A program made the translations under genes and the position numbers. DNA of 64,000 nt from assembly GCA_051884805.1 (NCBI GenBank), contig JBJEWA010000135.1, positions 7,464 through 71,463 of the forward strand, written 5' to 3'. Source of the stretch: Kiritimatiellia bacterium (GTDB lineage Bacteria > Verrucomicrobiota > Kiritimatiellia > RFP12 > UBA1067). Of this stretch, positions 1 through 64,000 are shown one piece after another. Below the pieces are notes generated by a model. The model ran no database searches, was not told where the DNA came from, and worked only from the letters and a program-made list of their open reading frames with translations. Every line of letters starts with the position of its first letter. The first letter of the stretch is position 1.

Positions 1-752
1 GTCCGCACGGAAACCACACTACCATCCTGGGCGTGGGCCTCGGCACCGCGGTCGACGCGCTGCTGGCCGTGAAGGAGATCGTCTACGAACGGCGGGAGCT
101 GACGCTGGCCGGGCTGGGCGAAGCGATGGCGGCGGACTGGGCGGGCCACGAACCCCTGCGTCTGCGGATGCTGCGCTCGAAGCGCAAGTGGGGCAACAAC
201 GATCCCGAGGCCAACGCGCTCGGATGCGAGCTGATCCGAACCTTCTCCGGCGAAATCAACGGCAAACCCAATTCCCGAGGCGGGATCTTCCTCGCCGCGG
301 GACACTGCGCGCGCCAGTTCATCGAGCTGGGGGCGAAGACGGGCGCGACGCCGGACGGCCGCCGAAAAGGCGAAGAGATGTCCAAGAACCTCTCGCCGAC
401 CATGGGCATGGACACGGAGGGGGTGACGGCGCTCGTCCAGACGCTAAGCTCGGTCAGCGTGGAGGACCTGCCGGGCGACGTTCCGCTGGACGTGATGATG
501 CACCCGTCGGCCTGTTCCGGCGCGAAGGGCCGCGAGGCAATGAAGGCCGTGGTGCGGGTCTTTCATGCGAACGGCGGCAGCGTCGTCCAGTTCACGGTGT
601 TCAGCGCCGAGGAGCTGAAGGACGCGCAGCGGCACCCGGAGAAATACGAGGATCTGCAAGTCCGCGTGTGCGGATGGAACGTCCGCTGGAACGACCTGCC
701 CAAGTCCGAGCAGGACAAGTACATCACCCGGGCCGAGGCGATTCAGCGGTAG
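1..752 (+). CDS. glycyl radical enzyme (PFL-like), C-terminal ~250 aa; 5' end lies outside the window
   Basis: The frame is open to the window edge. The C-terminus ...LQVRVCGWNVRWNDL... fits the RVxG glycyl-radical loop, and the upstream ATPDGRRKGE segment is typical of GREs. Confidence 0.8.
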   Translation, partial: PHGNHTTILGVGLGTAVDALLAVKEIVYERRELTLAGLGEAMAADWAGHEPLRLRMLRSKRKWGNNDPEANALGCELIRTFSGEINGKPNSRGGIFLAAGHCARQFIELGAKTGATPDGRRKGEEMSKNLSPTMGMDTEGVTALVQTLSSVSVEDLPGDVPLDVMMHPSACSGAKGREAMKAVVRVFHANGGSVVQFTVFSAEELKDAQRHPEKYEDLQVRVCGWNVRWNDLPKSEQDKYITRAEAIQR

Positions 753-855
753 CGCCGCCGGCGGCGCGGCGGTGCGCTGCACCCGCCCCTTGTCGGCAAA
801 CGACCAAGCGGCGCGGGAGCGGACGAGGCCGAGGGAAGCCGGGCGGGGCCGTCGG

Positions 856-2130
856 TCATTCCTCGATTCGGTTCCGCTTGAATGTGAAGAAGAACGAAAT
901 CATCATCACCAGCGCGCCCAGCACGTAGGCGCCGCCCATCAGCGCAAAGCCGATCTCGAACCCGCGCACGCCGTACTGCTGCGAAAGCGCGCCCATCAGC
1001 ACACCGGAGAGGCCGCCCACGAAAAACGCAAAGACCGTGAAGATGCCGACGGCCGTCGAGCGGTAGCCGGGCGGAACGACGTCGAAGAGCGACGCGTGCG
1101 TATTCACCTCGAAAAAGCCGCGGCAGACGCCGTAGGCGGCCGTCATCGTCACCATCGCGATGGCCGAAGGCATCATGCCGATGAGCAGCAGGCACGGCGC
1201 CCCGCAGAGCAGGGCGAGGATCTGAAAGGCCAGGCGAAAGCGGGGCATCGTCTTCACGCAGCGATCCGTCACCACGCCGCCGACCAGAATCGCCGCAAAC
1301 GCGAAGAGGTGGTGGTAGAGCATCGTCTGCGTGCCGGCCGCGCCAACCGGCGTGCCGAACTTCATCGCCATGAACTTCGGCGCCCAGAAAAGATAGGCGT
1401 TGTTGACGAAGACGATCGCCACGAACCCCGCCATGGCGCAAATCGCCGACGGCGTCTTGAAGAAGAACAGGAAGCCGGACAAAAACGACGCGCGCGCCGC
1501 CGTCGGCGCCGCGCCCGCCGCGGCGTTTGCGCCCGCCGGCGCATCTCGCAACAGGAAGACGAAGCTCACCCCGAGCAGAAAGCCCGCGCCGCCGAAGACC
1601 ATGAACACATGGCGCCAGGTGCCGAGGAAGCCGAGCGCCCAGGCCGTCAGCACGCCCGAGGTCATCAGGCCGAAATACAACGCCCCCTGATGAATCGAAA
1701 GCGCCAGCGAACGCGTCTCCTTGTGGTAAGTGGAGATCAGCGGCGGATAGCACGGCCCGTAGAAGCTTTCGCCCACGCCCGTGGCGATCGAACGGAAGAA
1801 CATGACCACGAAATAGGCGGGAATGAAGATGCCCATGATGCGCCAGTCGCCGACAAACCCCATCATGAACGTCATCAGCGACCACGCCATCAGCGACAGC
1901 GTGATGATCCACTTGCGGGAGAACCGGTCGCCGACTGGCCCGGCGACGAAAGCCATGCCGGCCAAGGTCCAGCTCAAGACCGTGTTGATCCAGCCGATCT
2001 GGACGTCGCTCAGCCCCAGTTCCGCTTGAATCGGAATCGTCAGGAGTCCGAAAAGCGCCCGGTCCGCCTGATGAAAGAAAAACGCACAGCTGAGCAGCGC
2101 CAGCACAGCCCACTTGTAACCTTGCTTCAT
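856..2130 (-). CDS. MFS transporter (sugar/organic-anion type)
   Basis: 424 aa and hydrophobic throughout, about 12 TM segments by eye. The N-terminal FFHQADRALFGLL...PVGDRFSRKW resembles the MFS loop 2-3 motif. Confidence 0.85.
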   Translation of the reverse strand: MKQGYKWAVLALLSCAFFFHQADRALFGLLTIPIQAELGLSDVQIGWINTVLSWTLAGMAFVAGPVGDRFSRKWIITLSLMAWSLMTFMMGFVGDWRIMGIFIPAYFVVMFFRSIATGVGESFYGPCYPPLISTYHKETRSLALSIHQGALYFGLMTSGVLTAWALGFLGTWRHVFMVFGGAGFLLGVSFVFLLRDAPAGANAAAGAAPTAARASFLSGFLFFFKTPSAICAMAGFVAIVFVNNAYLFWAPKFMAMKFGTPVGAAGTQTMLYHHLFAFAAILVGGVVTDRCVKTMPRFRLAFQILALLCGAPCLLLIGMMPSAIAMVTMTAAYGVCRGFFEVNTHASLFDVVPPGYRSTAVGIFTVFAFFVGGLSGVLMGALSQQYGVRGFEIGFALMGGAYVLGALVMMISFFFTFKRNRIEE

Positions 2131-2137
2131 GGCATGA

Positions 2138-2146
2138 AGTTTATCA
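2138..2146 (-). promoter_or_regulatory. extended -10 box TGaTAAACT, 7 nt upstream of the MFS ATG (leaderless candidate)
   Basis: The minus strand reads TGATAAACT-tcatgcc-ATG(2130). Confidence 0.4.
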
Positions 2147-2219
2147 TATTACAGGTCGATTGTGGGCGAGTAAGTAATCTAGGGCCTCAACTGGGGTCTC
2201 CCCGGACGCCAGCGACGGA

Positions 2220-3356
2220 CTATTCCAATGCGCGTACGCAGAGGTTCTTGGCGCCCACGACGGGGAAGAACGACGTGCCGTCGCCCGGCCAACCCTGGTG
2301 GTGGACCACCCGCCCGCGGAAACGGCTTTCGGGATCGTAGACGCCATACTTCATCTGCGAAACCGCCGGATGCGTCCCGTGGCCGTGCTCATAGTCGATG
2401 CCGCCCACAATCACGTTGCAGATTCCCTTGCGGTGGCCGAAGAGATTCGTGCGCGTCGTCGCCAGAATCGTGCGGTTGTGCTGCGCCACCACGTGGTTGA
2501 TCATCGAGAGGTGCGTCGAATCGTGGAACACAATCCCCTCTTCGCAGTTGTGGACGTAAAGATAGCTCGCCACCGTATGTTCGCCGAGGACGAGTCCGTA
2601 GCGGAACCCCTGCACCGCCACGTTGTCGAGCACTTGATTGTCGTTCTGGTCGCCGCTCATCATCAGCCCCACCGTGTGGCAGGGATTAGGCTGGAGTTCC
2701 TTGCCGAGGAACGCATCGCCCACGCAATCGTCGAGACAGAACTGGCTGTCGCGCACGATGGCGCGGCTCACGTTCTGCAAGTTGACGCCGCTCTGGCGCG
2801 GATACATCTTCTCCTTGTCGAGCCGGACGCGGAATTCGAGATTGGCGACCGAAACGAGCGCCGCGCCGAACTTCCCGGCGCAGGACGTGCCTTCCGCTGC
2901 CGCCAGGATGGCCCAGGGCCGCGCCGTCGCGTTCGTCACCGCCGGCGGCAGCCAATCCGAAAAAAGACACGTATTGGACATGCCCATCCGGCCGAACGTC
3001 GTCGGACGGAAGGCGCCGCCCGGCGGGCGCACCATGTACGAATAGAGCAGCTTGCACGGCATCTCGCCTTCAAAGGCGAGGTTGAGCCCCGGTTGCGCCG
3101 GCAGGCAGAGCTGCGCACGGCACGGCCGCCCGCCGTACGTCTCGCGCCCGGGCGCGGACAGGCGGTAGCCTTTGGGCGTGTAGGGAAACGTGATTTTCCC
3201 GCCGCCGCGCGCCGCCACCGCGTCAATCGCCGCCTGAATGGCGGCCGTATCGTCCGTCACTCCGTCACCCTTGGCGCCGAATTCAGTCACCGACACCGCA
3301 CTCGCCGCGCCGCACCACAGGCCTGCGGCAAGCGCCAGAAGAAAACGCCAAGCCAT
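2220..3356 (-). CDS. secreted pectate-lyase-superfamily (Pectate_lyase_3 / GH55-like beta-helix) protein
   Basis: Start trimmed to MAWRFLLALAAGLWCG (signal peptide). The N-terminal VTEFGAKGDGVTDDTAAIQAAIDAVAARGGGKITFP is the hallmark of this fold. Its start codon shares one nt (TGATG) with the stop of the upstream gene. Confidence 0.7.
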   Translation of the reverse strand: MAWRFLLALAAGLWCGAASAVSVTEFGAKGDGVTDDTAAIQAAIDAVAARGGGKITFPYTPKGYRLSAPGRETYGGRPCRAQLCLPAQPGLNLAFEGEMPCKLLYSYMVRPPGGAFRPTTFGRMGMSNTCLFSDWLPPAVTNATARPWAILAAAEGTSCAGKFGAALVSVANLEFRVRLDKEKMYPRQSGVNLQNVSRAIVRDSQFCLDDCVGDAFLGKELQPNPCHTVGLMMSGDQNDNQVLDNVAVQGFRYGLVLGEHTVASYLYVHNCEEGIVFHDSTHLSMINHVVAQHNRTILATTRTNLFGHRKGICNVIVGGIDYEHGHGTHPAVSQMKYGVYDPESRFRGRVVHHQGWPGDGTSFFPVVGAKNLCVRALE

Positions 3357-5956
3357 CAGCGCACCAGGATGACCAGGCCTTCGGGACGGGTGACGACGAT
3401 GTTGTCGAAGAACGCGAGCCCAGGATCGTCGGGATCGGACGGGTCGATCGTGGCCACGCCGTAGGTCGATACGCCCAACGACGAAATCGCCTCGTCGACG
3501 CAGGTGAACGGCACCCCGCGCACGGATGCTACGCGCTCGGCCTGCGTCAGCCTGGTCGTCGGATCCGGATGCGCTACGCCCAGATCGAAGACGGCCAGAT
3601 CGTACGTCTTCCGGTCGAGATCGAGCGTGGCGCGGAAGCGATACCAATGGTCGCGCGCAATGGCGGCGTCGCAATAGCTGACACTTCCGCTCAGTTCCCC
3701 TTCGGTGCGGACCAGATAGCCGATTTTCACGTCATTCATGTTGCCGCAGACATCCTGGGTCTTCGTCGGACGCCCGAACCCGAAATGCAGCGCATGCGCA
3801 TAGATGCAAAGCAGACGGTTAACATCGTTCGTGCCCGAAACGCCCTGCAAATACGTATCGCCGCCGAGATGGATGCGCGCGGCGCCCGAGCTCTCCCAGG
3901 TCCAGTAACGCGGCGGGCGGATGTCCGCCTGAACGCGCAGACGCCCGTGCGGAATCGACGAGCCGAGCGCCTGGACGCCCACGGCGAAGTACTCCGGCGC
4001 CTCGCCCGCGAGCGCCGGATTCTCCCCTGCCGTCACAAACATCGGCGATGTACCACAGTGGCGGCGGATCCAGTGGTCTTGCCCGTTGTCAACCTGCGGC
4101 ACGCTGCCCATGATTCCGCCGCGCACGAGATTGAGCCGACGCGTCGACTGCTGGCCGGTGAACTCGTAGAAGGCCGTCGCCGATCCGTTGCGCCAGAACT
4201 TGACGCTGTCCCAGTACACCGTGCCGGGCGCCGTCGTGCCCGCCCCGTAAGTCCAGAGCGAAAACGAGCTGACCGGCCCCGTGAAACCGGGCGCGAAGGC
4301 GAGATTCGTCTGCTCGCACACGAGTTCCTCGTCCGTCGGCTCGTAGGTGGACGAACGGGAGGTCTCGCCGAACTGGTAGAGCTTGAAGCCGTATGTCCGT
4401 GCGTCGAGGTCGAGATTCACCGTCACGCGATACCAGGTATTCGAGACGAGCGCGCTGCCGCGCACGGATTTGTCGCTGCCATTCGACCAGGCCGCCTCGA
4501 ACTTCTTCTTGTCGTTGGAGGCGGGCATCATCGCGCCGATGCGGCAGGCGTAATAATCGCCCGTGCGCGTGGCATTGCTGCCCGTGTACAGCAAATCGCC
4601 GCCGATGATGAAGAAAAGCTGGTCGGTCGAAGAGCGGTACCACTGATCGGGCAGCCGGAAGTCGCACGTGCCCTTCAGCGTGCCACCCTCGCATTTCATG
4701 CCCAGCGTCTGGGACGCATTCGCGAATACGCTGCTGTCGTGGGTCACCGCGAGCTTGACGCCACCCGCGTCGCCCGTGTCGGCCGCCACCGGACGGATGA
4801 ATCCGCCGCCGACCTGATTGCACCGCCGCCAGCCGTCCATCCCCAACTGCTGCACCGTCTCGCTTGAGCCGTGCGGATCGGCGATAATCGGCTTGCCGAT
4901 CGCATAGGACGAGCAGGTGCGCGTCCAACTCGACGTCGTCACCGAATAGGCGTACGCCGTGGAACCTTCCGGCACGACCGTGCGGTAGCGGCGCACGTTG
5001 AAATCGTTCTCGTAGAAGCGCACGAACGTCTCGCTCCCCGGCTTCTGCCACTCGCAGACGAGATTGTCGAAGGCGATCGTGTCGGAATTCGAAATGCCGC
5101 TCATCACGACGGCCAGACCCTGGATTGGCCCGTTCGCCTCGCTCATGGGCGTGTAGAGATAGTAGCTGCCGGACTTTGTGGCGAGCGTCGCTTCCGTCTC
5201 GAGCGTCGGATGTGCCGTGCCGAGGTCGGCCCAGTAGAAGGTCAATTTACCTGTGGCCAAGTTGACCTCGCCGCGCACGCGGCACCAATGCCCGGCCGCC
5301 ACGACCGAGCTGCGCGCGACCTGCGCGCTTCCCCCTCCGGCGACGGTGCTGTAATAGAAAATCGTCGTCGTTTCATTGCTCTTCGAGTTCGCCTGCAACC
5401 CGAAGTTGAAGAGCGAACCCGTCTGGGACCAGTCCATGTTCGTCAGGTGCTTGCGCGCAACCGGCTGCAGCCGGAGGTAGGCCGTCGTACTGCCCCATTT
5501 GGACGGCACGCGCAGGTCGCCCTGCACGCGCAAGACGCCGTCCGTAATCGAGTTGTAGAACGGATGGACGATGCCCGTGCGCTTCTGGGCGGTCGCGCTG
5601 GAGGAAAGGAATTCGCCGAATTGGTTGCCCGCGTCGTCGCGGCAGTAGACGCCGAAGGTGAGGCTCTCGCCCGATGTCACCATGCGCCAGTTGTCCTGGG
5701 AATCGGCGAGATTGCCCGAGGAGTACGGCAGGTCGGGATTGTAGATGCCGCTGCCCAGGTTTTTCGCGAGCCGCTTGTCGGGCGCATACCCCAATTCATA
5801 CCACCGGCCCGTCTGCACGGGCCCGGCCGAGGTGCGCACCGCAAAATCGTTCGCGTAAAACGGCTGCGCCTCGCCGGAGGCGACCGACGCCAGCAGCAGC
5901 CCCGCCACGCCCACAATCCGGCGCACTCGCACGTCAACCCTCGTTCCTTTCACCAT
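3356..5956 (-). CDS. 866-aa secreted protein with three tandem ~280-aa beta-sandwich (ConA/LamG-like) modules; C-terminus ends GLVILVR
   Basis: Start set at MVKGTR..., which has a GAGGAGG SD 8 nt upstream and a signal peptide. The ORF-track ATG at 6028 lies upstream of the predicted -10 box. Modules begin FYANDF / FYENDF / FYEFTG and end FDNLVCEW / WDSVKFW / FFDNIVV. Confidence 0.7.
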   Translation of the reverse strand: MVKGTRVDVRVRRIVGVAGLLLASVASGEAQPFYANDFAVRTSAGPVQTGRWYELGYAPDKRLAKNLGSGIYNPDLPYSSGNLADSQDNWRMVTSGESLTFGVYCRDDAGNQFGEFLSSSATAQKRTGIVHPFYNSITDGVLRVQGDLRVPSKWGSTTAYLRLQPVARKHLTNMDWSQTGSLFNFGLQANSKSNETTTIFYYSTVAGGGSAQVARSSVVAAGHWCRVRGEVNLATGKLTFYWADLGTAHPTLETEATLATKSGSYYLYTPMSEANGPIQGLAVVMSGISNSDTIAFDNLVCEWQKPGSETFVRFYENDFNVRRYRTVVPEGSTAYAYSVTTSSWTRTCSSYAIGKPIIADPHGSSETVQQLGMDGWRRCNQVGGGFIRPVAADTGDAGGVKLAVTHDSSVFANASQTLGMKCEGGTLKGTCDFRLPDQWYRSSTDQLFFIIGGDLLYTGSNATRTGDYYACRIGAMMPASNDKKKFEAAWSNGSDKSVRGSALVSNTWYRVTVNLDLDARTYGFKLYQFGETSRSSTYEPTDEELVCEQTNLAFAPGFTGPVSSFSLWTYGAGTTAPGTVYWDSVKFWRNGSATAFYEFTGQQSTRRLNLVRGGIMGSVPQVDNGQDHWIRRHCGTSPMFVTAGENPALAGEAPEYFAVGVQALGSSIPHGRLRVQADIRPPRYWTWESSGAARIHLGGDTYLQGVSGTNDVNRLLCIYAHALHFGFGRPTKTQDVCGNMNDVKIGYLVRTEGELSGSVSYCDAAIARDHWYRFRATLDLDRKTYDLAVFDLGVAHPDPTTRLTQAERVASVRGVPFTCVDEAISSLGVSTYGVATIDPSDPDDPGLAFFDNIVVTRPEGLVILVR

Positions 5957-6003
5957 CGCACAAACCTCCTCATGAGAACGACCGACTTCCAGATTACGTC
6001 CGG

Positions 6004-6012
6004 AGTATACCA
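6004..6012 (-). promoter_or_regulatory. extended -10 box TGgTATACT for the 5956->2220 operon
   Basis: The minus strand reads TGGTATACT, followed by a ~40-nt leader containing GAGGAGG before ATG 5956. Confidence 0.4.
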
Positions 6013-6067
6013 CAGATGAATATTTCATGAAATGTCATAACGCGAAGAAATTAGTCCTCAAATCCGT

Positions 6068-6096
6068 TTGCGCCGAAAAAGGACGTGTGCTATAAT
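6068..6096 (+). promoter_or_regulatory. sigma70-like promoter TTGCGC-N17-(TGc)TATAAT, 6 nt upstream of ATG 6103 (leaderless candidate)
   Basis: Read directly: the -35 is at 6068-6073 and the -10 at 6091-6096, preceded by TGc. Confidence 0.45.
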
Positions 6097-6102
6097 GGCG
6101 GC

Positions 6103-7335
6103 ATGGAAGCTTCCCTTTCCCCGGCCGGCGCGCGGCGCGTGCTGCTGCTGTTCTGCCCGCTGCGCAAATCGTCGCGCGACCGTTTCGCCGGCGTCCTGCG
6201 CTACAACCTGCGCACGAACTGGGAACTGTCCGTCTTGCAGGCGAATTTCTCGGAGACGCCCGACAAGACGCTGCTGGCGGAACTGAAGCGCTTCCGTCCG
6301 CACGGCATCGTGCACATGGCCGGGGCGGGCGTGCGCATCGATGCGGCGCTCCGCCGCGCGCGACTTGCGGAGCGGCCCGTGCGCATCGCCTTTGAACACC
6401 GGCGCACCACCCCCGGATCCGCCCCGGACGGCAGCGTGTGCATCGACAACGAAAGCGTGGTGCGCGCGGCGCTCGAAACCTTTCGCCGCCGGGGGCTCGC
6501 GCACTTCGCCTACGCGAGCACACTCACGCGCATCAGCGATCCCCACGTGGCGGTGCGCCTGGAGGCGTTCAACCGCCTGGCGCATCCGCCCAAAGGCGTC
6601 GCGGCGACGCTCGTCGCGCCCGCGCGCGGTGCGCTGCCGGATGTCGCGCGCATCGCCCAGTGGCTCGCGCGCCTGCCCAAACCCTGCGGCGTCCTGCTGT
6701 TCAACGACCAGACGGCGCTGCCGGTCTACGCCGCCTGCCGCCAGGCCGGCCTCACAACGCCGGGACAGATCTTCCTCCTCGGCGTGGACAACGACACGAT
6801 GGTCTGCGACAACATGAATCCCGGGCTTTCCAGCATCCTGCCGGACTTCGAACGTTCGGGCTTTTTCGCCGCCAGCCTGCTCGACCGCTGCTTCCGCCAG
6901 GGCGACGCGCCGCGCGGGACGACGCGCATCGAATACGGCGTGGCGTCCGTCATCGAGCGCGCCTCCACGATGGACACGTCCGGGGCGTCGCGCTACGTGC
7001 TCCGCGCGCGCGAATACATCGAACACCATCCCGGCGAGCGCCTCACCGTCGGCGCCATCGCCCACGCGCTCAATCTCTCGCCGCGCCTCCTGGAGAAACA
7101 CTTCGCCGCCTGCGCCGGGCGGACGCTTCAAGCGGAACTGCTCGACCGCCGCTTTGCGCGCCTGCGCGAACTGCTCGTCACGACGGACCGGCCGGTCAGC
7201 GAACTCATCGACATGTGCGGCTGGAACTCGATCTCGAGCGCCAAGCGGATCTTCAAGGCGCGCTACGGCGAGACGATGCGCGCCTGGCGCGCCTCGGGCG
7301 GCGATTCCCGCCACGGCCCCGCGACATCCATCTGA
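6103..7335 (+). CDS. XylR-like transcriptional regulator (periplasmic-binding-protein-like sensor domain + C-terminal AraC-type HTH)
   Basis: The C-terminus ...HALNLSPRLLEKHFAACAGRTLQAELLDRRFARLRELLVTTDRPVSELIDMCGWNSISSAKRIFKARYGETMRAWR is an AraC dual HTH. It is a paralog of 37408..38571 and divergent from an exoprotein operon. Confidence 0.85.
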   Translation: MEASLSPAGARRVLLLFCPLRKSSRDRFAGVLRYNLRTNWELSVLQANFSETPDKTLLAELKRFRPHGIVHMAGAGVRIDAALRRARLAERPVRIAFEHRRTTPGSAPDGSVCIDNESVVRAALETFRRRGLAHFAYASTLTRISDPHVAVRLEAFNRLAHPPKGVAATLVAPARGALPDVARIAQWLARLPKPCGVLLFNDQTALPVYAACRQAGLTTPGQIFLLGVDNDTMVCDNMNPGLSSILPDFERSGFFAASLLDRCFRQGDAPRGTTRIEYGVASVIERASTMDTSGASRYVLRAREYIEHHPGERLTVGAIAHALNLSPRLLEKHFAACAGRTLQAELLDRRFARLRELLVTTDRPVSELIDMCGWNSISSAKRIFKARYGETMRAWRASGGDSRHGPATSI

Positions 7336-8483
7336 TCGAACGTGATGTTCCGGAACGGCCGCGCGGGCGTATCCGCCCACACGCCCGGCGCACGTACGCG
7401 GCCGCGGATGTCGCGGAAACGGATGCCGTCGAACACGCTCGCCGTGGCCGTGCGGTAGTAGAACTTGAACAGCATCTCGGCATCGACCCGACAATCCGTG
7501 AAAGCGACGTCGTAAATCGACACGCCCGGCTCGGGCTTGCGCGCCCACGACCCCACGGCATTGAAGGCTACGCGTGTCGTATCGATGCGCAATCCGCGGA
7601 AAACCGCGTTGGAAACGACGCCGTTGCCCACGCCCAGGCGCACGGCGTTGCACGCGCTCGAAAGCCGGCAGTCGCTCACGCGGATGCCGGTGCAATCCTG
7701 CGGATGGCGCAACCACCGCTCGCCCGAAGCGCGCAGCGTAATCGCATCGTCCTCGGTTTCGATGTCGCACGCCGTCACCGTCACATCGCGGCAGCGGTCG
7801 ATGTCGATGCCGTCGCCGTTCCAGGTCTTGAACGGTCGGCGCACGGTGCGCACCGTGCAGTTGCTCACGGTCACGGCGGTGCAATTGAGCAGGTAGCACG
7901 TCCAGTAGGGCGAATGCTCAAGCCGCACGTCGCGCACCGTGACGTCGCGGCAATCGACGAAATAGAGCATCTGTCCCGGGCGCCACGGGATGCCCCTTTT
8001 CCAGCCGGCCCAGTTGGTGCCCGTCGCGGGATCGACGAGAAAGGCCGCCGCGCGCCCATCGATGCGCCCCGGCCCGCGCACACCGACACCGGTCGCGTCG
8101 TGCGCGACGATCAAATGTCCGCCCGACGTATTGTCGCCGCTGCGGGGACTGGCGTAATTCTGGGGGAAGGCGTCGGCGGCGCAGTAATCCACGCGCGACG
8201 TGCTCGCTTCGAGCGTCGCGTCGGCGTCGAGCGCGAGCGTGACCTGGCTCTTGAGATAGAGCGTGCCGCTCACATACGTGCCGGCGCCGAGATGCACCGT
8301 GCCGCCGCCGGCCTGCGCGGCCGCGTCGATCGCCGCCTGCAAGGCCGTCGTTTCGACGGTACGCCCGTCTCCGCGCGCGCCGAACGCGGACGCCTCGAAC
8401 GTGCGCAAGGGTTCGCCCGCCCGCAGCGCGACGGCGGCGATTACGGCACCGAAGAAAAGAGGATGGCGTCGGGACATGGGCAT
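7263..8483 (-). CDS. glycoside hydrolase family 28 (polygalacturonase-like)
   Basis: Signal peptide, then FGARGDGRTVETTALQAAIDAAAQAGGGTVHL, plus the GH28-type WNGDGIDIDRCRDV...ETEDDAITL catalytic Asp clusters. Confidence 0.85.
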   Translation of the reverse strand: MPMSRRHPLFFGAVIAAVALRAGEPLRTFEASAFGARGDGRTVETTALQAAIDAAAQAGGGTVHLGAGTYVSGTLYLKSQVTLALDADATLEASTSRVDYCAADAFPQNYASPRSGDNTSGGHLIVAHDATGVGVRGPGRIDGRAAAFLVDPATGTNWAGWKRGIPWRPGQMLYFVDCRDVTVRDVRLEHSPYWTCYLLNCTAVTVSNCTVRTVRRPFKTWNGDGIDIDRCRDVTVTACDIETEDDAITLRASGERWLRHPQDCTGIRVSDCRLSSACNAVRLGVGNGVVSNAVFRGLRIDTTRVAFNAVGSWARKPEPGVSIYDVAFTDCRVDAEMLFKFYYRTATASVFDGIRFRDIRGRVRAPGVWADTPARPFRNITFDQMDVAGPWRESPPEARQARIVSP

Positions 8484-10513
8484 TCTCCTTGTGCGCGCGC
8501 GATCTCTTCGCGGCAGATCCGGCGGAAGGCTTCGAGCTTTTCACGGGAATAGACGCGCCCGACCGTGCCGGCGCCGATGACGCGCGCGCCGTCGCCGGGG
8601 GCGGTGGAAACGACGTAGGCATAACCCGCCAGCGCCGCCGCGCGGGCCGCGCGCGCCGCCGGCGTCTCGACGGGCGGCACTTCGAAGACGTCGTACGCCT
8701 GGCCGTGATCGACGCTCCAGGCGCGCACGAAGGCCGCCAAGAGCGCATCGGCCGGATTGCGCACGGCGCCCTCGCCCGTATCGCACGCGAGCGCGCGCAC
8801 CGTGTAGGGCCGCACGACCGCGAGGCGCGCGCGCCCCGCAACCGCCGACGGCGCGGCGCGGAAGGCGCGGTGCAATTCGGCCGCCTTTTCCCAGCTCGCC
8901 GGATTGCCGTCGGGGAACGTATAGGCGCAATGCGCGCGTTCGCCGCGCCCGTAGCCGAGATATATGATCGCCGCCGGCGCGAAGGCGGCGTGCTGGCGCC
9001 ACATCCGTTCGAGCTGTCCGGACGTCACGTGCCCGAGCCCGCAGGGACTGTAGGCATGCGCCTGCACCCACGGCACGAGCGGTTTGCCGTAGCGGCGCGC
9101 CAGCCCCGCAAGATACCCCATGTCGAACGGAATCGTCTCGGCGTTGTAGCCGTTGCGCACGGGATAAGGATCGCCGTGGATGAAATCGAAGACCCCCGCG
9201 AGCAGTTCCTGCCCCGACCCGTCGTGGTCGTTGCAGTAGCTCCACACCTCGCCGCGCGTCGTGTTGCGGAACACTTTCACGCCGGGCGCAATCTCCCGCG
9301 CCGCCGCCACCGCCGCCGCCGACAGCTCCGCCGCCGCACGGTGGTAATTGTAGAGAAAGAGGCCGTAAGCCTCCGCCCCGTACACTTCGGGATAACCCCA
9401 TGTACGCGGCATTTCGACCCCCGCCGGCGCCAGACCCGCGAACGCCGCGCGCGCGTCGGCGCTGTAGTCGAAGAGCGGATAGCTTGCCGCCGGCGAATCG
9501 AGCCAGCCGGTGACATTGAAGCATTCGTCGCCGAAACGCAGCGCGACGAATACGTCGGACGGGAAGGTGCCGCCGTTCGCGTCGCGCCAGCGGCGCAGCC
9601 GGAACGAGACGGTATGGACGGCCTCTGCACGCGTCGCGGGCGCAAAAACGCTCATCTGCCCGCGCCCATTGCGCCAGGCCGCGCTCGCGGGATCGCTCGA
9701 CCAGTAGACCGCAATCCCCACTTGGTCGAGACGCGCACCGGCATACGGCGTCAAATCGAAGCGCAACCGCACGAGCCGCCGGCGAGCCACCTCCGCGCTC
9801 GCGCACATCGCTCCGGTCGCGGTATCATTCTCGAGCGCCTGCCCGGGCGCTGGCGGTTCGATCGCGACGGGAATGATCTCCAGATGCTGCGCACCGTCGT
9901 ACAGTTTGAGCGGGACGATCACTTCCGCACGCACGGGACGGGATTGGCTGAAATAATGGCCGTGGCGCGTCACGCGCACGGTGCCGTTCGAATCGGCCGT
10001 GCGCCGCGTATAGGGTTGGCCGGACGCATAGACGGGCGGTTCGACGAGAATATCCTGCGGCTCGGGAGAAAAGGCATAGAGCGTGCGGTCGATGGCCCGG
10101 CCGCGGAAGCAGCCGCCGACGTATTCGGCGCAGGCGTACGGCTTGCCGCGCAGCGCCGGGCGCGATGAGCACGACGGCTCGTCCGTAAAACCGTACGCCT
10201 TGAGTCCGTGCGCCCGGCAAAGCGCCAGCGCCTGACGGCAGACCGCCTCGTTCCAGACGGGCACTTCCACCACCTCGATGCCGTGGGACGCCATGTCGGC
10301 GAACTGGGCTTCGAGATTGCCGCCCCAATTGAAACTCGTCCAGATCTTCGGCCATGCCCCCGCCTCGGCCGCCGGCGCGGCATCCGACGATGCGGCATCC
10401 GACGATGCGGCCAACGCCGGAATCGCGGCGTACCAAGCCGCCGCGATCGCGCATGCACACGCGAAGTGACAATCCGCGACCCGCCGGCACAGAGTATTGC
10501 GCCCAATTGACAT
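8441..10513 (-). CDS. 690-aa exported protein of unknown function (possible TIM-barrel glycosidase-like)
   Basis: Long ORF with strong G/C third-position bias. Start set at MSIGRN because a -10 box lies 8 nt upstream. I recognised no confident family motif. Confidence 0.6.
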   Translation of the reverse strand: MSIGRNTLCRRVADCHFACACAIAAAWYAAIPALAASSDAASSDAAPAAEAGAWPKIWTSFNWGGNLEAQFADMASHGIEVVEVPVWNEAVCRQALALCRAHGLKAYGFTDEPSCSSRPALRGKPYACAEYVGGCFRGRAIDRTLYAFSPEPQDILVEPPVYASGQPYTRRTADSNGTVRVTRHGHYFSQSRPVRAEVIVPLKLYDGAQHLEIIPVAIEPPAPGQALENDTATGAMCASAEVARRRLVRLRFDLTPYAGARLDQVGIAVYWSSDPASAAWRNGRGQMSVFAPATRAEAVHTVSFRLRRWRDANGGTFPSDVFVALRFGDECFNVTGWLDSPAASYPLFDYSADARAAFAGLAPAGVEMPRTWGYPEVYGAEAYGLFLYNYHRAAAELSAAAVAAAREIAPGVKVFRNTTRGEVWSYCNDHDGSGQELLAGVFDFIHGDPYPVRNGYNAETIPFDMGYLAGLARRYGKPLVPWVQAHAYSPCGLGHVTSGQLERMWRQHAAFAPAAIIYLGYGRGERAHCAYTFPDGNPASWEKAAELHRAFRAAPSAVAGRARLAVVRPYTVRALACDTGEGAVRNPADALLAAFVRAWSVDHGQAYDVFEVPPVETPAARAARAAALAGYAYVVSTAPGDGARVIGAGTVGRVYSREKLEAFRRICREEIARAQGECPCPDAILFSSVP

Positions 10514-10521
10514 TGTGTGAG

Positions 10522-10530
10522 AGTATAGCA
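10522..10530 (-). promoter_or_regulatory. extended -10 box TGcTATACT, 8 nt upstream of ATG 10513 (leaderless candidate)
   Basis: The minus strand reads TGCTATACT-ctcacaca-ATG. Confidence 0.4.
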
Positions 10531-10696
10531 CAGCGGTGCGCAAACGAAAATGTTTTTATGCGAATTCACACATCCTCAATTCCGCCGGAGGCTGCCAAAC
10601 CCTCGAATCGCTCGGCCGCCGACGACCAAGGTTTCACCGTCACAGAAAAGGCGCCCGGTTTCCCGCCCGCCGATAACCAAGAACTACGGGGAGGGG

Positions 10697-10730
10697 AAAA
10701 AAAAAAATAAACTCGGAAACCTCCGAGTTT
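10697..10730 (-). terminator. rho-independent terminator of the tRNA unit
   Basis: The minus strand has a 9-bp stem AAACTCGGA / TCCGAGTTT with a 4-nt loop, followed by A-T11 (read on the minus strand as ATTTTTTTTTTT). Confidence 0.7.
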
Positions 10731-10740
10731 GATTCTGCAA

Positions 10741-10814
10741 TGGTTGACCCGCAGGGATTCGAACCCCAACAAGCAGAATCAGAATCTGCTGTGCTACCGT
10801 TACACCACGGGTCA
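10741..10814 (-). tRNA. tRNA-Gln (anticodon CTG), CCA encoded
   Basis: Hand-folded cloverleaf: acceptor TGACCCG/CGGGTCA, anticodon stem GCAGA/TCTGC with loop TTCTGAT, T-loop TTCGAAT, 3' ACCA. Confidence 0.8.
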
Positions 10815-10835
10815 ATCCCGTAATCCCTTTCAGAT

Positions 10836-10912
10836 TGGCGGGGTCGACGGGGCTCGAACCCGCAACCCCCGGATCGACAGTCCAGTGCGCTAACCAATTG
10901 CGCCACAACCCC
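10836..10912 (-). tRNA. tRNA-Asp (anticodon GTC), CCA encoded
   Basis: Hand-folded cloverleaf: acceptor GGGGTTG/CGACCCC, D-stem GCGC/GCGC, anticodon stem CTGGA/TCCGG with loop CTGTCGA, T-arm GCGGG-TTCGAGC-CCCGT, 3' GCCA. Confidence 0.88.
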
Positions 10913-10933
10913 GTTGCTCCGAAAAGTGAATGT

Positions 10934-10942
10934 AGTATATCA
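10934..10942 (-). promoter_or_regulatory. extended -10 box TGaTATACT upstream of tRNA-Asp
   Basis: The minus strand reads TTGCGG-N18-(TGa)TATACT, 21 nt before the tRNA 5' end. Confidence 0.45.
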
Positions 10943-11015
10943 TATTCTCCGCCGAGTCCGCAAGGGGGTATTTCATGTATGCGACAGGCGGGTTTTCAGC
11001 GGGCAAGGCTGCGCA

Positions 11016-11720
11016 TCAGGGGAGCTCCCGGATGCGGATGTTGCGCCAGCGGACGTCGCTGCCGTGCCCGCACCAGTGGATGCGCCCCGATTGGTTGTGC
11101 AGGCCCGGACGCTTGACGCCGTCCTCCCGGCCGTCCGTCGAATACTGCGAGACGTCGTCGTCCACGACGGTCGCGCCGTTCAGGACAACCGTGATCCGCG
11201 ACCCGTCCGCCGTCACTTCGACGTCGTTCCATTCGCCGGGCGGATTCAGGTAGCTCCGCCCGTTGGTGCGAAGCGCCGGTCCGACGACGCCGTAGATGGC
11301 GCCCGTGTAATGGACGTTCGTCAGCTTCTTCGCCCCGTTGTAGGCGTCGCCGTAGTCGTCCAGCAGCTGAATCTCCATGCCTTCGCGCGAACACCAACCG
11401 CCCGGCGCCGTCCGAAGCCCCAGCCCGTTGTTCGCATTCCGGGGCAGGACGACCGAGAACCGGATGACGAAGTTGGTGTAGTCGCGCACCGTCCAGAGGT
11501 TGCGCAACGCCATTGAACCTTCGCCGCTCGCCGCCATAACGGCCAGTTCGCCCTGCGCCGTCACGCAGTAGTTGTTCGTGCCGCCCTCCCAGCCCGCGAG
11601 GTCGCGTCCGTTGAAAAGCGGGACAAAGCCGTCCTCGGCATCCGTCGTCAGGCACTGGCAGCCGTTCAGCGCCGCCAGGCAGGCCGACGCCGCAATCATC
11701 ATGACCGTCATCTTGTGCAT
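11016..11720 (-). CDS. DUF1080 (3-keto-disaccharide hydrolase-like) lipoprotein
   Basis: Lipobox ...AALNGC, then FVPLFNGRDLAGWEG... and the C-terminal HWCGHGSDVRWRNIRIRELP typical of DUF1080. A GAGGAAAG SD precedes MHKM. Confidence 0.85.
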   Translation of the reverse strand: MHKMTVMMIAASACLAALNGCQCLTTDAEDGFVPLFNGRDLAGWEGGTNNYCVTAQGELAVMAASGEGSMALRNLWTVRDYTNFVIRFSVVLPRNANNGLGLRTAPGGWCSREGMEIQLLDDYGDAYNGAKKLTNVHYTGAIYGVVGPALRTNGRSYLNPPGEWNDVEVTADGSRITVVLNGATVVDDDVSQYSTDGREDGVKRPGLHNQSGRIHWCGHGSDVRWRNIRIRELP

Positions 11721-12886
11721 AGCTTCTTTCCTCGTTGGGGTTGAGCTGGCAAATCCGGGGGCGCGTTCTGATGGCACGCGGCGGCAAACGTCTCGCCGAC
11801 CACATAGCGCGGCGCCAGCACGATGCGGTCGCCGCCCTTTTTCCGTCCCCGGACCAGAATGTCCTCGACGAGGTCGGCAACCTTCTCCCCCTCCGCAGCG
11901 GCATCAAACGAAAACCGCGTCAACGGCAGGTGGAAGACCGGTCCCAGCCCCACGTTCTCCCACGCGACGACCTTGACGTCGTCCGGAATCCGCACCCCGT
12001 GGTGCATCAAGGCCATCAGCGCGGCGTCCGCGACATGGTCGTCGGTGAAGTAAAGGAGATCCGGCAGCCAGCCGCGGCCCCTCGCCAGCCGCTGCTCGAA
12101 CAAGGCGTTGGCCCGGCGCTTCACCGTCCCGACGACGCCTCGCTCCGGATCGTGCGGATCGACGGCCCATTCCACCACGGCGATCCCGGCCTCGCGCAAG
12201 GCCTGCGACATCGACGCAAACCGTCGGCTGCGCCCGCAGAACACGGTGATGACGCGCCGGACGCCAGCCTGGACGCAGTGGCGGACAAAGACGTCCGTCA
12301 GCGCCCGGTCGTCAAAGCGGACCTCCCAGTCTCCCTTGCCCGAGAACGTCGCCTCCGTGCAGATCTCGACCGTCGGAATCCGGTGCCGACACAGCCGTTC
12401 GACGGCCTCGGCGGGCGGCGTGGCCATGACGGCCAGGTCGTAGTCCTGACGGAGCGCGCTCATGAGCTGCGCCAGCCCCGCGCCGTCCCGCGACTGCCAG
12501 GCCGGAACCGGGAAGAACTGGTAGCCGATGCCGAACAGGCGCGCGCGCAGGATGTCGCCGAGGACGTTGTAGACGTAGTTCTCGCTGCGTCCGCTCGTCA
12601 CGTAAAGCACCCGGCCCTTCCAGCGCGTCGCGCCCCGCGCCGAGACGACGTTGCCAAAGCCCCGCCGGGGGATGAGCAGCCCCTCCTCCCCCAGCCGCCG
12701 CAGGGCGATCTTCGTGATGATTTCGCTCACGCCCAGCGTCGCCGCCAGCGGACGGATCCCCGGAACGGCGTCGCCCGGACGGTACAGGCCCGCATCGATC
12801 GCCCGGCGCAAGCCGTCCTCGACTTGCTCCGTCAGGCTCCTGCCGTCGTTGCGGTCAATGCGAAACGGGATGTGACGGCGACTCAT
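11708..12886 (-). CDS. GntR-type wHTH + LacI/PBP1-like sugar-binding-domain transcriptional regulator
   Basis: The N-terminal RSLTEQVEDGLRRAIDAGLYRPGDAVPGIRPLAATLGVSEIITKIALRRLGEEGLL is a GntR HTH. It has an ATGA overlap with the upstream gene. Confidence 0.8.
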   Translation of the reverse strand: MSRRHIPFRIDRNDGRSLTEQVEDGLRRAIDAGLYRPGDAVPGIRPLAATLGVSEIITKIALRRLGEEGLLIPRRGFGNVVSARGATRWKGRVLYVTSGRSENYVYNVLGDILRARLFGIGYQFFPVPAWQSRDGAGLAQLMSALRQDYDLAVMATPPAEAVERLCRHRIPTVEICTEATFSGKGDWEVRFDDRALTDVFVRHCVQAGVRRVITVFCGRSRRFASMSQALREAGIAVVEWAVDPHDPERGVVGTVKRRANALFEQRLARGRGWLPDLLYFTDDHVADAALMALMHHGVRIPDDVKVVAWENVGLGPVFHLPLTRFSFDAAAEGEKVADLVEDILVRGRKKGGDRIVLAPRYVVGETFAAACHQNAPPDLPAQPQRGKKLCTR

Positions 12887-14682
12887 CGCAGCAAGACCGG
12901 AACGATGCGGTCGCGGCCGAGCCTGACCGACTTGCGGACGCAAGCCGTGCCGACGCGCGCCTCGATCTCGACCGTCAGGGGGCGGTCGGAATATTCGCTG
13001 ACGAACGCCAGCGAACCCCGGGGCGAATCGATGCGCTTGACGACGGCGTTCCCCGACCGGCAGCGGATCTCCCCGCCCGGACGCGCCGTGGCGATGATGT
13101 CCTCGTAGGGCGCGAGCAGGTTGATCGCCTCGGCCATCGCCTGCATGTCCTTCGCGTCGAACGGGCACTCGCCCCAGAAGCCAAAGCCCTTGCCGCCGGC
13201 GGAAACGGTCTCCAGGATGTTCCACTTGAGCATCTCGGCGTTCAGGTCGCAGTCGAAGGCCCGCTGGAACGGATAGCCGGCGCAGAGGATCGGCGCGACC
13301 GGAATCTCCCCGCCCACGATGCGGTCGAGGACGTAGGTGTCGCGCCACGGCAGGAGCATGTCGTAGGGGTTGTAGTTGGCATAGACGTCCACGTAGACCA
13401 TGGGCGCAAGGATGTCGAAGACGCCCTTGAAATAGACCGGGTCTTCGAGCGTGCCGCGATAGGAGTGGGACTGCCGGTAGTCGCGGTGGCCGGAAAAGCC
13501 GGCAAAGGACCGGTGATAGGCGTTGTAGATCATGAAGCGGAAGCGCCGTCCGTCGCCCTTCGCGCGCAAGTGGCCCTCCATGGCCTCGCGATACTCGCGG
13601 AAGAAATCGGCGTAGCGTCTGGCCGCGAAGTCGAAGCGGTCGCCGGACGGATGCGCCTGGCAATAGCGGGCGAACTCCGCCTTGCAGCGTTCGCAGTAGC
13701 AGATGGCCTCGCCGTTTTCGACGCCCGGCAGCAGGGTCTCCCCGTACATCTCCGGATCGACCGTATGGAAGCAGAGCCCCCGGTCGAGCAACGCCTTCCC
13801 CTGCTCGATCCACCGGCGGAAGTGCTCGCCGCGATAGGAGAGGCACAGGGCGGCGCGCGTCTTCTGCCCGTTCCTGAGCGTCGCCGCGCCCTCCTCGCTC
13901 TCACGCCCCCTGGTCCACCACCATTCGCGCACCCAGGCGATCGGATCAAGCCCGGGAATCTCCCGGCACTTGGCGATCGTCGCGTCGATCAGCGGCCACC
14001 CCCAGTCGTCCCCGGGCTCCACGTAGGTCCACATGTCGAGCAGGTTGAAGCCGCAGCGCTTCAGGCCGGCCAGGTCCGGATAGGTCGCGAAGAAATCGCT
14101 GGGCATCGAGAAGTAGGCCGGCAGGCGGCGGAACCCCTTCGCCTCGGGAACGCGCACGACCTCGACCGGCAGCGTCTTCGCCTCCTGCCGCTGCGCTCCG
14201 CCGTCCCACTCGCCCCAGTAGCGGACGGAGAACCGGGCGCCTTCGGGCATCGGCTTGCGGAGCCTCCAGTAGAACGTGTACTTGTCGGCGCGCGGCCCGG
14301 GAACGAAATGATAGACGTTGCCCTTGCGCTTCATCGTGAAATCCCTGAAGCCGCCGCAGAATTCGACGGACTCCGGCACTTCCACGAACAGCTGCGGACC
14401 CTTCGAGGCGTTGATCGGCTTGAAGTGGACGGTCGAGACCACGTCCGGGGACACGTAGGCCGTCTGCTCGATGTTGGACGTGAAGGCGAACCCCGACTTC
14501 TTGCGCGGCAAATACAGCAGCTTCTGGCTCGTCGTCAGCGCCGGGCGCGTCATGACGGCCCCCGGAGGGATCTCCGGGTTCCAGGCCACCGGGAAGGACA
14601 GCATGTCCTCCGGCGTCACCGCCGGGGCGACGCCGCACCACAGCGCCGCCGCCACCGCCGCCAGCCGCGCGCCTCCGGGCAT
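12883..14682 (-). CDS. 599-aa secreted protein of unknown function (glycosidase-like; contains CYCERCKAEF motif); ends ...IVPVLLR
   Basis: Start MPGGARLAAVAAALWCG (signal peptide). TGATG overlap with the upstream gene and strong coding bias. Confidence 0.65.
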   Translation of the reverse strand: MPGGARLAAVAAALWCGVAPAVTPEDMLSFPVAWNPEIPPGAVMTRPALTTSQKLLYLPRKKSGFAFTSNIEQTAYVSPDVVSTVHFKPINASKGPQLFVEVPESVEFCGGFRDFTMKRKGNVYHFVPGPRADKYTFYWRLRKPMPEGARFSVRYWGEWDGGAQRQEAKTLPVEVVRVPEAKGFRRLPAYFSMPSDFFATYPDLAGLKRCGFNLLDMWTYVEPGDDWGWPLIDATIAKCREIPGLDPIAWVREWWWTRGRESEEGAATLRNGQKTRAALCLSYRGEHFRRWIEQGKALLDRGLCFHTVDPEMYGETLLPGVENGEAICYCERCKAEFARYCQAHPSGDRFDFAARRYADFFREYREAMEGHLRAKGDGRRFRFMIYNAYHRSFAGFSGHRDYRQSHSYRGTLEDPVYFKGVFDILAPMVYVDVYANYNPYDMLLPWRDTYVLDRIVGGEIPVAPILCAGYPFQRAFDCDLNAEMLKWNILETVSAGGKGFGFWGECPFDAKDMQAMAEAINLLAPYEDIIATARPGGEIRCRSGNAVVKRIDSPRGSLAFVSEYSDRPLTVEIEARVGTACVRKSVRLGRDRIVPVLLR

Positions 14683-15311
14683 CACCTGACCTCCCGCACG
14701 TTCGTCACCTTCGGCGCCGCGCCCTCGAACTCGACCTCGATCAGCAGCTTGCCGCGGCCGGCGGGAGCGGAGACGGCGGCCGGCGCGTCCGCCGCGCCCT
14801 CCGGCACGCCTTCGTAGATCCGGAGGTTGTCGACGAACACCGTCGCGTTGCAGCGGAACATCGCCAGCATCGTCTGCCCCCGGTTCGCGCCGGCGGGACA
14901 GGTGAACGTCGCCCGGGCCTGATGCCACCGGCCGTCGCAGGGCACCAGGTCGCGAATGGGCCGCGAGAAGGTGCCGACGGTGGCGTTGCCGGCGCCCTTG
15001 AAGTTCACCGCGAAGGTGATGCGGGGGATCGGCGCCTTGTCGGCCTTGACGTCGAAGACGGCCGTGTAGGTCTTGCCCGGCTGGTAGGCCTGCCAGACGT
15101 AGGCGCAGAAGTTGTTGTCCGGCGTGAAGACAATCGAGGTCTTCCCCTCGGTCTTCTCCTCGTCGTCCAGCTCGATCGTGCAGTCGCCCGGCCAGGCCTG
15201 GATCTCCTTCTCGCTCTCGAACGGAATGACCTTCAGCAGCCGGGCTTCGCCGACCGCGACACCCGCCGTCATCAGGACGCCGACGGCAACAATCTTCTTC
15301 GTCAGAAACAT
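14682..15311 (-). CDS. secreted beta-sandwich / carbohydrate-binding-module-like protein
   Basis: Start MFLTKKIVAVGVLMTAGVAVGEA (signal peptide). About 200 aa with a strand-rich pattern. The family call is weak. Confidence 0.5.
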   Translation of the reverse strand: MFLTKKIVAVGVLMTAGVAVGEARLLKVIPFESEKEIQAWPGDCTIELDDEEKTEGKTSIVFTPDNNFCAYVWQAYQPGKTYTAVFDVKADKAPIPRITFAVNFKGAGNATVGTFSRPIRDLVPCDGRWHQARATFTCPAGANRGQTMLAMFRCNATVFVDNLRIYEGVPEGAADAPAAVSAPAGRGKLLIEVEFEGAAPKVTNVREVR

Positions 15312-15313
15312 CG

Positions 15314-16672
15314 TCACTCTCCTTTCAGGGTCAGGCACATCCGGAAGCCGCGACCGCAGGCCCCGGCGGTGCCATACGTCGCCGTGGCCGCGCTCCGCAG
15401 CCCGTAGCGGAGGTCAGTCGTGTCCCAAGCCCCGCCGCGGATGACCTTCGAGTTGATATTGGAGCCGTCCATGCCCCGCGGATCGACCTCCGGCGTCTCC
15501 TGCGTATTCTCCGGATAGCTCGTGTAGAAGTCAAGGCACCACTCCCCGACGTTCCCGATCATGTCGTAAAGCCCCCAGGCGTTCGGCGCGTAGCTGCCCA
15601 CCCGCGACGTCCCCTGCTCCGTCGTCGTCACCGCCGCACCGGCCGTCACGCCGTCGCCGGCCCCGCTGTTCATGTAATACCGGGCGATCGATTCGAGCGA
15701 CGGATCCGCCGCGACAAACGAATAGGCGATGCCGTCGAGCGCAACGCTCTCCGGCGCAATCTCGGCTCCGCAGGGCAACGCCGTTCCCGCGCCGGCCCGG
15801 CAGGCGAACTCCCATTGGGCCGAGGTCGGCAAGTCGAGGTAAAGGCCCAGGCCGCACAGCGCGCGCAGCTTGTAGACGAAGGTCGTCTCCGTCGTGACTG
15901 CATGCCCCGAAGCCTCGTCTTCGCCCGGCCAGTTGTTGTCGCGGATGCCCTTGTTGTACGCGCCGGACTCGATGAAATAGACCTTGTCGACCGGACGCGT
16001 CCCCCAGACCGACTCGTCCCCGCCCGTAAACTGCGAATGGTTCAGATTCGACCCGTAGACCAGCGCCCACTGCTTTTGGGTGCACTCGAAGACGCCGAGG
16101 TAGTAGTTGCACGTCAGCTTCACCCAATGCCGCCGTTCGTAGCCGCCCGACGTATTCCGCCCGACCTCGCCGTCAGGCGAGCCGCGCTGCCAGAGCACGT
16201 CCTTCGCCGGAATCTTCCGGAAGAGCATCTCCGTCGTCCGCCAGCGATCGGATCCGATCGGCTCGGGCAGGGCCGCCACCGACGGATAATAGCGGACCGT
16301 GTTCGAATTCTGCAGATCGACGGCCATGTAGTCCGGACCGTTGTTCGTCGGCCAGGCCGACACGGACACCCGGAGATCCGCAATCCGGAACTTCCGCTCG
16401 GCCAGGGACTTGCGCAGTTCCCAGACCACCGCATGCGTCCCCGCCGGCGTCAGCCGGTTGCCGCCGTCGGTCAGCGCGGCCATCGCCTCGCCCGTCAGCG
16501 GCTCGCCGGCGAGGGAGCCGGCCAGCGTCACGATCGCCGGCGCGTCGAGCGTGTAGCCGACCGTCAGGGCGCAGGCCTCGGCGTCATAAGCCAGCGTCAC
16601 GTCTGAAACCGTCGCCGCTGCGACCGGCAGGACGGAACCCAGGGCGGCAAGAACAACGATTGCAACCTTCAT
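15314..16672 (-). CDS. FGE/SUMF1 (formylglycine-generating-enzyme) domain protein with N-terminal Ig-like domain
   Basis: YYLGVFECTQKQWALVYG..., YAPNAWGLYDMIGNVGEWCLD, VIRGGAW...GFRMC match the FGE-sulfatase domain signature. Signal peptide present. Confidence 0.85.
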   Translation of the reverse strand: MKVAIVVLAALGSVLPVAAATVSDVTLAYDAEACALTVGYTLDAPAIVTLAGSLAGEPLTGEAMAALTDGGNRLTPAGTHAVVWELRKSLAERKFRIADLRVSVSAWPTNNGPDYMAVDLQNSNTVRYYPSVAALPEPIGSDRWRTTEMLFRKIPAKDVLWQRGSPDGEVGRNTSGGYERRHWVKLTCNYYLGVFECTQKQWALVYGSNLNHSQFTGGDESVWGTRPVDKVYFIESGAYNKGIRDNNWPGEDEASGHAVTTETTFVYKLRALCGLGLYLDLPTSAQWEFACRAGAGTALPCGAEIAPESVALDGIAYSFVAADPSLESIARYYMNSGAGDGVTAGAAVTTTEQGTSRVGSYAPNAWGLYDMIGNVGEWCLDFYTSYPENTQETPEVDPRGMDGSNINSKVIRGGAWDTTDLRYGLRSAATATYGTAGACGRGFRMCLTLKGE

Positions 16673-16681
16673 GCTACCTCC

Positions 16682-18184
16682 TCAGTCTGCGACCGTCAGC
16701 GCCAGGCGAAAGCCCTGGGACCCCGTGCCGCCCGCGGCCAGCGGATTTACCGACGTCTCGAACTTCGCCGCCGCATGCGCCGAACTCCGGCAGGCGACTT
16801 TCGCACTGCTCGACCGCCAGCTGCCGCCGGCCGCAACATGGCAGTTGTACGCCCCCGCACCGACGCTTTCCGCATTCCCCGAATACCCGACCGGGCCGCG
16901 CTCGTCCACCGTCGGCGTGTCCTCCGTGTTGGCGGCGAACGTTCCCCAATAGTCGAGGCAGAGTTCCGCCACGTTGCCGTACATGTCGTAAAGCCCCCAG
17001 GCGTTCGGCGCATAGCTGCCCACCCGCGCCGTCGCCAGCGCGCCGGTCGCGTCGGTCAAGTCGGGCGCAGCCGCCCCGCTGTTCGCGTAGTAGCGCGCAA
17101 TTCCCTCCAGCGCGGACTGCGCCTGCGTCAGGTCGTCGCTCGCCAGCTCCTCCCCGGTGTACAGCGCCGTCTCCGTCCCCGCCCGCGCGGCGTATTCCCA
17201 CTGCGAGTAGGTCGGCAGGTCCAGGTAGTCGCCAAGGCCGGTACGGGCGCGGAACTGGTAGATGAACGACGATTCGAGCGTGACCGCGTGGCCGGCCGCC
17301 TCGCTCTCGCCCGGCCAGGTGTCGGGGTCGCGCAGATGATGCTTCTGGGCGGCGTTCGCCGGATTGCCCCAATGCGTGAAGTGGACGTTCTCCACCGGTC
17401 GCGTCCCCCAGACCGACTCGTCGCCCTGCGAAACGGAGGACGGATTCGAGCCGAAGACGAGACTGTACTGCTTCTGCGTCACCTCGAAGACGCCGAGGTA
17501 GTAGTCGTGCGAGAACTTGACGTAGTGCACCAGCTCGGAATTGTCGCGCCGGCCGACCTGCCCGGCCGGCGCCCCGAGCTTCGCCGTCTTGCCAAAGGCC
17601 TGGATCTTGCGAAAGACCATCTTCGTGGTGCGATAGACGTCCGACCCGATGCCGCCGGGCAGTTCGGATTCCGCCGTATAGTAGGTGACGTTGGCGCCGG
17701 GCTCGGCCTCAAGATCGACGACCATGTACAGCGGATGCTTCAGCAGGCGCTGGCGCTCCGCCTCGGCGGCGGCCTCGGCGGCCATGCGCTCCCAGAACTC
17801 CGTGTTCGCCGCCCAGTGTTCCGCATTCGTCGGCCAGACGGTCAGGACGGCACGCGCCCCTTTCGTCTTGTGTTCGGGCCATGAGGCCCGCGCATCCCAG
17901 ACCAGGCGGTTCACGCCCGCGCTCATGACCAGCGTTCCGGCGTGCCCGACGAGGTTGGTGAAGTTCTCGGCGCCGATCGAGACCCAGCCCGGATCCGCCT
18001 GGTCCAGCGACCGGTTGGCGTTGGTCTGAATATCGACCGTCAGGATCACGGGCGCCTCCGACAACCGGTATTCGATCGTCGTGACGCGACGACCGTTCTG
18101 GCTCATCGTCACCTCCGACACCTCCGGCACGGCGAGCGCGGCGAACGACGACAGGATCGTCAGCAAGGGCAACAGGCGTTTCAT
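16682..18184 (-). CDS. FGE/SUMF1 domain protein, tandem paralog of 15314..16672
   Basis: Same motifs as its neighbour (YYLGVFEVTQKQYSLVFG, YAPNAWGLYDMYGNVAELCLD, GGSW...GFRL). Signal peptide MKRLLPLLTILSSFAALA. Confidence 0.85.
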   Translation of the reverse strand: MKRLLPLLTILSSFAALAVPEVSEVTMSQNGRRVTTIEYRLSEAPVILTVDIQTNANRSLDQADPGWVSIGAENFTNLVGHAGTLVMSAGVNRLVWDARASWPEHKTKGARAVLTVWPTNAEHWAANTEFWERMAAEAAAEAERQRLLKHPLYMVVDLEAEPGANVTYYTAESELPGGIGSDVYRTTKMVFRKIQAFGKTAKLGAPAGQVGRRDNSELVHYVKFSHDYYLGVFEVTQKQYSLVFGSNPSSVSQGDESVWGTRPVENVHFTHWGNPANAAQKHHLRDPDTWPGESEAAGHAVTLESSFIYQFRARTGLGDYLDLPTYSQWEYAARAGTETALYTGEELASDDLTQAQSALEGIARYYANSGAAAPDLTDATGALATARVGSYAPNAWGLYDMYGNVAELCLDYWGTFAANTEDTPTVDERGPVGYSGNAESVGAGAYNCHVAAGGSWRSSSAKVACRSSAHAAAKFETSVNPLAAGGTGSQGFRLALTVAD

Positions 18185-18197
18185 GGCAGCGGCTCCT

Positions 18198-18488
18198 TCA
18201 ACGTACGAGAATCACAAGTCCGCGATTCAATGTCGTGGCGAAGTCGCCGACGACGTTTGAAAACGCCCGGCTGAACGTTCGCAGATCCAACGTGCCGTCG
18301 GCGCCCTCGCCCGTGGCGGCGGCGGACTCAACCGTTGACACCTCGACGCCGACATGGCCGGAGGCATCCCAGAAACCGTCGGCCGCATCGGCCGGCAGAT
18401 ACGGACTCATGTCATTCCAGACAAACGACGCAACCGCCGTTGCCGACAACAGCATCATCGCCGCCAGAAGCATCCCCAGTCTTCGCAT
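18198..18488 (-). CDS. 96-aa secreted protein; C-terminus ends GLVILVR
   Basis: Start MRRLGMLLAAMMLLSATAVA, preceded by a GGAAAGGAGGGA SD. First gene of the 18488->11016 string. Confidence 0.55.
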   Translation of the reverse strand: MRRLGMLLAAMMLLSATAVASFVWNDMSPYLPADAADGFWDASGHVGVEVSTVESAAATGEGADGTLDLRTFSRAFSNVVGDFATTLNRGLVILVR

Positions 18489-18552
18489 CAACCGCCGTCC
18501 CTCCTTTCCGAAACCGCGCACCGCACGCGGCGCATTCCTCGCATTGCCCGCC

Positions 18553-18581
18553 ATTATACCATTTATACTCACCTCGCACAA
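18553..18581 (-). promoter_or_regulatory. sigma70-like promoter TTGTGC-N17-(TGg)TATAAT for the 7-gene string
   Basis: Read on the minus strand: -35 at 18581-18576 and -10 at 18558-18553. Confidence 0.45.
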
Positions 18582-18593
18582 GGGGTCCCCTTC

Positions 18594-18644
18594 CAAAAGA
18601 CAGCAGCCCTGCTCGCGGGCGTGACGGTCTTTTACGCGGGCTGC
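18594..18644 (-). terminator. possible terminator downstream of the Fic gene
   Basis: Minus-strand stem GCAGCCC...GGGCTGC with inner pairing, followed by TGTCTTTTGG. The hairpin is imperfect. Confidence 0.35.
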
Positions 18645-18716
18645 CGGGGCGCAGCCGGGGAATCAGCCTCCTGACTGCGGAAGTCGCGACGATACGCGAT
18701 GTCAAAGGGATGACAT

Positions 18717-19655
18717 TCACTCATTCCCGCCCAATGCCTCCGTCAAAACCGAAAGTCGCGCAGCTTCCGCCTCAACGAAGATACGAATCATCGGCACGGC
18801 ATTGGCATCCCGGTGATAGACGGTGAACGCATCATAGTAAGCGACTCGATTTTCATATTTGATGCTGATCGGAAGATATCCAGCGCGCATAAGGATGAAG
18901 TTGGCGAGAAGACGTCCCGTTCGACCGTTCCCGTCAATGAACGGATGGATTGCCTCAAAACTGATATGGAAAAGCGCAGCCGCCACGAGCGGATGAAGGT
19001 GTGTTGCGTTCAGATCGCGCACCCAGCCTTCCATTTGCGGCACAACGAGATAAGGTTGCGGCGGCGTATGCGCCGCGCCCGTAATGACCACCGGCATCCG
19101 GCGATACACCCCGCGGTCCTGCGGCTGGTCGGCCAACACGAGCGCATGCAGTTCCTTGACCAGACGCTCGCTCATCGCCTCGCCTCGACCGACCACTTCC
19201 GCCAGGAAGTTAAAGGCATCACGATGGCCAATGGCCTCCAGGTGATCCTTGAGCGGCTTCTGGCCGATGGTCACGCCCGCCAGGACGAGCGCGGTCTCAT
19301 TCAGTGTGAGCGTATTACCCTCAATGGCCGTCGAGTTATGGGTGTAGTCAACCATGAACGACTCTTGCCAGCGCTGCTTCTCACTCGGCGTGAGCGGACG
19401 CCGCCTCGACAACAACTCCTTCAGGGAATCGACCTTCAGCACCAATCCCATCAACTCCTTCGGGATTCCACCATAGCGCAACGAGCGCCCATCTACCGGG
19501 CGCGGACAATCGGAAGGAATGCGCCAATGCTTGCCTGCCAGTATTGCCCCCGCAATCTTTCCTTCCACGCACAACATCCGTACGCGGCGCGCTGAAATCT
19601 GCCATCTTTCAGCCGTTTCCCTAACAGAAACCAACTTTTCACCGATTGTTCCCAC
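18717..19655 (-). CDS. Fic-family AMPylase (class II, intramolecular inhibitory helix) with N-terminal excisionase/MerR-like HTH
   Basis: The Fic motif HPFIDGNGRTGR and the inhibitory motif STAIEGN ([ST]xxxE[GN]) lie upstream in the same chain. The N-terminus VSVRETAERWQISARRVRMLCVEGKI is an HTH. GTG start. Confidence 0.9.
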   Translation of the reverse strand: MGTIGEKLVSVRETAERWQISARRVRMLCVEGKIAGAILAGKHWRIPSDCPRPVDGRSLRYGGIPKELMGLVLKVDSLKELLSRRRPLTPSEKQRWQESFMVDYTHNSTAIEGNTLTLNETALVLAGVTIGQKPLKDHLEAIGHRDAFNFLAEVVGRGEAMSERLVKELHALVLADQPQDRGVYRRMPVVITGAAHTPPQPYLVVPQMEGWVRDLNATHLHPLVAAALFHISFEAIHPFIDGNGRTGRLLANFILMRAGYLPISIKYENRVAYYDAFTVYHRDANAVPMIRIFVEAEAARLSVLTEALGGNE

Positions 19656-19661
19656 GCGGAT

Positions 19662-19670
19662 AGTATAACA
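19662..19670 (-). promoter_or_regulatory. extended -10 box TGtTATACT, 6 nt upstream of the Fic GTG
   Basis: The minus strand reads TGTTATACT-atccgc-GTG(19655). Confidence 0.35.
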
Positions 19671-19867
19671 CAGTATCGGAAGGATAGCAACGGCAAAAAA
19701 TGAATATTCGCCTAACTATACTTCCGTTTCCAGAATGAAAGATACGGATGACGTGTGTTCAGTCCCATTCTCAACCAGACCAGACTTCGCCATGAGAAGC
19801 CAATCCTCAAATGCGGTTGTTTTGCTCGCGATCACACAACATTAGGCATGTAATTTGGATAGTCGAT

Positions 19868-19896
19868 TTGCATTGAGACGCAACACTTGCTATACT
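19868..19896 (+). promoter_or_regulatory. sigma70-like promoter TTGCAT-N17-(TGc)TATACT for the HTH/nuclease/methylase string
   Basis: Read directly. The ORF-track start at 19887 lies inside this promoter. Confidence 0.45.
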
Positions 19897-19931
19897 TCGC
19901 TTCGGAAACTAACGAAAGAACCATACAATGG

Positions 19932-20294
19932 TTGCCCGCTATAAAATTTTGGAAACTGCTGACAGACAAGGACATGACGAAAACCGGATTGCGCATGACA
20001 TCTGGCCTATCCTCTTCGACTATTGCAAGAATGGCGCGAGGTGGTTACATAAGGGCATCCGTCCTCGTGCGTCTCTGCGAAGTCCTCGGCTGTGGCATCA
20101 ACGAAATCTTCCAGACTCTCCCAGCCACCCAGTGCGCGACGCCAGACAACAGTCGTGAGAGTTGCGCCCACGTACCGAACAAGAAGCGGAAATTACGAGA
20201 CAGGTCAACGCGACAGGGAACATTATGGCACAGAAAGACCAAGTTGTTGCCGCACTGCAGAAGTGTGGTGGGTATGCCACGTTTTCCGAGCTGA
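19932..20294 (+). CDS. small XRE/Cro-type HTH protein (possible controller protein)
   Basis: IKFWKLLTDKDMTKTGLRMTSGLSSSTIARMARGGYIRASVLVRLCEVLGCGINEIFQ fits a YozG/Cro-like HTH. A TTG start is assumed. A basic ~60-aa tail overlaps the next gene by 70 nt, so the 3' end is uncertain. Confidence 0.5.
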   Translation: MPAIKFWKLLTDKDMTKTGLRMTSGLSSSTIARMARGGYIRASVLVRLCEVLGCGINEIFQTLPATQCATPDNSRESCAHVPNKKRKLRDRSTRQGTLWHRKTKLLPHCRSVVGMPRFPS

Positions 20295-20923
20295 ACCACC
20301 TTGTCGACTCCTCGTCGTGGGGTACTAAAACGGTAGCTGCGACCATCCGGCGGATCGTCCAACAAGATCCAAAGTTGTTTTATCGCATTATTCCGGGACA
20401 GTGGGGCTTGGTTTCGATGCGCAAATTCATCGAAAGCCAAGGTGCTACCGAGAGATCAGAGAGCTACACGCATGGGTATTATCAAGGACTTTTGGTTGAG
20501 CTTGGAAATGCCTGCCACTTCAAAACCTACGTTCCGCCACAAGACAAAAATCGTCCGTATGCACACAAAAGACTGTCCGACATCATTTCCCTTCCGGTGA
20601 TTTATGACTTCACTCACCAAAAAATCTTGCGCAAGGCCAAGACTGTCGATACGATTTGGTTTAACAGCCGAGAGATGCCAACCGCATTTTTTGAAGTCGA
20701 ACACACGACAGATATACAGAACTCTCTTGATAAATTCTACGAATTACAAGACTTCAATGCCAGATTCACCATCGTATCGGCAAGAAAGAATCGCGCTCGG
20801 TTTGATGACCTCCTGAGCTATTCCCGTTATGATTCCATTCGCAAGATGGTTTCGTTTTACGATTATGACAAGCTTGTCAAACTTCACGACTTGAAAATGG
20901 CCGAACTTGAAGTGGCGATGTGA
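20225..20923 (+). CDS. HARE-HTH-like N-terminal domain + restriction-endonuclease-like (D...EVE) C-terminal domain protein
   Basis: The N-terminus VVAALQKCGGYATFSELNHLV...IRRIVQQDPKLFYRIIPGQWGL resembles HARE-HTH. The C-terminus HGYYQGLLVELG...TVDTIWF...AFFEVEHTTDIQNSLDKF resembles a nuclease core. Call rests on pattern recall only. Confidence 0.55.
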   Translation: MAQKDQVVAALQKCGGYATFSELNHLVDSSSWGTKTVAATIRRIVQQDPKLFYRIIPGQWGLVSMRKFIESQGATERSESYTHGYYQGLLVELGNACHFKTYVPPQDKNRPYAHKRLSDIISLPVIYDFTHQKILRKAKTVDTIWFNSREMPTAFFEVEHTTDIQNSLDKFYELQDFNARFTIVSARKNRARFDDLLSYSRYDSIRKMVSFYDYDKLVKLHDLKMAELEVAM

Positions 20924-20941
20924 GATCTGATCAATGATAAA

Positions 20942-22087
20942 ATGGAGCAACCGATGTATTCTGATTCGTCAACAACAGCTTTCCATAACAGCAGTGATAT
21001 GCGGAGGCGCGATTTCTGCAAGGGCGTGGCGGCCACTGCCGTCTCACCAATACTACCACTACAAAGTGTTGGAGAGGAATCAGTACCGATTAGTACAGTT
21101 GGGCGCAACCGGGCAAAAACTGCCGTAGCAGATATTGACCACTTTGAGAAAGGTGATGTTCATTTATATTGCGGCAACAGCTTATCATTTTACGAAAAAT
21201 GGGCGGCTCCAACGGTAATCGTCTCCGATGGAGCATATGGGATTTTGGGATTCGAAGGTGACACATTCGATCACACCGGAGTTCCCGAATGGTATCGTGC
21301 ACACATTGAACAGTGGTCAAAGTTTGCACGGCCAAATACGACGCTTTGGTTTTGGAACTCCGAAATTGGTTGGGCGGCCGCGCATCCAGTTTTAGAAGCA
21401 AACGGATGGCGCTATCAAAACTGCAACATCTGGGATAAGGGATTAGCCCACATTGCCGGCAATGTCAATACCACTAAAATTAGACGTTTCCCGGTTGTCT
21501 CAGAGGTTTGCGTTCAATACGTACGAGAAAATAGAATCAATGGCGACCCGCTGAAGGTTTGGCTTAAAAAAGAATGGCAAAGAACGGGGTTGCCATTACG
21601 ATGCGCAAATGAAGCATGTGGCGTCAAGGACGCGGCAGTACGCAAATATCTTGACCAAGGGCATTTGTGGTATTTTCCACCAGCAGACATGTTTGAACGC
21701 TTGTCTTCCTTTGCCAATGAACGCGGCGAAAAATCCGGCAGACCTTATTTCTCATTAGATGGTAAACGACCCTTGACCGGTGATCAATGGTCTTTGATGC
21801 GCGCAAAATTTCATTGTCCGCATGGTTTTACCAATGTATGGAACCGTCCGCCAATCAGCGGCAAGGAACGCATAAAAAATGAAAACAACAAGGCACTTCA
21901 TCTAAATCAAAAGCCTCTCGACCTGATGGAAATGATTATCAAGGCTTCATCAGACGAGGGCGACGTGGTGTGGGAGCCGTTTGGTGGTTTGTTCTCAGCT
22001 TCACGGGCCGCAATTAACTTGAAGCGGAAAGCGTACGGCGGAGAGATAAACCCCTATTATTTTAATGCTGCCATATCCCGTTTTTGA
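20942..22087 (+). CDS. beta-class N6A/N4C DNA methyltransferase (PF01555-like) with an atypical motif IV
   Basis: The C-terminal HLNQKPLDLMEMIIKASSDEGDVVWEPFGGLFSASRAA is the AdoMet motif I region. Motif IV reads VIVSDGAYG in place of DPPY/SPPY. The true start may be downstream of 20942. Confidence 0.8.
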   Translation: MEQPMYSDSSTTAFHNSSDMRRRDFCKGVAATAVSPILPLQSVGEESVPISTVGRNRAKTAVADIDHFEKGDVHLYCGNSLSFYEKWAAPTVIVSDGAYGILGFEGDTFDHTGVPEWYRAHIEQWSKFARPNTTLWFWNSEIGWAAAHPVLEANGWRYQNCNIWDKGLAHIAGNVNTTKIRRFPVVSEVCVQYVRENRINGDPLKVWLKKEWQRTGLPLRCANEACGVKDAAVRKYLDQGHLWYFPPADMFERLSSFANERGEKSGRPYFSLDGKRPLTGDQWSLMRAKFHCPHGFTNVWNRPPISGKERIKNENNKALHLNQKPLDLMEMIIKASSDEGDVVWEPFGGLFSASRAAINLKRKAYGGEINPYYFNAAISRF

Positions 22088-22322
22088 TGTCTCAATCATC
22101 GTCAACACCGTACGGAGACATGAATGACCTAATCTAATTCCATTACCGCAGATCAACTGATCTGAACGCAAATCACTCTTGAAAACTACGACAAAAAAGA
22201 GCTACATGGGATTTGCAAGGCAATCCTCTTTGGATACGCCTTGTCATGTGTTTGTAGCGGCTGTCGTAGGCCTTCAAGGCATGTGGCAAGGCGTATCCTT
22301 TCCAATCACGAAGGGATACATT

Positions 22323-23201
22323 ATGGGTACACGTGAAATTCTTGAGTCTGCCAAAGAACACCTTTACGCTCTTAGGGGAGAGGTCTTTGATGTTTTGACT
22401 ATCACCCAGCCGACTTCCGTCGATGAAATTAGAAACCTCGCCAAGATCGTTTCAAAACTATCCCCGCTCATAGGCAACCTCATCGAGTTCAAAATAACCG
22501 AATTTTTAAATTCGAAGTTGAATAGTGACGACGGGAAATGGAAGCGACAAGACCCCGGGTTTCCCGATGTGATTTTTGACGGAAATCTCACCCCTGCTCC
22601 GGGTTTTGAAATAAAAGCTTGGTTCCCGTTTGCAACAGAAATCACCGGGCGATTCAAAGATTCAGAGGAGAGATTCAAAAATGACGAAGTTGATCTCGTA
22701 ATTCTGGCTTGGTTACCAGAGCATATCTTCTGGGGTAAACCTCGTATTATCGACGTCTGTGTCGTTTCTGGCAAATCTGTTGCCATTGCAAGAGATCTGC
22801 ATTATCACAAACCTCCTCACTATTTGGTTATTGAGCCAGAAAACACCTCGGATAGGACAGCAAACCTACAGCAGACAAACACAAACGGCTATGTGATACA
22901 AGACTCATCCGAGGCGGGATTAAAAGCGGCGAAGGCGATTGTTAAGTCATGGGGAAAGAATGGGGCCTGTTATAGCACATCGAAGCTGTACCAAGATAGG
23001 CTAAAAGGTCTAATGGGCAAGGTAGAATACCGTCTTGATACGAACTACGCAAAAATTGATCGTATTGAACATAAAGGCATAGAAGAATTCAAGCGCACGG
23101 TACTTGGGCGCGAGCTTGGCGGCGAAACTATCAAGTCATGGGGTTCCATAATCACCGATCTCCCACCCGACGTAGCAAAATCACTTTTGAATATTCAGTA
23201 A
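22323..23201 (+). CDS. PD-(D/E)xK nuclease, candidate type II restriction endonuclease
   Basis: GFPDVIFDGNLTPAPGFEIKAW gives PD...(13)...EIK. Start set at MGTREIL with a GAAGGGA SD. It lies immediately downstream of the methyltransferase. Confidence 0.6.
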   Translation: MGTREILESAKEHLYALRGEVFDVLTITQPTSVDEIRNLAKIVSKLSPLIGNLIEFKITEFLNSKLNSDDGKWKRQDPGFPDVIFDGNLTPAPGFEIKAWFPFATEITGRFKDSEERFKNDEVDLVILAWLPEHIFWGKPRIIDVCVVSGKSVAIARDLHYHKPPHYLVIEPENTSDRTANLQQTNTNGYVIQDSSEAGLKAAKAIVKSWGKNGACYSTSKLYQDRLKGLMGKVEYRLDTNYAKIDRIEHKGIEEFKRTVLGRELGGETIKSWGSIITDLPPDVAKSLLNIQ

Positions 23202-23402
23202 CTTGCTATGAGCGTCGAATCGTAAGTTGTCTTGGATTCAAGGAAAATTACCGGCGAAACGACACATTATGGAGCTTCATTCCCAGATATTGCACCTTAA
23301 AGCCGATAATGCCTCCAACAGACACAACACTTTATTGACGATTTCATATCGAGTGGGCTGCATGAGACGCTAATGCGGCGATAAACCGCCGACTCCTTTC
23401 TT

Positions 23403-24344
23403 ATGCTCATGCTCAAAGGCTGGATAGCCGCCGCTTTTACGCTCATTGTTTGGGGCGTCACATTCGTCAACACGCGCATGCTGCTGAGCGAGTTTTCCGC
23501 GCTCGAAATCCAGCTGCTGCGTTTTGCGCTGGCGTGGGGGACGTTGGCGCTCATCGGTTGGACGCGACGCAAGCGCTGCGGCTGGCAAGGACGCCGCGAA
23601 GCGCTGTTCGCCGCGATGGGACTGACCGGGGTTTTCGTCTATCAGTTTCTGGAGAACTGCGCCATCTACTACACCAACGCCAGCAATGTCGCCATTCTCG
23701 TTTCCTTCGGGCCGATCGTGACCGCGCTCATGGCGCGGCTCGCCCTCAATGACCGTTCACTGTCCCTTCGTCTTGTCCTCGGCTCACTCGTTTCAATCGC
23801 TGGCGTGGCACTCGTGGCGGTAAACGGCGTAGTCAACTTTCATCTGCGTCCGCTGGGGGATTTGATGGCGCTCGGCGCAATGGTCAGCTGGGGCGCGTAT
23901 TCGATTCTCATTGGCAAGGTCAACGCGCTGGACGTTCCGCCGCTCGTCGCCGCCCGTAAGTCCTTCGGATGGGCGCTGGCAATCATGCTGCCGTTGGCGA
24001 TATGGGGCGCGACCGAAAGCGGATATGTCGCTTTGGACGGCTCGTATTCGGTGACGCTGGATCTCGCCGCGAACGCGGAAAGGTTCCGTTCACCCGGAAA
24101 CGGACTAAACCTGCTCTTTCTCGGCATTCTTGCCTCGGCGGTCTGTTTCGTCCTCTGGAATATCGCCTGCAAAGCGCTCGGTGTCGTCCGCACGACCGTT
24201 TGCCTTTATCTGATTCCCGTCATTGGCGTTCTCTTCGCCTATTTCTGCTTGCACGAGCCGATTACATGGATGTCCGCCGCTGGCGGCGTCCTGATTCTCG
24301 TCGGCGTTGTCACCGCCACCATGAAGAGAGGCGTTCACAAATGA
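23403..24344 (+). CDS. DMT-superfamily (EamA) transporter
   Basis: About 10 TM segments arranged as a duplicated EamA pattern (…FLENCAIYYTNASNVAILVSFGPI… / …FVLWNIACKALGVVRTTVCLYLIPVIG…). Confidence 0.85.
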   Translation: MLMLKGWIAAAFTLIVWGVTFVNTRMLLSEFSALEIQLLRFALAWGTLALIGWTRRKRCGWQGRREALFAAMGLTGVFVYQFLENCAIYYTNASNVAILVSFGPIVTALMARLALNDRSLSLRLVLGSLVSIAGVALVAVNGVVNFHLRPLGDLMALGAMVSWGAYSILIGKVNALDVPPLVAARKSFGWALAIMLPLAIWGATESGYVALDGSYSVTLDLAANAERFRSPGNGLNLLFLGILASAVCFVLWNIACKALGVVRTTVCLYLIPVIGVLFAYFCLHEPITWMSAAGGVLILVGVVTATMKRGVHK

Positions 24345-24697
24345 GAATATCCGTTTTTCTCCTGACCATCGGATTAACCTCCCTTGTAGGCGCAGAACCG
24401 ACAGCGCCCACAATAGCCACAAACGCCATTGGAAGCGTCTGCACAAGCCGGCAATGCAATTCCGTGACCAAATCAGGGAATCGCTGTAAACGCAAGGCAG
24501 CTCCCTATCAGCTATATTGTAGACAACATGCCGCAGCCACAGCTGTCAAACCTCCCCCACCGTCATGCTGCTATCTGGACGATGCCGATATGCGATGCAA
24601 AACCAAAGCGCGTGACGGCAAGAGGTATTGCACCCAGCATCTGACCCCAGCCACCATGATAGAACCGCCGCCCACCGCCAAACCGCCGGCAAAATGA
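24341..24697 (+). CDS. 118-aa secreted Cys/His-rich protein with a duplicated C..RCK..YCxQH motif
   Basis: ATGA overlap with the EamA stop. Signal peptide MRISVFLLTIGLTSLVGA. Repeats are CTSRQCNSVTKSGNRCKRKAAPYQLYCRQH and CCYLDDADMRCKTKARDGKRYCTQH, followed by Pro-rich linkers. Confidence 0.55.
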   Translation: MRISVFLLTIGLTSLVGAEPTAPTIATNAIGSVCTSRQCNSVTKSGNRCKRKAAPYQLYCRQHAAATAVKPPPPSCCYLDDADMRCKTKARDGKRYCTQHLTPATMIEPPPTAKPPAK

Positions 24698-24737
24698 CCG
24701 CCGCATGAAACCGCAGATGCTTAGAAACACTGCGGAA

Positions 24738-24806
24738 TTCAGCGGGCAAGCGTGCATCAGGGGGAGTTCCCGGAGGCGGAAGTTGCACCAGCGGACGTCG
24801 CTGCCG
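24738..24806 (-). pseudogene. relic of the 3' end (+3' UTR) of a DUF1080 paralog
   Basis: About 70 nt align by eye at roughly 85% with 10996-11068 (…GSDVRW(C/R)N(F/I)R(L/I)RELP + ~20 nt past the stop). One extra G puts the TGA out of frame. The relic abuts the fucokinase stop codon. Confidence 0.55.
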
Positions 24807-24808
24807 CC

Positions 24809-26905
24809 TCAGGACGGCAGGCGCTCCAGCGTCATGCCGACGGAATCGACGGCGAAATCGTAGAAGCGCGAGTACGGCGAGGGCGGGTTCTGCTCCAGGA
24901 ACCGCCGCACTTTCCGCGCGTCCGCCGGCGTCTTGGCGAGAATGTACATGAAACCGCCGCCGCCGGCACCGGCCAGCGACACCGCCGACACGTACGGGCG
25001 GATCACATCGATGATGTCGTCGACGTGCTCGTTCGTCGAGCCGGCGTCCAGCAGCTTCTTGTCGCGCCAGTACGCGTTGACGCACGCCGCGAACGTGTCC
25101 AGGTCGCCGCGTCGGACGGCCTTCGCCGCCTTCTCCGCGTCCCTCTTGACCGAATCGATCAGGATTTTCCCGAAGTTGTGCGGATTGTCCGCATAGAACC
25201 CGAGCACGCGCCGCAGGACGTTTCGCGCCATCCGCTTCTGCCCGGTGAAGTAGAGCAGCGACCGCTGGCCGAGCGCCTTCTGGAATCCGGCGGGCGCCTC
25301 AATCCGGCTGATGGCAACCGCCTGCTCCTTGCCCGGCTTCGACCGCAGGAGCTTGATGCCCGCCGTCATGCCCGCGAACTGGTCCTCCCAGCCGCCGCCC
25401 GTCCGCATTTCCTGTTCAAGCTTCAGCGTCAGCGCACCGACCCTGGCAACGTCGACGTCGCCGATCAGCGCGGCAATCGTCGCCGCGCCGAGAATGGACG
25501 AGGTGCCCATGCCGCTGCCTTTCGGCAGGTTGGCCGAAATCGTGATGTCGAGTCCGCGCGAACCGAACTTGAAGCCGGTCACGGCCAAGGCGCTCTTGAC
25601 CAGGCAGCACCAGTCGTGCGGATCGTGGTGATCGGCGATCTCGGCCGCCGACTTCAGGGTCGTCCGCATGCCGAGATCCTTCGACACGACGCGAACCAGG
25701 GCGTCCTTGCGCGGCGCGACCGTCACTTCAATCGGGCGCACCCCGTCCAGGGTCACCGCCGCCGCCAGCACCGTGCCGCCCTCGGCATAGCAGATTGGCG
25801 GCGTGTCGCTCCAGCCGCCGGCGAAGTCGATGCGGACGGGGGCGGTGACGCGCACCGCCCGGCCGTCGGGCTGCCCGGCCGGCCGCCCGGAGGCGGCGCG
25901 AAGCGCGAGCAGCCGCGCGTGGTTCACCCGTTTCATCTTGTCCCCGAGGCCGTGCTGCTCCCACCGGCCGTCGGCCTTGAAGTTGTCGTCGATATGATAC
26001 CGGAGGTGGTACCACGCCGACTTGCCGAGCGGCAGGGAGGTCAGGCACTCGCCCTTCCCGAGGCTGACCGTGCCGTAGGAGGCGGGCACGTTGGTGACGA
26101 TGTTGTCACCGCCGAGCCTGCCGACCGGCGCCGCACAGGCGTCCACCAGCGCCGCGTTTCGTCCGCCGAGATTCTGCAACAGCTCACGCGACGAGCCGAC
26201 ATGGAAGAAATCGCACGTCGGCACGACCGCGACGCGAAACGGGGCGAAGCCGGCCAGCAGCAGCTGCGGGAACTCCTCGTAGATGTCGCCGGAAATCGGC
26301 AGCTTCGTCATCTTCTGCGCCGTCGCCCAGTCGAAATGCAAAATGCCGGTGTCGATCAGGAACTTGCCGCGCGCGACCTGCGGCTTCTGCAGGAAGTCCG
26401 AGACTTTCCGCACGTCTTTCCCGGCGTCCGCCCCTCGTTCCGCGACATAGACGCCGTGGCGCCGCGCCTGCCACGGCCCGTCGGGATAGGCGACGCCGGT
26501 CACGCCGGACGCGGCAAAGGCGACCTGGTCGCAGTCGAGATAGGGAATCACGTCGCCGCAGCAGACCGTCACGCCGCTCCGCCCCGGCAACTTCGCCATC
26601 GCCTCGACGATATGGTCGAACATCGGCCGCCCGTCGCGCATCGGCACGAACGCCTTGCCCATCGCCGCGTAGCCCGGCGTGCGCCGGGCGTCTCCGCCGG
26701 AGTGGCAGATGAGGAGGTTGCGGGGGCGAGCGGCCGCGGAGTTGAGGACTTTCCGCAGGACGTTCACCGTCGCGCCGAGGGAACCGACGCGCCGGTCGCC
26801 GGGATCGGGCACCACGAGGCAGTGCCTCCGCCCCTCCAGCTGTGCGCGATAGCCCCTGGCCTGCGCCTTGTTCGCCGCCGTCACCACAATCAGGTCGAAC
26901 GTCAC
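24809..26905 (-). CDS. fkp: bifunctional-type L-fucokinase / fucose-1-P guanylyltransferase-like protein (GHMP kinase C-terminal domain)
   Basis: GHMP motif ANLPKGSGMGTSSILGAA, plus GGWSDTPP and GGGWEDQ. The N-terminal nucleotidyltransferase-like half starts FDLIVVTAAN. GTG start with an AGGAGA SD 5 nt upstream. Confidence 0.75.
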   Translation of the reverse strand: MTFDLIVVTAANKAQARGYRAQLEGRRHCLVVPDPGDRRVGSLGATVNVLRKVLNSAAARPRNLLICHSGGDARRTPGYAAMGKAFVPMRDGRPMFDHIVEAMAKLPGRSGVTVCCGDVIPYLDCDQVAFAASGVTGVAYPDGPWQARRHGVYVAERGADAGKDVRKVSDFLQKPQVARGKFLIDTGILHFDWATAQKMTKLPISGDIYEEFPQLLLAGFAPFRVAVVPTCDFFHVGSSRELLQNLGGRNAALVDACAAPVGRLGGDNIVTNVPASYGTVSLGKGECLTSLPLGKSAWYHLRYHIDDNFKADGRWEQHGLGDKMKRVNHARLLALRAASGRPAGQPDGRAVRVTAPVRIDFAGGWSDTPPICYAEGGTVLAAAVTLDGVRPIEVTVAPRKDALVRVVSKDLGMRTTLKSAAEIADHHDPHDWCCLVKSALAVTGFKFGSRGLDITISANLPKGSGMGTSSILGAATIAALIGDVDVARVGALTLKLEQEMRTGGGWEDQFAGMTAGIKLLRSKPGKEQAVAISRIEAPAGFQKALGQRSLLYFTGQKRMARNVLRRVLGFYADNPHNFGKILIDSVKRDAEKAAKAVRRGDLDTFAACVNAYWRDKKLLDAGSTNEHVDDIIDVIRPYVSAVSLAGAGGGGFMYILAKTPADARKVRRFLEQNPPSPYSRFYDFAVDSVGMTLERLPS

Positions 26906-26931
26906 GCCATTCTCCTTTCGTCCCCTTGTCC

Positions 26932-28314
26932 TTAAACCCCGCCCTGTCCGCGGCCGTACGCGGGGGTCGAGAACGGCGGCACGTCCGTCCTGCCCTCGCG
27001 CCAGTCGCGCACGGCCTGCAGTCGCGCCTTCATGTTCGCCTCGCGCCCGAGCCCGGCCGGCGTATAGTACCGGCGGTCCTTGATCGCCTCGGGCAGGCAC
27101 GACATGCGGGCGATCTTCTCGTCCGTAGCGTGCGCGTAGGTGTAGCCCTTGCCGTAGTCCAGCGCCTTCATCAGCCGCGTCGGCGCGTTGCGGATGTTCA
27201 GCGGCACCGGCTCGGCCATCCGGTTCTGCGCGTCCGCCGCCGCCCGCAGATACGCCTCCTCCATCGCGTTCGACTTCGGCGCCAGCGCCAGATAGACGAC
27301 GGCCTGCGTCAGATGCACGTTGCACTCCGGCACGCCCAGGTTGTGGCAGGCGTCCCAGACCGCGTTCGCGAGCAGGAGCGCGTTCGGGTCGGCCAGCCCC
27401 ACGTCCTCGGACGCGAAGCGCACGCAACGCCGCGCGATGTAGAGCGGATCTTCGCCGCCCTCCAGCATCCGCGCCAGCCAGTATACGGCGGCGTCAGGAT
27501 CGGAGTTGCGCATCGACTTGTGCAGGGCCGAAATGAGGTTGTAGTGCTCCTCGCCGTGCTTGTCGTACAGGAGCGCCTTGCGGCTCATGACCTGCGCCAG
27601 CGTCTCTTCGGTGACCGACAGCCGGCCGTCCGCCCCCGGCTCGCAGTTGGCGACAGCCGTCTCCAGCGTGCCGAGCGCATGGCGCGCATCGCCGTTCGAG
27701 AAGACCGCGATCTTGCGCAGGAGCTCGTCGGAGCACGCGACCTCCAGCTTGCCGAACCCGCGTTCGCTCGTCAGCGCGTGGCGCAGGAGCTTCACGAGCT
27801 CGTCTTCCGTCAAGCCCTTCAGGACGAAGACCTTGCAGCGGGAGAGCAACGCCGAATTGACCTCGAAGGACGGATTCTCGGTCGTCGCGCCGATGAGGAT
27901 GATCGACCCCTGCTCGACATACGGCAGGAACGCGTCCTGCTGCGCCTTGTTGAAGCGATGGATCTCGTCCACGAACAGGACGGTGCGCACGCCCAGCCGC
28001 CGCCCCTGCTCGGCCCGCGCCATGATCTCCTTGATCTCCTTGATGCCGCTGGTCACGGCCGAGTAGTTGACGAACTCGGCCTTGGTCGCGTTGGCGACCA
28101 CGTTGGCGAGCGTGGTCTTACCGACGCCGGGCGGCCCCCACAGGATCATCGAGGGGATCTGGTCGCGCTCGATCATCTGCCGGAGCAGCTTGCCCTCGCC
28201 GACAAGATGCTCCTGCCCGACGAATTCGGACAGGTCGCGCGGTCGCATCCGAGAGGCGAGCGGCTGCGACGCGGCCGCCAAGTCGGACCCCTCTATGAGC
28301 GACATCTGCCTCAT
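26932..28314 (-). CDS. rarA: replication-associated recombination protein A (AAA+ ATPase)
   Basis: LASRMRPRDLSEFVGQEHLVG..., Walker A GPPGVGKTT, VLFVDEIHRFNKAQQDAFLPYVEQGSIILIGATTENPSFEVNSALLSRC closely track RarA/MgsA. Confidence 0.9.
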   Translation of the reverse strand: MRQMSLIEGSDLAAASQPLASRMRPRDLSEFVGQEHLVGEGKLLRQMIERDQIPSMILWGPPGVGKTTLANVVANATKAEFVNYSAVTSGIKEIKEIMARAEQGRRLGVRTVLFVDEIHRFNKAQQDAFLPYVEQGSIILIGATTENPSFEVNSALLSRCKVFVLKGLTEDELVKLLRHALTSERGFGKLEVACSDELLRKIAVFSNGDARHALGTLETAVANCEPGADGRLSVTEETLAQVMSRKALLYDKHGEEHYNLISALHKSMRNSDPDAAVYWLARMLEGGEDPLYIARRCVRFASEDVGLADPNALLLANAVWDACHNLGVPECNVHLTQAVVYLALAPKSNAMEEAYLRAAADAQNRMAEPVPLNIRNAPTRLMKALDYGKGYTYAHATDEKIARMSCLPEAIKDRRYYTPAGLGREANMKARLQAVRDWREGRTDVPPFSTPAYGRGQGGV

Positions 28315-28321
28315 GCCGGGG

Positions 28322-28330
28322 ATTATACCA
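28322..28330 (-). promoter_or_regulatory. extended -10 box TGgTATAAT, 7 nt upstream of the rarA ATG (leaderless candidate)
   Basis: The minus strand reads TGGTATAAT-ccccggc-ATG(28314). Confidence 0.4.
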
Positions 28331-28568
28331 AAACCGCCGCTGGACGAGCCAGCGTTCAAGCCGAATCATTCACTTTGTCGTTCGAGCTTGTTGCATTGAA
28401 TCGGCCGACGACGACGCAACGCACATCCGCCCCCGGTCTTCCTCCCGCTACGGCGGTGAAGGCACTTTGGGCTGCCATCGGCGTTGATTCGCCCGGAAAA
28501 AGCCCGCGTTCAATCCCATGCAGATCATCAGGAAAACGTCAATCCAGGTGGAACTGCGCGCGACGAAA

Positions 28569-28593
28569 GGGCTTCACCCATCGGGTGAAGCCC
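28569..28593 (-). terminator. perfect 11-bp hairpin (GGGCTTCACCC-atc-GGGTGAAGCCC), possible terminator of the 37291->28695 operon
   Basis: Read directly. It is followed on the minus strand only by a weak TTTCG tract. Confidence 0.35.
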
Positions 28594-28694
28594 CCATCTT
28601 CGGCTAAAGCCAATGTTTAAGCGGACGACATTGACAAAGCACGATTCCTCCTGTCCCTTATCGGTTCAACCTCGGGCCGGCAAACAGCGCAGGT

Positions 28695-29741
28695 TCACTC
28701 AAGGGCTCGCGATGTGGCGAGCGCTATGACGCGGCCTTGATTGCCGACCGCACAGTAGAAATGATAAACGACGCCCTGATGCTTGATTACCCACGGCTTG
28801 TGGGCGTGACTGCTGTCGAAATCCGCCCCCGGCGCAACGAGCGGATCTCCCGTCCATTTCGTCCAATGGACGAGGTCCTTCGAGGCGGCGAAGGTCTCAT
28901 AAGCCGGCGTGTCCTTTTTCGGATAAAAGGCCGAGAAATAAAACATGACGTAGAGATCGCCGATCTTCGTCAGCATCGGGTCGCCGGCGAGTCCGATGCC
29001 GCGCTCGGACGGAATCGGTTCGCCATTGTCAAGCACCGCACTGTCCCCATACCGACGCCATTTCTTCATATCGTCGGAAACGGCCATGCCGATCGCCTCC
29101 CCGCGATCCGACTTTCGCTTCGCATTATAGTACATGACGAACTCCGAGCCGAGGGTTCGTTGCCGATCGCGGATGACGAAACTGCGAAACAGCTCGTAGT
29201 CTTCAAACGTCCGCGCATCATCGTCCCCCGGCCCGAGCACAGGATCGGGCAGTGCCCGCGTCCACGGCGCGGCCGCCGCATTGTCGCGCGTCGTGGCGAC
29301 GCCAATCGAGAGCGGCGCCGTCTCATACCCGGTCTTGGCGCCACCGATATAGGTCATCCAGTAGCGGCAATGATAGCGCTCCATCCGGTTCTCGCCGCCC
29401 CACACCGTCGAAAACAGAGCAGGCCCTCCGTCCGCCTGCGCCGAGTCCCAGGCCCCCGCAGGCGCACGCGACAGCACGACGCCGGTATCCGACCAGTGCA
29501 GAAGATCTTCCGAAGCCGCCAGATGCGTTTCGTACCCCGTCCCGTCGTACACGATATACATCATCCGCCAACCGTCGTCAACCTTGTAGACACACGGATT
29601 GTCGATCATCTGGCCTGCTTTCGGACGCATCACCACACCGTATTTGCAAGGCGTCTTGACCTCCTGATAAACGGAATCCATCTCCTCCTGGGTTACGGCA
29701 GCACTCAGCACCGTCGCAAAAAGCCATGTCAAAGCGTACAT
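28695..29741 (-). CDS. secreted five-bladed beta-propeller glycosidase-like protein (GH43/GH130/GH117-type fold)
   Basis: Signal peptide. Repeated W/Y-rich blade pattern (…DNPCVYKVDDGWRMMYIVYDG…, …YWMTYIGG…, …FVMYYNAK…, …LYVMFYFS…, …VVYHFYCAV…). The exact family is not resolved. Confidence 0.65.
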   Translation of the reverse strand: MYALTWLFATVLSAAVTQEEMDSVYQEVKTPCKYGVVMRPKAGQMIDNPCVYKVDDGWRMMYIVYDGTGYETHLAASEDLLHWSDTGVVLSRAPAGAWDSAQADGGPALFSTVWGGENRMERYHCRYWMTYIGGAKTGYETAPLSIGVATTRDNAAAAPWTRALPDPVLGPGDDDARTFEDYELFRSFVIRDRQRTLGSEFVMYYNAKRKSDRGEAIGMAVSDDMKKWRRYGDSAVLDNGEPIPSERGIGLAGDPMLTKIGDLYVMFYFSAFYPKKDTPAYETFAASKDLVHWTKWTGDPLVAPGADFDSSHAHKPWVIKHQGVVYHFYCAVGNQGRVIALATSRALE

Positions 29742-29753
29742 TGTCCAACCTCC

Positions 29754-32700
29754 TCAGCGAATCCACATGACGAAACTATGCGCGACAAGCGTCGCCGACA
29801 TACCGCTCCCATTGAATCTGTACTTCACCTTCCATCCCTTGGGGACGTTCTCCATGACGATGGCGTTCGCATCGCCGTCAAACTTGTCCACCTCGAGTAT
29901 CTTCCCAGCCTCCTTAAGGCCGTTCAGCTCGACCGTAAGACCGCCGTTGGCCGCCAATTCGAGGCAACCGATCCGACATCCCCGACCAAGCGTCACGCGC
30001 GATCCATCGCAAACGCGAACCGCGCCTGGCAGCTCCTGGACGCCGAGATAGGAATCGCCGCCAGACGCAAACACCAGCTCCGCGCCCTCCTTCACCACCA
30101 GGCGACCGCAGCACTCGACGGACCTCACCGCCACGACGCCGGATTCGACGGCGAACGCCGCATCTTCCGCCACCTCGACAACAGGCTTCGGGGCGTCTCC
30201 GCCGGACTCTCCCGCCAGATAGCTGCTTCGGACGTCTTCAGCGCTCAATGCCGTGCGATAGACCGCGAAGTCCCCAATGTACCCCTTGAACGGGCGATCC
30301 GTTCCCGTCGCCAAAGCCGCGCCCAGGTTGATTGTTCCAATCGCCACATTCAGGTCATCCGCCAGAGTGTCGCTTCCCTTGAGGACGCCATCGACATAGA
30401 TCGACCGGACGCGCGCAACCGACTCATAGGTGACGACGATCTGATGCCAGGTCGACTTGTCGCCTGAAAAGACCGCATCGTCCGGACTGGTACTGATCGA
30501 ATTGTCCGCCGACCAAGCATAGTGCTGATACCCGGGGGCGCCCGACAACTGTCCCGAAAGGTCATTGAAGAAGGTGAATGCGTTCATCGCACGTACCGTA
30601 CGAGGGGTTCCCCAGCTCCAAACGCCCAAATAGGCATTCGCGCCCATCTGAGTGATCTGATCGGGAATCACCCACGCAACGACGGTAAAGGCGTCATTCC
30701 CTTGGGGAAAGGCGTCCACATCACCCTCCTTTATACGCAGATAACTCGATCCGTCGAACCTCATCGCCCCAGGGACATCCGAGGCAAGATCCGCTACGTC
30801 GCCGGATGTCGGCGCAAAGCGGAACCCCCTGCCGTCGTCATCAGCCAGCGGGTCGCCGCCTTCAAAAGACCAATGCGCGACCAGCTCGCTGGCGTATGCG
30901 GGCGAGTTCGCGACAACGAGAGTTCCCTGATCGACGACAACCTCGGAAGGCAGCTGCGACGCATCCGAAACAACGACGACGCCCGGCCCTTTCTTCACGG
31001 CAGCGCCGTCGCCGAGCAATCGACCCACCGCCATGCCGCCCTCGCCGAACACGACCTGGGCGCCGCCGGCAATCTGCACTGCGCCGGGGAAGTTGCCGTC
31101 CGACACGAGGGACAGGCAGCCGTCCCGGACGGCAATCGTGCCGTTGCCGGAAAGCCCGGAAACGTCGATCGACGAAGTTCCGCCCAGCGACAACGTGCCC
31201 TCGACGCAAACGGCGCCGTCCGCGACAACCGATGCCGCAGGCACAGTCTTCCCGGAGGCAACGGACAGGGTCGCCGATTCCTCGACGACCAGATCAGCCT
31301 GGCCTTGAAGCGCCGACGAAATCCCGCCTGTCGCCAGCAAAGGAATCTGCTCTGGCGCAACCGCGCAATCCAGAATCATGAAGTCGTCGATCGCGCCCTT
31401 CCAATAACTGTGACTCTCCCCGGACCCCTTGCTCATGCCAATGGCGAAATCGGACAGGGCTACCGACATATTGCCCGGAGCATCTTCGGCCAGGAGCATG
31501 CCGTCTGCGTAGATCCTTCTGCGCGGGAGCTGCGGATCGTAGGTCACCACCACATGATGCCATTGATCGTCCCAGACGTTGTCATAGACGGACGCATCGT
31601 TCACGAAATACGAATCGTAGGCGACCAGATCATTGCCCCAGTTGTAATGGATATAGCCGAATTCCTCACTGGAGGAATCGGTGCCGGACGTCCTCAATGC
31701 GTTGATCTGACCGCTCGCGGCAACACCCCATGAGTAGATGCCGCACTTCTGACGCTTCTGGCCGGGATCGGGCTTCACTCTGACCGAGACCGAAAAGGCC
31801 GCATTGCCCGACGGAAAATCCGTATGATCCGACGCGGCAAACCGCTTGGACGCAAAAGGATTCAGGACCAGGGTATTGACATCGGTCGCACCGGCAAACG
31901 TCACGGCATCGGGATTGGCGCTCACCAGTTCCGTCCACGAATCCTCGCCTTTCGAAGGAATCAGACGATAGCCGTTCCCCGAACTGTCGCGCCCCGGATC
32001 TTCCGAATCAAACGTCCAGTGTGCCACCACGTGCCGCGAAAGATCGACCGCGCCCCCGACTTCCAATTCGCCCTCTTTCACGCAAACCCGGCCCGACTGA
32101 AGGCTGCCGACCGTCAGCTTTCCCGATCCCGTCTTCTCGACCGTGCCGACACCGCGCAAGGCAAGACCGGTCTCCGCCGGAGACGAAATGTCAAAGTGCG
32201 TCTTCGCTCCAGCGGCGGTTTCAACGGTTCCATTCCCCGTCACGGCGGCGATCGTCTGGCGTGAAAGCTCATTGACGAGAACACCCGTATCGGCAACGGA
32301 CACGGTTGCCGTCGCCGGGATGAAGTCCTCGCCTGTCGGCATCCCCGCGGCCAAGACCGAAGCCTGCGCGGCGGTCAGCGCACACGAATAGATCCGCAGG
32401 TCGTCGATCCGACCCTTGAAGTTCCGATCGCCCGCCGCCAGGACATTTCCGATATACAGCGAATTGTCCGGCGACAAGTTCAGATTAGGCGTGAAATCCG
32501 GATCGTCATACGCCGCGAGCGCCCCGTTCAGATAAACCTGCCGCTTATGACCGGTCGCTGCGGACGGATCCCATACACAAAGGCAATGAACCCACTCGCT
32601 CCCCGAGAAGTCCGCCGGCCATTTGAACTTGAAGTCAGAACCGTAGAAAAAGAAATTGCCGTTGCCGCTCTGCAGGCCAAATCCGGCGCATTGACCGCTC

Positions 32701-33140
32701 GCCCGCTGTCCCCAACTGCAAACTCCGCCGCTTTCTCCGCCGGCTTCAGGACAAAGCCAAACCGAAATCGAAAAAGGAGTGTTTCCGGCGGGCAACCCCA
32801 GACATCTCGTCTGAAAACGTGTCGCTCCGTCAAATCGAAGCGCTCCGCCGAATTTCCCCGTTGCCGCGACAATGCCTTCAACGGGAATCTTCAAGTCGCG
32901 ATTCAGGCTGCCGCTGTTCCGCCCCATCGCCTGGCGATCGTCAAAGGAGTAACTGACCAACGGCATTGGAAGCGCCGATTCATAGGCCGCGGCGCCCTTC
33001 GGAATCGAAATGGACGTGAGATCGGCCCACACAGAGTCAACATGGGCCTTCCCGGACACCACGACCTCCGACCCCATGCAGACGGAGGCCAATGCGGCTT
33101 GAAATGACAGCATCGACAGCTTGCTTGCTTTCATACTCAT
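29754..33140 (-). CDS. 1128-aa secreted protein with three LamG (Laminin_G_3/ConA-like) domains and autotransporter-type beta-strand repeats; C-terminus ends SFVMWIR
   Basis: LRFDGATRFQT...FSISVWLCPE...FKGRIDDLRIYSCALTAAQ and two further copies (…YWKGAIDDFMILDCAV…, …FKGYIGDFAVYRTALSAED…). ATGA overlap with the upstream gene. Confidence 0.8.
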   Translation of the reverse strand: MSMKASKLSMLSFQAALASVCMGSEVVVSGKAHVDSVWADLTSISIPKGAAAYESALPMPLVSYSFDDRQAMGRNSGSLNRDLKIPVEGIVAATGKFGGALRFDGATRFQTRCLGLPAGNTPFSISVWLCPEAGGESGGVCSWGQRASGQCAGFGLQSGNGNFFFYGSDFKFKWPADFSGSEWVHCLCVWDPSAATGHKRQVYLNGALAAYDDPDFTPNLNLSPDNSLYIGNVLAAGDRNFKGRIDDLRIYSCALTAAQASVLAAGMPTGEDFIPATATVSVADTGVLVNELSRQTIAAVTGNGTVETAAGAKTHFDISSPAETGLALRGVGTVEKTGSGKLTVGSLQSGRVCVKEGELEVGGAVDLSRHVVAHWTFDSEDPGRDSSGNGYRLIPSKGEDSWTELVSANPDAVTFAGATDVNTLVLNPFASKRFAASDHTDFPSGNAAFSVSVRVKPDPGQKRQKCGIYSWGVAASGQINALRTSGTDSSSEEFGYIHYNWGNDLVAYDSYFVNDASVYDNVWDDQWHHVVVTYDPQLPRRRIYADGMLLAEDAPGNMSVALSDFAIGMSKGSGESHSYWKGAIDDFMILDCAVAPEQIPLLATGGISSALQGQADLVVEESATLSVASGKTVPAASVVADGAVCVEGTLSLGGTSSIDVSGLSGNGTIAVRDGCLSLVSDGNFPGAVQIAGGAQVVFGEGGMAVGRLLGDGAAVKKGPGVVVVSDASQLPSEVVVDQGTLVVANSPAYASELVAHWSFEGGDPLADDDGRGFRFAPTSGDVADLASDVPGAMRFDGSSYLRIKEGDVDAFPQGNDAFTVVAWVIPDQITQMGANAYLGVWSWGTPRTVRAMNAFTFFNDLSGQLSGAPGYQHYAWSADNSISTSPDDAVFSGDKSTWHQIVVTYESVARVRSIYVDGVLKGSDTLADDLNVAIGTINLGAALATGTDRPFKGYIGDFAVYRTALSAEDVRSSYLAGESGGDAPKPVVEVAEDAAFAVESGVVAVRSVECCGRLVVKEGAELVFASGGDSYLGVQELPGAVRVCDGSRVTLGRGCRIGCLELAANGGLTVELNGLKEAGKILEVDKFDGDANAIVMENVPKGWKVKYRFNGSGMSATLVAHSFVMWIR

Positions 33141-36100
33141 GACCTTTCTTGCCAGAGAATGCGAACCGGCCCCTTAAGCCCAGACGGCAAGGGCGAATCC
33201 GTGGGCTTCCAGGGGTTGTGGTTTGTGCTTGTAATTCTCTCCGAAGACGGCAAGCCCGCATCAAGCATCAGCCGATTGGGCCAGAGGTTCGTCACCTTGA
33301 CGACAAGCCTGTTCCCTTTCGCCTTGAGCGCTCCCTTGCACGCAAGCCGATAGGGCGACGTCCAGGCGACGCCTGCATTCCAGCCGTTGATCTGCACTTC
33401 CGCAACGTCATGCACTTGTCCAAGGTCAATGGAAGCCGAGCGATCGGGCGTCCATCCGTCCGGCATGTCAAAGCCAATCTCGTAAGTTGCAGTCCCCGAA
33501 TAATGACGAATCCCGGCCGCCTCAAAAGACGTCCAGTCCTTCAACTCCGTCATGACGACCGGCTTCTCCGGACCACCCAAGGCACGATCAAAACTCACCG
33601 TCCACGCTCCGCCTACGGTCAGCGAGCGTTCGGACAACCTGTCGCAAGGCCGACTCGGACGATCCGAAAGCACGACAAACGCCGATCCATACGGCGCCAG
33701 CGAAAGCTCAACTTCAACGCCGCCGTTGCGCCTCGCACTCGGCAGTGCGGTCTTTTGTCCGTCAACTGCATTCCAAAGCTCGGCATGGGGATGAGCGGAC
33801 CTCAACACTGCGCGAAGCGGCCTCGCCTCCGACGACGCATTGGCGAGGAAGTAAACATCTTCATCCGGCAAGATGCGATGGATCCAACCGATCCCCCTCG
33901 CCCCGTCACCAACCGCCGCAAAGTCCGGCGACAGCTCCGCCCTGACGGGGCCGACCTCCTCCATCACGCGCCCGCAACCAACGGTCCGGACGCCATCGGC
34001 TTTACGTGCGGTCCCCCACAAGGCATCGATTGTCGGCGAAAGGCCTTCGGGGCGCTCGCCGATCACTGTCGCGCCGGCCATGACGAGTTCGTGCAATTTC
34101 CGCAAGGCCTTCTCGCCAATGCGATGACGAACGAACGGATACGTCTTGATCGTCCGCTTCCCCGGCTCAAGATTTCGCCGAGACTCCGGATTCCGCCGGG
34201 AAAGGACAATCACCTTGTAACGCATGCCGCACGGCAGGACAACCTCACCATCCTCGACATGCGCCTGCAGCAACAGTTCCGTCGGACAGTAATCGTAATC
34301 ATAGCCCTCTCCCAGCCCTTCCCGAGGATCCTTCGTGCCCACAAACAAGCCGACCGCGTCACCTGCATATACCAGGGCGTCGGCCGCGAAGCGCCCTCGG
34401 GACAGCATCCACGAACATCTGGCGAGATAATCGTTGAAGGCCTTTGACTGTTCGAACCAGGTCAATTGGGGATTGTAGTGGATGCCGACGTCGCGAACCT
34501 TTCCCGGCTTGTCTTCAAGGGAAGGCGAAAGCATCATTCCATGATAGCAGACCCGCGTCATCCCGTCGCAGAAAGCGCGATCGGCACACGGCTTCAAATG
34601 CGCCGGCGATTCAGTCCAATAGGTGCCGATGGTCGTAAAGGCTTCGGCCAGCGTTTCTCCCAGACCGTAGACGTGCGCCGCATTCGCCGCATCCCGCACC
34701 ATGAAGCGCTGCGTCTCGGCGGGCCGATGTGCGCACGGCATCCAGCATTCGCCCATGGCAACGTCGCATCGTCCCTGCATCTGCCGGACGTCCCCATGCC
34801 GTTGATGCGGCCCGGCCGCCTCTGCAATGGAAACGAGTCCATGCCGATTCGCGACTTCCTTCTGGTAGCCGTAGTGATTGTCGGCAATGAGCTCGCCGAT
34901 CGTCAGATCAAAATCCCGCTCAAACCGAAGCCGCTGTTCGGCATCTCCGACTGCGACCCCCGCCTTGACCGCCAACCACGGAACGACTTCGTACCCGCGT
35001 CTTTGCCGAAACTCTTCGGCAAAGGACTTCGTCCAGCTCACCGTCCCCGCCTCCCAACTGTCACACATCACCCCCTTCAAGGCCGCACGCTCGTTTCCCT
35101 TCAGGACGGCCAGCAACGGATCCATCACACGTTTCCAGTGTGCATCGAAAGCCTCCTTGCTCATGTGATCGATATAGCATCCGGTCCACCCGAACTTCTT
35201 GGGCACGGCTCCCACGCGCACAATCGTCCACACGCCGTCAGGTGCGTCCCAGACAAGTTCATCGGTTTCGCGCTCCATGCAGGCCGAGACATCGACGACC
35301 TGAGCGACCGACACCGGGGAACCGCCTGCCGGAACGGCCAGTACGGCAACGTCCCAATACTTGACGGGAACGCCGTTTTCGTCCGTCGGAGTTTCCTTGA
35401 CGCCCCTTTTCGGAAGGCGGACGCGCACTTTGCTGCCACCGGCGATCCGCGCCTGCGTAAAGACCAGGTCTTTTTGCGCATTCGACAAATCGGTGTCGCG
35501 ATGTCCGCACCCGGCCGCCCCGATGCAGATCACCGCCTGGAGGCCAAGACGGCCGGCCTCCGCAAGCGCCCGCTTCACCTTCTTGACCCACGCGGGATTC
35601 GTCGCACTGCCTCCGTAAATGTGAAATTCCGCAACCCCGACCCGCGCCAGTCCCTCCAGGTCTCGCGTAATCGCGGCATCGGACGCCGACGGATCAAACC
35701 ACCACCAGACGGCAGGGCGATTGGCGGCAGGAGGCGAAGCAAACAGATCCGCCTCCGAGTCGCTCGCCCGGATCACCGTCTTGAAACCATTGATGGAGAC
35801 GTTCCGCTCGTCGCAATTCGCGAAACGATTGCGCCGGAAGACAATTCGACCATGAATCTTCGGCGTTCTCGCGTCGCCGTAAGTCCATCGGTTGACGCCG
35901 GAGCGGAAGGGATGGCGCACGCTGTCGAACAGATTGTCCTCGACGATGATTTCGCCGATGCGTCCGAACTCGTACCAGTAGTCGATGAGATCCGTAGCCA
36001 GGATCCCTCCTGTCAGCTTCCTGAAAACGTTGTCCTTGATCACGATCCTGCCCCGACCGGACAAGCGGATATGCGGCACGTTGTCGAACACGTTCCCGCG

Positions 36101-37291
36101 CAGCGTCACGTTCGGCGATTGGGTCGTATTCTCCACGAGCATGCCGACGACGGCCGGCGAAAGCTTCCGATCGAGTTCGACGACACACCACTGGCCTTCT
36201 TCGTCCCTTGAGACAAACTCGACGGCCCTGGCGGAGCAAAGTATCGAGCAATCGTTCGTGTTGACGACATCAAGCGCGTCCCCGGGACGATAGGGAAAGA
36301 ATCCCCGCTGCCCGACGTGCATCACGTCAAGCCTGACCTGATTTCCGCAAACCGATGCGATCCGGTGGTAATTGCCATGGACATTGCAGCCGTCATCCTG
36401 CGAGTCCCGGAACGAGCAATTCTCCACCAGCACCTCGCCTTCGCAATTCGTAAACATGACATCGTCAGCCGTCGTGGTCACACGGTCCTCCCCATACGGC
36501 TTGGTGGAACAGGCGCACACCACCATATTGCTGCAAAGCTGTGCCGCGATTCCCATTCCGACAAAGCGCGAAATCGTCACGTTTTCCACTCTGACATTCC
36601 GGCAGTTTTCGAAAAAAAGGCCGACGCACTCACGACTCGCGCCCAAGGCAAAGTTAACCGTCTCGCCGACGTCGAAGGCGCAATTCTCGCTCTTCGGATG
36701 AGCGTCCGGACGGTAATCGAACCGAATGAGCCCTTTCTTGATCTCTTTCGCGCTCACGGCCATAAACTTGGCCGCCAGCGCATCCTTGTCTCCTTTTGCC
36801 GAGTCGGTGAACACATAGCGAATCCGCATTCTATCCAACGAATGGAAAGAGAGTACGCGGACGCCATTCCACGTGCCGTCCGGCCGCCGAAAGTCAACAT
36901 CTCCATCCGCGACTCGGTACGCGACATCGCTTTCAAGCCGAATCGAAAAGCCGCGTTCGTCCTTGTCCGCAATTTTGAACTGGACCAAACCCGGATGCAC
37001 ATTGCGAATTGAGAAATTCTTGAGCGTGACATTCGTGCAGCCCCTGACCAGAAAGGGAAAGACGCCGTTCTCAAAAACATACTCTTCTCCACCTCCGTCA
37101 AACACGTAGTCTTTTTCACCGACAATCGGAAACGCAACGTGCCGCATTCCCCGCGTATTGTTGCTGGCCTCTACGAGCATCTGCCTGGTCTCGCGGAGCG
37201 AGACCGTCTTCGCTCCGAATGCCGCGATCGCCGGCAGGGCAAAAACAAGCGACAAAAACCCCTTCCTCATGATTTTCACTCTTCTTGGCAT
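33137..37291 (-). CDS. 1384-aa secreted chimera: N-terminal right-handed beta-helix domain + C-terminal large glycoside-hydrolase module (GH106/GH2-like with galactose-binding-like tail)
   Basis: Beta-helix repeats occur in the first ~470 aa. These are followed by …PPAANRPAVWWWFDP…, a TIM-like core, and the C-terminal …VAEVQINGWNAGVAWTSPYRLAC…NRLVVKVTNLWPNRLMLD. The start could instead be MRKGF (37270). Confidence 0.75.
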   Translation of the reverse strand: MPRRVKIMRKGFLSLVFALPAIAAFGAKTVSLRETRQMLVEASNNTRGMRHVAFPIVGEKDYVFDGGGEEYVFENGVFPFLVRGCTNVTLKNFSIRNVHPGLVQFKIADKDERGFSIRLESDVAYRVADGDVDFRRPDGTWNGVRVLSFHSLDRMRIRYVFTDSAKGDKDALAAKFMAVSAKEIKKGLIRFDYRPDAHPKSENCAFDVGETVNFALGASRECVGLFFENCRNVRVENVTISRFVGMGIAAQLCSNMVVCACSTKPYGEDRVTTTADDVMFTNCEGEVLVENCSFRDSQDDGCNVHGNYHRIASVCGNQVRLDVMHVGQRGFFPYRPGDALDVVNTNDCSILCSARAVEFVSRDEEGQWCVVELDRKLSPAVVGMLVENTTQSPNVTLRGNVFDNVPHIRLSGRGRIVIKDNVFRKLTGGILATDLIDYWYEFGRIGEIIVEDNLFDSVRHPFRSGVNRWTYGDARTPKIHGRIVFRRNRFANCDERNVSINGFKTVIRASDSEADLFASPPAANRPAVWWWFDPSASDAAITRDLEGLARVGVAEFHIYGGSATNPAWVKKVKRALAEAGRLGLQAVICIGAAGCGHRDTDLSNAQKDLVFTQARIAGGSKVRVRLPKRGVKETPTDENGVPVKYWDVAVLAVPAGGSPVSVAQVVDVSACMERETDELVWDAPDGVWTIVRVGAVPKKFGWTGCYIDHMSKEAFDAHWKRVMDPLLAVLKGNERAALKGVMCDSWEAGTVSWTKSFAEEFRQRRGYEVVPWLAVKAGVAVGDAEQRLRFERDFDLTIGELIADNHYGYQKEVANRHGLVSIAEAAGPHQRHGDVRQMQGRCDVAMGECWMPCAHRPAETQRFMVRDAANAAHVYGLGETLAEAFTTIGTYWTESPAHLKPCADRAFCDGMTRVCYHGMMLSPSLEDKPGKVRDVGIHYNPQLTWFEQSKAFNDYLARCSWMLSRGRFAADALVYAGDAVGLFVGTKDPREGLGEGYDYDYCPTELLLQAHVEDGEVVLPCGMRYKVIVLSRRNPESRRNLEPGKRTIKTYPFVRHRIGEKALRKLHELVMAGATVIGERPEGLSPTIDALWGTARKADGVRTVGCGRVMEEVGPVRAELSPDFAAVGDGARGIGWIHRILPDEDVYFLANASSEARPLRAVLRSAHPHAELWNAVDGQKTALPSARRNGGVEVELSLAPYGSAFVVLSDRPSRPCDRLSERSLTVGGAWTVSFDRALGGPEKPVVMTELKDWTSFEAAGIRHYSGTATYEIGFDMPDGWTPDRSASIDLGQVHDVAEVQINGWNAGVAWTSPYRLACKGALKAKGNRLVVKVTNLWPNRLMLDAGLPSSERITSTNHNPWKPTDSPLPSGLKGPVRILWQERS

Positions 37292-37312
37292 GGCAAATCA
37301 AACTACGGTGCA

Positions 37313-37321
37313 AGTATAGCA
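37313..37321 (-). promoter_or_regulatory. extended -10 box TGcTATACT for the 37291->28695 operon
   Basis: The minus strand reads TGCTATACT, 21 nt upstream of ATG 37291. Confidence 0.4.
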
Positions 37322-37370
37322 AATCAAACCTATCAAATTGCGAAATAAAACCTTTCACAAAAAGAACACT

Positions 37371-37400
37371 TTGTGATGCACCCGACTTTTGTGGTATACT
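37371..37400 (+). promoter_or_regulatory. sigma70-like promoter TTGTGA-N18-(TGg)TATACT, 7 nt upstream of ATG 37408 (leaderless candidate)
   Basis: Read directly. Confidence 0.45.
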
Positions 37401-37407
37401 CGTCATC

Positions 37408-38571
37408 ATGAGCGAATCACGACGCGTTCTTGTCGCCCTCGACTGGAGGTTTCGGTCGGTGAGGGAAATCACCACCGGCATTCTTGACTACGCCTCGCGC
37501 AAGACGAACTGGGATGTTCGGATCTTCGGCAACGATCCCGAGAGTTCGTTCTCCGTCTTCAACCCCGGATGGCGGCCCGACGGAATCATCGGCAACCCCG
37601 ACCATCTCGATTCCGAATACCAGCGCCCGCGCATCACGGCGCGTCACAATCTGTACTTCAGCACGCGGACAAAACTGCGGAACACCAAGTCCGCCCGTTG
37701 GGTCCTGGCCGACAACACGACCATCGGACGGATGGCGGCAGAGTTCTTCCTTAAGCGCCGATTCATCCATTTCGCCTTCGTGGGATCGCTCAACGGCGAA
37801 GCATGGTCGGAAGAGCGCTTCACCGCCTTCTCCGAAACGCTGGCCGACAAGCACTTCGTTCCGTTCCGCTACCGACCGGAGATCGGCCCGCCGACGGACT
37901 GGCATGTCGAACGCGATTCGCTCGGCAAATGGCTCGGTACGCTGCCGCATCCCTGCGCCTTGTTCGCCGCCTGCGATGCGCGCGCCCGACACGTCCTTGA
38001 GACCTGTCGCTTTCTCCAGATTGCCATTCCCGAACAGATTGCCGTCCTCGGGGCGGACAATGACGAAATCCTCTGCGAACTCTCGAATCCGACGTTGTCC
38101 TCAATCGAACTTGGGTTTGCCGAGGGAGGAAGAATCGGCGCCGAAATCCTCGACCGCATGATGAGCGGCGAGACCGCGTCCGTTCCGCTCGTTTCGCGCT
38201 ACGGCGCACGCCACATCGTCGAACGCATTTCAACCGCCGACAATCATGGATCGCAACGCGCGGTCGTACTCGTCCAAGAGATCATCCGCCGACGGATTAA
38301 GGATCCGGCACTCAACGTTGACACCATCGCCGAGGCCATCAACTGCTCCACACGCCATCTCCAGAAATGCTTCCGCTCAGTCCGAGGCTCGACGGTTCTC
38401 CAGGAGATTCACAACGCCCGTCTTGAACAAGTTCGTCACCTACTCAGGGAAACGCGCATCCCGATTGATGAAATCCACGCTCGTTGCGGATTCTCCAGCA
38501 GCCAGACGCTGAAACGAATCTTCAAGAAGCGCTTCCATCAAACGATGAGCGCCTATCGCAACAGCCATTGA
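37408..38571 (+). CDS. XylR-like transcriptional regulator (sensor domain + AraC HTH), paralog of 6103..7335
   Basis: Same architecture as its paralog. The C-terminus is INCSTRHLQKCFRSVRGSTVLQEIHNARLEQVRHLLRETRIPIDEIHARCGFSSSQTLKRIFKKRFHQTMSAYR. Confidence 0.85.
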   Translation: MSESRRVLVALDWRFRSVREITTGILDYASRKTNWDVRIFGNDPESSFSVFNPGWRPDGIIGNPDHLDSEYQRPRITARHNLYFSTRTKLRNTKSARWVLADNTTIGRMAAEFFLKRRFIHFAFVGSLNGEAWSEERFTAFSETLADKHFVPFRYRPEIGPPTDWHVERDSLGKWLGTLPHPCALFAACDARARHVLETCRFLQIAIPEQIAVLGADNDEILCELSNPTLSSIELGFAEGGRIGAEILDRMMSGETASVPLVSRYGARHIVERISTADNHGSQRAVVLVQEIIRRRIKDPALNVDTIAEAINCSTRHLQKCFRSVRGSTVLQEIHNARLEQVRHLLRETRIPIDEIHARCGFSSSQTLKRIFKKRFHQTMSAYRNSH

Positions 38572-38615
38572 CGCCGCATACGCGAATCTTGAAATGTTCA
38601 AAAGCCAATGTCGCG

Positions 38616-38675
38616 GACAAGCCCTGCGGCATAAGGACAAGTCCTGCGGCATAAGAACAAGTCCTGCAGCATAAA
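38616..38675. repeat. 3 x 20-bp tandem direct repeat (GACAAGyCCTGCrGCATAAG)
   Basis: Units at 38616-35 gacaagccctgcggcataag, 38636-55 gacaagtcctgcggcataag and 38656-75 aacaagtcctgcagcataaa. Confidence 0.85.
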
Positions 38676-38807
38676 GGGATGCGACGGCCCCATCAGCGGA
38701 CGAAACCGATAATCGGCAATATTCATCCGTTATCCGCCAATTTCCAGCACCCCGCCGAGGGCCTGTCCCTCCACAGCCTTTCGCCAAGCGTAAGTTTTGT
38801 GTTGCGG

Positions 38808-39644
38808 CTAGAGATTGAACTCGCACTGGCGAGCGGAAATTCTCGGAAACGGCGCGATGCCGATAATCGTCCACGGGTTAGGCATATGCCGACGCTGAAA
38901 CTGCAGCATGGTTCCCATGTAGAGATGAAGGTCGATCTTATCTGCATTCAGGAATTCGATGCCGTACTTCTCCTTCACCGACTCCCTCGCCTGCTCTTCG
39001 GATCCTAGCCTCTTCTTCTCTCCGATGAAAAGCGTCCCCAGCTCCCAGTCGAGTATCTTGTGCGTTGACTTCTCTCCGTCGGCATCAGTAATCTCGTACT
39101 TGAAGTCGTAGGGTATTCTTTCGACACGTCGAAACTCCAACCGCCATTCTTCGGCGTGGAATAAATCCAGCTGCCTTATCTCTTCCGTAACCGTCTCCGG
39201 TTTTTCATCATCGGCCTTAGCTGTTTCACACCGCAGCCGAACTGAAGTCGGTCGAAAGATGGCGAGACTGCCTGAATTCTTCTCGACGAGTTCCCGAAGA
39301 TCTGCGAACCGCGTATAGACGGCGGCCTTGTCGAGTATCGCCCGTCGCCGCTGTTCCCTCTTGTTCTCGGTCCCGATCCTGTCCCTGGGATAGATTCGCT
39401 GGTCACGATCAATGTGTCGACTTTCTGGACGGGGATCGTTCGCCTTGTAGGTCTCGCACTCGATCCACTGGTATTTGCAGAACTTCTGATCGTCGCTATA
39501 AAGGCGGAAGGATATCGGAAATATTCTGACCCACGATCCGTCGGCGCGGATTCCTGCCGTACAGACCGTCTCGATATATTTCCTTGAAGCGCAGGGATAA
39601 GTCTTGACGAGAATCAGCACCCTGTCCTGTTTCAGATCTTCCAT
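38808..39644 (-). CDS. 278-aa hypothetical protein (no family recognised)
   Basis: Start MEDLKQDRVLILVKTYP..., 11 nt after the upstream stop, with an AAGG SD. Cys-containing N-terminal region and a highly charged middle. Confidence 0.6.
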   Translation of the reverse strand: MEDLKQDRVLILVKTYPCASRKYIETVCTAGIRADGSWVRIFPISFRLYSDDQKFCKYQWIECETYKANDPRPESRHIDRDQRIYPRDRIGTENKREQRRRAILDKAAVYTRFADLRELVEKNSGSLAIFRPTSVRLRCETAKADDEKPETVTEEIRQLDLFHAEEWRLEFRRVERIPYDFKYEITDADGEKSTHKILDWELGTLFIGEKKRLGSEEQARESVKEKYGIEFLNADKIDLHLYMGTMLQFQRRHMPNPWTIIGIAPFPRISARQCEFNL

Positions 39645-39655
39645 GGATTGAGCCT

Positions 39656-40567
39656 TCAGATTAGTTCGCCCTCGACACCCGTGCGTTCTGCGATAGCGTT
39701 CAGAACCCGCGTTCGGTGGCACTGCGCGGGATTCGCTTCGAAGCACGTGAGGGCGATGTGCCGCCCGCCCTCGACGAGCCGCGCCAGGACATCCACCGTA
39801 TCACCGACACGCGGCAGCACGGTCTTCTCATAACGTGCAAAGAGTTCATCGTAGTCAGACTGATACCTGAGATCGGTCCGCTCGAAACTCGGTATTCCCA
39901 GTTCGGGGAAATGGCGGTACTCGATGCCAAGCCCCTCGCAGGCATTCTGCAGCGTCGATTTTGAGAATCCGTACTTGCGGCTGATCGGATTCCTGCGTAC
40001 GTCACAGAGAACCTCCACGCCGTTGCGTATGAGCGCATTCAGGTAGTTCTCGAAGGAACGCCCCTCATAACCGATGGACGCCAGGGAAACGCTCTTCGTC
40101 GGGCGTGCCGCCTCGATGGCGGCCATGGCCGCCGTGTCGTCCTTCAGCACAATGTCCCTGATCTCGCTGTTGATCGCCCAGTAGGGGAACTTCCGATAGA
40201 CGTCGGCAATGAGATCTTTTCCGCGCAGCGGATAGTCTTTGCGGAATCGCATGAAGCGTGTGGCCGTCGCACGCTTCGACCAGACGCAGATCTCACCTTC
40301 CTCCGTCAGCATCCATGTCTTGTGGTCTGAATCGCACGGATTGCGCGCCTTGAGCAGACCCTTTTGGGCGAGCCGGTGGACATCCTGCGAAAGGGTGGGA
40401 GAATAGCAGCCTTGCCGATAAGGGATGAAGTCGTAGGACGGAACATCCTCCTCAAGCCGCGTGTACATGAACATGAGCTTCTGAATCTCAATCGGCCTCA
40501 GTCCATCGGACTCCGTCCCGATGAGCGCCAGGATGTGACTCTCCTGTGCAGCAGTCATTTCAGACAT
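39656..40567 (-). CDS. fusion protein: N-terminal wHTH/Panacea(DUF4065)-like domain + C-terminal DUF488 domain
   Basis: The C-terminal half SIGYEGRSFENYLNALIRNGVEVLCDVRRNPISRKYGFSKSTL...GIEYRHFPELG...ALTCFEANPAQCHR matches DUF488. The N-terminus IEIQKLMFMY...YDFIPYRQGCYSPTLSQDVHRLAQKGLL is the basis of a weak Panacea-like call. Confidence 0.65.
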   Translation of the reverse strand: MSEMTAAQESHILALIGTESDGLRPIEIQKLMFMYTRLEEDVPSYDFIPYRQGCYSPTLSQDVHRLAQKGLLKARNPCDSDHKTWMLTEEGEICVWSKRATATRFMRFRKDYPLRGKDLIADVYRKFPYWAINSEIRDIVLKDDTAAMAAIEAARPTKSVSLASIGYEGRSFENYLNALIRNGVEVLCDVRRNPISRKYGFSKSTLQNACEGLGIEYRHFPELGIPSFERTDLRYQSDYDELFARYEKTVLPRVGDTVDVLARLVEGGRHIALTCFEANPAQCHRTRVLNAIAERTGVEGELI

Positions 40568-40609
40568 TCCCCCAGCCGACAGATATGGGTAGCGTTGCTC
40601 ATTCTTTGC

Positions 40610-40618
40610 AGTGTAGCA
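40610..40618 (-). promoter_or_regulatory. extended -10 box TGcTACACT, 7 nt upstream of a 15-codon uORF ATG (40602)
   Basis: The minus strand reads TGCTACACT-gcaaaga-ATG. The uORF stop (40557-40555) forms ATGA with the in-frame ATG at 40558. Confidence 0.35.
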
Positions 40619-40735
40619 CAACCGAAGGCCGACGTCAACGGGTCTCAGTGCGCATTCGAAACGATGGAAAGTGTAATATCTAATGGAACACTTTTCTATG
40701 ATGGAGTACCAAAATTGACTTCTCCGCGAACGCGG

Positions 40736-41101
40736 TCAGAATACGGACGGGAGATCCCGGCACGGGGCGTCCTGCCAGTTCAGGAGCGCTTCGCCCGCCG
40801 AGGTCCCATCTCCGCCGCCGCAGAGATCGAGCCCGTCGAGTTCGCACAGGACGGCAATCACCCCCTCAACATCCGATTCGGCCACGCCCCCGGGCAGTCC
40901 GCGCGACACCGGCAGCAGAACGGCCGCTGCCAGCATGGCCGCCGCCAGCCCCGCCCCCCGCCGCAGACAACGCGCACGGCGACGGCGACAGGCCTCCCGC
41001 GACGCCAGGGCCATGATGGCCGGCAGCCCGCAGCCCGCAGGCGAGACGGACTCTTCCAACGCCCTGCGGACGCGCTCCGCCAGTTCCACGTCTTCGGTCA
41101 T
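40736..41101 (-). CDS. anti-sigma factor (single TM)
   Basis: ATGA overlap with the ECF sigma stop. Short cytoplasmic N-terminus, RRRR + TM segment GAGLAAAMLAAAVLLPV, then a small C-terminal domain. Confidence 0.6.
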   Translation of the reverse strand: MTEDVELAERVRRALEESVSPAGCGLPAIMALASREACRRRRARCLRRGAGLAAAMLAAAVLLPVSRGLPGGVAESDVEGVIAVLCELDGLDLCGGGDGTSAGEALLNWQDAPCRDLPSVF

Positions 41102-41658
41102 GACTTCCCTCCCAACGACTTTCGCAGGCGAACGGTCGCCACATGCATCCACGTCAGCGCCGTTCCCAATGGTATGCCCAACTCCTCGGCGATCTCCCGG
41201 AAGGAAAGCTCGCCCTCAATGCGCATCAAAAGCACCGTTCGCGGCCCCTCCGGCAACGTCCGCACGGCGCGGCGCACCTCCTCCGCCGTTCCGCGCAGCT
41301 CCAGCACCGCACTCGGCGAAGGCGCCCCGTCAACCAGCGTCTCCGCTAGGCTCACGCCGTTTTCACCGACGGCATCGAGACTGCACGTCGGCCGGCCATT
41401 TCGCCGGAAACGGTCGATCACGACCGTACGCGCGATCCGCGCCAGATACGCCCGAACCGAGCCGCCGCGAAACGACCGGCACCCCTTGATCACCCGCACC
41501 CAGACCTCCTGAAACGCATCCTCGGCCTCGACGTCGGAAGCCGTCAGACCGCGCAGAAACGCCTTCAGCCAGGTCGTGTTGCGGACAACCAGCGCCGAGA
41601 GCGACATGACGTCGCCCCGACGCGCATAGGCGAGCAGCTGCTGCCCGTCTTCGGTCAT
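41098..41658 (-). CDS. ECF (sigma-70 family group 4) RNA polymerase sigma factor
   Basis: Region 2 is EDAFQEVWVRV...YLARIARTVVIDRFRR. Region 4 is LPEGPRTVLLMRIEGELSFREIAEELGIPLGTALTWMHVATVRLRKSL. Confidence 0.9.
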   Translation of the reverse strand: MTEDGQQLLAYARRGDVMSLSALVVRNTTWLKAFLRGLTASDVEAEDAFQEVWVRVIKGCRSFRGGSVRAYLARIARTVVIDRFRRNGRPTCSLDAVGENGVSLAETLVDGAPSPSAVLELRGTAEEVRRAVRTLPEGPRTVLLMRIEGELSFREIAEELGIPLGTALTWMHVATVRLRKSLGGKS

Positions 41659-42197
41659 TGCTGCTCGGCCGGCTGCTCGGGCGCGGCGGCGGGAGCGCCC
41701 TCAGGAGCCGGCCGGGGCCGCTTCGCGCGTGGCGTACGGGCGGCACGCGCACCGGCCAGCTCCTGCGCCTGCTTGATCTGCTCGGGCGTGAGGATCGCCT
41801 TCGCGGCAATCAGGCGCCCGGTCTGCTCCTTCGCAATCGCCTTGCGCGCCTCGAAGACCGCGTCAATCGCCGCCATGACGGCCGCCTCGTCGATCTTCTC
41901 GGCCTTCAGGAGCTCGGTCTGACGCTCCATGCCCTTGCGGATCTGCTCATGCAGCGACCGCATACGCCCCTGGTCTTCGCGCAGGGCCTTGAGCTTCGCC
42001 GCCTGCGCTTCGGAAAGCCCGAGCTTCTCGGCGAGCTTGGGATTCAGCGCCGCCCGCATCACCGGATCCGCCGACGGCGCTCCCATCATGGCCCGAGGCG
42101 GACGCGCCCGCATTTCACGCGTGGCCTTCTCGGCCGGTTCTTCGGCAAACGCCGCCAACGCCAGCGCGGCGGCGGCAACAGTCATCAGACACTTCAT
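41655..42197 (-). CDS. periplasmic Spy/CpxP-like (LTXXQ-motif) protein
   Basis: Signal peptide MKCLMTVAAAALALAAFA. Helical, with LSEAQ and LTPEQ motifs. ATGA overlap with the sigma factor start. GAAAGGAAGGG SD. Confidence 0.6.
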   Translation of the reverse strand: MKCLMTVAAAALALAAFAEEPAEKATREMRARPPRAMMGAPSADPVMRAALNPKLAEKLGLSEAQAAKLKALREDQGRMRSLHEQIRKGMERQTELLKAEKIDEAAVMAAIDAVFEARKAIAKEQTGRLIAAKAILTPEQIKQAQELAGARAARTPRAKRPRPAPEGAPAAAPEQPAEQQ

Positions 42198-42287
42198 TGG
42201 CACCCTTCCTTTCTTGTTACGGACCGGCACGACGCCGGCCACAGGAATAGAGACGCAACAAAGCGCAAGAATATTTTGAACTGTTTT

Positions 42288-43988
42288 TCAGGCCGGCTTG
42301 TAGCCGTCCTTCAGCGAACACGTGCGGTTGAAGACGAGCTGCCGGTCGCAGACGAAGTAGCCGGTGCGCTCGAACTGGAAGCGCTCGCCCGCCTTCGCCT
42401 CGCCGAGCGTCGGCTCGACATAGCCGGTCACGACTTTCAGCGAATCGGGATTCAGGTACTTCAGGAAGTTCTCGCTGCCGTCCTTCAGCGGATTCTGCTC
42501 CAGAAACAGCCGGTCGTAGAGACGAACCTCGGCCTTGAGCCCCGTCGCGCAATCGACCCAGTGAATCGTGCCCTTGACCTTGCGGCCGTCCGCGGCGTTG
42601 CCGCCCCAGCTCGCGGGATCCCACGTGCCGTGAATCTCGACAACTTTCCCGTCCGCATCCTTCATGCAGCCCGTGCACTTGAAGATGCAGGCGCCGCGCA
42701 GCCGGACCTCCTGGCCGGGAGCCATGCGGAAGAACTTCTTCTCGGGCACCTCCATGAAGTCCGCCCGGTCGATCCAGATCTCCCGCCCGAACGGAATCTG
42801 GCGCTCGCCCGCCGCTGCGTCCAGCGGATTGTTCGGCAGGGACACGAGCCGCGGGGACGCGGCGTCCCAGTTGTCGATGACGACCTTCACCGGATCCAGA
42901 ACCGCCATGCGCCGCGTCGCCGTGCGGTTCAGGTCCTCGCGGACGCACCATTCAAGCAGCGCGGGATCCGACTCGGACTCGACCTTGGAGACGCCGATGC
43001 GCTCGCAGAACTCGCGAATCGCCCCCGGCGTGTAGCCGCGGCGGCGCATGCCGCAGACGGTCGGCATGCGGGGGTCGTCCCAGCCGTCCACGACCTTCTC
43101 GTTCACCATCTGCAGCAGCAGCCGCTTCGACATGACGGTATGGGTCAGGTTGAGCCGCGCGAACTCGCGCTGCTGCGGACGAATCTTGACGCCGTTGCGC
43201 ACGGGGAGCAGCCCCTGCTCGTCCATGCGGTCGACGACCCAGTCGTAAAGCGGACGGTGCACCTCGAACTCCAGCGTGCACATCGAGTGCGTGACGCCTT
43301 CGAGCGCGTCTTCGATCGGATGCGCGAAGTCGTACATCGGATAGACGCACCACTTGTCGCCGAGATGGTAGTGGGCGACGTGGCGAATGCGGTAGATGAC
43401 GGGGTCGCGGAAGTGGATGTTCGGCGACGCCATGTCGATCTTGGCGCGCACGCACCACTCGCCGTCGGCGTACTTGCCGTCGCGCATCTCGTGGAAGATC
43501 TTCAGGTTGCGCTCGGGGTCGGTGTCGCGCGAGGGCGAGGGCAGGCCCGGCCGCTCGGGAACGCCGCGATACCGCTTCCACTCCTCCTGCCCGAGGTTGC
43601 AGCAGTAGGCCTGGCCGCGGCGGATCAGCTCCTCGGCGATGCGGAACATCGTATCGAACATGTTCGACGCGTTGTAGAAGCCGGCCTCGCCCGCATCGCC
43701 CTCGCCGGACCACTGGAAGCCGAGCCAGTTGATGTCCTTCTTGATGTTCTCGGCGTACTCGTCCGACTCCTTGGTCGGATTCGTGTCGTCGAGCCGGAGA
43801 TGACATTCGCCGCCGAAAAGCTCGGCCATGCCGAAATCGACGCAGACGGCCTTGGCGTGCCCGATGTGGATGTACCCGTTCGGCTCCGGCGGAAAACGCG
43901 TGACGACCTTGCCGCCGGTCTTGCCGTCGGCAACGTCCTTTTCGATCCACTGACGGAGGAAATGGCGAGAAGTGTCCGATTCGCTCAT
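42288..43988 (-). CDS. glnS: glutamine--tRNA ligase
   Basis: RFPPEPNGYIHIGHAKA (HIGH), VMSKR (KMSKS) and full-length class I GlnRS-like sequence. Confidence 0.95.
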   Translation of the reverse strand: MSESDTSRHFLRQWIEKDVADGKTGGKVVTRFPPEPNGYIHIGHAKAVCVDFGMAELFGGECHLRLDDTNPTKESDEYAENIKKDINWLGFQWSGEGDAGEAGFYNASNMFDTMFRIAEELIRRGQAYCCNLGQEEWKRYRGVPERPGLPSPSRDTDPERNLKIFHEMRDGKYADGEWCVRAKIDMASPNIHFRDPVIYRIRHVAHYHLGDKWCVYPMYDFAHPIEDALEGVTHSMCTLEFEVHRPLYDWVVDRMDEQGLLPVRNGVKIRPQQREFARLNLTHTVMSKRLLLQMVNEKVVDGWDDPRMPTVCGMRRRGYTPGAIREFCERIGVSKVESESDPALLEWCVREDLNRTATRRMAVLDPVKVVIDNWDAASPRLVSLPNNPLDAAAGERQIPFGREIWIDRADFMEVPEKKFFRMAPGQEVRLRGACIFKCTGCMKDADGKVVEIHGTWDPASWGGNAADGRKVKGTIHWVDCATGLKAEVRLYDRLFLEQNPLKDGSENFLKYLNPDSLKVVTGYVEPTLGEAKAGERFQFERTGYFVCDRQLVFNRTCSLKDGYKPA

Positions 43989-43999
43989 AGGTGGGCGGT

Positions 44000-44008
44000 A
44001 TTATAGCA
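44000..44008 (-). promoter_or_regulatory. extended -10 box TGcTATAAT, 11 nt upstream of the glnS ATG
   Basis: The minus strand reads TGCTATAAT-accgcccacct-ATG(43988). Confidence 0.4.
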
Positions 44009-44018
44009 AAAGCCCGGC

Positions 44019-47000
44019 CTACCTGACGATCAGCATCACGCCCGGCGTCGCCGGCCCGACCGCGCCGTAGGTCACGAAGGCGGGGTCGATCGCCGTCAGA
44101 TACTCGGCCTTCACCCAGGCGGCGCCGTCATTGCCGCGCCGGAGGCGCAGTTCGTCGAAGGCGCCGAAGAACGAGGCTTCGTTATGGTCGGCGTCGCAGC
44201 CGAAGACGAGCGGCAGCCCGTTGTCCATGCCGAGGCCCACGGATGCCGTGGCCACCGCCTCGCCATTGGCGTAGATGGTCAGATCGTTGGCGCGTTCGCC
44301 GTTGCGCGTGTACTGGAACGCGAGATGCGTCCATCCCGCCGACAAATCGGGGACCGTCGTCGCCCCGACGCTGGCGGCGCTGTTGCCGCGGGCGTTCAGG
44401 CTGGTGTACGAGCCGCCCAGCTCGACCTCCCAGCCGCTGATGGCGTCGTAATAGGTTTTGCGCGAAACGAGCCGCGGGTAGCCGGAGATCTTGTCGCCGC
44501 CCTTGAACCAGCCGGAGAAGAGAAAGACGTTGCCGACGGCCTGACTGTCGTAATTCGGCACCTCGTACCAGTTACGTCCGAAATCGGTGTGCACGGCCGG
44601 CTGATTCCAGCGGGCGCGTCCGACTTGTCCGCCGCCTTCGTAGTCTTTCGAGCCGCTGAGGTAATGCGTCGCGCCAGGCACGGCGTCGAGTCCGTTGCCG
44701 GAGCAGTCGCGCGCCGGCACGGAATGGGCGTTCTCGTTGAAGTGCCAGACGCCGACATAATTCTTCCACGGACGGCCGACGTCCGCGCCGGCGATGTCAT
44801 CGGCAGAGCCGTAGAAAAGGCGGAGCTGCGTGTCGCGCCGCAGTTCGGGCACGCAGACCCAGACCAGCGACGTGCCGTCCGCATGCCATTCGTCGACCGA
44901 ATGCGGCACGGCGACGAACGCCCGGTCGGCGAAAATCATGTCCGAGCCGTCCTCCGTCCTGAAGTCCGCATAGTCAAACCCCTCGATCGCCGGCGAGAGC
45001 CGCACGAGAACCGGGAAATTGCGTAGGACCTCGTCCTCTCCCAGGAAGTCGGCCGGAATCGTCAGGTCGAGACGCTTGGCGAAATTCCGCTTGGACGGCG
45101 GCGGCAGCTTGCGGATGGTCATCTCGGCCGTGTCGGACTCGCCGGCCAGATAGGCGCCGGACGTCAACGTCACAATCAACGTCTTGTCGCCGTCCGACGC
45201 CGCGTCGACGAGCGGGCGAACCGCGACGTCGACGGAGGCCGCTCCTGCGGGGATTTCAGCCGACCCCGTCGCCGCGCCCGCGTAATTGACGCCGGCGACG
45301 GCCGTTCCCAAGAACGCATAGCTGACCTTGAGCGCGTAACGCGTCGCCGCCGGCGTGTCCGCGCGCGAAATCCGGAAGACGCCCACCGCGGTGTGCATCT
45401 CGTCCGCATCCTCGACCTTTTCAACCGACAGGGAACCCGTGTAGAACGGCTCCGTCGCGAACCGATACTCCGCGCCCGCGACGCTCGTGCCGATGACCGT
45501 GCAGCGGCTGCTCTCGTTCGCCGGCAAGACGGAAATCGGAAACGTTTTCTCCCCCGGATCGGACGTGACGTCCGGGAGCGGCTGAATCACCTCGCCGTCA
45601 TACGATGCGACAAAGGTCCCGCCGCCCGACTTGAGCGTGAACACGCCCTCAAGGCCGCCGGAAGCCGCGCGGCGAACGACGGGAGTGGCGCAGGTGATCG
45701 GCGCCGGGTCGGCCGCCTGGGAGGGGCCGGCCACAAGGAAGTCCGGACGCATCACCGTCGCATAGTCCGCCGCGATGGCCGCCGCGCTCGGGATCCCGCG
45801 CGCAATGCGAATCTCGTCGTAGTTGCCGTAAAGCGACCAGTCGTTGATCGCCGCAGTATTGCCGAACGCGATGGCCGCCCCATTGTCGGTCGGCGCACTG
45901 CCAAGCTTCGCCTCGGCGACAAACTCGCCGTTCGCGTAGACGGCGCACGTCTTGTCGTCATAGCAAATCGTGAGGTAGACCCACTGCTTCTCCGGAGTGG
46001 GGATCGTGACCGCCTCGCCGTCGCCGGCGCCGTAGACATTCAACTTGGTCACGTCGTTCCAGGTCAGTTCCTGTCCCCAACCGCCCGCATCCGACCGGCG
46101 GGACACGAAGCGATACCAGCCGCCACCCGCCGTAACCTGGAAAAAGCCGCTGACCGTGAACTGCGACCCGAGCGCCAGATCGGTGGTTGTGGTCAGCGAC
46201 AGGCCCGCCCGGCAGCTCTCGGCAGGATCACCGTTGCCGCCGTTCTGCCTGGCCTTGCCGACCACCCCCTCGACGCCGACGTTGTATTCGGCGCGCGGGC
46301 CCATGGGCGTGCCGTGGTAGGCGTTGGTTCCGGAGTCGTAGGCCGTGCCGCCATCCTCCCGGAAGTGCCAGACACCGACGTAGTCCTTCCATGTCTCGGC
46401 GGTCGCCGCGCTCTCATGCCCGCTCTTGCCGTAGCAAAGGCGGAAGACCTGGCCCGGGCGACAGGCGTCGAGCCTTACCCAGACAAGGGACTCGCCGTCG
46501 ATGTTCCAGGTGTCGATTTCGTGCTTCAGTTCACGTCCCTCATCATCCGTAAAGACCATGTCCGCGCCCGTCGCATCCGTGAAGTCGGCATAGTCGAAGC
46601 CCGCGATCGCCGACGAGAGCCGCACGAGCACGACTTGCGGGACGTCGACGTCCGGTGCCGACTCGCCGACCGTGAAGCTCACGGACTTCGCAAAGCCCGA
46701 GACGTCGACCGGGAGTTCGTCCACCGCGCGAACGGCTGCATAGGTGAAGAACGAACGGTCGGCCACCGTCCGATACGCGGCAGCGACCTCGTCTGCGCTC
46801 AAGGCGCCGGATTTCAGCCGCAGCTCGTCGATCCACCCGTAGAAGCCCGCCTCCGTGCAGTCGGCGTTCACGCCAAGCCCGAGGCCGCCGCCCTGCGGCC
46901 ACTGCACGGCGGGGAGCGAATCGACGGTGGCCGAGAGACAGCCGTTCGTATAGCAGGCCGCCTTCGTTCCGTCTACAACGAGCGTCAGGTTCACCCAGTC

Positions 47001-47816
47001 GACGCCGGCGACATTCGGGCAATCCGCCAGGAAGTCGTCGTCTCCCTGCGTCCGGAAGAAGACCTTGCGCGGATCGTCCTCAAACTCCAGTTCCCATCCC
47101 GCAGCGGAGCCGGGGGCGGACTTGCAGGACAGCAGCCGCATCCAGCCGACGACGTACTTGGCCTTGAACCACCCGGAAACGGTAAACGCCGAGCTGTCCG
47201 CGAGTGCGGACGCCCAGCCGGACGGTACGATGTGTCCGCCGATGTAGCTTCTGCCGGCATAGTACGTGCAGTTGTTCTGGCCCGCGCGCGAGACGCCCAC
47301 CGCACCGTCCGCACACGCGACCATCTGGTCGGTCGCATGGCCCGAAGGAACCGCCGAATGGCCGTTCCCGGTCGCGTCAGTCAAGTCGCCGGAGGCGTCG
47401 GAACAATGCCAGACCGCCGCATAGCCGCGCCAGACGTCGGCTGGCGCCTGCTGCGTCGTCTTGTCGCTGCCGAAGTAAACCGTCAGCCGAAGGTCTTTCG
47501 CCAGGCGCGGAATCCTGACCCAGACCAGCGACTCGCCGGACGGATCCCACGTGTCGATCTCGTAGGCCAGCTCGGTGCCGTCATTGTCCACAATGGCCAA
47601 ATCCGAGCCGTCCGGCTGTTGGAAGTCAGCATACGAAAAGCCGCTGATGTCGGTCGACAGCCGCAGGAGGGCGGGAAAGTCCGTCACCTCGCCCGAAGCC
47701 GGAACCGAGTCCGGCGAAAGTCCGATCTCCAGGCTCCTGGCGTAATCGCCAGGCGTCAACGCCAGCAGGCTGGCTGCCGGCAGCAAGCAGGCCATCGCGG
47801 CCATCGTCGTCTTCAT
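44019..47816 (-). CDS. 1265-aa secreted protein: three [DUF2341 + LamG] modules plus a Calx-beta-like domain; C-terminus ends GVMLIVR
   Basis: Three copies of FP.L(L/V)RLS..I.GF.YADF...G.D(L/M).F.D......E.D.W......LVWV... (DUF2341), each followed by a LamG pattern (…FTVSGWFK…WIDELRLK…). Calx-beta-like …VNYAG…DKTLIVTLTSG. AAGGAG SD. Confidence 0.8.
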   Translation of the reverse strand: MKTTMAAMACLLPAASLLALTPGDYARSLEIGLSPDSVPASGEVTDFPALLRLSTDISGFSYADFQQPDGSDLAIVDNDGTELAYEIDTWDPSGESLVWVRIPRLAKDLRLTVYFGSDKTTQQAPADVWRGYAAVWHCSDASGDLTDATGNGHSAVPSGHATDQMVACADGAVGVSRAGQNNCTYYAGRSYIGGHIVPSGWASALADSSAFTVSGWFKAKYVVGWMRLLSCKSAPGSAAGWELEFEDDPRKVFFRTQGDDDFLADCPNVAGVDWVNLTLVVDGTKAACYTNGCLSATVDSLPAVQWPQGGGLGLGVNADCTEAGFYGWIDELRLKSGALSADEVAAAYRTVADRSFFTYAAVRAVDELPVDVSGFAKSVSFTVGESAPDVDVPQVVLVRLSSAIAGFDYADFTDATGADMVFTDDEGRELKHEIDTWNIDGESLVWVRLDACRPGQVFRLCYGKSGHESAATAETWKDYVGVWHFREDGGTAYDSGTNAYHGTPMGPRAEYNVGVEGVVGKARQNGGNGDPAESCRAGLSLTTTTDLALGSQFTVSGFFQVTAGGGWYRFVSRRSDAGGWGQELTWNDVTKLNVYGAGDGEAVTIPTPEKQWVYLTICYDDKTCAVYANGEFVAEAKLGSAPTDNGAAIAFGNTAAINDWSLYGNYDEIRIARGIPSAAAIAADYATVMRPDFLVAGPSQAADPAPITCATPVVRRAASGGLEGVFTLKSGGGTFVASYDGEVIQPLPDVTSDPGEKTFPISVLPANESSRCTVIGTSVAGAEYRFATEPFYTGSLSVEKVEDADEMHTAVGVFRISRADTPAATRYALKVSYAFLGTAVAGVNYAGAATGSAEIPAGAASVDVAVRPLVDAASDGDKTLIVTLTSGAYLAGESDTAEMTIRKLPPPSKRNFAKRLDLTIPADFLGEDEVLRNFPVLVRLSPAIEGFDYADFRTEDGSDMIFADRAFVAVPHSVDEWHADGTSLVWVCVPELRRDTQLRLFYGSADDIAGADVGRPWKNYVGVWHFNENAHSVPARDCSGNGLDAVPGATHYLSGSKDYEGGGQVGRARWNQPAVHTDFGRNWYEVPNYDSQAVGNVFLFSGWFKGGDKISGYPRLVSRKTYYDAISGWEVELGGSYTSLNARGNSAASVGATTVPDLSAGWTHLAFQYTRNGERANDLTIYANGEAVATASVGLGMDNGLPLVFGCDADHNEASFFGAFDELRLRRGNDGAAWVKAEYLTAIDPAFVTYGAVGPATPGVMLIVR

Positions 47817-47895
47817 GATCGCTCCTTGTCTTTTCGCCGGGCCGGGGGCGGGGCGCCCGGCAGCACGGCAGCCGGCCGGATTCTGCAGCCAGCCG

Positions 47896-48759
47896 TCATT
47901 TTGCCAACTTCATCCAGCTGCCGACATGATGGACGGCAACGCCCTTGCCCTTCAACGTCGGTATCTTAGCCAGTTCGGCGCGAAGCTTGCCGAGTTCGCC
48001 GAGCATGAAGGCGGAGCCCTCTTCGGCGAAGCTCACGAAGTCCCCTTCGCCGGTCTCGCCGGTTTCCGCGCCGAAGGCAACGCGGCAATTGTATTTCCCG
48101 GCCAGCTCCAGCTCCATCCGCCCGAGCTCAAGAATCGCCTCCGCCTTGTCACGATAGGACATCAGGGTCACGCCGTCGGAAAGGCCCATCACCACCTCCA
48201 GCAGCGGCACCTCGGTGCGGTGGTCGTAGTCAACCTTCAGGTTGTCGAGCCAGAAGGGAATGTCCCATTCGATCTTCTCCCCCGCCCGGTGCACGAGCGC
48301 GGCCGCGCGGCAGACGAAGTCGGCGTAAAGCTGCCACTTGCGCGCATCCGAGAGCTTCGCGTCCTGATGCGGCTCGACGTCGAGGTGCAGGGCGTCGAAC
48401 TTCGCGTCCGCCGGCGCCTTGCGCTGGTAGCGGACGAAGCGGCGGCAGACTTCGTCGAAGCCGAGCGCTCCCGGCCAGATCCAGGAGACGTCGCCCGACA
48501 GCCATTGCACCGTGATTCCGCGCTGGCGCACGGTGCGCACAAACGCCATGACCGTCGCGTCGCTCGTCTTGGAATCGACCCCGAAGTAGATTTCGGTCAC
48601 GCCGTTGGCGACCAGGAAGTCCAGCTTGGGCGTGTAGGCCGCCGGGTCCGCCGCATCCTGCCCATGCCACCACCACGACGCCAGCGGAACCGCGCTCGCC
48701 CAAGTGAACGACGAACAGGCCGCCGCAACGGCGCCAACGAGCATCTTGCGCATCGCCAT
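47896..48759 (-). CDS. 287-aa secreted hypothetical protein (possible glycosidase-like barrel)
   Basis: Start MAMRKMLVGAVAAACSSFTWA with an AAGGGAGAG SD. No family recognised. Confidence 0.55.
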   Translation of the reverse strand: MAMRKMLVGAVAAACSSFTWASAVPLASWWWHGQDAADPAAYTPKLDFLVANGVTEIYFGVDSKTSDATVMAFVRTVRQRGITVQWLSGDVSWIWPGALGFDEVCRRFVRYQRKAPADAKFDALHLDVEPHQDAKLSDARKWQLYADFVCRAAALVHRAGEKIEWDIPFWLDNLKVDYDHRTEVPLLEVVMGLSDGVTLMSYRDKAEAILELGRMELELAGKYNCRVAFGAETGETGEGDFVSFAEEGSAFMLGELGKLRAELAKIPTLKGKGVAVHHVGSWMKLAK

Positions 48760-48795
48760 TTCCGACTCTCCCTTCCCTTTCCGACGGACGGCAGA

Positions 48796-48804
48796 AGTAT
48801 ACCA
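48796..48804 (-). promoter_or_regulatory. extended -10 box TGgTATACT upstream of 48759
   Basis: The minus strand reads TGGTATACT, followed by a ~30-nt leader with an SD. Confidence 0.4.
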
Positions 48805-48869
48805 GTTTCCAGGCCGGTCGCGCAAGTGCGGCCCCCCGTCGCCCGCAGCCGACTCTATCCGCACGGTGC

Positions 48870-49517
48870 CTATCCGTCCCGAAGCGCCAGTTCGACGGCC
48901 TCCAGCAGCGTCGAGCCCGTCCGGGCGACCTTCCGGAGCCGCCAGCCGGCGTGGCTGCCCTGGGCGCAGAGGACGCAGCGGGCGCCGATGGCGTCCGCCA
49001 CCTCCTTGTCGTGGAGCGAGTCGCCGATCATCGTCACGCGCAGCGGTTCCGCGCCGGCGAAGTCCCTGTCCAGCCGCGCCACCAGCGCGACCGCCCGGTC
49101 GAGCTTCGACGAACCGTCGAGGTTGTCCGTCCCGCAAATGCAGTCCATGAACGGCGCCACGCCGCAGTCCGCCGTGGCCGCGTCGAGGAGATCCTGCCGC
49201 AGGGCCGAGATGATCGACTGCCCGACGCCGGCCGCCCGGACCCTTGCCAACGCGGCGATGGCCTCCGGATTGAGCCGCTTGGGCCGGGCCGCGTAGAGGT
49301 CGTGGTATTCGCGGGCCAGGGCGTTCCAGTCCTCGCCCGCGGGGTCGATGCCGATCGCTTCGTAGAACGGCCTGACCGGGAAGGCGAAGCGGTCGCGGTA
49401 GAAGTCCATGCCGATAGGCGGCCGGCCGCGGCGGGCCAGCATGACGTTCAGCGCGTCCAGGGAGGCCTGCGTGTCGTCCAGCAGCGTTCCGTTCCAGTCC
49501 CAGAGAACGTATGGCAC
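48870..49517 (-). CDS. HAD-superfamily hydrolase (phosphoglycolate-phosphatase-like)
   Basis: Motif I reads VLWDWNGTLLDD and motif IV MIGDSLHDKE. A GTG start is assumed 14 nt after the upstream stop. Confidence 0.65.
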   Translation of the reverse strand: MPYVLWDWNGTLLDDTQASLDALNVMLARRGRPPIGMDFYRDRFAFPVRPFYEAIGIDPAGEDWNALAREYHDLYAARPKRLNPEAIAALARVRAAGVGQSIISALRQDLLDAATADCGVAPFMDCICGTDNLDGSSKLDRAVALVARLDRDFAGAEPLRVTMIGDSLHDKEVADAIGARCVLCAQGSHAGWRLRKVARTGSTLLEAVELALRDG

Positions 49518-49531
49518 GGGATGGTTCCGGT

Positions 49532-50671
49532 CTATTTCAGGCCAAGGGCCTGCTTCACCGCCCCGGCGAAGGCGTCCTTCATCGACTGCATGCCGAGGTC
49601 GTTCGGATGCACGCCGTCGACCGTGCCCTCGAAGTCGCCCGTGTACATCGCGTCCTTGGGCAGATAGACGAGGTTCTTCCACCCTTCGGCCGCCAGCTGC
49701 TCGTAGAGGGACTTCACGTAGGCGTCCTTGGCATTCGGCTTGCCCATGTAGACGTCGCACTGCCCGGCCATCACGATCGGCACGCCCGGACGCTTCGCGC
49801 GAAGGTTGCGGATGAACGGCTCGTAGTTGCGCTCGACCGAACGCCCGTTCGCGGCCGTGCTGTCGGAGCACATGTTCCAGAGGCAGTCCAGCACATAGCA
49901 GCTCGCGTCGATCCGGGCCAGGTGTTCGCTCATCTCGTACTCCATCACGCCGGAGCCGGAGAAGCCGAGGCCGACGACCGGCACGTCCAGGTCGCGGCCG
50001 ACCCAGTTGACGAAGGCGAGACCCGGACGCGAACAGCAGCCGCCGTGCGTGATCGAAGTGCCGTAGAAGACGACGGGTTTGTCGACGCCGCTCTTGCGCG
50101 GCGGCAGCGCGCTGACCGTCGCCGTCGCGTCGATGCCCAGCGTGAATTCGCGAATGCCGTTGTAGAGCGGCAGGTTGACGAGGCACGGCGTGCCCGGCGT
50201 CCAGCCGAGATCCAGCGAACCGCCCTTGTCCGCATTCCAGATGCGCCCGGTCTTGACGTAAAGCCAGCGGCCCCGCTGCGCGTCGAAGCGGTAGACGTCG
50301 ATGCCGCTCACGCCCGTCGAGGGCATATGGTCCATCGCCAGCCCCTTCCCGTAGGGCTTCCAGCGGAACTTCAGCGTCTTCGAATCCGTCGAGAAGCGGA
50401 ACTGCATGCCGGACGTGTGGTGCTTCATCGACCGGACGCCGCCGTTGACGTTCGTCGTGACGCCCGACGGCAGCCGGTCGTACCAGTCGTCCACGTCGGC
50501 GAAGGCGCGGCCCTCGATCGGCAGGTGCCTGCCGTCGATCCACTTCACGCCGTTCGTATCGACCACGGCGAACTTCTGCGCCATGTTCGGATCCCACTTC
50601 GCGATCTCCGCCTGGTCGGCGACCGCCGCAACCGACAGGAGACAACCCAAGGCGACCATCAACCTGTTCAT
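49532..50671 (-). CDS. secreted SGNH/GDSL-family hydrolase (carbohydrate esterase-like) with N-terminal beta-sandwich domain
   Basis: VVFYGTSITHGG (block I) and DGVHPNDLG (block V, DxxH). Signal peptide MNRLMVALGCLLSVAAVA. ATGA overlap with the cca stop. Confidence 0.8.
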   Translation of the reverse strand: MNRLMVALGCLLSVAAVADQAEIAKWDPNMAQKFAVVDTNGVKWIDGRHLPIEGRAFADVDDWYDRLPSGVTTNVNGGVRSMKHHTSGMQFRFSTDSKTLKFRWKPYGKGLAMDHMPSTGVSGIDVYRFDAQRGRWLYVKTGRIWNADKGGSLDLGWTPGTPCLVNLPLYNGIREFTLGIDATATVSALPPRKSGVDKPVVFYGTSITHGGCCSRPGLAFVNWVGRDLDVPVVGLGFSGSGVMEYEMSEHLARIDASCYVLDCLWNMCSDSTAANGRSVERNYEPFIRNLRAKRPGVPIVMAGQCDVYMGKPNAKDAYVKSLYEQLAAEGWKNLVYLPKDAMYTGDFEGTVDGVHPNDLGMQSMKDAFAGAVKQALGLK

Positions 50672-52071
50672 CTTTCCGTTCCTCTCGCTTTCACGAATTC
50701 GATGCCCTGTGCCAAAGTGAAGAAGGCGCCGTCCAGCTGCGCCTCGTAGGCGGCCTTCAGGATCTCGCCGAAGCGCGGACCCGGCTTCATCCCGAGGGCG
50801 ATGAGGTCGCGCCCCTGCACGAGCGGCTTCGGCGCCGAATCGGCGATCCGCAGGCGCTCGGCCTGCTCCGCCAGCCAGCGCAGCGGCTCGGGGTCTCGCG
50901 GGAACGGCGGCCGCCCCGCGTCGTCCGCCGCCGCCACGCGGAGCAGGCGGTCGATCCGGCCGACCTGCGCCGCCAGCCGCCGGATGGCGCCGTCCGACGC
51001 GCGGCTCTTCCACATCGCGAACGGACGCATGTGCAGGCGCACCAGCGGCGGCACTTCCCGGAGCAGCCGTTCCTCGTTCGTCAGCCGCCGCAGAAACGCC
51101 TCCGTCGGCGCGACGCCGGCCTCGTCATGGCCCAGCGAACGGATGCGCCTGCGGACCGGATCGTACGCCGTGCAGGCGGGCTTCCCGAAGTCGTGGCAGA
51201 GGACCGCCAGCCCGACGACGAGATCCTCGCCCGCGCGCCCTTCGGCCGTCGCCCGCCGCTCGTCCCGCTCCCGCGCAAAGGCGTCGAGACAGCAGAGGGT
51301 GTGATTCCAGACGTCGCCCTCCGGATGCCATTCGGGATCCTGCCGGCAGCCGATGAGCCGCTCCAGCTCCGGATAGTACCGCACCCAGCCGACGGCCCGC
51401 AGAAACGCGAGTCCCTGCGAAATCTTCACGCCCTGCGTCAGCAGCTTCGACCATTCGCCCATCAGCCGTTCGGGGGCCAGGCCCTCGGGCGTCATCTCGC
51501 GGCAGATCGCCACCGTCTCCGGCGCCGGGGTGAGTTCGAAGCGGGCCACGAACTGCATCCCCCGGAGGACGCGCAGCGGATCTTCGCGGAAATGCGGCGA
51601 GACGTGGCGCAGGATGCGCTTCGCGAGATCGTCCCGTCCGTGCCACGGATCGAGAATCTCGCCCGTCAGCGGATCCTCGTAAATCGCATTGACGGTGAAA
51701 TCGCGCCGGGCGGAGGCTTCGGCAACCGTCAGCGTCGGATCGTGCTCCATCTCGAAGGCACGGTGGCCGAGGCCCAGCTTCGTCTCCCGCCGCGGCAGAG
51801 CGACGTCGATGTCGAGGCGGTGCAGCTTGAGGACGCCGAAGGAAAGCCCGACGAGGTCGAGGTCGAAACGCTCGCCCAGGATTCGCCGCAAGACGGCGCC
51901 GGAGACGCCGAAGCACTCAAGGTCGAAGTCCTTCGGCTCCCGGCCCAGCAGCTTGTCGCGGACGCAGCCGCCGACCAGCAGGGCGCGGCCACCCGCCTGC
52001 CGCACCAGTTCCGCGATCTCCCTGACGGCAGCCGCCGTTCCTGCCGCCAGCCCGGACTCAGGTGGTGCCAT
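50668..52071 (-). CDS. cca: CCA tRNA nucleotidyltransferase with HD domain
   Basis: LVGGCVRDKLLGREPKDFDLE (pol-beta head), RRDFTVNA, EDPLRVLRGMQF and the HD region LCHDFGKP. Confidence 0.85.
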   Translation of the reverse strand: MAPPESGLAAGTAAAVREIAELVRQAGGRALLVGGCVRDKLLGREPKDFDLECFGVSGAVLRRILGERFDLDLVGLSFGVLKLHRLDIDVALPRRETKLGLGHRAFEMEHDPTLTVAEASARRDFTVNAIYEDPLTGEILDPWHGRDDLAKRILRHVSPHFREDPLRVLRGMQFVARFELTPAPETVAICREMTPEGLAPERLMGEWSKLLTQGVKISQGLAFLRAVGWVRYYPELERLIGCRQDPEWHPEGDVWNHTLCCLDAFARERDERRATAEGRAGEDLVVGLAVLCHDFGKPACTAYDPVRRRIRSLGHDEAGVAPTEAFLRRLTNEERLLREVPPLVRLHMRPFAMWKSRASDGAIRRLAAQVGRIDRLLRVAAADDAGRPPFPRDPEPLRWLAEQAERLRIADSAPKPLVQGRDLIALGMKPGPRFGEILKAAYEAQLDGAFFTLAQGIEFVKARGTER

Positions 52072-52849
52072 CGGCCCGCTCCCGGATCCGCAGGGTCTCG
52101 ATCGCCGCCGCCCGCCTCGTCGCCGGATCGAAGTCTATTACCGCGCCTTCGAGGACGCAGGGACCGGTCGCCACCTCGAAGCGCGACGGTATGCCGGTGA
52201 GGAACTTCCTGGTGACCGGCTTCAGGTCGCGGCCGATGGACGAGACGTAGGGGCCGGTCATGCCGAGGTCGGTGAGATAGGCCGTGCCCTTCGGCAGCAC
52301 CTGCGCGTCGGACGTCTGCACGTGCGTGTGCGTGCCGACGAGAGCGGTGACGCGCCCGTCGAGATAGTAGCCGAGCGCGACTTTCTCGCTCGTCGCCTCC
52401 GCATGGAAATCGACGAACACGGGAACGTCCTTCGGAATCTCGTTCAGGACCCGGTCCGCCGCCCTGAACGGACAGTCCACCGGACTCATGAAGACGCGTC
52501 CCTGCACGTTGACGACGGCGAAGCGGAACGTCGGCATCGTGACGAGACACCAGCCGCGGCCGGGACATTCCGACGGATAGTTGGCGGGACGCACCAGCCG
52601 GTCGATGCCGCCGATCTGCCCGGCGAACTCCTTCTGCCCCCAGGTGTGGTCGCCGAGCGTGATCGCATCGGCCCCCGCGTCGAAGATCTCCTTCGCGAGC
52701 GCCGCGGTGATGCCCGAACCGGCCGCACAGTTCTCCGCATTGACGACGACGGCGGCCAGCCCCCGCTCGGCCCTCAGCCGCTTCAGCTCGCGGCGCAGCA
52801 GGTTGCGGCCGGGACTGCCGACCACGTCACCGATCATCAGAATCTTCAT
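52058..52849 (-). CDS. ymdB: YmdB-like metallophosphoesterase (TIGR00282 family)
   Basis: MKILMIGDVVGSPGR..., VVNAENCAAGSGIT, DFHAEATSEK and GTHTHVQTSD are the canonical YmdB motifs. Confidence 0.85.
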   Translation of the reverse strand: MKILMIGDVVGSPGRNLLRRELKRLRAERGLAAVVVNAENCAAGSGITAALAKEIFDAGADAITLGDHTWGQKEFAGQIGGIDRLVRPANYPSECPGRGWCLVTMPTFRFAVVNVQGRVFMSPVDCPFRAADRVLNEIPKDVPVFVDFHAEATSEKVALGYYLDGRVTALVGTHTHVQTSDAQVLPKGTAYLTDLGMTGPYVSSIGRDLKPVTRKFLTGIPSRFEVATGPCVLEGAVIDFDPATRRAAAIETLRIRERADGTT

Positions 52850-53604
52850 TTTCGCTCCCTCAGCCATTTCGCCGCCGCCTCGTCCCCGCGCGCGGCCCGG
52901 CCGCGCATCGCCCACAGGAGCGAAAGCTCCGCGTTCCGCTCGACGCCGTGTCCGAACTGATAGCAGGCAGAGACGTTGTCCATCCCCTCCGGATGCCCGG
53001 CGTCCGCCGCCGCCTTGAAGCAGACGAACGCCAGGCCCATGTCGCGCTTGCAGCCGAAGCCGCGCAGATAGCACGTCCCGAGATTGATGAACCCGTTCGG
53101 ATCGCGCTTGATCGCCGCCTGCCGGAAATACCCGTAACTCTTGCGCAGGAGAGCCTCCAGGGCATTCGACGAAATCTGGCTACGCGCCAGCGCCTCCTGC
53201 GTGACGATGGCGCCGAGTGCGTTCAGCGCCTGCACGTTCCCGCCGTCGGCAGCCTTCTTCAGGCAGGTGAAGTCGTTCTTCTCCAAGGAAAGCAGATACC
53301 ACGCCAGCGGATTGCCGTTCTTCTCCGCCAGCTGGCGGATGCGCTCGCGAGAGGCGTCGAGATACTGCGCGGCAAGTTCCCCGTCCGTGGTCACGCCGAG
53401 CACGAACTGCTGCAGCGGCTTGCCCGCCCGCGCGTCGCGCGCGACGATTTCCCGCGCGGCCTCGAACTTCCGCACGCCGACGGCGTTGCGCGAGTTGAGC
53501 AGGGTCGCGACGGCCTCAGCGGACGACATCTCCGCCGGCAGCCCCCGGACCGCGCACAGGACGCAGAGCACGAGGCACGAAATACGCGGCAGGAGAGACG
53601 TCAT
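52846..53604 (-). CDS. Sel1-like (SLR/TPR) repeat protein, exported
   Basis: Repeats such as GNVQALNALGAI, NGFINLGTCYLRGFGCKRDMGLAFVCFKAAADAGHPEGMDNVSACYQFGHGVERN. Signal/anchor MTSLLPRISCLVLCVLCAV. Confidence 0.75.
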   Translation of the reverse strand: MTSLLPRISCLVLCVLCAVRGLPAEMSSAEAVATLLNSRNAVGVRKFEAAREIVARDARAGKPLQQFVLGVTTDGELAAQYLDASRERIRQLAEKNGNPLAWYLLSLEKNDFTCLKKAADGGNVQALNALGAIVTQEALARSQISSNALEALLRKSYGYFRQAAIKRDPNGFINLGTCYLRGFGCKRDMGLAFVCFKAAADAGHPEGMDNVSACYQFGHGVERNAELSLLWAMRGRAARGDEAAAKWLRERK

Positions 53605-54032
53605 AGGTACGGGCGGTAGGTGTTGGTCAGCGCCTTCCAGTTCTTCTTCCGCGCGCAAATCGTCAGGGTCCGGCCACGACAGCCGAACAGCCACCACGGC
53701 GGACGCTCCACGTCCACGATGTCGAATCCGTAGCGGACGGTCTTGTAGATGTCGGGCAGCGCAAAGCCCTCCTGCTTGCCCGTCTTCTCCGGCACGACGA
53801 AAAACAGATGCCCTTCCGGGCGCAGCACGCGATGCGCCTCCCTGATCGTCACGGGCGAGACTACGGCACCGTCCATCATGACCACGTTGAACTGCGCATC
53901 CTCGTAGGGAAACTCCGGCATGGCCGCAATCGAACGCGCGTCCCGGCCGCGATAGCCCGCAAAGGCCTTCGGGAGCCCGCCTTCGGGGAACCCGACCTCA
54001 AGGCTCGTGCGAATGTCGGTCAGCGGAGGCAT
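53601..54032 (-). CDS. 143-aa protein resembling only the C-terminal half of a class I SAM methyltransferase
   Basis: FPYEDAQFNVVMMDGAVV...IREAHRVLRPEGHLFFVVPEK resembles MTase post-I motifs, but no GxGxG motif is present in frame. ATGA overlap with the downstream gene. Confidence 0.5.
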   Translation of the reverse strand: MPPLTDIRTSLEVGFPEGGLPKAFAGYRGRDARSIAAMPEFPYEDAQFNVVMMDGAVVSPVTIREAHRVLRPEGHLFFVVPEKTGKQEGFALPDIYKTVRYGFDIVDVERPPWWLFGCRGRTLTICARKKNWKALTNTYRPYL

Positions 54033-55252
54033 AGCTCCTGCTCTTCGCGGGTCTCCATGTCCTTCATCCGCGCAACGCCCCGCTCGACGTCGTCCGGACC
54101 GAGAAACACCGCCCGGGCCGCACAGGACTGGTCGGCGTGGGAAAAGAACTTCTTCGGCTTCTGCGCCCTGAGCGCCAGATCGACCCGCTCCCCCTCCGCC
54201 CGCAGCCGGGCCGCGAGCCGCAGCGCCGCGTCGCGCTGCTCCGGGAACATGAACCCGACCGCCACGCCCCGCTTCGCCCGAACGGCGTCCGCGCCCAGCC
54301 GAGCCTTCAGCAGTTCGGTGACGACGACGTCGCCGAAGCCCAGCCCCACGGCCGTCGCAGGCTCGCCGCCGATCGTCGTCAGCAGGTTGTCGTAGCGGCC
54401 GCCGCCGAAGATGGCGCGGAACTCGCCGGCCGTGTCGAAGCATTCGAAGACGATGCCCGTATAATAGCTCAAGCCGCGGATGACCGAAATGTCGAACTGG
54501 AGCGCGTCGGCAAAGCCGGCGATCTCCGCCAGGCGGAAGAGCTCCACCAGCTCGGCGCTGCCCTCGTAGGACCGGGTGTCCATGATCCGGAACGTCGCCT
54601 CGACGTCGGCGTCGGAGAGGCCCCCGTCCTTCAGCATCGCAGCGATCTCGTCATCGGGCATCTTGCCGCGCTTGTCGAGCGCAAGGAAGACCTGCGCGTG
54701 CTTGTCGGCGGCGATGCCGCTCTTCGCCAGCAGTTCGCCGAGGAAGCGGCGGGACGAGACGCGCACCTTGAAGTCCTGCGTCGACAGGCCCATCCGGCGG
54801 AGCGCGTCGACGGCCGCGCCGATGACCTCGACCTCGGCGAGGACAGACTCCTCGCCGATGATGTCGACGTTCCACTGGTAGTGTTCGCGCTTGCGGCCCT
54901 TGGTCATGCGCTCGTAGCGGAAGCACTGCGCGATGGTCGTCCACTTGAGCGGGAACGACAGCTCCTTCTGGCGCTGCGCCACCATGCGCGCCAAGGTCGG
55001 CGTCATCTCCGCACGCAGCGCGAGATGGCGGTCGGACTTGTCCTGGAAATGGTAGATCTGCTCGCCGACTTCCTCGCCGGCCTTGCGCGCCAGCAGCTCG
55101 TAGCTCTCCACCACGCACGCATCGTACGGCTCGAAGCCGGCGGCTTCGCCCGCCGCCCGGAAAGCGTCGAACACGCGATTGCGCCACACCATGTCCCCGG
55201 GATAGAAATCCCGCATGCCGCGCGGCGCCTCAAAGCTCAATTTCCCTGCCAT
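54020..55252 (-). CDS. hisS: histidine--tRNA ligase
   Basis: PRGMRDFYP, LALRAEMTPTLARM, CFRYERMTKGRKREHYQWNVDIIG and GGGRYDNL are class II HisRS motifs. Confidence 0.95.
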   Translation of the reverse strand: MAGKLSFEAPRGMRDFYPGDMVWRNRVFDAFRAAGEAAGFEPYDACVVESYELLARKAGEEVGEQIYHFQDKSDRHLALRAEMTPTLARMVAQRQKELSFPLKWTTIAQCFRYERMTKGRKREHYQWNVDIIGEESVLAEVEVIGAAVDALRRMGLSTQDFKVRVSSRRFLGELLAKSGIAADKHAQVFLALDKRGKMPDDEIAAMLKDGGLSDADVEATFRIMDTRSYEGSAELVELFRLAEIAGFADALQFDISVIRGLSYYTGIVFECFDTAGEFRAIFGGGRYDNLLTTIGGEPATAVGLGFGDVVVTELLKARLGADAVRAKRGVAVGFMFPEQRDAALRLAARLRAEGERVDLALRAQKPKKFFSHADQSCAARAVFLGPDDVERGVARMKDMETREEQELCLR

Positions 55253-55262
55253 AACGGTTCAC

Positions 55263-55271
55263 ATTATAACA
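55263..55271 (-). promoter_or_regulatory. extended -10 box TGtTATAAT, 10 nt upstream of the hisS ATG
   Basis: The minus strand reads TGTTATAAT-gtgaaccgtt-ATG(55252). Confidence 0.4.
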
Positions 55272-55294
55272 CAATGCGCCCCTGACGGCTACAA

Positions 55295-55690
55295 GCCAAG
55301 TACCCAGTGGCTGTTACCTCGCCCCGCAGCGAGGGCGCTGCGGGTACTCTGCTGGCCAACCCAACCCGCGCCCAGCATAGTACCCGGCGTGACCTCACGC
55401 CGTGGCGTTGCCAAGCCCAGCGAAGCCCACTGTTACCACGCCACGCAGCGAGGGCGCTGCGGGTACTCTGCTGGCCAGCCCCACTCTCACAGCATAGTAC
55501 CCGGCGTGACCTCACGCCTGGGCGGGGCCAAGCATAGTACCCGGCGTGACCCCACGCCGGGGCGCTGCCAAGCCCAGCGAAGCCCACTGTTACCGCGCCC
55601 CGCAGCGAGGGCGCTGCGGGTACTCTGCTGACCAGCCTAACCCGCGCCCAGCCCAGTACCCGGCGTGACCTCACGCCGGGGCGTTGCCAA
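55295..55690. repeat. REP/BIME-like mosaic: 3 copies of hairpin unit A (~48 bp) and 4 copies of hairpin unit B (~24 bp) in a ~118-156-bp super-repeat
   Basis: Unit A (CTGTTACCnCGCCnCGCAGCGAGGGCGCTGCGGGTACTCTGCTGrCCA) is at 55311-58, 55430-77 and 55587-634. Unit B (AGTACCCGGCGTGACCyCACGCCG) is at 55379-402, 55496-518, 55536-560 and 55655-679. Confidence 0.85.
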
Positions 55691-55742
55691 ACGAATCCCC
55701 CGTTACCGCAGAACCCCGTTGCCGCGCCACTCGCGGGGTGCG

Positions 55743-58079
55743 CTACAACACGCGCACAGTCGTGCCTTCGGGGGCGCCCTTCAGCGCACGCGCCGTCTCG
55801 CTCCACTCGAGCTTCGTGGTCGTGAAGACCCCCTGCTCGTAATCGTAGGTTTCGCCGTCGTCATCGTAGACGGTGAACGCGCAATCGTCGCCCGGAGCGA
55901 CGACGACTTCCAGCGGCAGCCCGCGCTGGGCGGCGGAGTACTGCACGACGGGACCCCTGACGACGATGGAGCCGGCCCGCTGGAAGACGGGAATCGAATC
56001 AAGCGGCGCGGGGGCGTCGACAGTCGTACCCGCCGCATGCTTCGCACCCGTGCGCGTGTCGTACCAGACGCCGTTCGCGCCGTTCGGAAGCGTAAATTTC
56101 GGCAAGTACACGCGGCGGCTCGAAACGCCAGGATCGGTCACGGGCGCGACGAGCAGCGCGGGGCCAAACATATATTCGTCCTTGACGTCGCGTGCGGCAA
56201 GATCGTCCGGGAAGTCGAACGCCAGCAGCCGCGCCATCGTGTAGTGCTCGCGCGTGACCATCGCCGCCACCGAGTAGATGTACGGGAGCAGTTCGTAGCG
56301 CCCGCGGATCGCCTTTTCGATCGCATCGAAATACGGCGTGCCGCGCTCGCCGAAGTGCCAGATCTCGCGCGGCGTGTCGGTGCCGTGGCTGCGCATCATC
56401 GGCAGATACGCCGCCCACTGGAGCATACGCGTGTAGTATTCGCGATACGCGGGATCCTTGACGCCGTCCTTGAACTTGCCCTGCCAGAACCACTGCTTGC
56501 GCTCGCCCACGAAGAAGCAGCCCGCGTCCACGGTCCAGTAGGGGCAGCCGGTCGCCATGAAGTTGAGGCCAGAGGGAATCTGCCGCTTGAACGACGCCCA
56601 GTCCGCCGCCGTGTCGCCGTTCCAGGTAAACGTCGAATACCGCTGCTGCCCGGCGTAGCTCGACCGCGTCAGGTTGAGGACGCGCTTGCGGTCCGTCGCC
56701 GCCCGCTGGTGTTCGTAGATGCCTTGGGCGTGATAGAGCGAGTAGAGCGAGCTGCGCTCGACGCCGAGCGTGTCCGCAAGCAGTTCGGAATTCTGCTCCC
56801 AGCGCTCCTTTGCGGAGTCCATGCCATAGCCCTTGGGCATATCCTTCCAGTCCGCGTCGTTGGGCTCGGAGCAATCGCACCACCACGCGTCGAAGCCGTT
56901 GGCGAAGAACTCGTCGTTCGCGTACTTCCAGTAGAGGCTGCGCGCATCGGGATTGAAGGCGTTGTAGAAGTCGAACGGCAGCATCCAGCCGCGCCGGCGG
57001 AAATCGTCCGCCTCGGGGCATTTCTGCGGATTCGGCCAGATGCTGACCATGAGCTTCGCGTTCAGGTCGTGCACGCCCCGGGCGAGCGCGGCGCAGTCGG
57101 GATAGCGCTTGGGATTCATCTTCATGTAGCCCCAGCCCTGCGGCCAGTAGTTCCAGTCCTGCACAATCACGTCGAGCGGCACCCCGAGCTCGCGGTAGCG
57201 CTTCAGGGTCTTCAGGATGTCGTCGCTGGAGCGATAGCGCTCCTTCGACTGCACGTAGCCGAACGCATAGCGCGGCATCATCGGACACGCCCCCGTCAGC
57301 TCGCGGTACTTCGCGATCACGCCGTCGAGGTTCCCGCCGTAGAGGAAGTAGTAGTCGAGCTCCTTCGCGGCCGAGACCTCGAAGAGGCCCGCGCCGTCGC
57401 GGTCGTCGAAGCGCATCGCCGAACCCGCGTCGAAGAGCAGCCCGTAGCCGGCGGTCGAGACGAGCACCGGCACCATTGCCTTCAGGTTGTGCTGCGTCAG
57501 GAACTGCTCCTTGCCGCGCAGGTCGAGGTAGTCCTCGATGTGCTGCCCGAGCCCGTACAGCGCCTCGCCCTGCTGCCAGTCGAAACGGACCTGATAGCGC
57601 GTCGATTTCTCGCCCGGCTTGCGCGACTTGACGTCCTTGACGATCACGTCGCCGTTCGCCGTATGGACGGTGCGCGCCGACTGCTCGTCGTAGACGATCT
57701 TCTCGGTGGTGATCGGCTCGCCGGCGTGCGGCGCCGTCGCCGACTCCGCGAGCAAGACGCGGCCCGAAGCGGCCTCGGAGAAGACGACGCGCCCCGTGGC
57801 CGCGTCAATCGTGACCGTGAGTCCGCCGCCGGAAAGCACGACGGTCGTGCCCTTGCGCCCGGTCGTGACCGCATCCGACCGGTCGGCGCCACGGCGCGAG
57901 GGCAACACCACCCCCGTCGCGTTGTCCTGCAACTTGTCGCCCAGCGCGAACTGGACGCGGACGATGCCGTCGGCGACAAAGTCGCAGGCAAGGCGGTTGC
58001 CGTTTACCGAACCTTCCCAGGCGAAGGCGGACAGGAAGGAGGCGGCGGACAGGACAAGGAGAGAATGCTTCAGTTTCAT
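55743..58079 (-). CDS. glycoside hydrolase family 31 (alpha-xylosidase/alpha-glucosidase type), secreted
   Basis: …MMPRYAFGYVQSKERY…GVPLDVIVQDWNYW…GFDAWWCDCSEP… match GH31. Start reset to MKLKHSLLVLSAASFLSAFA because TATAAT overlaps the ORF-track ATG at 58088. Confidence 0.88.
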   Translation of the reverse strand: MKLKHSLLVLSAASFLSAFAWEGSVNGNRLACDFVADGIVRVQFALGDKLQDNATGVVLPSRRGADRSDAVTTGRKGTTVVLSGGGLTVTIDAATGRVVFSEAASGRVLLAESATAPHAGEPITTEKIVYDEQSARTVHTANGDVIVKDVKSRKPGEKSTRYQVRFDWQQGEALYGLGQHIEDYLDLRGKEQFLTQHNLKAMVPVLVSTAGYGLLFDAGSAMRFDDRDGAGLFEVSAAKELDYYFLYGGNLDGVIAKYRELTGACPMMPRYAFGYVQSKERYRSSDDILKTLKRYRELGVPLDVIVQDWNYWPQGWGYMKMNPKRYPDCAALARGVHDLNAKLMVSIWPNPQKCPEADDFRRRGWMLPFDFYNAFNPDARSLYWKYANDEFFANGFDAWWCDCSEPNDADWKDMPKGYGMDSAKERWEQNSELLADTLGVERSSLYSLYHAQGIYEHQRAATDRKRVLNLTRSSYAGQQRYSTFTWNGDTAADWASFKRQIPSGLNFMATGCPYWTVDAGCFFVGERKQWFWQGKFKDGVKDPAYREYYTRMLQWAAYLPMMRSHGTDTPREIWHFGERGTPYFDAIEKAIRGRYELLPYIYSVAAMVTREHYTMARLLAFDFPDDLAARDVKDEYMFGPALLVAPVTDPGVSSRRVYLPKFTLPNGANGVWYDTRTGAKHAAGTTVDAPAPLDSIPVFQRAGSIVVRGPVVQYSAAQRGLPLEVVVAPGDDCAFTVYDDDGETYDYEQGVFTTTKLEWSETARALKGAPEGTTVRVL

Positions 58080-58086
58080 TGGCGGC

Positions 58087-58095
58087 ATTATAACA
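58087..58095 (-). promoter_or_regulatory. extended -10 box TGtTATAAT, 7 nt upstream of ATG 58079 (leaderless candidate)
   Basis: The minus strand reads TGTTATAAT-gccgcca-ATG(58079). Confidence 0.4.
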
Positions 58096-58156
58096 AGAAG
58101 CCGCCGCCCAAGTCATGCCCCTAATGTGTGAGAGGCGCCGCCCCGGCGCGGGGGCG

Positions 58157-58978
58157 CTACTTCGCCCGCCGCTCAAGCTCGGCGTAGAACTCGGCGTACT
58201 TCCTCTTGTCACGCGGGAAGGACTTGAAGTGGAGGCCGAGGAAGTGGTAGGCGCGCTTGCCGTCGATGTCCGCCAAGGTACGGACGGCGCCCATCATCCG
58301 CGCCATGCCGCGGCCCATGGCATCGAGAATCTGCTGGGCCTCTGCGGCCCGCTCCTGGGCGGCGGCGTCCGCAGTCGCCCGGCGGCCGGCCGCGGCGTCC
58401 TTCGCCAGCTGGGCTTCGAGCTGCGCCAGATTCCGGCCATAGACCAGCTGCTCCCTGAGCGTCCGGTAATGGACGAAGGTCACGCCCTCCGTCAGGCTCG
58501 GCGGCTCGCCGACGCGAGCGAGCGTCGCGGCGAGCGCCTGTTCGAGATCGCGCTGCGAGGCCGCATCGCGCGACTGCCAGATCTGGCGTCCGTACTCGTC
58601 GAGAAAGTACATCGCGTTCGCCGGCTTGCCGTAGGTGTACGGTACGCTCTCGCCCCCGTATACGGGGAAGGTGAGCTTATGCCGGCGCAGCAGCTCCACG
58701 TCGCACGTCCGGTCGAGGCTCGCGCCGACAACCGCGAACTTCGTCCGGTCATTGGCTTCGAGCAGCTCCTGCGCACGGGCGAGGTGCGAGACGTCGCGCT
58801 CCTGCGCCGACAGGCAGCAGACAAGCACGACCTTGCCGATCAGGTCGCGTTCGCGGACGGCATCGCCGGCCAGCGGACCCGATTCCTTGTCGAGGCCCTG
58901 CCAGATCCAGGCGTTGGCCGCGGGCGCGGCAAGCGCGAGGAGCAGCGCGACGCCAGGCTGCAGCCAACGCCTCCTCAT
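58157..58978 (-). CDS. 273-aa exported hypothetical protein
   Basis: Start MRRRWLQPGVALLLALAAPAANA. ATGA overlap with the upstream gene. No family recognised. Confidence 0.55.
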   Translation of the reverse strand: MRRRWLQPGVALLLALAAPAANAWIWQGLDKESGPLAGDAVRERDLIGKVVLVCCLSAQERDVSHLARAQELLEANDRTKFAVVGASLDRTCDVELLRRHKLTFPVYGGESVPYTYGKPANAMYFLDEYGRQIWQSRDAASQRDLEQALAATLARVGEPPSLTEGVTFVHYRTLREQLVYGRNLAQLEAQLAKDAAAGRRATADAAAQERAAEAQQILDAMGRGMARMMGAVRTLADIDGKRAYHFLGLHFKSFPRDKRKYAEFYAELERRAK

Positions 58979-60684
58979 TGCGGCACCTTCATCCATTCGA
59001 GGTCGAGCTGCCTGCCCTTCGTGCGGAACTCCAGGCGGATCAGATGGCGGTCCGGCGGGTTCGCAAGGCTGAACTTCAGCTCCTGCCACTGGCGGCCGGT
59101 CGCCGGCAGGCGCACCTTCTCGACGTAGATGCGCTTCGTGCACGTCTCGGGATCGAACCATTCCGTGTCATAGTCGGACGGATTGATGACCGCCATGGCG
59201 CTCGGCCCGTCCGCGCGGTAGCGGAGGACAGACTGGCCGGCGGCCGGGAGCGGCTTGCGGAACGGCAGGAACATCGGGAAGACGAAGGCCTTGACCGTCG
59301 AGGAAAGATACCGCCTGCCCGTCGTCTTGTCTTCCGCAACCGTCAGCCCGTCGATCTTCGGCTGGATAAATTCGGCGAAGCGGTTGACGAAGTCCCTGCC
59401 CGCGTCGGGACGCTCCAGCGAGACCTTGCCCGCCGCCTCCTGCGGCAGCCAGAGGAACGCGTGCACATAGTCGAAGCCGCGCTGCTCCATGGCATAACCG
59501 TAGTAGCGCGTGTCTTCCGACTTGGCGAAATCCAGCTGGCGCTTCCACTTGTAGTACAGGTAGGCCATGTCGATTTCGCTGGAGGTGCGGCCGCGTCCGC
59601 CGCCCCAGTTCGCGGGACGCGTCCAGTATTCGCAGCGCTTGCGGTTGATGGCGATAGGCGTCCAGTCGATGTCGAAGCCAAGATTGTACTTCACGATCTG
59701 ATTGATTCCGCGCAAGTACCGGTGGCGCAGGAACTCGATCGGATTGATCGCGTCCTTTTTGTCCGACACCTCCCCCGTCACGGGATCGATCCGCGTCTGC
59801 TGGGACCACAGGATCGTCAGGTTCTCGCCCAGCTGTCCCGCGCCCGGCATGGGATGCCCGATGTCCCGCCCCATCTCGGTGAACTGGATGTGGGGGGTGA
59901 CCTTGGCGCCCGTCACCTCGTTCGTCGTGACGAGTCGGCACATCTCGCGAATCGAGCCGTTGCACTCGCCCACGGGACCGGCCTTGTTGGCGGTCAGGAT
60001 CTCGACCATCTCGCAGTACAGGTCCCAGTCGTCATGCCAGATCGCGCGCGCCAGCGGTCCGCCCAGCGTGAACTGCAGCTGATTGAGAAAGGTGCCGCGG
60101 CCCCACCAGAAGTCCTTGCCGATTTCGATGAACCGGTTGACGCCGTCCGTATCCGCCTGCGTCCAGGCGAGCGGTCCCGTCTTCGGTCCCGTATAGCGCA
60201 AAAGCTCCGCCGCGCGCAGATACCAGCCCTCGGCGTGCGGCCAGCGGAACTGCGAATCCCAGTGACGGTGTCCGTCCTTGATGTGGGTGTAGAACCAGCG
60301 GACGTAGTCGAGCGCGCGCTCGCGATACCCGGCCTCGCCGGTGATTTCGTACATGATGCCCTGAATGTAGGCCGTCTGCGAGTCCCACGCGCAGCGGTTA
60401 TCGAAGTCGGGGCTGTCAATGGTGGTGATGCCCTCGTTCCGCCGCGCGAAGATGCGCGGCTGCTGGGAGAACCGGTGATTGTGACTGGTCAGGTCGGCGT
60501 AGAGCGTCTTCCAGGGTTCCACGCCGCGCTTTACGTTCGTCCGGAGCTGGTCGAGCTGTTCGCGGTTGAGCCCGATGCCAGGATGCAGGAAGCGGCCGGC
60601 CAAGAGCGGCAACGGAAGGAGCGCGAGGAGTAGAAGCAGTACCCGGCGCGCCGGGGAGTTGGCTCTGGCTTTACTCAAAGACAT
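58975..60684 (-). CDS. 569-aa secreted (alpha/alpha)-toroid polysaccharide-lyase-like protein (alginate-lyase/heparinase-type N-terminus)
   Basis: The signal peptide is followed by HPGIGLNREQLDQLRTNVKRGVEPWKTLYADL, which resembles alginate_lyase-family N-termini. The family call is tentative. Confidence 0.5.
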   Translation of the reverse strand: MSLSKARANSPARRVLLLLLALLPLPLLAGRFLHPGIGLNREQLDQLRTNVKRGVEPWKTLYADLTSHNHRFSQQPRIFARRNEGITTIDSPDFDNRCAWDSQTAYIQGIMYEITGEAGYRERALDYVRWFYTHIKDGHRHWDSQFRWPHAEGWYLRAAELLRYTGPKTGPLAWTQADTDGVNRFIEIGKDFWWGRGTFLNQLQFTLGGPLARAIWHDDWDLYCEMVEILTANKAGPVGECNGSIREMCRLVTTNEVTGAKVTPHIQFTEMGRDIGHPMPGAGQLGENLTILWSQQTRIDPVTGEVSDKKDAINPIEFLRHRYLRGINQIVKYNLGFDIDWTPIAINRKRCEYWTRPANWGGGRGRTSSEIDMAYLYYKWKRQLDFAKSEDTRYYGYAMEQRGFDYVHAFLWLPQEAAGKVSLERPDAGRDFVNRFAEFIQPKIDGLTVAEDKTTGRRYLSSTVKAFVFPMFLPFRKPLPAAGQSVLRYRADGPSAMAVINPSDYDTEWFDPETCTKRIYVEKVRLPATGRQWQELKFSLANPPDRHLIRLEFRTKGRQLDLEWMKVPQ

Positions 60685-63538
60685 GGACCAGCGGAAAATC
60701 CTTGTAGGCGGGGAAGGTCTTGACGAGCTTCAGGCCCTGCGCCACGAGGGCGGGACAGATCGGCGCCTGGCCGTCCGGCGCGATTTCGATCGCATAGACG
60801 CGCCTGCCGTCGCGGGCCTTGAGGTAGCGGACGTCCTCCTTGACCGGCGCCTTGATGCGGCTCTCGTTGAAGCCCTGGGCGCTGATCGGCGGCGCATGGC
60901 GGAGCTGCGGTCCCTCGCCGGCGATTGCATACGGATCGGAATCGAAGATGGCCGCCCGGCTGATCGCCATCCAGGACGCGATGTCCTCGCAGATCCTGCG
61001 CTCGTCGGCGTCAATCGTCCCGTCGCGGCGAATCGGAATCGAAAGGCAGAGATTGCCGTTCTTCGAAACAATGTCCACCAGCATCCGCATCACGTCGCGC
61101 GCGGACTTGTAGCGACAGTGCTGCGCATAGTGCCACGAGCCGATGCAGGTGTCGGTCTGCCACTTCGGGTACATCGGCGCCGACGGCGTGCCGCGCTCGA
61201 CGTCCCAGGTGATCCACTGGCGCTGCGTTTCGTCGAGGCACTTGCCCGTTACCACGGCCTCGGGATTCAGCGCATAGAAGTCGGAGACGATGCGGAAGCC
61301 CTCCTCGGCGATCGGCCAGAACGCGACGACCGTGTCGTCGTAGTAGATCAGGTCGGGACGGTACTTCTCGATCGCGTCCATCGTGCGGAGGCGGAAGTTC
61401 TCGCGGAAGGCCTCGCTCGGGAGCGTCGCGCCGTTGCCCCAGTTCCACTGGCGGTGGATGGCGCCCTTGTCCCGGTACGACCGGTTCGGCTCGTGGTCGC
61501 GCTGCCAGTAGAGGTCCTGCGGATCGTAGCCTTCCCACCACTTGCCCTTGCCGTCCTTCCGCGTGAGGAGGCCGTCGAAGTCGCGCGAAGGCTCCATCCA
61601 GGCGGATGCGTGCGCGGCATGGAAGCTCGCGCCGAAGCGCAGGCCGTGCTTGCGGGCGGCGGCGGCCCAGCCGCCGAGGATGTCGCGCTTCGGACCCATG
61701 TTCACGGCGTTCCACGGCTGGTACTTCGAATCCCACAGGTCGAAGTTGTCATGGTGGTTCGCCATCGCGAGCACGAACGTCGCGCCCATGCGCCGGTAGA
61801 GCGCGCACAGCTCGTCCGGATTCCAGTTCTCGGCCCGCCAATGTCCCGCGAGATCCTTGAAGCCGTATTCCTTCGGGTCGCCGAAGTGGCGCACATGGTG
61901 CCGGTGCTTCCCGTCGCCGGGGAAGTACATGAGGCGCGCGTACCAGTCGCCGGCCTCGGCGGCGCACTGCGGCCCCCAGTGGCAGAAGATGCCGAAGCGC
62001 GCGTTCCGGTACCACTCCGGCGTCGGGCGGTGCGGCATGAACGTCACTTCGCCGCCCTCGCGTCCCGTCGCATAGCTGAAGAGTCCCACGCGGTCGCCGC
62101 GATAGCGTCCCCACGCGAGCCGGAAGCCGACGCCCGCGTCCGTAAAGGAGTTGCCGTCGAACGAGTAGGCGAAGCGGGCGGAGCCGTCTCCGGTCCAGAC
62201 GGTCCGAAGCACGACGTGACGCGGCGCATTCGTCGCGACGATCATCGGCTCCCGCCCGTTCTGCCGGTAGTAGAGACAGCGGCCCCGCTCGCGGCCGAGC
62301 CACGTCACGCCCAGCTCGAACGCATCGCCGCCGAGGTGGCAGAGTCCGGCGCGTCCGCCCTCCTCCTGCCGCGCCGCGTCGAGGGCGACGGTGAACGACG
62401 CCGTGCCGTCCGCGGCCTGCGGGCGCAGACGGAAGACGCGCCGGGTGAACACGTTGCCGACGGTGAAGAAGTCGTTTGTGTCGAGGGGCCGGAACGCGAC
62501 CAGCCGGAGGCGGCCGTCCGTCAGCTCGTACCGGTCTGCGCGCGGCGCATGGTTCCACGCCCATTCGGGATTGAGGAAGCCCCTGCGGTTCTCGTTCCGG
62601 GGACCGGCGGCGACGCGAGCGGTGTCCGGAGCCGCGACGGTCGGCGCCGCCGCCGTCCACACCATGGTGCCGATGCCGTTTTCGTCGGGCCGGCCGACGA
62701 CCGGCCAGCCGTCGATCCAGGTGACGGGCAGCAGGCTCGCCGCGCGGCCATACCACCGGCCGCGGCCGTGATGGGTGAAGAAGTACCACTTGCCCGCGTC
62801 ATCGGTCAGGAAGCCGCCCTGGTTGGGCTCATCCGCCTCCCGCTGCGGATGCGAGAGGACGCGGCGCTCCGCGTACGGACCCAGCGCGTTCTTGGCGCGG
62901 GCCATCATCAGCCGACGCCCGCCGTCCGCGACCTCGCTGTAAAGATGATAATAGGTGTCGTGCCACTTGTAGAGCTTGTTGGCCTCGCGGCCCTTGCCCT
63001 CGTTGATGAGGGTCTTGGTCTCGGGCACGACCTCAAGCCCGTCGGCCGTCAGCTCGAAAGCGTAGGTCCTGTAGCCTGCGCCGAACTCGGTCACCGCGAG
63101 ATAGGCCTTGTCGCCGTTGAACAGGACGCCCGGATCGTCCCAGCCGCCGCCGAAGCCGGCCATTTTGTGCGGCGCAGACCAGGGTCCGGACGCCACCTCG
63201 GCCGTGCAGACGAAGACTCCCTCGTCGGGCGTCGCGAAATAGCAGTAGAGCCTGCCCTGCCGTTCGCGGAGGCAGCCGGCCCAGATGCCGCGCCCGTAGC
63301 GGCGCAGGCGCGCCCAGGTCCAGTCCGGGCCGAAGACGGAAGTGTCGGGGACGACATGACCCGTCACCCGCCAGTTGATCAGGTCGGCCGACTCCAGGAC
63401 GTCCATGCCCGGCGAACAGTGCAGCGTGCTGGAAATCGCATAGTAGCGGCCGTCCCGCCGAATGCAGTCGAGGTCGCTGAAGTCGGCCGGCAGCACGGGA
63501 TTGGCGAACGTCGCCGCCAGCAGGATGCCGCCGAACAT
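60671..63538 (-). CDS. fusion glycosidase: N-terminal GH43 beta-propeller + beta-sandwich + C-terminal GH29 alpha-L-fucosidase
   Basis: GH43: NPVLPADFSDLDCIRRDGRYYAISS…; GH29: YRNARFGIFCHWGPQ…FVLAMANHHDNFDLWDSKYQPWN…. Start MFGGILL shares one nt (TGATG) with the upstream stop. Confidence 0.85.
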   Translation of the reverse strand: MFGGILLAATFANPVLPADFSDLDCIRRDGRYYAISSTLHCSPGMDVLESADLINWRVTGHVVPDTSVFGPDWTWARLRRYGRGIWAGCLRERQGRLYCYFATPDEGVFVCTAEVASGPWSAPHKMAGFGGGWDDPGVLFNGDKAYLAVTEFGAGYRTYAFELTADGLEVVPETKTLINEGKGREANKLYKWHDTYYHLYSEVADGGRRLMMARAKNALGPYAERRVLSHPQREADEPNQGGFLTDDAGKWYFFTHHGRGRWYGRAASLLPVTWIDGWPVVGRPDENGIGTMVWTAAAPTVAAPDTARVAAGPRNENRRGFLNPEWAWNHAPRADRYELTDGRLRLVAFRPLDTNDFFTVGNVFTRRVFRLRPQAADGTASFTVALDAARQEEGGRAGLCHLGGDAFELGVTWLGRERGRCLYYRQNGREPMIVATNAPRHVVLRTVWTGDGSARFAYSFDGNSFTDAGVGFRLAWGRYRGDRVGLFSYATGREGGEVTFMPHRPTPEWYRNARFGIFCHWGPQCAAEAGDWYARLMYFPGDGKHRHHVRHFGDPKEYGFKDLAGHWRAENWNPDELCALYRRMGATFVLAMANHHDNFDLWDSKYQPWNAVNMGPKRDILGGWAAAARKHGLRFGASFHAAHASAWMEPSRDFDGLLTRKDGKGKWWEGYDPQDLYWQRDHEPNRSYRDKGAIHRQWNWGNGATLPSEAFRENFRLRTMDAIEKYRPDLIYYDDTVVAFWPIAEEGFRIVSDFYALNPEAVVTGKCLDETQRQWITWDVERGTPSAPMYPKWQTDTCIGSWHYAQHCRYKSARDVMRMLVDIVSKNGNLCLSIPIRRDGTIDADERRICEDIASWMAISRAAIFDSDPYAIAGEGPQLRHAPPISAQGFNESRIKAPVKEDVRYLKARDGRRVYAIEIAPDGQAPICPALVAQGLKLVKTFPAYKDFPLVHVFE

Positions 63539-64000
63539 CACCTGGCCTCCACCATCGCCGCCCAGCCGCCGTTCGCGGCCGCCGTGACTTCGAGCGCGTC
63601 GGCGGCCGTGAGCGAAAGTTCCTCGACGGCCACGGGCGCGAGCTTCTGCCCGTTCGCCGGCTCGGCATCGCGAAAGAGCCGCACGCGGAGCGGCGCCGCC
63701 GGAACGTTCGCCCCGGCGGCGAACGACAACGGCACCTTGAAGGCGCGCACCTCGCCGGCGTTCAGGCAGCCGACGAACCACTGCTCGCCGGCGTGGCGCG
63801 CGACGACGGCGAATTCGCCGATCTTGCCCTGCAGATGGCGAACCTCGTCGAACACCGTCGGAATCTCCCGCCAGAACGCGAGCGCCGGCTCCCGGTCGTC
63901 GATCTGGTCGGGGCGGGAATACCAGAAGAGGAACTGCCAGCCGCTCGTGTAGACCGCCGGCATCGCGAGCTGATGGGCGAGCGTGTTCTTCACGCGGCCG
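63538..64000 (-). CDS. glycoside hydrolase family 97, C-terminal ~150 aa (5' end outside the window)
   Basis: …TLAHQLAMPAVYTSGWQFLFWYSRP…FWREIPTVFDEVRHLQGKIGEFAVVARHAGEQWFVGCLN… matches the GH97 C-terminal domain. The frame is open to the window edge. Confidence 0.75.
   Translation of the reverse strand, partial: GRVKNTLAHQLAMPAVYTSGWQFLFWYSRPDQIDDREPALAFWREIPTVFDEVRHLQGKIGEFAVVARHAGEQWFVGCLNAGEVRAFKVPLSFAAGANVPAAPLRVRLFRDAEPANGQKLAPVAVEELSLTAADALEVTAAANGGWAAMVEAR

Follow-up and report, generated by a model that had tools for sequence, protein, structure and literature searches.

The window (the whole stretch of 64,000 nucleotides analysed here, from a Kiritimatiellia MAG) encodes four proteins with Sec-type signal peptides that end in a common pattern, G/S-Φ-x-Φ-Φ-Φ-R, all on the minus strand and at the coordinates given in a preliminary description of this DNA. 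The first is a secreted protein of 866 residues (3356..5956) with three ConA-like lectin jelly-roll modules, each spanning a 'Y.NDF..R' to a 'DNhxh' motif, and it ends in ...PEGLVILVR (tail codons 3359..3379, TGA stop at 3356-3358). It is 100% identical to the NCBI MAG protein ACI4RD_10030 of a Kiritimatiellia bacterium, and a Foldseek search with its structure matched the calreticulin lectin domain, legume lectins and CBM22. Downstream lies a pectate-lyase-like gene (2220-3356), whose ATG overlaps the stop codon of the lectin gene. The second is a secreted mini-protein of 96 residues without recognisable domain (18198..18488; ...NRGLVILVR, tail codons 18201-18221), identical to NCBI ACI4RD_10090, whose gene opens a same-strand run containing two genes for FGE-sulfatase-like proteins. 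The third, a secreted LamG (Laminin_G_3) protein of 1128 residues (29754..33140; ...HSFVMWIR, tail codons 29757-29777), is encoded downstream of a GH106 rhamnosidase gene; its tail is deviant in having Ser instead of Gly at position -6, an exact-sequence look-up returned no identical sequence on record, and no orthologues of the protein were found. The fourth is a secreted protein of 1265 residues with three DUF2341+LamG modules (44019..47816; ...TPGVMLIVR, tail codons 44022-44042).

A secreted protein of 599 residues (12883..14682, minus strand; ...RIVPVLLR) had been proposed as a fifth member. We regard this as doubtful: the protein lacks Gly at -6 and has a Pro inside the hydrophobic run. 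It has no family matches and no homologues in the fetched loci. The four other proteins had also been described as sharing no similarity beyond the tail, which holds for the sequences just before the tails but is overstated for the whole proteins, since three of them have LamG or ConA-like modules, and the 1128- and 1265-residue proteins both contain Laminin_G_3 domains (BLAST E=2e-4). The tail is absent from the signal-peptide enzymes of the window (GH28, GH106, GH43-like, GH31 and a 3-keto-disaccharide hydrolase).

The two identical tails, GLVILVR, differ at all seven codons (GGC CTG GTC ATC CTG GTG CGC in one, GGA CTT GTG ATT CTC GTA CGT in the other). A DNA repeat or a terminator artefact can thus be ruled out as the origin of the tail. 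Together with orthologues that swap residues while keeping the pattern, these synonymous differences bear out the earlier view that conservation acts on the peptide and not on the DNA.

We then asked how often such tails occur, and where. In 654 coding-filtered ORFs from the window and 82 related loci (about 870 kb), G-Φ-x-Φ-Φ-Φ-[RK] was found at the C-terminus of 45. When the last 30 residues were shuffled 1000 times, 0.085 tails were expected on average and the maximum was 2; the tail is thus far above expectation at the C-termini of exported proteins. In the same 654 ORFs the motif never occurred at offsets of 1-9 residues from the protein end, only at the exact C-terminus, and its enrichment over internal positions was 224- to 424-fold. 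Within the window, a relaxed pattern matched 7 of the 759 six-frame ORFs, four of these matches being the real genes. The tail follows a lectin jelly roll, DUF2341/LamG, a beta-helix, PATR repeats, LRR or the 96-residue mini-protein, several of these contexts being unrelated, and in the independent subset (outside the query families) every tail ORF with an intact N-terminus that we examined has a Sec signal peptide.

The consensus of the tail is (P/S/G)-G-[LFTM]-x-[ILV]-[IFL]-[VIF]-[RK]-COOH. The preliminary description had allowed Gly, Ser, Ala or Pro at -6, but this position is essentially Gly (121 of 136 distinct tails). It had also required five hydrophobic residues; these five are mostly hydrophobic, with positions -3 to -1 all of this class and polar residues tolerated at -4. 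The terminal residue is Arg in 122 and Lys in 14, and position -7 is variable (P in 35, G in 27, S in 21), with no conserved Glu. In all tails examined, Gly-6 is separated by five residues from a single terminal R/K. The tail closes most of the more than 200 homologues compared, which belong to two unrelated families. All 11 of the closest orthologues of the 866-residue protein end in G-x5-R, with Gly-6 and the terminal Arg invariant and the intervening residues varying within the hydrophobic class. Homologues of the 1265-residue protein number more than 1000; of the best 120, a strict pattern is seen in 86 and most of the remainder fit G-Φ-x-Φ-Φ-Φ-[RK]. An alignment of 21 sequences shows no variation at G1259 or R1265. 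The only homologue of the 96-residue protein (71% identity) ends in RGMAIILR, so that four of the five residues between Gly and Arg have changed. The tail is kept in orthologues down to 26% identity, and these alignments indicate strong purifying selection across families. The basic end is not absolute, since 14 of 129 distant members of the 866-residue family keep the Gly-plus-hydrophobic strand and have Q, F, E, N, H, P or L as the last residue.

PEP-CTERM is among the known systems closest to the tail. Distant homologues of the 866-residue protein (P0256, P0270, P0268, P0271) match the PEP-CTERM model TIGR02595 with 17.8-24.9 bits (cut-off of 16 bits), and a homologue from a Thermoguttaceae (Planctomycetota) MAG (P0260) has a PEP-CTERM-like end just below this cut-off. 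In P0256, P0264 and P0270 the PEP-CTERM comes directly after the last lectin module, and the PEP, 6-8 residues past the 'DN' strand, corresponds in location to the P-x-G of the tail. Homologous proteins thus carry either element at the same site. The same model gave no match, even at E<=1, with P0001, P0254, P0239 and the proteins of the window. In the sampled DNA the two elements exclude each other: contigs with PEP-CTERM (L084 and L086) have no tails, and PEP-CTERM is missing from the approximately 870 kb of Kiritimatiellia-type sequence, in which 45-54 tails were counted; the ORFs in this sequence with a C-terminal helix followed by RRR proved to be ComEC and MFS membrane proteins. In L035, one further tail protein, of 1297 residues, has a choice-of-anchor Q domain (NF041518) at residues 1248-1287, and its tail begins 10 residues past the end of this domain. 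Domains of the 'choice-of-anchor' kind are named for proteins anchored at the surface via alternative C-terminal signals, as defined for the A type (bioRxiv 10.1101/2023.03.06.531300).

The tail and PEP-CTERM also resemble each other in lying at the extreme C-terminus of proteins with Sec signal peptides, in the order of their elements (a small or Pro-containing motif, an apolar stretch, a basic end), in their kinds of cargo (LamG, PATR-repeat and choice-of-anchor proteins) and in occurring within the PVC superphylum. They differ in several respects. The tail has five apolar residues where PEP-CTERM has a transmembrane helix of roughly 20, and one basic residue instead of a basic cluster; it lacks a conserved PEP, the 'PEG' of the window being an isolated resemblance; and it cannot remain in the inner membrane for an exosortase, an integral-membrane enzyme, to act on.

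Other known C-terminal systems were compared as well. In line with the preliminary description, no known sorting-signal model fits the tail: when 13 tail proteins were scanned against NCBIfam and Pfam (those of the window with a threshold as loose as E<=1), nothing matched it. LPXTG/sortase, GlyGly-CTERM/rhombosortase and MYXO-CTERM are likewise C-terminal tags on secreted surface proteins, and the conserved small-residue motif of the tail could, as in these, be a cleavage site; yet they need a membrane-spanning helix and a basic cluster, and their models miss the tail. The T9SS C-terminal domain of Bacteroidota (TIGR04183) is a secretion and anchoring signal of surface glycan-binding proteins and adhesins whose last strand is also hydrophobic with a basic end, but it is a folded beta-sandwich of 70-100 residues, whereas only seven residues are shared here. 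The scans gave no match to it in the 4 window and 9 other tail proteins, the regions before the tails are different domains, and we know of no T9SS in Kiritimatiellia. Outer-membrane beta-signals and the C-terminal strands of chaperone-usher pilins are, like the tail, short terminal beta-strand motifs with a free carboxyl that are read in the periplasm by strand pairing. However, they alternate hydrophobic and polar residues and have an aromatic end (Phe, Tyr, Trp) or a penultimate Tyr, whereas the tail has contiguous apolar residues and ends in Arg or Lys, and its cargo consists of soluble multi-domain proteins, not barrels or pilins. Prepilin motifs of the GFTLIE type, which would have pointed to pseudopilins, are absent from all fetched loci.

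The tail is probably an undescribed and unusually short surface-sorting signal, a reading that we base on its occupying the site of the PEP-CTERM anchor of relatives in other phyla. It is terminal, is found on proteins with signal peptides and on unrelated cargo, and is interchangeable with other anchors in homologues, as expected of C-terminal sorting signals in general. With modest confidence, we favour the interpretation that it is a lineage-specific sorting or anchoring signal, which in gut and rumen Kiritimatiellia labels mostly non-catalytic proteins of the cell surface, glycan-binding or adhesin-like, and takes the role and exact position held by PEP-CTERM elsewhere among PVC bacteria. 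The few named sequences suggest this lineage specificity. The earlier proposal that the tail could be a recognition tag for export, anchoring or processing is partly supported, with new evidence from its position (the choice-of-anchor Q domain and the PEP-CTERM site). No gene for a receptor, protease, sortase-like or exosortase-like protein or barrel was found near the tail genes when the 654 ORFs from the 83 sequences were clustered. The recurrent neighbours are AraC/PBP regulators, GH31, a GH84-type NAGidase, GH28, GH9 and a signal-peptide protein of 287 residues without family. Since sorting enzymes are usually unlinked to the genes of their cargo, this absence proves little. Literature searches on Kiritimatiellia C-terminal sorting, exosortase, RFP12 and PEP-CTERM in PVC bacteria turned up no description of the tail.

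Could the tail hold proteins at the surface without any enzyme? An exposed five-residue beta-strand with a terminal Arg might dock non-covalently to the outer leaflet or LPS, to a groove in a scaffold (as in dockerin/cohesin pairs) or to neighbouring subunits, by strand donation or as a steric zipper, and so build a surface lectin layer. A short, contiguous, charge-capped tail rich in beta-branched residues would favour such intermolecular pairing, the tail is unstructured in models of the monomer, no processing enzyme lies near the tail genes, and the cargo consists of multi-module lectins and adhesins. We still think this explanation unlikely: it leaves the crossing of the outer membrane unexplained, a specific reader is suggested by the near-invariant Gly and the strictly free C-terminus, the equivalence in position with PEP-CTERM favours a sorting signal, and nothing resembling a scaffold was seen. 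Docking of this kind is nonetheless a better candidate than a purely structural role, in which the tail would be the last strand of a hairpin made of the DNhxh strand, a turn (P-x-G) and the hydrophobic strand; this hairpin would cap or complete the beta-sandwich before it and would target nothing. In 125 of 129 members of the 866-residue family, a fixed distance of 16-17 residues indeed separates the last domain strand, DN, from the C-terminus. P-x-G is typical of turns, and several tails are preceded by strand-turn-strand-like sequence, e.g., ...DGLYLVRPGMIIIVK. But in two independent AF2 models the tail lies outside the last folded domain, with pLDDT <50 and no strand, although the adjacent residues are confident (in the 866-residue protein, residues 860-866 have pLDDT <50 and no secondary structure). 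The same motif also follows different folds and ends the domain-less 96-residue protein, the internal modules of the same multi-module proteins lack such a strand, and homologues have PEP-CTERM in its place, all of which makes this role rather improbable.

The resemblance of PEGLVILVR to a PEP-CTERM (IPEPGTVALIAV...GRRR) without its helix raises the idea of a decayed, functionless remnant in a lineage that lost exosortase, and the known preference of tail-specific proteases for apolar C-termini raises that of a degradation or quality-control tag. Both are very improbable. Neither agrees with the strong purifying selection on the motif across families or with an enrichment above 200-fold. The tails examined always have five residues after the Gly where PEP-CTERM homologues have roughly 15-20 apolar ones, with no intermediates among the listed C-termini. 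It is implausible that a degradation tag would sit on dozens of proteins that are large, conserved and of surface type, and the tail ends in a basic, not an apolar, residue.

If the tail is a sorting signal, as we favour, the following mechanism can be proposed. The N-terminal signal peptide and Sec would carry the protein across the inner membrane, where five apolar residues cannot act as a stop-transfer helix, so that the whole protein would be released into the periplasm. Since the tail is too short to span a membrane, it is probably read there, flexible, as a free C-terminal peptide. Reading would likely work through a hydrophobic groove that takes up the tail by beta-strand augmentation and has a pocket to receive the terminal Arg and its carboxylate, and the invariant Gly may serve as a hinge or as a cleavage site. 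Once recognised, the protein would be delivered to the outer membrane and retained on its outer face. The presumably periplasmic glycoside hydrolases encoded in these gene clusters do not carry the tag. Among outer-membrane protein-secretion systems, type II alone is listed for cultured Kiritimatiella; cargo with GlyGly-CTERM leaves the cell by this route and remains bound to the surface. More tentatively, we can envisage a new sorting system of Kiritimatiellia that replaced PEP-CTERM and exosortase, in which the helix-free seven-residue peptide is read by a periplasmic receptor or peptidase (e.g., a PDZ-like module of type II secretion or an outer-membrane protein devoted to this task), so that each genome would send dozens of lectin-like proteins to the cell surface and hold them there.

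Kiritimatiellia are abundant degraders of polysaccharides in animal guts, rumen and marine sediments, with few cultured strains. A simple rule for protein ends, a stop codon directly after G-Φ-x-Φ-Φ-Φ-R/K, would flag their probable surface proteome for annotators and would split surface binders from periplasmic enzymes within their CAZyme clusters. As far as we know, a transmembrane helix is needed by every C-terminal anchor signal of the sortase and exosortase type established in bacteria, and a conserved seven-residue signal implies that recognition works on another principle. The tail gives a handle on new envelope machinery, by phylogenetic profiling or peptide pull-down. For passage through the outer membrane by type II secretion, linear signals have, to our knowledge, long been a gap, and the tail is a testable candidate for such a signal.

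The tail, a C-terminal (P/S/G)-G-Φ-x-Φ-Φ-Φ-[R/K], is present in four proteins of the window, as the preliminary description held, all from minus-strand genes: the 866-aa protein (3356-5956, C-terminus PEGLVILVR), the 96-aa protein (18198-18488, NRGLVILVR), the 1128-aa LamG protein (29754-33140, HSFVMWIR, a deviant, candidate form with Ser in place of Gly) and the 1265-aa DUF2341/LamG protein (44019-47816, TPGVMLIVR). All four have Sec-type N-terminal signal peptides, and the codons of the two GLVILVR tails differ at 7 of 7 positions, in agreement with an identity at the level of the peptide and not of the DNA. The fifth proposed tail, IVPVLLR in a 599-aa protein (12883-14682, minus strand), is a doubtful member because it lacks the glycine and has a proline within the hydrophobic run. 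The carriers had been called unrelated. This holds for the sequences just before the tails, which are not alike, but not for the LamG/ConA-like modules, which are in common: Laminin_G_3 domains occur in both the 1128-aa and the 1265-aa protein (BLAST E=2e-4 between them), and the AlphaFold model of the 866-aa protein consists of three ConA-like jelly rolls, similar to the lectin domain of calreticulin, to legume lectins and to CBM22.

The tail was expected to recur in orthologues, and this was borne out: G-x5-R terminates all 11 orthologues of the 866-aa protein, at identities as low as 26%, with G860 and R866 invariant. A profile search for this lectin-like family among 1.84 billion representatives retrieved 303 relatives. 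Where the last module is intact (n = 129), 113 have the tail with R/K, and 14 (P0146, P0152, P0160, P0204, P0205 and others) keep the Gly-plus-hydrophobic terminal strand but have Q, F, E, N, H, P or L as the last residue in place of R/K, perhaps a variant of the tag in a sub-lineage. For the 1265-aa protein, 86 of the best 120 homologues have a strict pattern and most others a relaxed one; G1259 and R1265 are invariant in an alignment of 21 sequences. The sole homologue found for the 96-aa protein (71% identity) has the C-terminus RGMAIILR. In the logo of 136 distinct tails, counting back from the last residue as 0, the last residue is R in 122 and K in 14, position -6 is G in 121, and position -7 is frequently P, G or S; the positions in between are L/F/T/M (-5), variable, including K, T and Q (-4), I/L/V (-3), I/F/L (-2) and V/I/F (-1). 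Judged from these sequences, the tail is conserved as a peptide and strongly selected.

We then quantified its frequency. In the window, a relaxed pattern has 7 matches among 759 six-frame ORFs, and 4 of the 7 are the real tail genes. The larger sample comprised 79 metagenome loci with the DUF2341 family and three others (about 870 kb in total). In the 1777 ORFs with 150 codons or more, C-termini are enriched over internal positions 424-fold for the strict motif and 224-fold for a relaxed one. The enrichment over shuffled C-termini, a test set beforehand, was also confirmed: the tail ends 45 of 654 coding-filtered ORFs, against 0.085 on average, and never more than 2, in 1000 shuffles of their last 30 residues. 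None of these 654 ORFs has the motif ending 1-9 residues ahead of the stop. The tail is thus far beyond chance and strictly terminal. Since the loci were fished with one family, they represent a modest number of independent cargo families; the fishing motifs are absent from 20 of the 54 tail ORFs.

At least five kinds of sequence precede the tail: the last strand of the lectin module ('DNhxh'), the '..AEYLTV.D..F.SAS' end of DUF2341/LamG proteins, the '..DIGCYE' of beta-helix proteins, '..GGELVVTGGG', and assorted strand-turn sequences. LRR (BspA-type) and PATR-repeat proteins are also among the carriers. In AlphaFold models from two independent families (the 866-aa protein, pLDDT 77.6, and P0130 of the other family, pLDDT 75.1), exactly the last seven residues have pLDDT <50 and no secondary structure, and the adjoining residues are confident. 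The tail is an appendage that different cargo have in common, and it lies outside their domains. Among the tail ORFs examined as an independent subset, outside the query families, each one with an intact N-terminus has a signal peptide. The signal-peptide enzymes of the window lack the tail; the tag therefore labels only some of the exported proteins, for the most part binders without catalytic activity and adhesin-like proteins.

The window (63.7% G+C) is mostly occupied by glycan-degradation gene clusters, with GH28, GH106, GH43, GH31 and GH29 glycoside hydrolases, pectate-lyase-like proteins, a 3-keto-disaccharide hydrolase, two FGE-sulfatase-like proteins and regulators that combine AraC with a periplasmic-binding domain. 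An 82.5-kb contig of an NCBI 'Kiritimatiellia bacterium' MAG encodes a protein 100% identical to the 866-aa protein, whose relatives were found in MAGs from rumen and gut (RUG, RGIG). The stop codon of the 866-aa gene and the start codon of the pectate-lyase-like gene downstream (2220-3356) overlap in TGATG (3354-3358), which suggests translational coupling. The 96-aa protein is followed on the same strand by two secreted FGE-sulfatase-like proteins (PF03781; 452 and 500 aa), which are paralogues in tandem (15314-18184, minus strand), then by a protein of 218 aa that is CBM-like and by the 599-aa protein. Directly upstream of the DUF2341/LamG tail gene, and co-directional with it, lies a gene for a 287-aa signal-peptide protein (47896-48759, minus strand) that matches no Pfam or NCBIfam family; this order is kept in 14 loci, with a 4-base overlap in one contig (L083), and the protein could be a functional partner of this cargo family. 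A regulator fusing Peripla_BP_3 (periplasmic-binding-protein-like) and AraC HTH stands beside each CAZyme cluster (6085-7335 and 37285-38571, plus strand; L023:126-1586, in a fetched locus) and was found again in 11 fetched loci. Between two CAZyme clusters, a low-GC island (18700-24400; 48-57% vs about 65% in the surroundings) encodes a Fic/DOC+HTH protein (18717-19655), a DNA methylase (20942-22087) and several ORFs of no family, and has the look of a restriction-modification or mobile segment gained by horizontal transfer. Tandem tRNA-Gln(CTG) and tRNA-Asp(GTC) genes (10741-10912, minus strand) are flanked by two CAZyme genes. Just downstream of GlnRS lies a pair of genes on one strand that looks like an envelope-stress module (41098-42242, minus strand): a gene for a secreted LTXXQ/CpxP-like protein and, just downstream of it with an overlap of a few bases, one for an ECF sigma factor.

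PEP-CTERM and other C-terminal sorting signals are the nearest to the tail in its presumed working. In one related locus (L035), the tail comes immediately after an NCBIfam choice-of-anchor Q domain, whose last residue is 1287 in a protein of 1297; the name 'choice-of-anchor', as explained for the A type, denotes domains on surface proteins that use one among several alternative C-terminal anchors. Four distant homologues of the 866-aa family (P0256, P0270, P0268 and P0271) have true PEP-CTERM ends scoring above the TIGR02595 cut-off, and the same scan found no match in the tail proteins. In single-module proteins (P0256, P0264, P0270), PEP-CTERM directly follows the lectin module. The C-terminal alignment is striking, with ...YDNVSVSVPEPASLQLLLAGVSLGLLVWRRRARR and ...YDNIRISSIPEPGTVALIAVAGLCLLGFGRRR in PEP-CTERM homologues vs ...FDNIVVTRPEGLVILVR and ...FDNLVVERTPPGLMVIVR in tail proteins. 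A further homologue, P0260, from a Thermoguttaceae (Planctomycetota) MAG, has a PEP-CTERM-like end just under the cut-off. The contigs of P0260 and P0270 encode PEP-CTERM proteins, including a PATR protein, and zero tails; L083, a 24-kb Kiritimatiellia-type contig, has three tails and zero PEP-CTERM, and no PEP-CTERM was found across about 870 kb of related DNA. On these alignments, the tail is positionally interchangeable with PEP-CTERM. A few ORFs with a C-terminal helix plus RRR were rejected as PEP-CTERM, being ComEC and MFS membrane proteins. In two Planctomycetota-type loci, a prepilin-like N_methyl+SBP_bac_10 (DUF1559-type) gene follows the PEP-CTERM lectin homologue (L084:11943-12941; L086:6055-6945); none was seen in Kiritimatiellia-type loci.

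As had been proposed, the tail matches no known signal: Pfam and NCBIfam (June 2026) have no model for it, and the literature searched has no description. Unlike PEP-CTERM, it does not match the profile and has neither PEP nor a helix nor a basic cluster. The T9SS C-terminal domain is excluded, since the tail has neither fold nor model match, and an outer-membrane beta-signal does not fit because of the terminal Arg and the contiguous apolar residues.

The data show a flexible peptide that is under selection and lies strictly at the C-terminus of Sec-exported surface-type proteins, and we lean towards a dedicated sorting or anchoring signal. Since five apolar residues cannot span a membrane, Sec export would leave the protein free in the periplasm, where the tail would be read with a free carboxyl end. 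It might be recognised as a peptide by strand pairing in a hydrophobic groove that also holds the terminal Arg and carboxylate, with the invariant Gly as hinge or cleavage site, and the outcome would be passage across the outer membrane followed by retention there. The type II secretion system is the obvious, speculative, route over this membrane. No partner machinery was found among the neighbours of tail genes, which are CAZymes and regulators. An enzyme-free sticky anchor or assembly strand is a clearly less probable account. The fixed spacing of 16-17 residues in the lectin family would fit a purely structural hairpin strand, which we nevertheless regard as unlikely, given that the AF2 models leave the tail without structure, that the preceding folds are diverse and that PEP-CTERM replaces it in homologues. 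It is very improbable that the tail is a decayed PEP-CTERM remnant or a degron: it is under strong selection, and the C-termini examined include zero tails of intermediate length.

The tail is thus a real, strongly selected mini C-terminal tag of Kiritimatiellia surface-type proteins, apparently new to description, whose putative restriction to this group rests on few sequences carrying names. Most likely, it serves in sorting or anchoring, as a signal in the place of PEP-CTERM.

Follow-up and report, generated by a model that had tools for sequence, protein, structure and literature searches.

In Streptococcus pneumoniae (the DpnI/DpnII locus) and Streptococcus suis (the SsuDAT1I insertion), one chromosomal position hosts alternative restriction-modification (R-M) cassettes that have a lower GC than their surroundings and no mobility genes. 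Among type II R-M systems, the beta-class group of M.MboIIA, M.RsrI and CcrM has a characteristic methyltransferase motif order (IV before I) and a SAM-binding motif, and is spread widely by horizontal transfer, with carriage on small plasmids. The endonucleases of the EcoRV-like branch of PD-(D/E)XK enzymes, such as NlaIV and HincII, have a D...ExK core. A further point of comparison is the NmeDI system of Neisseria meningitidis (PMC2095814), which has C5 methylases and an endonuclease, R.NmeDI, with the nuclease domain described in Pfam as NmeDI_C.

Here we compare with these systems an AT-rich stretch from a Kiritimatiellia bacterium, located in a window of 64,000 nucleotides (the whole stretch of DNA that was analysed, on contig C135, JBJEWA010000135.1; positions are those of the window unless stated otherwise). 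We consider it likely that the core of this stretch, 19.66-23.40 kb, is a horizontally acquired R-M cargo in a recurrent slot directly 5' of, and co-oriented with, an EamA/Zn-ribbon gene pair.

Composition and layering of the AT-rich stretch

The features of the stretch and its surroundings are as follows.

18717-19655, minus strand: gene for a Fic protein with an excisionase-type HTH (Pfam Fic 2.7e-22 plus HTH_17; PADLOC PDC-S04 8e-39 and SoFic 7e-36)
19656-19931, no strand: divergent intergenic region separating Fic from the plus-strand genes (AT-rich, GC 0.43-0.45; left edge of the strongly deviant core)
19932-20294, plus strand: HTH, a small Cro/C1-type DNA-binding protein (Pfam HTH_26 2e-11, in the frame of ORF 19887-20294)
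20225-20923, plus strand: P3, with an N-terminal HARE-HTH winged helix and a C-terminal PD-(D/E)XK-like nuclease domain (PF27126 NmeDI_C, a precomputed assignment in every homolog)
20942-22087, plus strand: MT, a beta-class N6A/N4C DNA methyltransferase (Pfam N6_N4_Mtase 1.9e-19; PADLOC MTase_II)
22228-22303, plus strand: E, an extended hairpin of 76-77 nt in the spacer between MT and RE, 20 nt before the start codon of RE
22323-23201, plus strand: RE, a type II restriction endonuclease with a PD-ExK core (PADLOC REase_II PDLC03583 1.6e-46)
23202-23402, no strand: right junction of the AT-rich cargo (GC rising from 0.45 to 0.61 at the EamA start)
23403-24344, plus strand: EamA/DMT-family transporter (Pfam EamA 6e-34), the conserved right-hand anchor of the slot
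24341-24697, plus strand: secreted Cys-rich DUF5763 Zn-ribbon mini-protein (Pfam DUF5763 1.1e-6), its start overlapping the EamA stop (ATGA)
24761-24806, no strand: relic of a DUF1080 gene (last codons), abutting the fucokinase stop codon and a direct repeat of 11,019-11,064

An initial annotation had described this DNA as one compositionally foreign, AT-rich island of defence-type genes. The deviation is real by windowed GC, third-position GC (GC3) and tetranucleotide checks, and the region is an extreme outlier against the whole assembly. Between about 19.5 and 23.5 kb, GC in 500-nt windows is 0.43-0.53, down from 0.65-0.73, and the core has a GC of 0.45, as opposed to 0.66 for the genome. 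The assembly baseline is 2.86 Mb at GC 0.659, with 2-kb windows averaging 0.661 (sd 0.039). Contig positions 26501-31500 (window 19038-24037) contain the lowest GC of the assembly, 0.4555, about 5 sd under the mean, and form the longest of its 15 regions with GC below 0.52. The tetranucleotide distance of the same region, 0.060, is tied for the top of 1684 windows (median 0.018; 99th percentile 0.045). The reported shift in GC3 is equally clear, from 0.82-0.92 in the flanking genes to 0.45 in MT and 0.46 in RE, with P3 at 0.54 and HTH at 0.59.

The edges of the core lie at about 19,600-19,660 on the left and, sharply, at about 23,380-23,400 on the right. In the divergent intergenic region, promoter-like hexamers occur on both strands (19867-19896 on the plus, 19690-19662 on the minus), no more than expected by chance, and the right-junction spacer, compared by eye, has no conserved sequence in common with the equivalent spacers of 14 relatives. 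Outside the core, Fic (GC 0.574, GC3 0.65) is intermediate in composition, as had been noted, and so are the EamA and Zn-ribbon genes (GC3 0.73 and 0.53). Because these last two are below backbone GC, the accessory stretch reaches to about 24.7 kb. The plus-strand run comprises six consecutive genes (HTH, P3, MT, RE, EamA and the Zn-ribbon gene) and not the four first counted. Instead of one island between two minus-strand operons, the stretch consists of layers: a solitary Fic gene that is older and partly ameliorated, a recent R-M cargo, and a conserved EamA/Zn-ribbon pair that is patchy in the genus.

The Fic gene has homologs with 62-85% amino acid identity in five genomes, four of the genus and one from another family of the order. 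Their neighbourhood differs in each of the five, and their GC is under that of their own genome every time. Fic is a solitary accessory gene older than the core island, and most likely separate from the cargo. The start of the HTH gene is probably the TTG at 19932, as read from the sequence; an ORF beginning with ATG at 19928 was rejected as this gene, since the HTH_26 match lies in the frame of ORF 19887-20294. The C-terminal 60 residues of the HTH protein are of low complexity and overlap the P3 start, and the protein is a candidate regulator.

The methyltransferase-endonuclease pair and a second nuclease

The initial gene calls (Fic, HTH, two nuclease-fold proteins and a DNA methyltransferase) all hold by Pfam, PADLOC and homolog domains. 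As a gene pair, MT and RE resemble the known beta-class type II systems, with which they have in common the motif order, the SAM-binding motif and the D...ExK core. Aligned to M.MboIIA and CcrM, MT has its SAM-binding motif I (FxGxG) as EPFGGLFS near the C-terminus. Its motif IV reads S-D-G-A-Y and not (D/N/S)PP(Y/F/W), with DGAY aligning to the DPPY of M.MboIIA. Because DGAY is invariant in all homologs read, with D and Y kept and PP replaced by GA, we regard it as a family-level variant and not as the mark of a decayed copy. In RE, the catalytic residues D82, E96 and K98 (RE numbering) are invariant in 33 sequences, and the more than 3000 homologs are typically 291-305 aa long. Its AF2 model (pLDDT 83.5) finds NlaIV, HincII and SwaI as best PDB folds, all weak; no solved and no Pfam-described relative of RE was found. 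These two points, the DGAY motif throughout the MT family read and an endonuclease with no solved or Pfam relative, set the pair apart from the described beta-class systems. In this lineage, the pair is also distinguished by its collinear arrangement with a hairpin between the genes and a twin-arginine (Tat)-like N-terminus on the methylase. The longest RE ORF, from 22179, probably does not give the true start, as it would run through the hairpin.

Thousands of homologs of MT and RE exist at 55-70% amino acid identity, and those of MT occur in Acidobacteriota, Binatia, Deltaproteobacteria, Verrucomicrobiae, Acetobacteraceae, Fimbriimonas, Planktothrix and Phycisphaerae. The plasmid pAV7K of Aeromonas veronii (7 kb) carries both genes together, along with a C-type HTH gene, and homologous pairs are also present at loci L072, L073 and L074; the pair travels together across many phyla. 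MT and RE most likely form a complete type II system, predicted from these motifs and partnerships, with a non-canonical motif IV. MT would methylate its own site at adenine N6 or cytosine N4, and RE, as a PD-ExK enzyme, would cut that site when it is unmethylated.

P3 is a stand-alone protein that, judged from its sequence, is restriction-endonuclease-like. Its HARE-HTH match is weak (0.011 here, 8e-4 in the ortholog of genome G003), and, as in MT and RE, the catalytic residues are intact, with D142, E157, E159, H160 and K170 invariant in 33 sequences. The AF2 model has a pLDDT of 88, and the PDB search gave only weak nuclease-fold matches. P3 has the NmeDI_C domain in common with R.NmeDI (PMC2095814) and weakly matches (1e-5) the 351-position PADLOC REase_II model, which has the length of R.NmeDI. 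However, P3 is only 232 aa long and has a HARE-HTH winged helix where NmeDI has its N-terminal part. In place of the C5 methylases of the NmeDI system (PMC2095814), the P3 family has DpnM-type adenine methylases as neighbours, and P3 itself, in contrast to that system, stands here with no adjacent cognate methylase. In Firmicutes, relatives of P3 are flanked by a DpnM-like D12 methylase on one side and by DpnD with a second methylase on the other; P3 comes after a DpnII cassette in G003 and adjoins a D12 gene in G012. A D12 methylase co-occurs with full-length P3 in four of five cases in the genus, compared with 18 of 81 genomes overall. One P3-bearing genome, G065, has no D12 methylase in view, and its contig ends beside P3. 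The P3 family thus normally partners DpnM-type (GATC) methylases, the GATC link being drawn from gene neighbourhood only. As the present genome encodes a DpnM-like methylase and DpnII on contig C92, P3 most likely acts as a second endonuclease that is probably held harmless in trans by the methylase of that DpnII cassette.

A hairpin before RE and a signal-like methylase N-terminus

The E hairpin sits in the position where regulation of R relative to M would be expected, as with C proteins and other R-M timing devices, intrinsic terminators and attenuators. The 121-nt piece of the spacer region that contains it (22205-22325) has a minimum free energy of -49 kcal/mol (z = -4.9), and E itself has a conserved apical stem-loop, GGCU-GUCGUA-GGCC. 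Covariation was seen at 19 of the 23 pairs, in an alignment whose sequences were gathered with a model of that same structure, and the R2 score was 76.8 bits. Rfam 15 gave no match to E at E <= 0.1 (17-26 kb, both strands). E is 88-92% identical in nucleotides to copies before both homologous and unrelated (MamI) endonuclease genes. It heads R-M and defence genes throughout the order, and is common to unrelated R-M, type IV and other defence genes, with 1-4 copies per genome that are not in arrays. A T-run follows roughly one third of the copies, and a segment upstream of E can pair with its 5' arm to give an alternative structure. Since 18% of the pairs in E are G-U, only the sense strand can fold.

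Control by a C protein, for which a small HTH_3-type C gene with C-boxes would overlap the R gene or directly precede it, as in the Aeromonas homolog system, was rejected for this locus: the only small HTH is of HTH_26 type, with P3 and MT lying between it and RE. The position before R is taken here by E, which, unlike a C-protein operator, is an RNA-type structure with a conserved apical loop. An integron attC site was also rejected: RYYYAAC...GTTRRRY core sites are absent from E, its position is 5' of the associated genes, and no integrase is nearby. E is probably an RNA leader or attenuator that would set RE expression below that of MT.

The second 5' feature is at the start of the methylase. 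Residues 20-42 of MT resemble a Tat signal, with DMRRRDFCKGVAATAVSPILPL present and no clear AxA site in this copy. Judged by motif and hydrophobicity, such N-termini occur in 12 of the 15 closest MT homolog clusters read, and the motif is kept while the surrounding residues diverge. On D12 methylases, they are found in 10 of 18 within the genus, as opposed to none of 16 outside it. The host genome encodes TatC and other proteins with the same motif. As in Tat signal peptides, an RRxF(C/L/I)K motif is followed by a hydrophobic stretch and often an AxA-like end; in contrast to them, these N-termini sit on DNA methyltransferases, whose substrate is cytoplasmic. We read the MT N-terminus as a putative Tat-signal-like, lineage-specific addition.

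The slot upstream of EamA and the origin of the cargo

EamA orthologs at 50-70% identity occur in 22 of 81 genomes of the genus, and among 17 loci read in relatives the Zn-ribbon gene comes after EamA in 11; at L074 it directly follows the MT-RE homolog pair, without EamA. Most EamA orthologs have R-M or defence genes immediately 5' in the same orientation: DpnII cassettes in G003, G009 and G057, MamI in G080, R.Pab1 in G079, G011 and G084, a type III system with T5orf172 in G074, and Mrr in G050. All occupants are of low GC and co-oriented with EamA, and in total they comprise at least five unrelated R-M cassette kinds plus an Mrr gene, in ten species. The position upstream of EamA is a cassette slot, or defence hotspot, and its occupation by different R-M cassettes in different species supports acquisition. 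Like the DpnI/DpnII and SsuDAT1I loci, the slot has alternative cassettes, low GC and no mobility genes. DpnII-type cassettes (DpnM, DpnII and DpnA) also occur in the slot, and they may come with a second GATC-linked nuclease. It differs from DpnI/DpnII in being conserved on the right flank (EamA) only, with a left side that varies between species, and in holding at least six unrelated cassette types across species instead of two within one. Since EamA is patchy and has different neighbours in each species, the unit that moves could be larger, comprising the cargo, EamA and the Zn-ribbon gene.

An integrase-mediated genomic island was rejected, as family scans of the island genes and a Phage_integrase (tyrosine recombinase) search of the contig gave no recombinase, and as there is no tRNA insertion site (the nearest tRNA genes, at 10,741-10,912, are no nearer than 8 kb) and no flanking repeat. 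The four Phage_integrase matches of the genome are on contigs other than C135. The earlier statement that direct repeats are absent is correct for the island itself, as none brackets 18.6-23.4 kb, and fails on a larger scale, where a 46-69 nt repeat (11,019-11,064 and 24,761-24,806; 91% identity over 46 nt, 87% over 69 nt) brackets 13.7 kb that include an operon of native composition. The right copy, which closes the accessory stretch on that side, is the scar of a rearrangement.

It is unlikely that this whole 13.7-kb block, with the FGE operon, Fic, the R-M cargo, EamA and the Zn-ribbon gene, is the mobile or rearranged unit, of which the AT-rich core would be the latest layer. The two copies are in direct orientation and 87-91% identical, and they match nothing else in the genome, other DUF1080 paralogs included. 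The left copy is 107 nt from two tRNA genes and the right one abuts the fucokinase stop exactly. However, the FGE operon is fully native (GC3 0.86-0.92), the intact DUF1080 gene lies inside the repeats and not outside, an arrangement unlike that of an att duplication, and the contig has no recombinase; a relic from a donor fragment or an old deletion explains the repeat equally well.

We find it quite improbable that the island is a decayed integrative element or prophage that lost its integrase and attachment sites and left defence cargo behind. Defence genes often ride on such elements, a P3-family cassette at the Firmicute locus L021 lies beside integrase, TnpV and Mob genes, and in G003 and G057 the slot is bordered by ORF6N/Rha-like genes. 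In our stretch, on the other hand, family scans found no gene or gene fragment of phage, conjugation, integrase or transposase type, in line with the initial annotation, and there are no att-like repeats. The slot holds only R-M-type cassettes in ten species, and a search of IMG/VR with the 17-mer of the E loop gave no true copies.

A native, old block whose low GC is kept by function, such as avoidance of its own site or binding of a silencer, is very improbable. The lineage-wide EamA slot and E hairpin would fit it, as would the residence time that lineage-specific additions on the cargo need, but MT, RE and P3 each have 55-80% identity to proteins of other phyla and are absent from most members of the genus, close MT-RE homologs lie elsewhere in relatives (between mfd and an ABC transporter at L072), and no functional explanation is known for a GC3 of 0.45 against 0.85. 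That the block is a mis-assembled or mis-binned piece is scarcely credible: although this genome (G000) is a MAG of 142 contigs and compositional outliers are classic chimera sites, contigs from five other, independent sequencing runs match the window at 100% or 99.9% identity over FGE-Fic-P3-MT and RE-EamA-fucokinase (Logan contig L111 from SRR30616837 covers FGE-small ORF-Fic-P3-MT, and L107 and L108 cover RE-EamA-fucokinase), and the island is not an assembly chimera.

This leaves acquisition of the R-M cargo into the EamA slot as the reading that we favour. The nearest genomes have 60-85% amino-acid identity, with conserved synteny limited to single genes. As no empty site or close relative was found among the genomes compared, insertion is read from composition and distant comparisons only, and, with a left side of the slot that differs between species, a simple double crossover through homology in two conserved flanks would be conjectural. 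Carrying no recombinase, the cargo would most likely have come, or replaced an earlier cassette, through recombination of a chromosomal fragment of a related organism. Such a route would resemble the exchange of pneumococcal DpnI/DpnII cassettes, although for this slot, known from sequence comparison, exchange by transformation is an analogy. The cargo genes also have two 5' features that are typical of the lineage, the E hairpin before RE and the Tat-signal-like N-terminus of MT.

Composition, gene content and setting of the AT-rich block

In 500-nt windows, GC content drops from 0.65-0.73 to 0.43-0.53 at about 19.5-23.5 kb, within a metagenome-assembled genome of 142 contigs and 2.86 Mb (G000, with the window at C135:7464-71463) whose overall GC is 0.659 (2-kb windows: mean 0.661, sd 0.039). 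The stretch at 19,038-24,037 contains the lowest 2-kb GC of the assembly (0.4555) and is its longest region below 0.52, and its tetranucleotide distance from the genome mean is 0.060 versus a median of 0.018, tied for the largest among 1684 windows. GC at third codon positions (GC3) is 0.82-0.92 in the flanking genes, 0.65 in the Fic gene, 0.59 in the HTH gene, 0.54 in P3, 0.45 in MT, 0.46 in RE, 0.73 in EamA, and 0.53 in the Zn-ribbon gene; the right boundary of the low-GC core is sharp, at about 23,390, and the left one lies at about 19,650. The initial annotation had described an AT-rich island with a Fic gene of intermediate composition at its edge. Both descriptions are correct, and the compositional deviation is far beyond chance. 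The genes and elements are as follows:

18,717-19,655, minus strand: Fic gene, with an excisionase-type HTH; matched by the PADLOC candidate families PDC-S04 and SoFic
frame of ORF 19887-20294, start placed at TTG 19932: HTH_26 small protein
20,225-20,923: P3, a nuclease gene with a winged helix (weak HARE-HTH match) and a Pfam NmeDI_C domain
20,942-22,087: MT, a beta-class N6_N4 methyltransferase
22,228-22,303: E, a 76-nt hairpin in the 235-nt spacer between MT and RE
22,323 (real start) to 23,201 (stop): RE, matched by a PADLOC type II endonuclease model (1.6e-46)
downstream of RE: EamA transporter gene
start overlapping the EamA stop codon: gene for a secreted DUF5763 Zn-ribbon mini-protein

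As independent Logan contigs from other runs match it at 99.9-100% identity, spanning both the left side (FGE operon, Fic, P3, MT) and the right side (RE, EamA, fucokinase gene), the block is real, and a binning or assembly artefact can be ruled out. All copies that exact-protein look-ups turned up, in five runs, were identical and of this structure.

The closest genomes compared share 60-85% amino-acid identity, in single genes only. Neither a DNA search of 40 relatives nor protein searches of 80 genus genomes found a syntenic neighbourhood, as only Fic, EamA, and the fucokinase gene are shared, each singly and with no synteny around any of them in the closest genomes. What does recur is the position directly upstream of EamA. 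This transporter occurs in 22 of 81 genus genomes, and the Zn-ribbon gene lies beside it at 11 of the 17 relatives' loci that we read, all of which carry EamA. The occupants of this slot include DpnII cassettes (G003, G009, and G057), a MamI system (G080), R.Pab1 systems (G079, G011, and G084), a type III system with a T5orf172/DUF5655 gene (G074), an Mrr-type enzyme (G050), and AAA/PD-(D/E)XK genes (G011 and G012), and in every case they are low in GC and co-oriented with EamA. The cargo of the window, of restriction-modification (R-M) type, thus sits in a recurrent cassette slot. The spacers upstream of EamA at 15 loci have no visible common motif. On an unrelated metagenome contig (L074:335-3013), a cassette of MT, hairpin, and RE is followed directly by the DUF5763 Zn-ribbon gene with no EamA, so the Zn-ribbon gene may belong with the cassette and not with the transporter. 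Defence genes can lie on either side of the EamA/Zn-ribbon pair: immediately past it, G009 carries the toxin-antitoxin genes AbiEii/AbiEi (L013:5910-7293).

The absence of an integrase, a transposase, and flanking direct repeats, as first described, was borne out by gene scans of the island, a contig-wide tyrosine recombinase search, and a repeat search: there is no recombinase or transposase gene in the island, no tyrosine recombinase on the contig, and no flanking repeat of the island beyond short repeats at chance level. There are also no tRNA genes within 8 kb. The accessory stretch ends on the right with a relic of the 3' end of a DUF1080 gene (its last codons, 24,761-24,806), which abuts the fucokinase stop codon. 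The sole match of this relic is the intact DUF1080 gene at 11,019-11,064 (91% over 46 nt, 87% over 69 nt), and the two copies form direct repeats around 13.7 kb. We do not favour an att duplication, as these repeats bracket the seven-gene FGE operon, which has native composition, and have the intact gene inside them; we read the relic as the scar of a rearrangement, or as donor flanking sequence that came in with a chromosomal fragment. The best-supported route of acquisition would be that a fragment of a related donor recombined into the slot, with the EamA/Zn-ribbon pair serving as the homologous anchor or forming part of the transferred piece. The idea of an acquired defence island without visible mobility genes thus stands in substance, but it should be refined to a recent type II R-M system plus an orphan GATC-family nuclease in a genus-wide EamA slot, with the Fic gene as an older neighbour. 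An AT-rich island of R-M genes is in itself ordinary and of a well-known kind. The conserved slot, in a large uncultured gut lineage, is a natural system for studying the movement of R-M cassettes that lack recombinases of their own.

The restriction-modification cargo

MT and RE genuinely belong together and are of foreign origin. Both have homologs in the thousands, at 55-70% identity (more than 6,500 database matches for the MT family and more than 3,000 for the RE family), and those of MT span at least eight phylum- or class-level groups, with one homolog labelled Victivallales. Motif IV of MT is DGAY, as in all homologs read, and aligns to the DPPY that M.MboIIA has at this position. In RE, D82, E96, and K98 are invariant; a PDB sequence search found no solved relative, and the nearest folds are, weakly, NlaIV and HincII. 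Homologs of the two genes are convergent on the 7-kb Aeromonas veronii plasmid pAV7K, where a C-type HTH gene overlaps the start of the endonuclease. Relatives of the organism carry the pair at other sites, for example between mfd and an ABC transporter, at a locus with housekeeping genes 63-82% identical to those of G000 and a frameshifted endonuclease. In one relative, the RE homolog is split into frames of 227 and 81 residues beside an intact methylase with a Tat-like start (L072:9368-10242, L073:4765-5639); here the system is in decay, with the methylase left as an orphan. As neither the DGAY methylase family nor the RE family is characterised in Pfam or the PDB, their specificity is worth determining.

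P3 has the invariant residues D142, E157, E159, H160, and K170. Its AlphaFold model is confident (pLDDT 88) and gives weak, nuclease-type fold matches in the PDB, where a sequence search returned only noise. With fold matches this weak, no specificity can be inferred for either RE or P3. Firmicutes relatives (~50% identity) lie between a D12 methylase, whose nearest solved relative is DpnM (E = 1e-44), and a DpnD/PcfM gene with a second methylase, with overlapping stop and start codons. In G003, an ortholog with 69% identity lies between a complete DpnM-DpnII-DpnA cassette and EamA, immediately before the latter; compared with that genome, the window lacks the DpnII genes upstream of P3 and has MT and RE between P3 and EamA. 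P3 also adjoins a D12 gene in G012, and in the genus sample a D12 methylase co-occurs with four of five full-length P3 genes versus 18 of 81 genomes overall, these genomes being kin and not independent. P3 is best read from its gene context as an endonuclease of DpnM-type systems, and this neighbourhood suggests cleavage at unmethylated GATC or at a site closely akin to it. Elsewhere in G000, at a contig end (C92:7715-9290), a hairpin precedes a DpnM-like methylase with a Tat-like start and then a DpnII gene cut by the contig end, so the genome has GATC methylation genes unlinked to P3. Judging from neighbourhood only, this methylase may cover P3 in trans.

Fic is an older solitary gene flanking the R-M cargo. 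In its product (gene at window 18717-19655), the N-terminal HTH reads ERWQISARRVRMLCVEGKIAGA, and the same HTH type is fused N-terminally to Firmicutes DpnM-like methylases adjoining P3 relatives (L020:4953-5996 and L021:5057-6004; DKWGISQRRVAVLCSENRIANA). The HTH_26 reading frame continues beyond its domain for ~60 basic, low-complexity codons (window 20158-20294), with a 70-nt overlap with the start of P3.

A covarying hairpin ahead of defence genes

The 121-nt stretch at 22,205-22,325 that contains E folds at -49 kcal/mol (z = -4.9 versus shuffles). E is a hairpin of ~77 nt with the apical stem-loop consensus GGCY-GUNGUA-RGCC (covariance models R1 and R2; loci L120-L148), and it recurs at 88-92% nucleotide identity before the endonuclease of two homologous cassettes and before the unrelated MamI endonuclease of G080. 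What look like N-terminal extensions of RE and the MamI enzyme are simply translated hairpin. In a MAFFT alignment of 30 copies, which were collected with a model of the same structure, 19 of 23 consensus pairs have compensatory double changes, and 94.8% of cells are paired versus 81.7% in column shuffles, with none of 500 shuffles reaching the observed value. Sliding the partners by one to three columns lowers pairing to 31-59%.

The covariance model found E in 24 of 117 genus genomes, with one or two copies apiece, and with a broader model the count in G000 rises to four, each copy ahead of an R-M gene:

window 22228-22303: before RE
G000:C92:7683-7765: before the DpnM-like methylase gene
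G000:C70:45547-45633, minus strand: before a type III Mod gene
G000:C97:28670-28755: before an EcoRI-methylase-like gene (CNCDDP motif)

At the EamA-slot loci, E heads nearly every cassette. A Pfam scan of 20 further genes downstream of E identified, among others, six C5 methylases, MjaI, an HNH/EcoRII-N enzyme, GmrSD, a MORC-like ATPase, ORF6N, a Schlafen-like helicase, an HhH-GPD glycosylase, and one sulfatase, while five had no Pfam match. The hairpin is nearly confined to the order: in a class-wide sample it occurred in six of 141 genomes, five of which were G000 or members of its order, and it was not found in the MT-RE loci of other phyla that we read or on the Aeromonas plasmid. It has no match in Rfam and was not found in IMG/VR.

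With moderate confidence, we interpret E as an RNA leader or attenuator through which the expression of DNA-targeting genes is limited or made conditional; in the window, it would hold the expression of RE below that of MT. G-U pairs make up about 18% of its paired cells, which leaves only the sense strand able to form the structure. This points to RNA, a single DNA strand being the less likely form. Several copies have an upstream segment able to pair with the 5' arm, giving an alternative structure. A plain intrinsic terminator was rejected, as a T-run follows only about a third of the copies, and so was an integron attC site, a REP/MITE, or a phage-borne element, on account of the core sequence, the position, the one to four copies per genome, and the absence from IMG/VR. 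Strongly covarying and nearly exclusive to R-M and defence genes, E may be the first RNA leader dedicated to a defence regulon.

Signal-like N-termini of the methylases

MT begins with MEQPMYSDSSTTAFHNSSDMRRRDFCKGVAATAVSPILPLQS. A motif of the RRxFCK type followed by a hydrophobic stretch, often with an AxA-like end, is present in 12 of the 15 closest MT homolog clusters read, despite diverged N-terminal sequence. In more distant homologs and at ten loci from other phyla, the protein begins just ahead of the conserved STVGRG motif, with no signal-like N-terminus. The host encodes TatC, and the same kind of motif occurs in 16 of 5459 long ORFs. Signal-like N-terminal stretches were located at the following positions in G000, and also at loci L013, L050, L055, L056, L085, and L089:

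window 20999-21076: MT
G000:C92:7715-7960: DpnM-like methylase, with DRRTFCCGILASLAVPYS just before its core
G000:C70:45400-45573, minus strand: type III Mod, with a Sec-type hydrophobic start
G000:C97, about 28890-28960: C97 methylase, with a Sec-type hydrophobic start

The last of these lies in a low-GC patch (G000:C97:28670-30000), in which a hairpin is followed by a methylase-like gene that has the Sec-type signal MKRASLLAVAALLLG and whose CNCDDP motif recalls EcoRI-type methylases. The partner methylase of MamI in G080 carries SRRSFCKNVALGVAST. Among D12 methylases of the genus, ten of 18 have a signal-like segment 25-31 residues before the KPFVKWAGGK core (four with RRxF, three others with RK or RG instead), compared with none of 16 outside the genus in a class-wide sample. 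Five unrelated families in this genus thus bear such N-termini (beta N6_N4, D12, gamma N6_Mtase, type III Mod, and EcoRI-methylase-like); they were not found on the C5 methylases, type I HsdM proteins, DpnA-like methylases, or endonucleases that we read.

An artefact of ORF extension may explain the feature in some D12 genes, as six of the ten have an in-frame start codon five to eight codons before the core, which also makes a short cytoplasmic isoform possible. MT and three other genes have no in-frame start codon shortly before the core. For MT, the artefact can be rejected, because the motif persists in diverged homologs and the only start codon downstream of it is a GTG within the hydrophobic stretch. 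An exported DNA methylase would be surprising, and candidate explanations for the signal-like N-termini are membrane targeting or partial export that limits how far the methylase acts on incoming DNA, a tag for turnover, or dual isoforms. No report of DNA methylases with Tat signals, or of R-M systems in Kiritimatiellia, turned up in a literature search. A systematic acquisition of such N-termini by DNA methyltransferases that were transferred into one lineage goes against the simple picture of a soluble cytoplasmic methylase, and calls for a new explanation in terms of localisation, dosage control, or dual isoforms.

Comparative sequence evidence supports both 5' features as specific to this lineage, and neither was found described in the libraries (including Rfam for E) or the literature searched. 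It is these two features that lift the island above the ordinary. We tentatively suggest, at somewhat less than even odds, that the imported R-M and DNA-targeting defence genes of this order of PVC bacteria share lineage-specific 5' modules, namely the E leader and Tat/Sec-signal-like N-termini on amino-methyltransferases. If so, E would act as a cis-regulator dedicated to a defence regulon; should the peptides work as targeting signals, the R-M methylases of these bacteria would be directed to the membrane or exported, an organisation of R-M systems that is so far undescribed.

Follow-up and report, generated by a model that had tools for sequence, protein, structure and literature searches.

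The four-gene cassette examined here is, in our judgement, quite likely a mosaic, put together from independent modules at a defence hot spot that lies 5' of an EamA-family transporter gene. Sequence comparison shows which domains are present and that the modules are independent of each other, and it shows synteny, purifying selection and a conserved, covarying RNA element. The cassette lies in a metagenome-assembled genome of a Kiritimatiellia bacterium, within the 64,000-nucleotide stretch that was analysed as a whole (the window), and comprises four co-directional open reading frames, encoding an HTH protein, the protein G2, the methyltransferase MT3 and the nuclease RE4, in a low-GC island (19.7-23.3 kb, 45-48% GC, compared with ~66% GC for the contig; Table 1). 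A preliminary description of this DNA had the four genes and their features in place, and all of them were found where it put them. It further proposed a single non-canonical system, a heterodimeric enzyme or a new four-gene defence system, with one methylase serving both nucleases; this part we do not retain, because MT3 and RE4 recur without G2, the 99 other G2 loci lack RE4, homology begins at the G2 ATG, and the HTH protein has no relatives.

Table 1. Coordinates of the cassette features and flanking genes in the window.
Feature	Position	Strand	Basis or remark
Fic-family protein, N-terminal HTH_17	18717..19655	-	divergent neighbour; Pfam Fic 2.7e-22
Predicted sigma-70-like promoter string, TTGCAT-N17-(TG)TATACT	19868..19896	+	read from sequence; also scan-listed
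Cro/C1-type HTH, 120 aa	19932..20294	+	HTH_26 2e-11; ~55-aa basic tail
G2, 232 aa: HARE-HTH/winged-helix + NmeDI_C PD-(D/E)XK-type nuclease	20225..20923	+	domain matches, AF2
MT3, beta-class N6/N4 DNA methyltransferase	20942..22087	+	N6_N4_Mtase 1.9e-19; start may be ATG 20954
Small hairpin CAGATCA-AC-TGATCTG	22150..22165	+	just 5' of leader
Structured leader RNA, ~155 nt	22168..22322	+	MT3-RE4 spacer; conservation, covariation
Leader 5' hairpin	22168-22216	+	loop CUACGAC at 22186-22192
Leader long hairpin	22232-22298	+	apical GUCGUAG at 22263-22269
Leader 3' hairpin	CCUUUC 22297-22302	+	pairs with GAAGGG Shine-Dalgarno 22310-22315
RE4, 292-aa type II PD-(D/E)XK restriction endonuclease	22323..23201	+	PADLOC REase_II PDLC03583 1.6e-46
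Terminator-like hairpin + T-run	23376..23401	+	3' of RE4; consensus match only
EamA-family transporter	23403..24344	+	hot-spot syntenic anchor; 57-67% identity to relatives' EamA

Judged by their sequences, MT3 and RE4 are predicted to be a complete, widespread and orthodox type II restriction-modification (RM) pair. MT3, rightly recognised at the outset as a beta-class methyltransferase, has the motif order of that class, with motif IV reading SDGAYG in place of DPPY, a variant kept across the family, and shares 60-88% identity with the methylases that accompany RE4 homologues in L006-L008, L149 and L151-L156. RE4, the PD..EIK nuclease of the preliminary description, carries the motif as GFPD..GFEIKAW, and the top 34 PDB fold matches of its AF2 model (pLDDT 89.8) are all HincII, NlaIV or SwaI. 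Its homologues (n = 3270) begin at the ATG at 22323; a longer call of 340 aa from TTG 22179, which reads through the leader RNA, was rejected. The MT3-RE4 pair stands without G2 at L006-L010, L149 and L151-L156, and G2-free methylase-nuclease pairs, convergent or co-directional, occur in Nevskiales-like, Terasakiella, Aeromonas plasmid and metagenome loci, the Aeromonas copy having a classical overlapping C protein. Agreement with a catalogued RM subtype, which had been named as a finding that would speak against the single-system proposal, was seen for these two genes.

The spacer between MT3 and RE4 holds an undescribed, conserved folded RNA. It is ~93% identical where the dS of the flanks is ~2, and it does not code for protein. 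The model has 42 pairs, 98% of them paired, with an MFE z-score of -5.0; compensatory change is seen at nine pairs, compared with 3.4 +/- 1.3 in shuffles (0/500 shuffles) and 0-1 in slid controls. A loop-loop pairing (kissing loop) covaries and is kept with three different sequences. No match was found among the 4227 families of Rfam 15. Covariance-model searches placed further copies in L012 (E 4e-13), where the gene that follows codes for an HNH-like nuclease and the expression platform is a terminator, in L094, where G2 follows, and before Dam-DpnII-DpnA-G2 operons. This evidence comes from ~8 distinct sequences of one bacterial lineage, five of the copies scoring only 17-27 bits and the later alignments being fitted to the model. 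A hairpin of unrelated sequence occupies the place of the small upstream hairpin in L151, L152 and L153. One may ask whether the element is instead a feature of the DNA, for instance a junction of recombination or insertion, a site where a protein binds or a repeat peculiar to the lineage at cassette borders, considering that it sits at or near the cassette-exchange junctions of the hot spot and that the contigs carrying it are all related and rumen/gut Kiritimatiellia-like. We regard this as distinctly unlikely: on the opposite strand the many G-U pairs would become C-A mismatches, and the reverse strand scores only 14-22 bits; compensatory changes are found in five helices, and the loop-loop contact covaries; orientation and spacing to the downstream start codon are fixed; two classical expression platforms, an anti-Shine-Dalgarno hairpin and an intrinsic terminator, are found; and the element accompanies RE4 into unrelated flanks (L152, L153). 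Read as an RNA, the leader probably limits the amount of RE4 made.

For G2, the preliminary description had proposed a HARE-HTH N-terminus and a D..EVE nuclease-like core, and both are borne out. The window protein matches HARE-HTH only weakly (E 0.011, below the Pfam threshold); 24 of 40 family members give the match, the best at E 5.6e-6. Precomputed annotation assigns the C-terminus to Pfam PF27126, NmeDI_C, and D142, E157-V-E159-H160 and K170 do not vary within the family ('EVE' here meaning the residues Glu-Val-Glu, distinct from the EVE domain). G2 also matches PADLOC REase_II PDLC03534, a model whose 351 positions equal the length of NmeDI, and the NmeDI-related similarity is weak (E 1e-5 to 1e-8). 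The AF2 model (pLDDT 92.8) gives weak fold matches, to winged-helix proteins and to YaeQ/Can2/Mus81-type nuclease folds; the fold search returned no solved structure close to G2 and placed G2 and RE4 in unrelated folds. Comparison with the nearest relatives gives dN 0.15-0.27 with dS saturated; G2 is intact and under purifying selection, with all family-invariant residues kept. A putative recognition helix, W-TKTP-AS-IRRIVQ, is common to all G2 contexts, and the NmeDI_C-type domain is modular, relatives carrying an EVE modified-base reader or other N-termini.

G2 belongs to a large family, whose genomic settings were surveyed in 100 non-identical loci including the window. Dam, DpnII or DpnA genes stand alongside it in ~46 of them, in five different gene orders across four phyla and with 4-bp G2-Dam start/stop overlaps in L003-L005; this link is too frequent and too tight for coincidence. 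Twenty loci have the order Fic-HsdM-HsdS-(integrase-HsdS')-G2-HsdR, and in three G2 is paired with AlwI-family (GGATC) enzymes. The small partner gene DpnD is present in 36/100 loci and is missing from the type I contexts and from the window. That G2 might be found independently of RM genes had been raised as a point against the original proposal, and in part this is the case: in 30 loci without a recognised partner only 4 methylases are seen among the 86 nearest neighbours, the remaining ones being mostly housekeeping genes, e.g. guaA, rplM/rpsI, secA and pckA. Across L011-L016, L094, L144 and the window, the RM module varies beside an unchanging G2 and EamA; the EamA relatives follow G2(-DpnD) in L012-L016, L096-L104 and L144. 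A small zinc-finger (DUF5763/WRC-like) gene comes after EamA in the window. On the other flank the divergent Fic gene (PADLOC matches PDC-S04 8.3e-39, SoFic 6.6e-36), which by clustering groups with the Fic genes heading G2-containing type I operons, is defence-island context outside the cassette.

At the front of the cassette, the HTH open reading frame spans 19887/19932-20294, the NCBI call starting at TTG 19932. The protein is VanU-like, and its non-HTH tail overlaps G2 by exactly 70 nt (20225-20294), as first described. Among 5.8 billion proteins it matched only itself. Comparison with the C protein present in one RE4 system showed no homology, the sequence 5' of the G2 ATG has no homologous counterpart at other G2 loci, and no C-box-like repeated operator was seen. 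By these comparisons it appears to be a lineage-specific orphan outside the conserved G2 module, and possibly an operon repressor. The single promoter assigned to the cassette is present as a string and is a plausible prediction, but promoter-like matches in the region are no commoner than chance (6, compared with 5.1 +/- 1.8 in shuffled sequence).

Should the four genes nevertheless be one integrated system, in which G2 and RE4 are subunits or co-operating nucleases, protected by MT3 and controlled by the HTH protein? Their co-directional, tight packing (the 70-nt overlap and an 18-nt gap), the single low-GC composition of the island and the promoter-like string upstream would suit such a system. 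We consider it extremely unlikely. RE4 is present at 0 of the 99 other G2 loci, and the combination is absent from these as well as from the ~8 distinct RE4 loci examined, the closest of which offer little sequence on the RE4 side (40 bp in L151, 334 bp in L152). Each cassette protein has an exact copy on its own contig only, the two nuclease folds are unrelated, homology to the nearest G2 loci begins exactly at the G2 ATG and ends at its stop codon, and RE4 has its own conserved leader. The overlap and the gap, as features of gene arrangement, indicate co-expression, with which functional coupling would remain compatible.

Within the mosaic reading, we infer that G2 is probably a modification-discriminating, type IV-like nuclease that is independent of RM type. 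As a counterpoint, its activity could be tied to GATC methylation. G2 would then be a conventional methylation-sensitive endonuclease for GATC or a GATC-containing site, with a Dam/DpnA-type cognate methylase, and, the linked Dam cassette having been replaced here by MT3/RE4, it would be protected by an unlinked Dam or silenced, perhaps by the HTH protein. Besides the frequent GATC genes and the AlwI-family partners, G2 is the sole nuclease in Firmicutes conjugative elements, which are ordered Dam-G2-DpnD-DpnA with an overlap of 4 bp, and so holds the R slot there; NmeDI, the namesake of the domain, is a true type II enzyme; and the D..ExE motif is similar to the BamHI type. On balance this is unlikely. 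Kiritimatiellia and Campylobacter loci hold G2 alongside a complete DpnII, where a GATC-cutting G2 would be redundant; at 20 loci G2 is part of a type I operon whose HsdS genes shuffle, and many more copies are flanked by housekeeping genes and have no methylase as far as two genes away; G2 is under purifying selection in a window with no Dam gene in its 64 kb; and GATC is not depleted in host DNA (338 observed, 367 expected).

A further possibility follows the PrrC/RloC logic of effectors embedded in type I RM loci: G2 would be a latent nuclease guarded by RM, kept inactive by DpnD or by the RM or methylase proteins next to it, and freed when a phage disables restriction. Its place between hsdS and hsdR in 20 loci is that of PrrC in EcoprrI, what it adjoins is always modification-based and of differing kinds, and DpnD is often translationally coupled to it. 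A BREX survey, moreover, counts HARE-HTH-REase fusions as 'backup effectors'. Many solitary G2 genes, the lack of DpnD in type I contexts and the window, and a DNA-binding reader domain that better fits direct DNA recognition make this very unlikely.

Returning to the mosaic with a type IV-like G2, the following scenario is the one that we favour. MT3 would methylate the pair's own target site, and RE4 would cleave that site when unmethylated. In the leader-bearing version of the pair, which is co-directional and in M-to-R order, the 3' hairpin pairs with the RE4 Shine-Dalgarno and may throttle or condition RE4 translation, perhaps taking the job of the C protein seen in other versions. G2 might bind DNA through its HARE-HTH/winged-helix reader and cleave nearby, discriminating a modification state not created by the host m6A/m4C methylases, and would thus complement the RM pair in the manner of a type IV enzyme; the HTH gene would have joined the operon front, possibly as a repressor. 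The earlier suggestion that an RM system had gained a methylation-dependent or DNA-sensing effector comes close to this. The substrate of G2, the regulatory action of the leader and the role of the HTH protein are the parts of the scenario that we infer.

The leader resembles riboswitches and other cis-regulatory 5' leaders in its multi-helix fold with a tertiary loop-loop contact, its position directly 5' of an open reading frame, and a platform that is either a Shine-Dalgarno-sequestering hairpin or an intrinsic terminator, depending on the representative; it differs in lacking an Rfam 15 match and in its ~8 distinct copies from one lineage, and to our knowledge restriction genes are no known riboswitch regulon. 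As in the window, an HTH gene at the operon head overlaps the nuclease start in the C-protein system of the RE4 homologue on Aeromonas veronii plasmid pAV7K. The window HTH protein (HTH_26/VanU-like) is, however, unrelated to the pAV7K C protein, overlaps G2 rather than RE4, and has neither the homologues nor the C-box-like repeat of such systems.

R.NmeDI of Neisseria meningitidis is a type II enzyme for RCCGGY that cleaves on either side of its site, 12/7 nt beyond it (PMC2095814). The C-terminal half of G2 is NmeDI_C, and in both the cleavage module is apart from the recognition module, but G2, at 232 aa, has a HARE-HTH/winged helix in place of the NmeDI N-terminal domain. NmeDI pairs with a C5 methylase, with Vsr as a further partner, and G2 does not. 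With the Streptococcus pneumoniae cassettes G2 shares DpnD, which follows DpnI (dpnC-dpnD) as it follows G2, and the link to DpnM-, DpnA- and DpnII-like genes (dpnM-dpnA-dpnB). DpnI likewise combines a PD-(D/E)XK nuclease with a winged helix, in the reverse domain order, and no sequence or fold similarity between it and G2 was found. DpnI and DpnII cassettes are mutually exclusive in pneumococcus, whereas G2-DpnD coexists with Dam methylases, so G2 cannot be Gm6ATC-dependent; the window, in addition, lacks DpnD and all GATC genes.

HARE-HTH+REase fusions beside modification systems, described by Aravind and co-workers, have been predicted to discriminate modifications (PMC10853773, PMC12839542). 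They have the same two-domain architecture as G2 and likewise modification-based neighbours, although these are Dnd (phosphorothioate) or BREX, compared with type II (MT3/RE4, DpnII, AlwI-like) and type I RM for G2; the likeness seen is one of architecture, and the roles proposed for the fusions, as modification-discriminating or backup effectors, are predictions. Mrr of the E. coli immigration control region, a type IV enzyme, also places a winged-helix reader ahead of a PD-(D/E)XK nuclease, but neither Mrr_cat nor Mrr_N matched any of the 40 G2 family members. TgvAB is a type IV system inside a Vibrio type I RM cluster (PMC11411939); it is GmrSD-like, with a fold other than that of G2, whose modification dependence is our own proposal. 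Like these type IV systems, G2 occurs beside or inside type I RM operons, and the arrangement suggests a complementary logic in which type IV enzymes restrict modified DNA and RM systems restrict unmodified DNA.

The four-gene cassette is a mosaic of known kinds, in which an ordinary restriction-modification (RM) pair, a reader-nuclease fusion and an orphan HTH gene lie together in an island of 45-48% GC (19.7-23.3 kb) surrounded by DNA of ~66% GC in a Kiritimatiellia MAG. The preliminary description had presented it as a non-canonical RM-like cassette with two nuclease-fold proteins around a single methylase. The four co-directional ORFs it listed, namely the HTH gene, G2 (the HARE-HTH/nuclease protein), MT3 (the beta-class methyltransferase) and RE4 (the PD...EIK nuclease), are present in the island, with 18 nt between the G2 stop and MT3, and the HTH, G2 and RE4 proteins each have an exact copy on one 82.5-kb NCBI contig. 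The promoter string placed before them also exists in the sequence; such strings are, however, not commoner here than in shuffled sequence, and our promoter and terminator scans gave counts not above chance. Splitting the cassette into its modules makes it ordinary and corrects the tempting reading of two nucleases sharing one methylase; the moderate interest it retains comes from how large the G2 family is and how striking the gene neighbourhoods of its members are, and most of all from a putative, undescribed structured leader RNA in the MT3-RE4 spacer, an element absent from the preliminary description.

RE4 matches the REBASE-derived type II restriction endonuclease (REase) model of PADLOC over 261 residues (REase_II PDLC03583, 1.6e-46) and has >3000 homologues spread across phyla; P81-D82 and E96-x-K98 are invariant, and I97 is kept at >=90%. 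The top PDB matches to its AF2 model (pLDDT 89.8) were all type IIP enzymes (HincII, NlaIV, SwaI, SfiI), weak though they were, and PDB sequence searches with RE4, as a single sequence and as a profile, returned nothing meaningful. An MT3 homologue, 60-88% identical, adjoins the RE4 homologue in every one of the ~8 distinct RE4 loci that we looked at. The two genes converge in L006-L010 and on the Aeromonas plasmid pAV7K, the latter with a classical overlapping C protein, and run co-directionally, M then R, in L151-L156 (L numbers denote comparison loci from other genomes or metagenomes). G2 is absent at all these other loci within the flanking DNA examined. We conclude that MT3 together with RE4 makes up a complete type II RM pair of the ordinary kind, which would work as a normal one.

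MT3 itself matches N6_N4_Mtase (1.9e-19) and has FGGLFS as motif I, with HLNQKP also present. Beta-class methyltransferases normally have (D/S/N)PP(Y/F) as motif IV; in MT3 this motif reads SDGAYG, not DPPY, unchanged in four of four aligned family members. The substitution holds for the whole MT3 family, which has SDG(A/G)YG at this point (residues 93-100 of MT3; homologues in L006-L008); both prolines of the catalytic motif are replaced, yet the members are conserved partners of an active-looking REase. A role for MT3 as a GATC methylase is unsupported, its likeness to DpnA being confined to the AdoMet-binding C-terminus.

Palindromes were counted in the host part of the window only (1-19600 and 24801-64000, 58.8 kb). 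CTAG is almost missing there (4 observed vs 51 expected), the most depleted 6-bp palindromes are GTCGAC (24 vs 55) and CTCGAG (5 vs 26), and GATC occurs at expectation, that is, it is not avoided. The site of HincII is GTYRAC, and because the RE4 fold resembles HincII, a GTCGAC-type specificity is a lead for RE4, nothing more; depletion of GTCGAC and CTCGAG taken with the HincII-like fold offers hints to the RE4 site that are too weak for an assignment.

G2 belongs to an uncharacterised, previously predicted class of reader-nuclease fusions. By precomputed annotation it carries the Pfam domain PF27126 NmeDI_C, a model newer than our local Pfam copy, as do all 120 relatives listed. The PADLOC model PDLC03534, whose 351 positions equal the length of R.NmeDI, matches the G2 family weakly (1.2e-5 to 1e-8) and only at positions ~169-325. 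Since NmeDI cleaves DNA to either side of its site, 12/7 nt away from it (PMC2095814), NmeDI_C is a module for cleavage that stands apart from recognition. A HARE-HTH-like N-terminal third was recognised in 24 of 40 family members (best E 5.6e-6); in the window protein it falls below threshold. D142, E157-x-E159-H160 and K170 are invariant in the family and all kept in the window. AF2 modelled G2 with confidence (pLDDT 92.8); Foldseek matches of the model to solved structures were weak, generic winged-helix and YaeQ/Can2/Mus81-type nuclease folds, with DpnI, Mrr and BamHI not matched, and PDB sequence searches with G2, single sequence and profile, gave nothing meaningful. Against its nearest relatives the window G2 shows dN of 0.15-0.27 with saturated dS, and has therefore diverged under purifying selection. 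The nuclease domain also occurs in other fusions (the relatives P0370, 325 aa; P0321, 360 aa; P0318, 354 aa), the types being EVE, a reader of modified bases, plus nuclease, sigma-70 r2/r4 plus nuclease, and a methylase fragment plus full-length G2.

Clustered at 90% identity, the G2 family falls into ~4000 groups, and at 50% into 1140. We took a census of 100 non-identical G2 loci, drawn from GTDB genomes and from metagenomes. GATC-type genes stand at ~46 of them, in the orders Dam-DpnII-DpnA-G2-DpnD-EamA, G2-Dam-DpnA-X-EamA, Dam-G2-DpnD-DpnA (Firmicutes conjugative elements) and carB-G2-DpnD-DpnII-DpnA (Campylobacter); 20 are type I operons of the form Fic-HsdM-HsdS-(integrase-HsdS')-G2-HsdR, with assignments confirmed by Pfam; and in three G2 lies beside AlwI-family enzymes. 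The 30 loci without a recognised partner had four methylases among 86 nearest neighbours, the rest being mostly housekeeping genes. A solitary 427-aa version of G2 is found on Listeria and Enterococcus plasmids; no phage homologues were found. Other carriers of G2 homologues include Campylobacter concisus and C. showae, Johnsonella ignava ATCC 51276 and Butyrivibrio strains. Except in the window, RE4 is at none of the 100 loci. The putative recognition helix, W-TKTP-AS-IRRIVQ, is kept in all these contexts. We conclude that G2 probably acts independently of whichever RM system adjoins it.

What, then, might G2 do? It seems to tolerate m6A whether made by Dam, by AlwI-like enzymes or by type I enzymes whose specificity changes, and would therefore be neither a general m6A-dependent nor a Gm6ATC-dependent nuclease. 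The main rival explanation makes it a Dam-protected GATC endonuclease, in keeping with its tight and repeated linkage to GATC methylases and DpnD, 4-bp overlaps included; we consider this explanation unlikely. As regards a need for a cognate methyltransferase the picture is mixed: at about half of the loci G2 is solitary or in variable-specificity type I operons, and at about 46% it is linked to GATC methylases. G2 might also be a guarded backup effector like PrrC. Most economically, it would be a modular reader and cleavage nuclease that discriminates some other modification state, and so type IV-like. We favor it because HARE-HTH+REase fusions have been predicted to discriminate modifications (PMC10853773, PMC12839542), the reader role of HARE-HTH being itself a published prediction, because one relative is fused to EVE, and because type IV systems occur embedded in type I clusters (PMC11411939). 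This uncharacterised family stands systematically beside type I RM systems and beside type II systems of the DpnII-like and AlwI-like kinds, to which the MT3/RE4 pair is now added, and DpnD is a recurrent partner. If the substrate of G2 were defined, another family of restriction enzymes would be gained, and light might fall on dpnD, a gene long obscure, for which a literature search turned up no relevant publication.

In Campylobacter (concisus, showae, gracilis), the DpnII gene that follows G2-DpnD appears by tblastn in three pieces (L035, L039, L045, L050, L054, L055, L061, L062, L065, L070, L072, L074-L077), with the middle piece of ~170-320 bp on the opposite strand, and is intact in L059, L060 and L069. 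The split gene looks like an invertible segment, which could phase-vary restriction.

The cassette occupies a defence-gene hot spot upstream of an EamA transporter gene. In Kiritimatiellia-like relatives (G2 66-81% identical), G2 and the downstream EamA gene do not change, and a small zinc-finger gene often stays with them, but the RM module beside them varies; the window becomes homologous to its nearest relatives exactly at the G2 ATG. In the closest relatives of G2 the gene order is G2-Dam-DpnA-X-EamA, where X, a protein of 451 aa that is Cys-rich at its C-terminus, has no match in Pfam or PADLOC; it may be an undescribed REase because it occupies the slot expected for a GATC endonuclease. 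Every version of the hot spot also encodes a small protein that looks secreted and bears CxxC-rich DUF5763/WRC/zf-C3Hc3H-like repeats; its gene follows EamA or, in L152, RE4 directly.

A homologue search with the HTH protein returned only the protein itself, and its origin is therefore untraceable. As a candidate C protein of the RE4 system it was rejected, having no similarity to the genuine C protein of pAV7K, and an inverted-repeat search for a C-box upstream of it gave trivial repeats only, nothing persuasive. Divergently beside the cassette lies a Fic-family gene (PADLOC SoFic/PDC-S04-like). Related Fic genes head G2-containing type I RM operons 3-7 kb upstream of G2 (L044, L067, L106, L107, L113 and others), and Fic and G2 thus recur in the same islands.

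Coordinates of the cassette, its neighbors and the leader RNA copies
Feature	Locus	Position	Strand	Remarks
Fic-family gene	window	18717-19655	-	
HTH	window	19932-20294	+	HTH_26 2e-11; long tail overlapping G2 by 70 nt
G2	window	20225-20923	+	232 aa
MT3	window	20942-22087	+	beta-class N6/N4 methyltransferase
Leader RNA	window	22168-22322	+	upstream of RE4
RE4	window	22323-23201	+	292 aa, PD...EIK
CxxC-rich protein	window	~24345-24697	+	
CxxC-rich protein	L144	4791-5114		
CxxC-rich protein	L152	2624-3013		
CxxC-rich protein	L012	7610-7924		
X	L144	2476-3831	+	
DpnII gene	L050	8931-9725		three pieces
DpnII gene	L059	8904-9650		intact
Leader RNA	L151	1258-1412		
Leader RNA	L152	1487-1633		
Leader RNA	L153	1699-1853		
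Leader RNA	L012	4953-4784	-	
Leader RNA	L094	120-310		
Leader RNA	L011	282-444		
Leader RNA	L013	458-619		
Leader RNA	L101	2742-2905		
Leader RNA	L102	98-259		
Leader RNA	L015	468-632		

The MT3-RE4 spacer (235 nt) is more conserved than the genes flanking it; the window and L151, a pair for which RE4 dS is ~1.95, share ~93% identity in it. As an uORF or N-terminal extension of RE4 it was rejected because L153 has an indel that shifts the frame, besides many non-synonymous changes, and L152 has a stop codon, and as an integron attC-like site on the absence of R'/R'' cores and the wrong position relative to genes. The public annotation starts RE4 at TTG 22179 (340 aa), the extra part being translated leader RNA, and gene callers likewise put an 82-aa ORF across the leader in L154-L156; RE4 homologues begin at ATG 22323.

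The leader is predicted to be a structured, undescribed RNA: its MFE z-score is -5.0, and an Rfam 15 scan of 19500-23500 at a permissive E <= 1 left it unmatched, with only a spurious lncRNA hit elsewhere. RNAalifold predicts a 5' hairpin with the loop GAAAACUACGACAA, a 22-bp hairpin with the apical GGCUGUCGUAGGCC, and a 3' hairpin in which CCUUUC is paired to the RE4 Shine-Dalgarno (SD) sequence. In the four distinct leader sequences 98% of cells pair, and nine pairs show compensatory changes vs 3.4 +/- 1.3 in shuffles (0/500) and 0-1 in slid controls. The copies as a whole comprise only ~8 distinct sequences of one lineage, and the later alignments were fitted to the model. The first hairpin's loop and the apical loop of the second are complementary over 7-8 contiguous Watson-Crick pairs in 9 of the 11 copies, in three versions (CTACGACA/TGTCGTAG, CTACCAC/GTGGTAG and CGACCAAA/TTTGGTCG); as pairing is kept by three different sequences, we regard it as a covarying kissing loop. 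The L012 copy (68 bits, then 124 bits with a second covariance model) has a TGnTATACT box before it and a perfect intrinsic terminator at its end, and directly precedes a 489-aa HNH-like protein, whose gene converges with that of an 827-aa type II methylase. The L094 copy lies upstream of G2, and weaker full-length copies (17-27 bits) are found at a constant place ahead of Dam in the Dam-DpnII-DpnA-G2 operons. Searches of viral contigs (with two patterns) and plasmids yielded no further copies.

With its expression platforms of two kinds, a fixed sense orientation and many G-U pairs, the leader looks like an RNA that regulates restriction genes in cis, a role predicted from sequence comparison. 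In a riboswitch-like scenario the leader would gate expression of restriction nucleases and RM operons upon a cellular signal, acting on translation through the anti-SD hairpin or on transcription through the terminator; a plausible signal would be the state of the methyl donor (SAM/SAH) or some other measure of the cell's capacity to methylate. That the leader founds an undescribed riboswitch-like class and G2 a new HARE-HTH/NmeDI_C type IV family is a joint proposal that we put forward tentatively, as rather doubtful when taken whole. If true, it would provide an RNA answer to the old problem that restriction must not outrun methylation. The leader structure and kissing loop recur before three unrelated nuclease genes and Dam-DpnII operons, and we know of no earlier case of RNA-based control of restriction enzyme expression. 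Were the leader a sensor, it would be the first such case to our knowledge, and would make the timing of restriction versus methylation directly testable in systems without C proteins.

Lastly, we compare the cassette with known systems. In contrast to the regulators of C-protein-controlled RM systems, the window HTH is of the HTH_26/VanU type and without homologues. In two-subunit type II REases of the BbvCI, Bpu10I and BslI type, both nuclease genes always co-occur and are usually alike, whereas G2 and RE4 have unrelated folds and do not occur together at the other loci examined, so that the heterodimeric or two-subunit REase offered as one possibility in the preliminary description is not supported. 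NmeDI is partnered with a C5-methylase, unlike G2, whose partner methylases are amino-methyltransferases, or none; G2 shares the NmeDI_C nuclease domain with the NmeDI family, but in place of the NmeDI N-terminal recognition domain it has a HARE-HTH.
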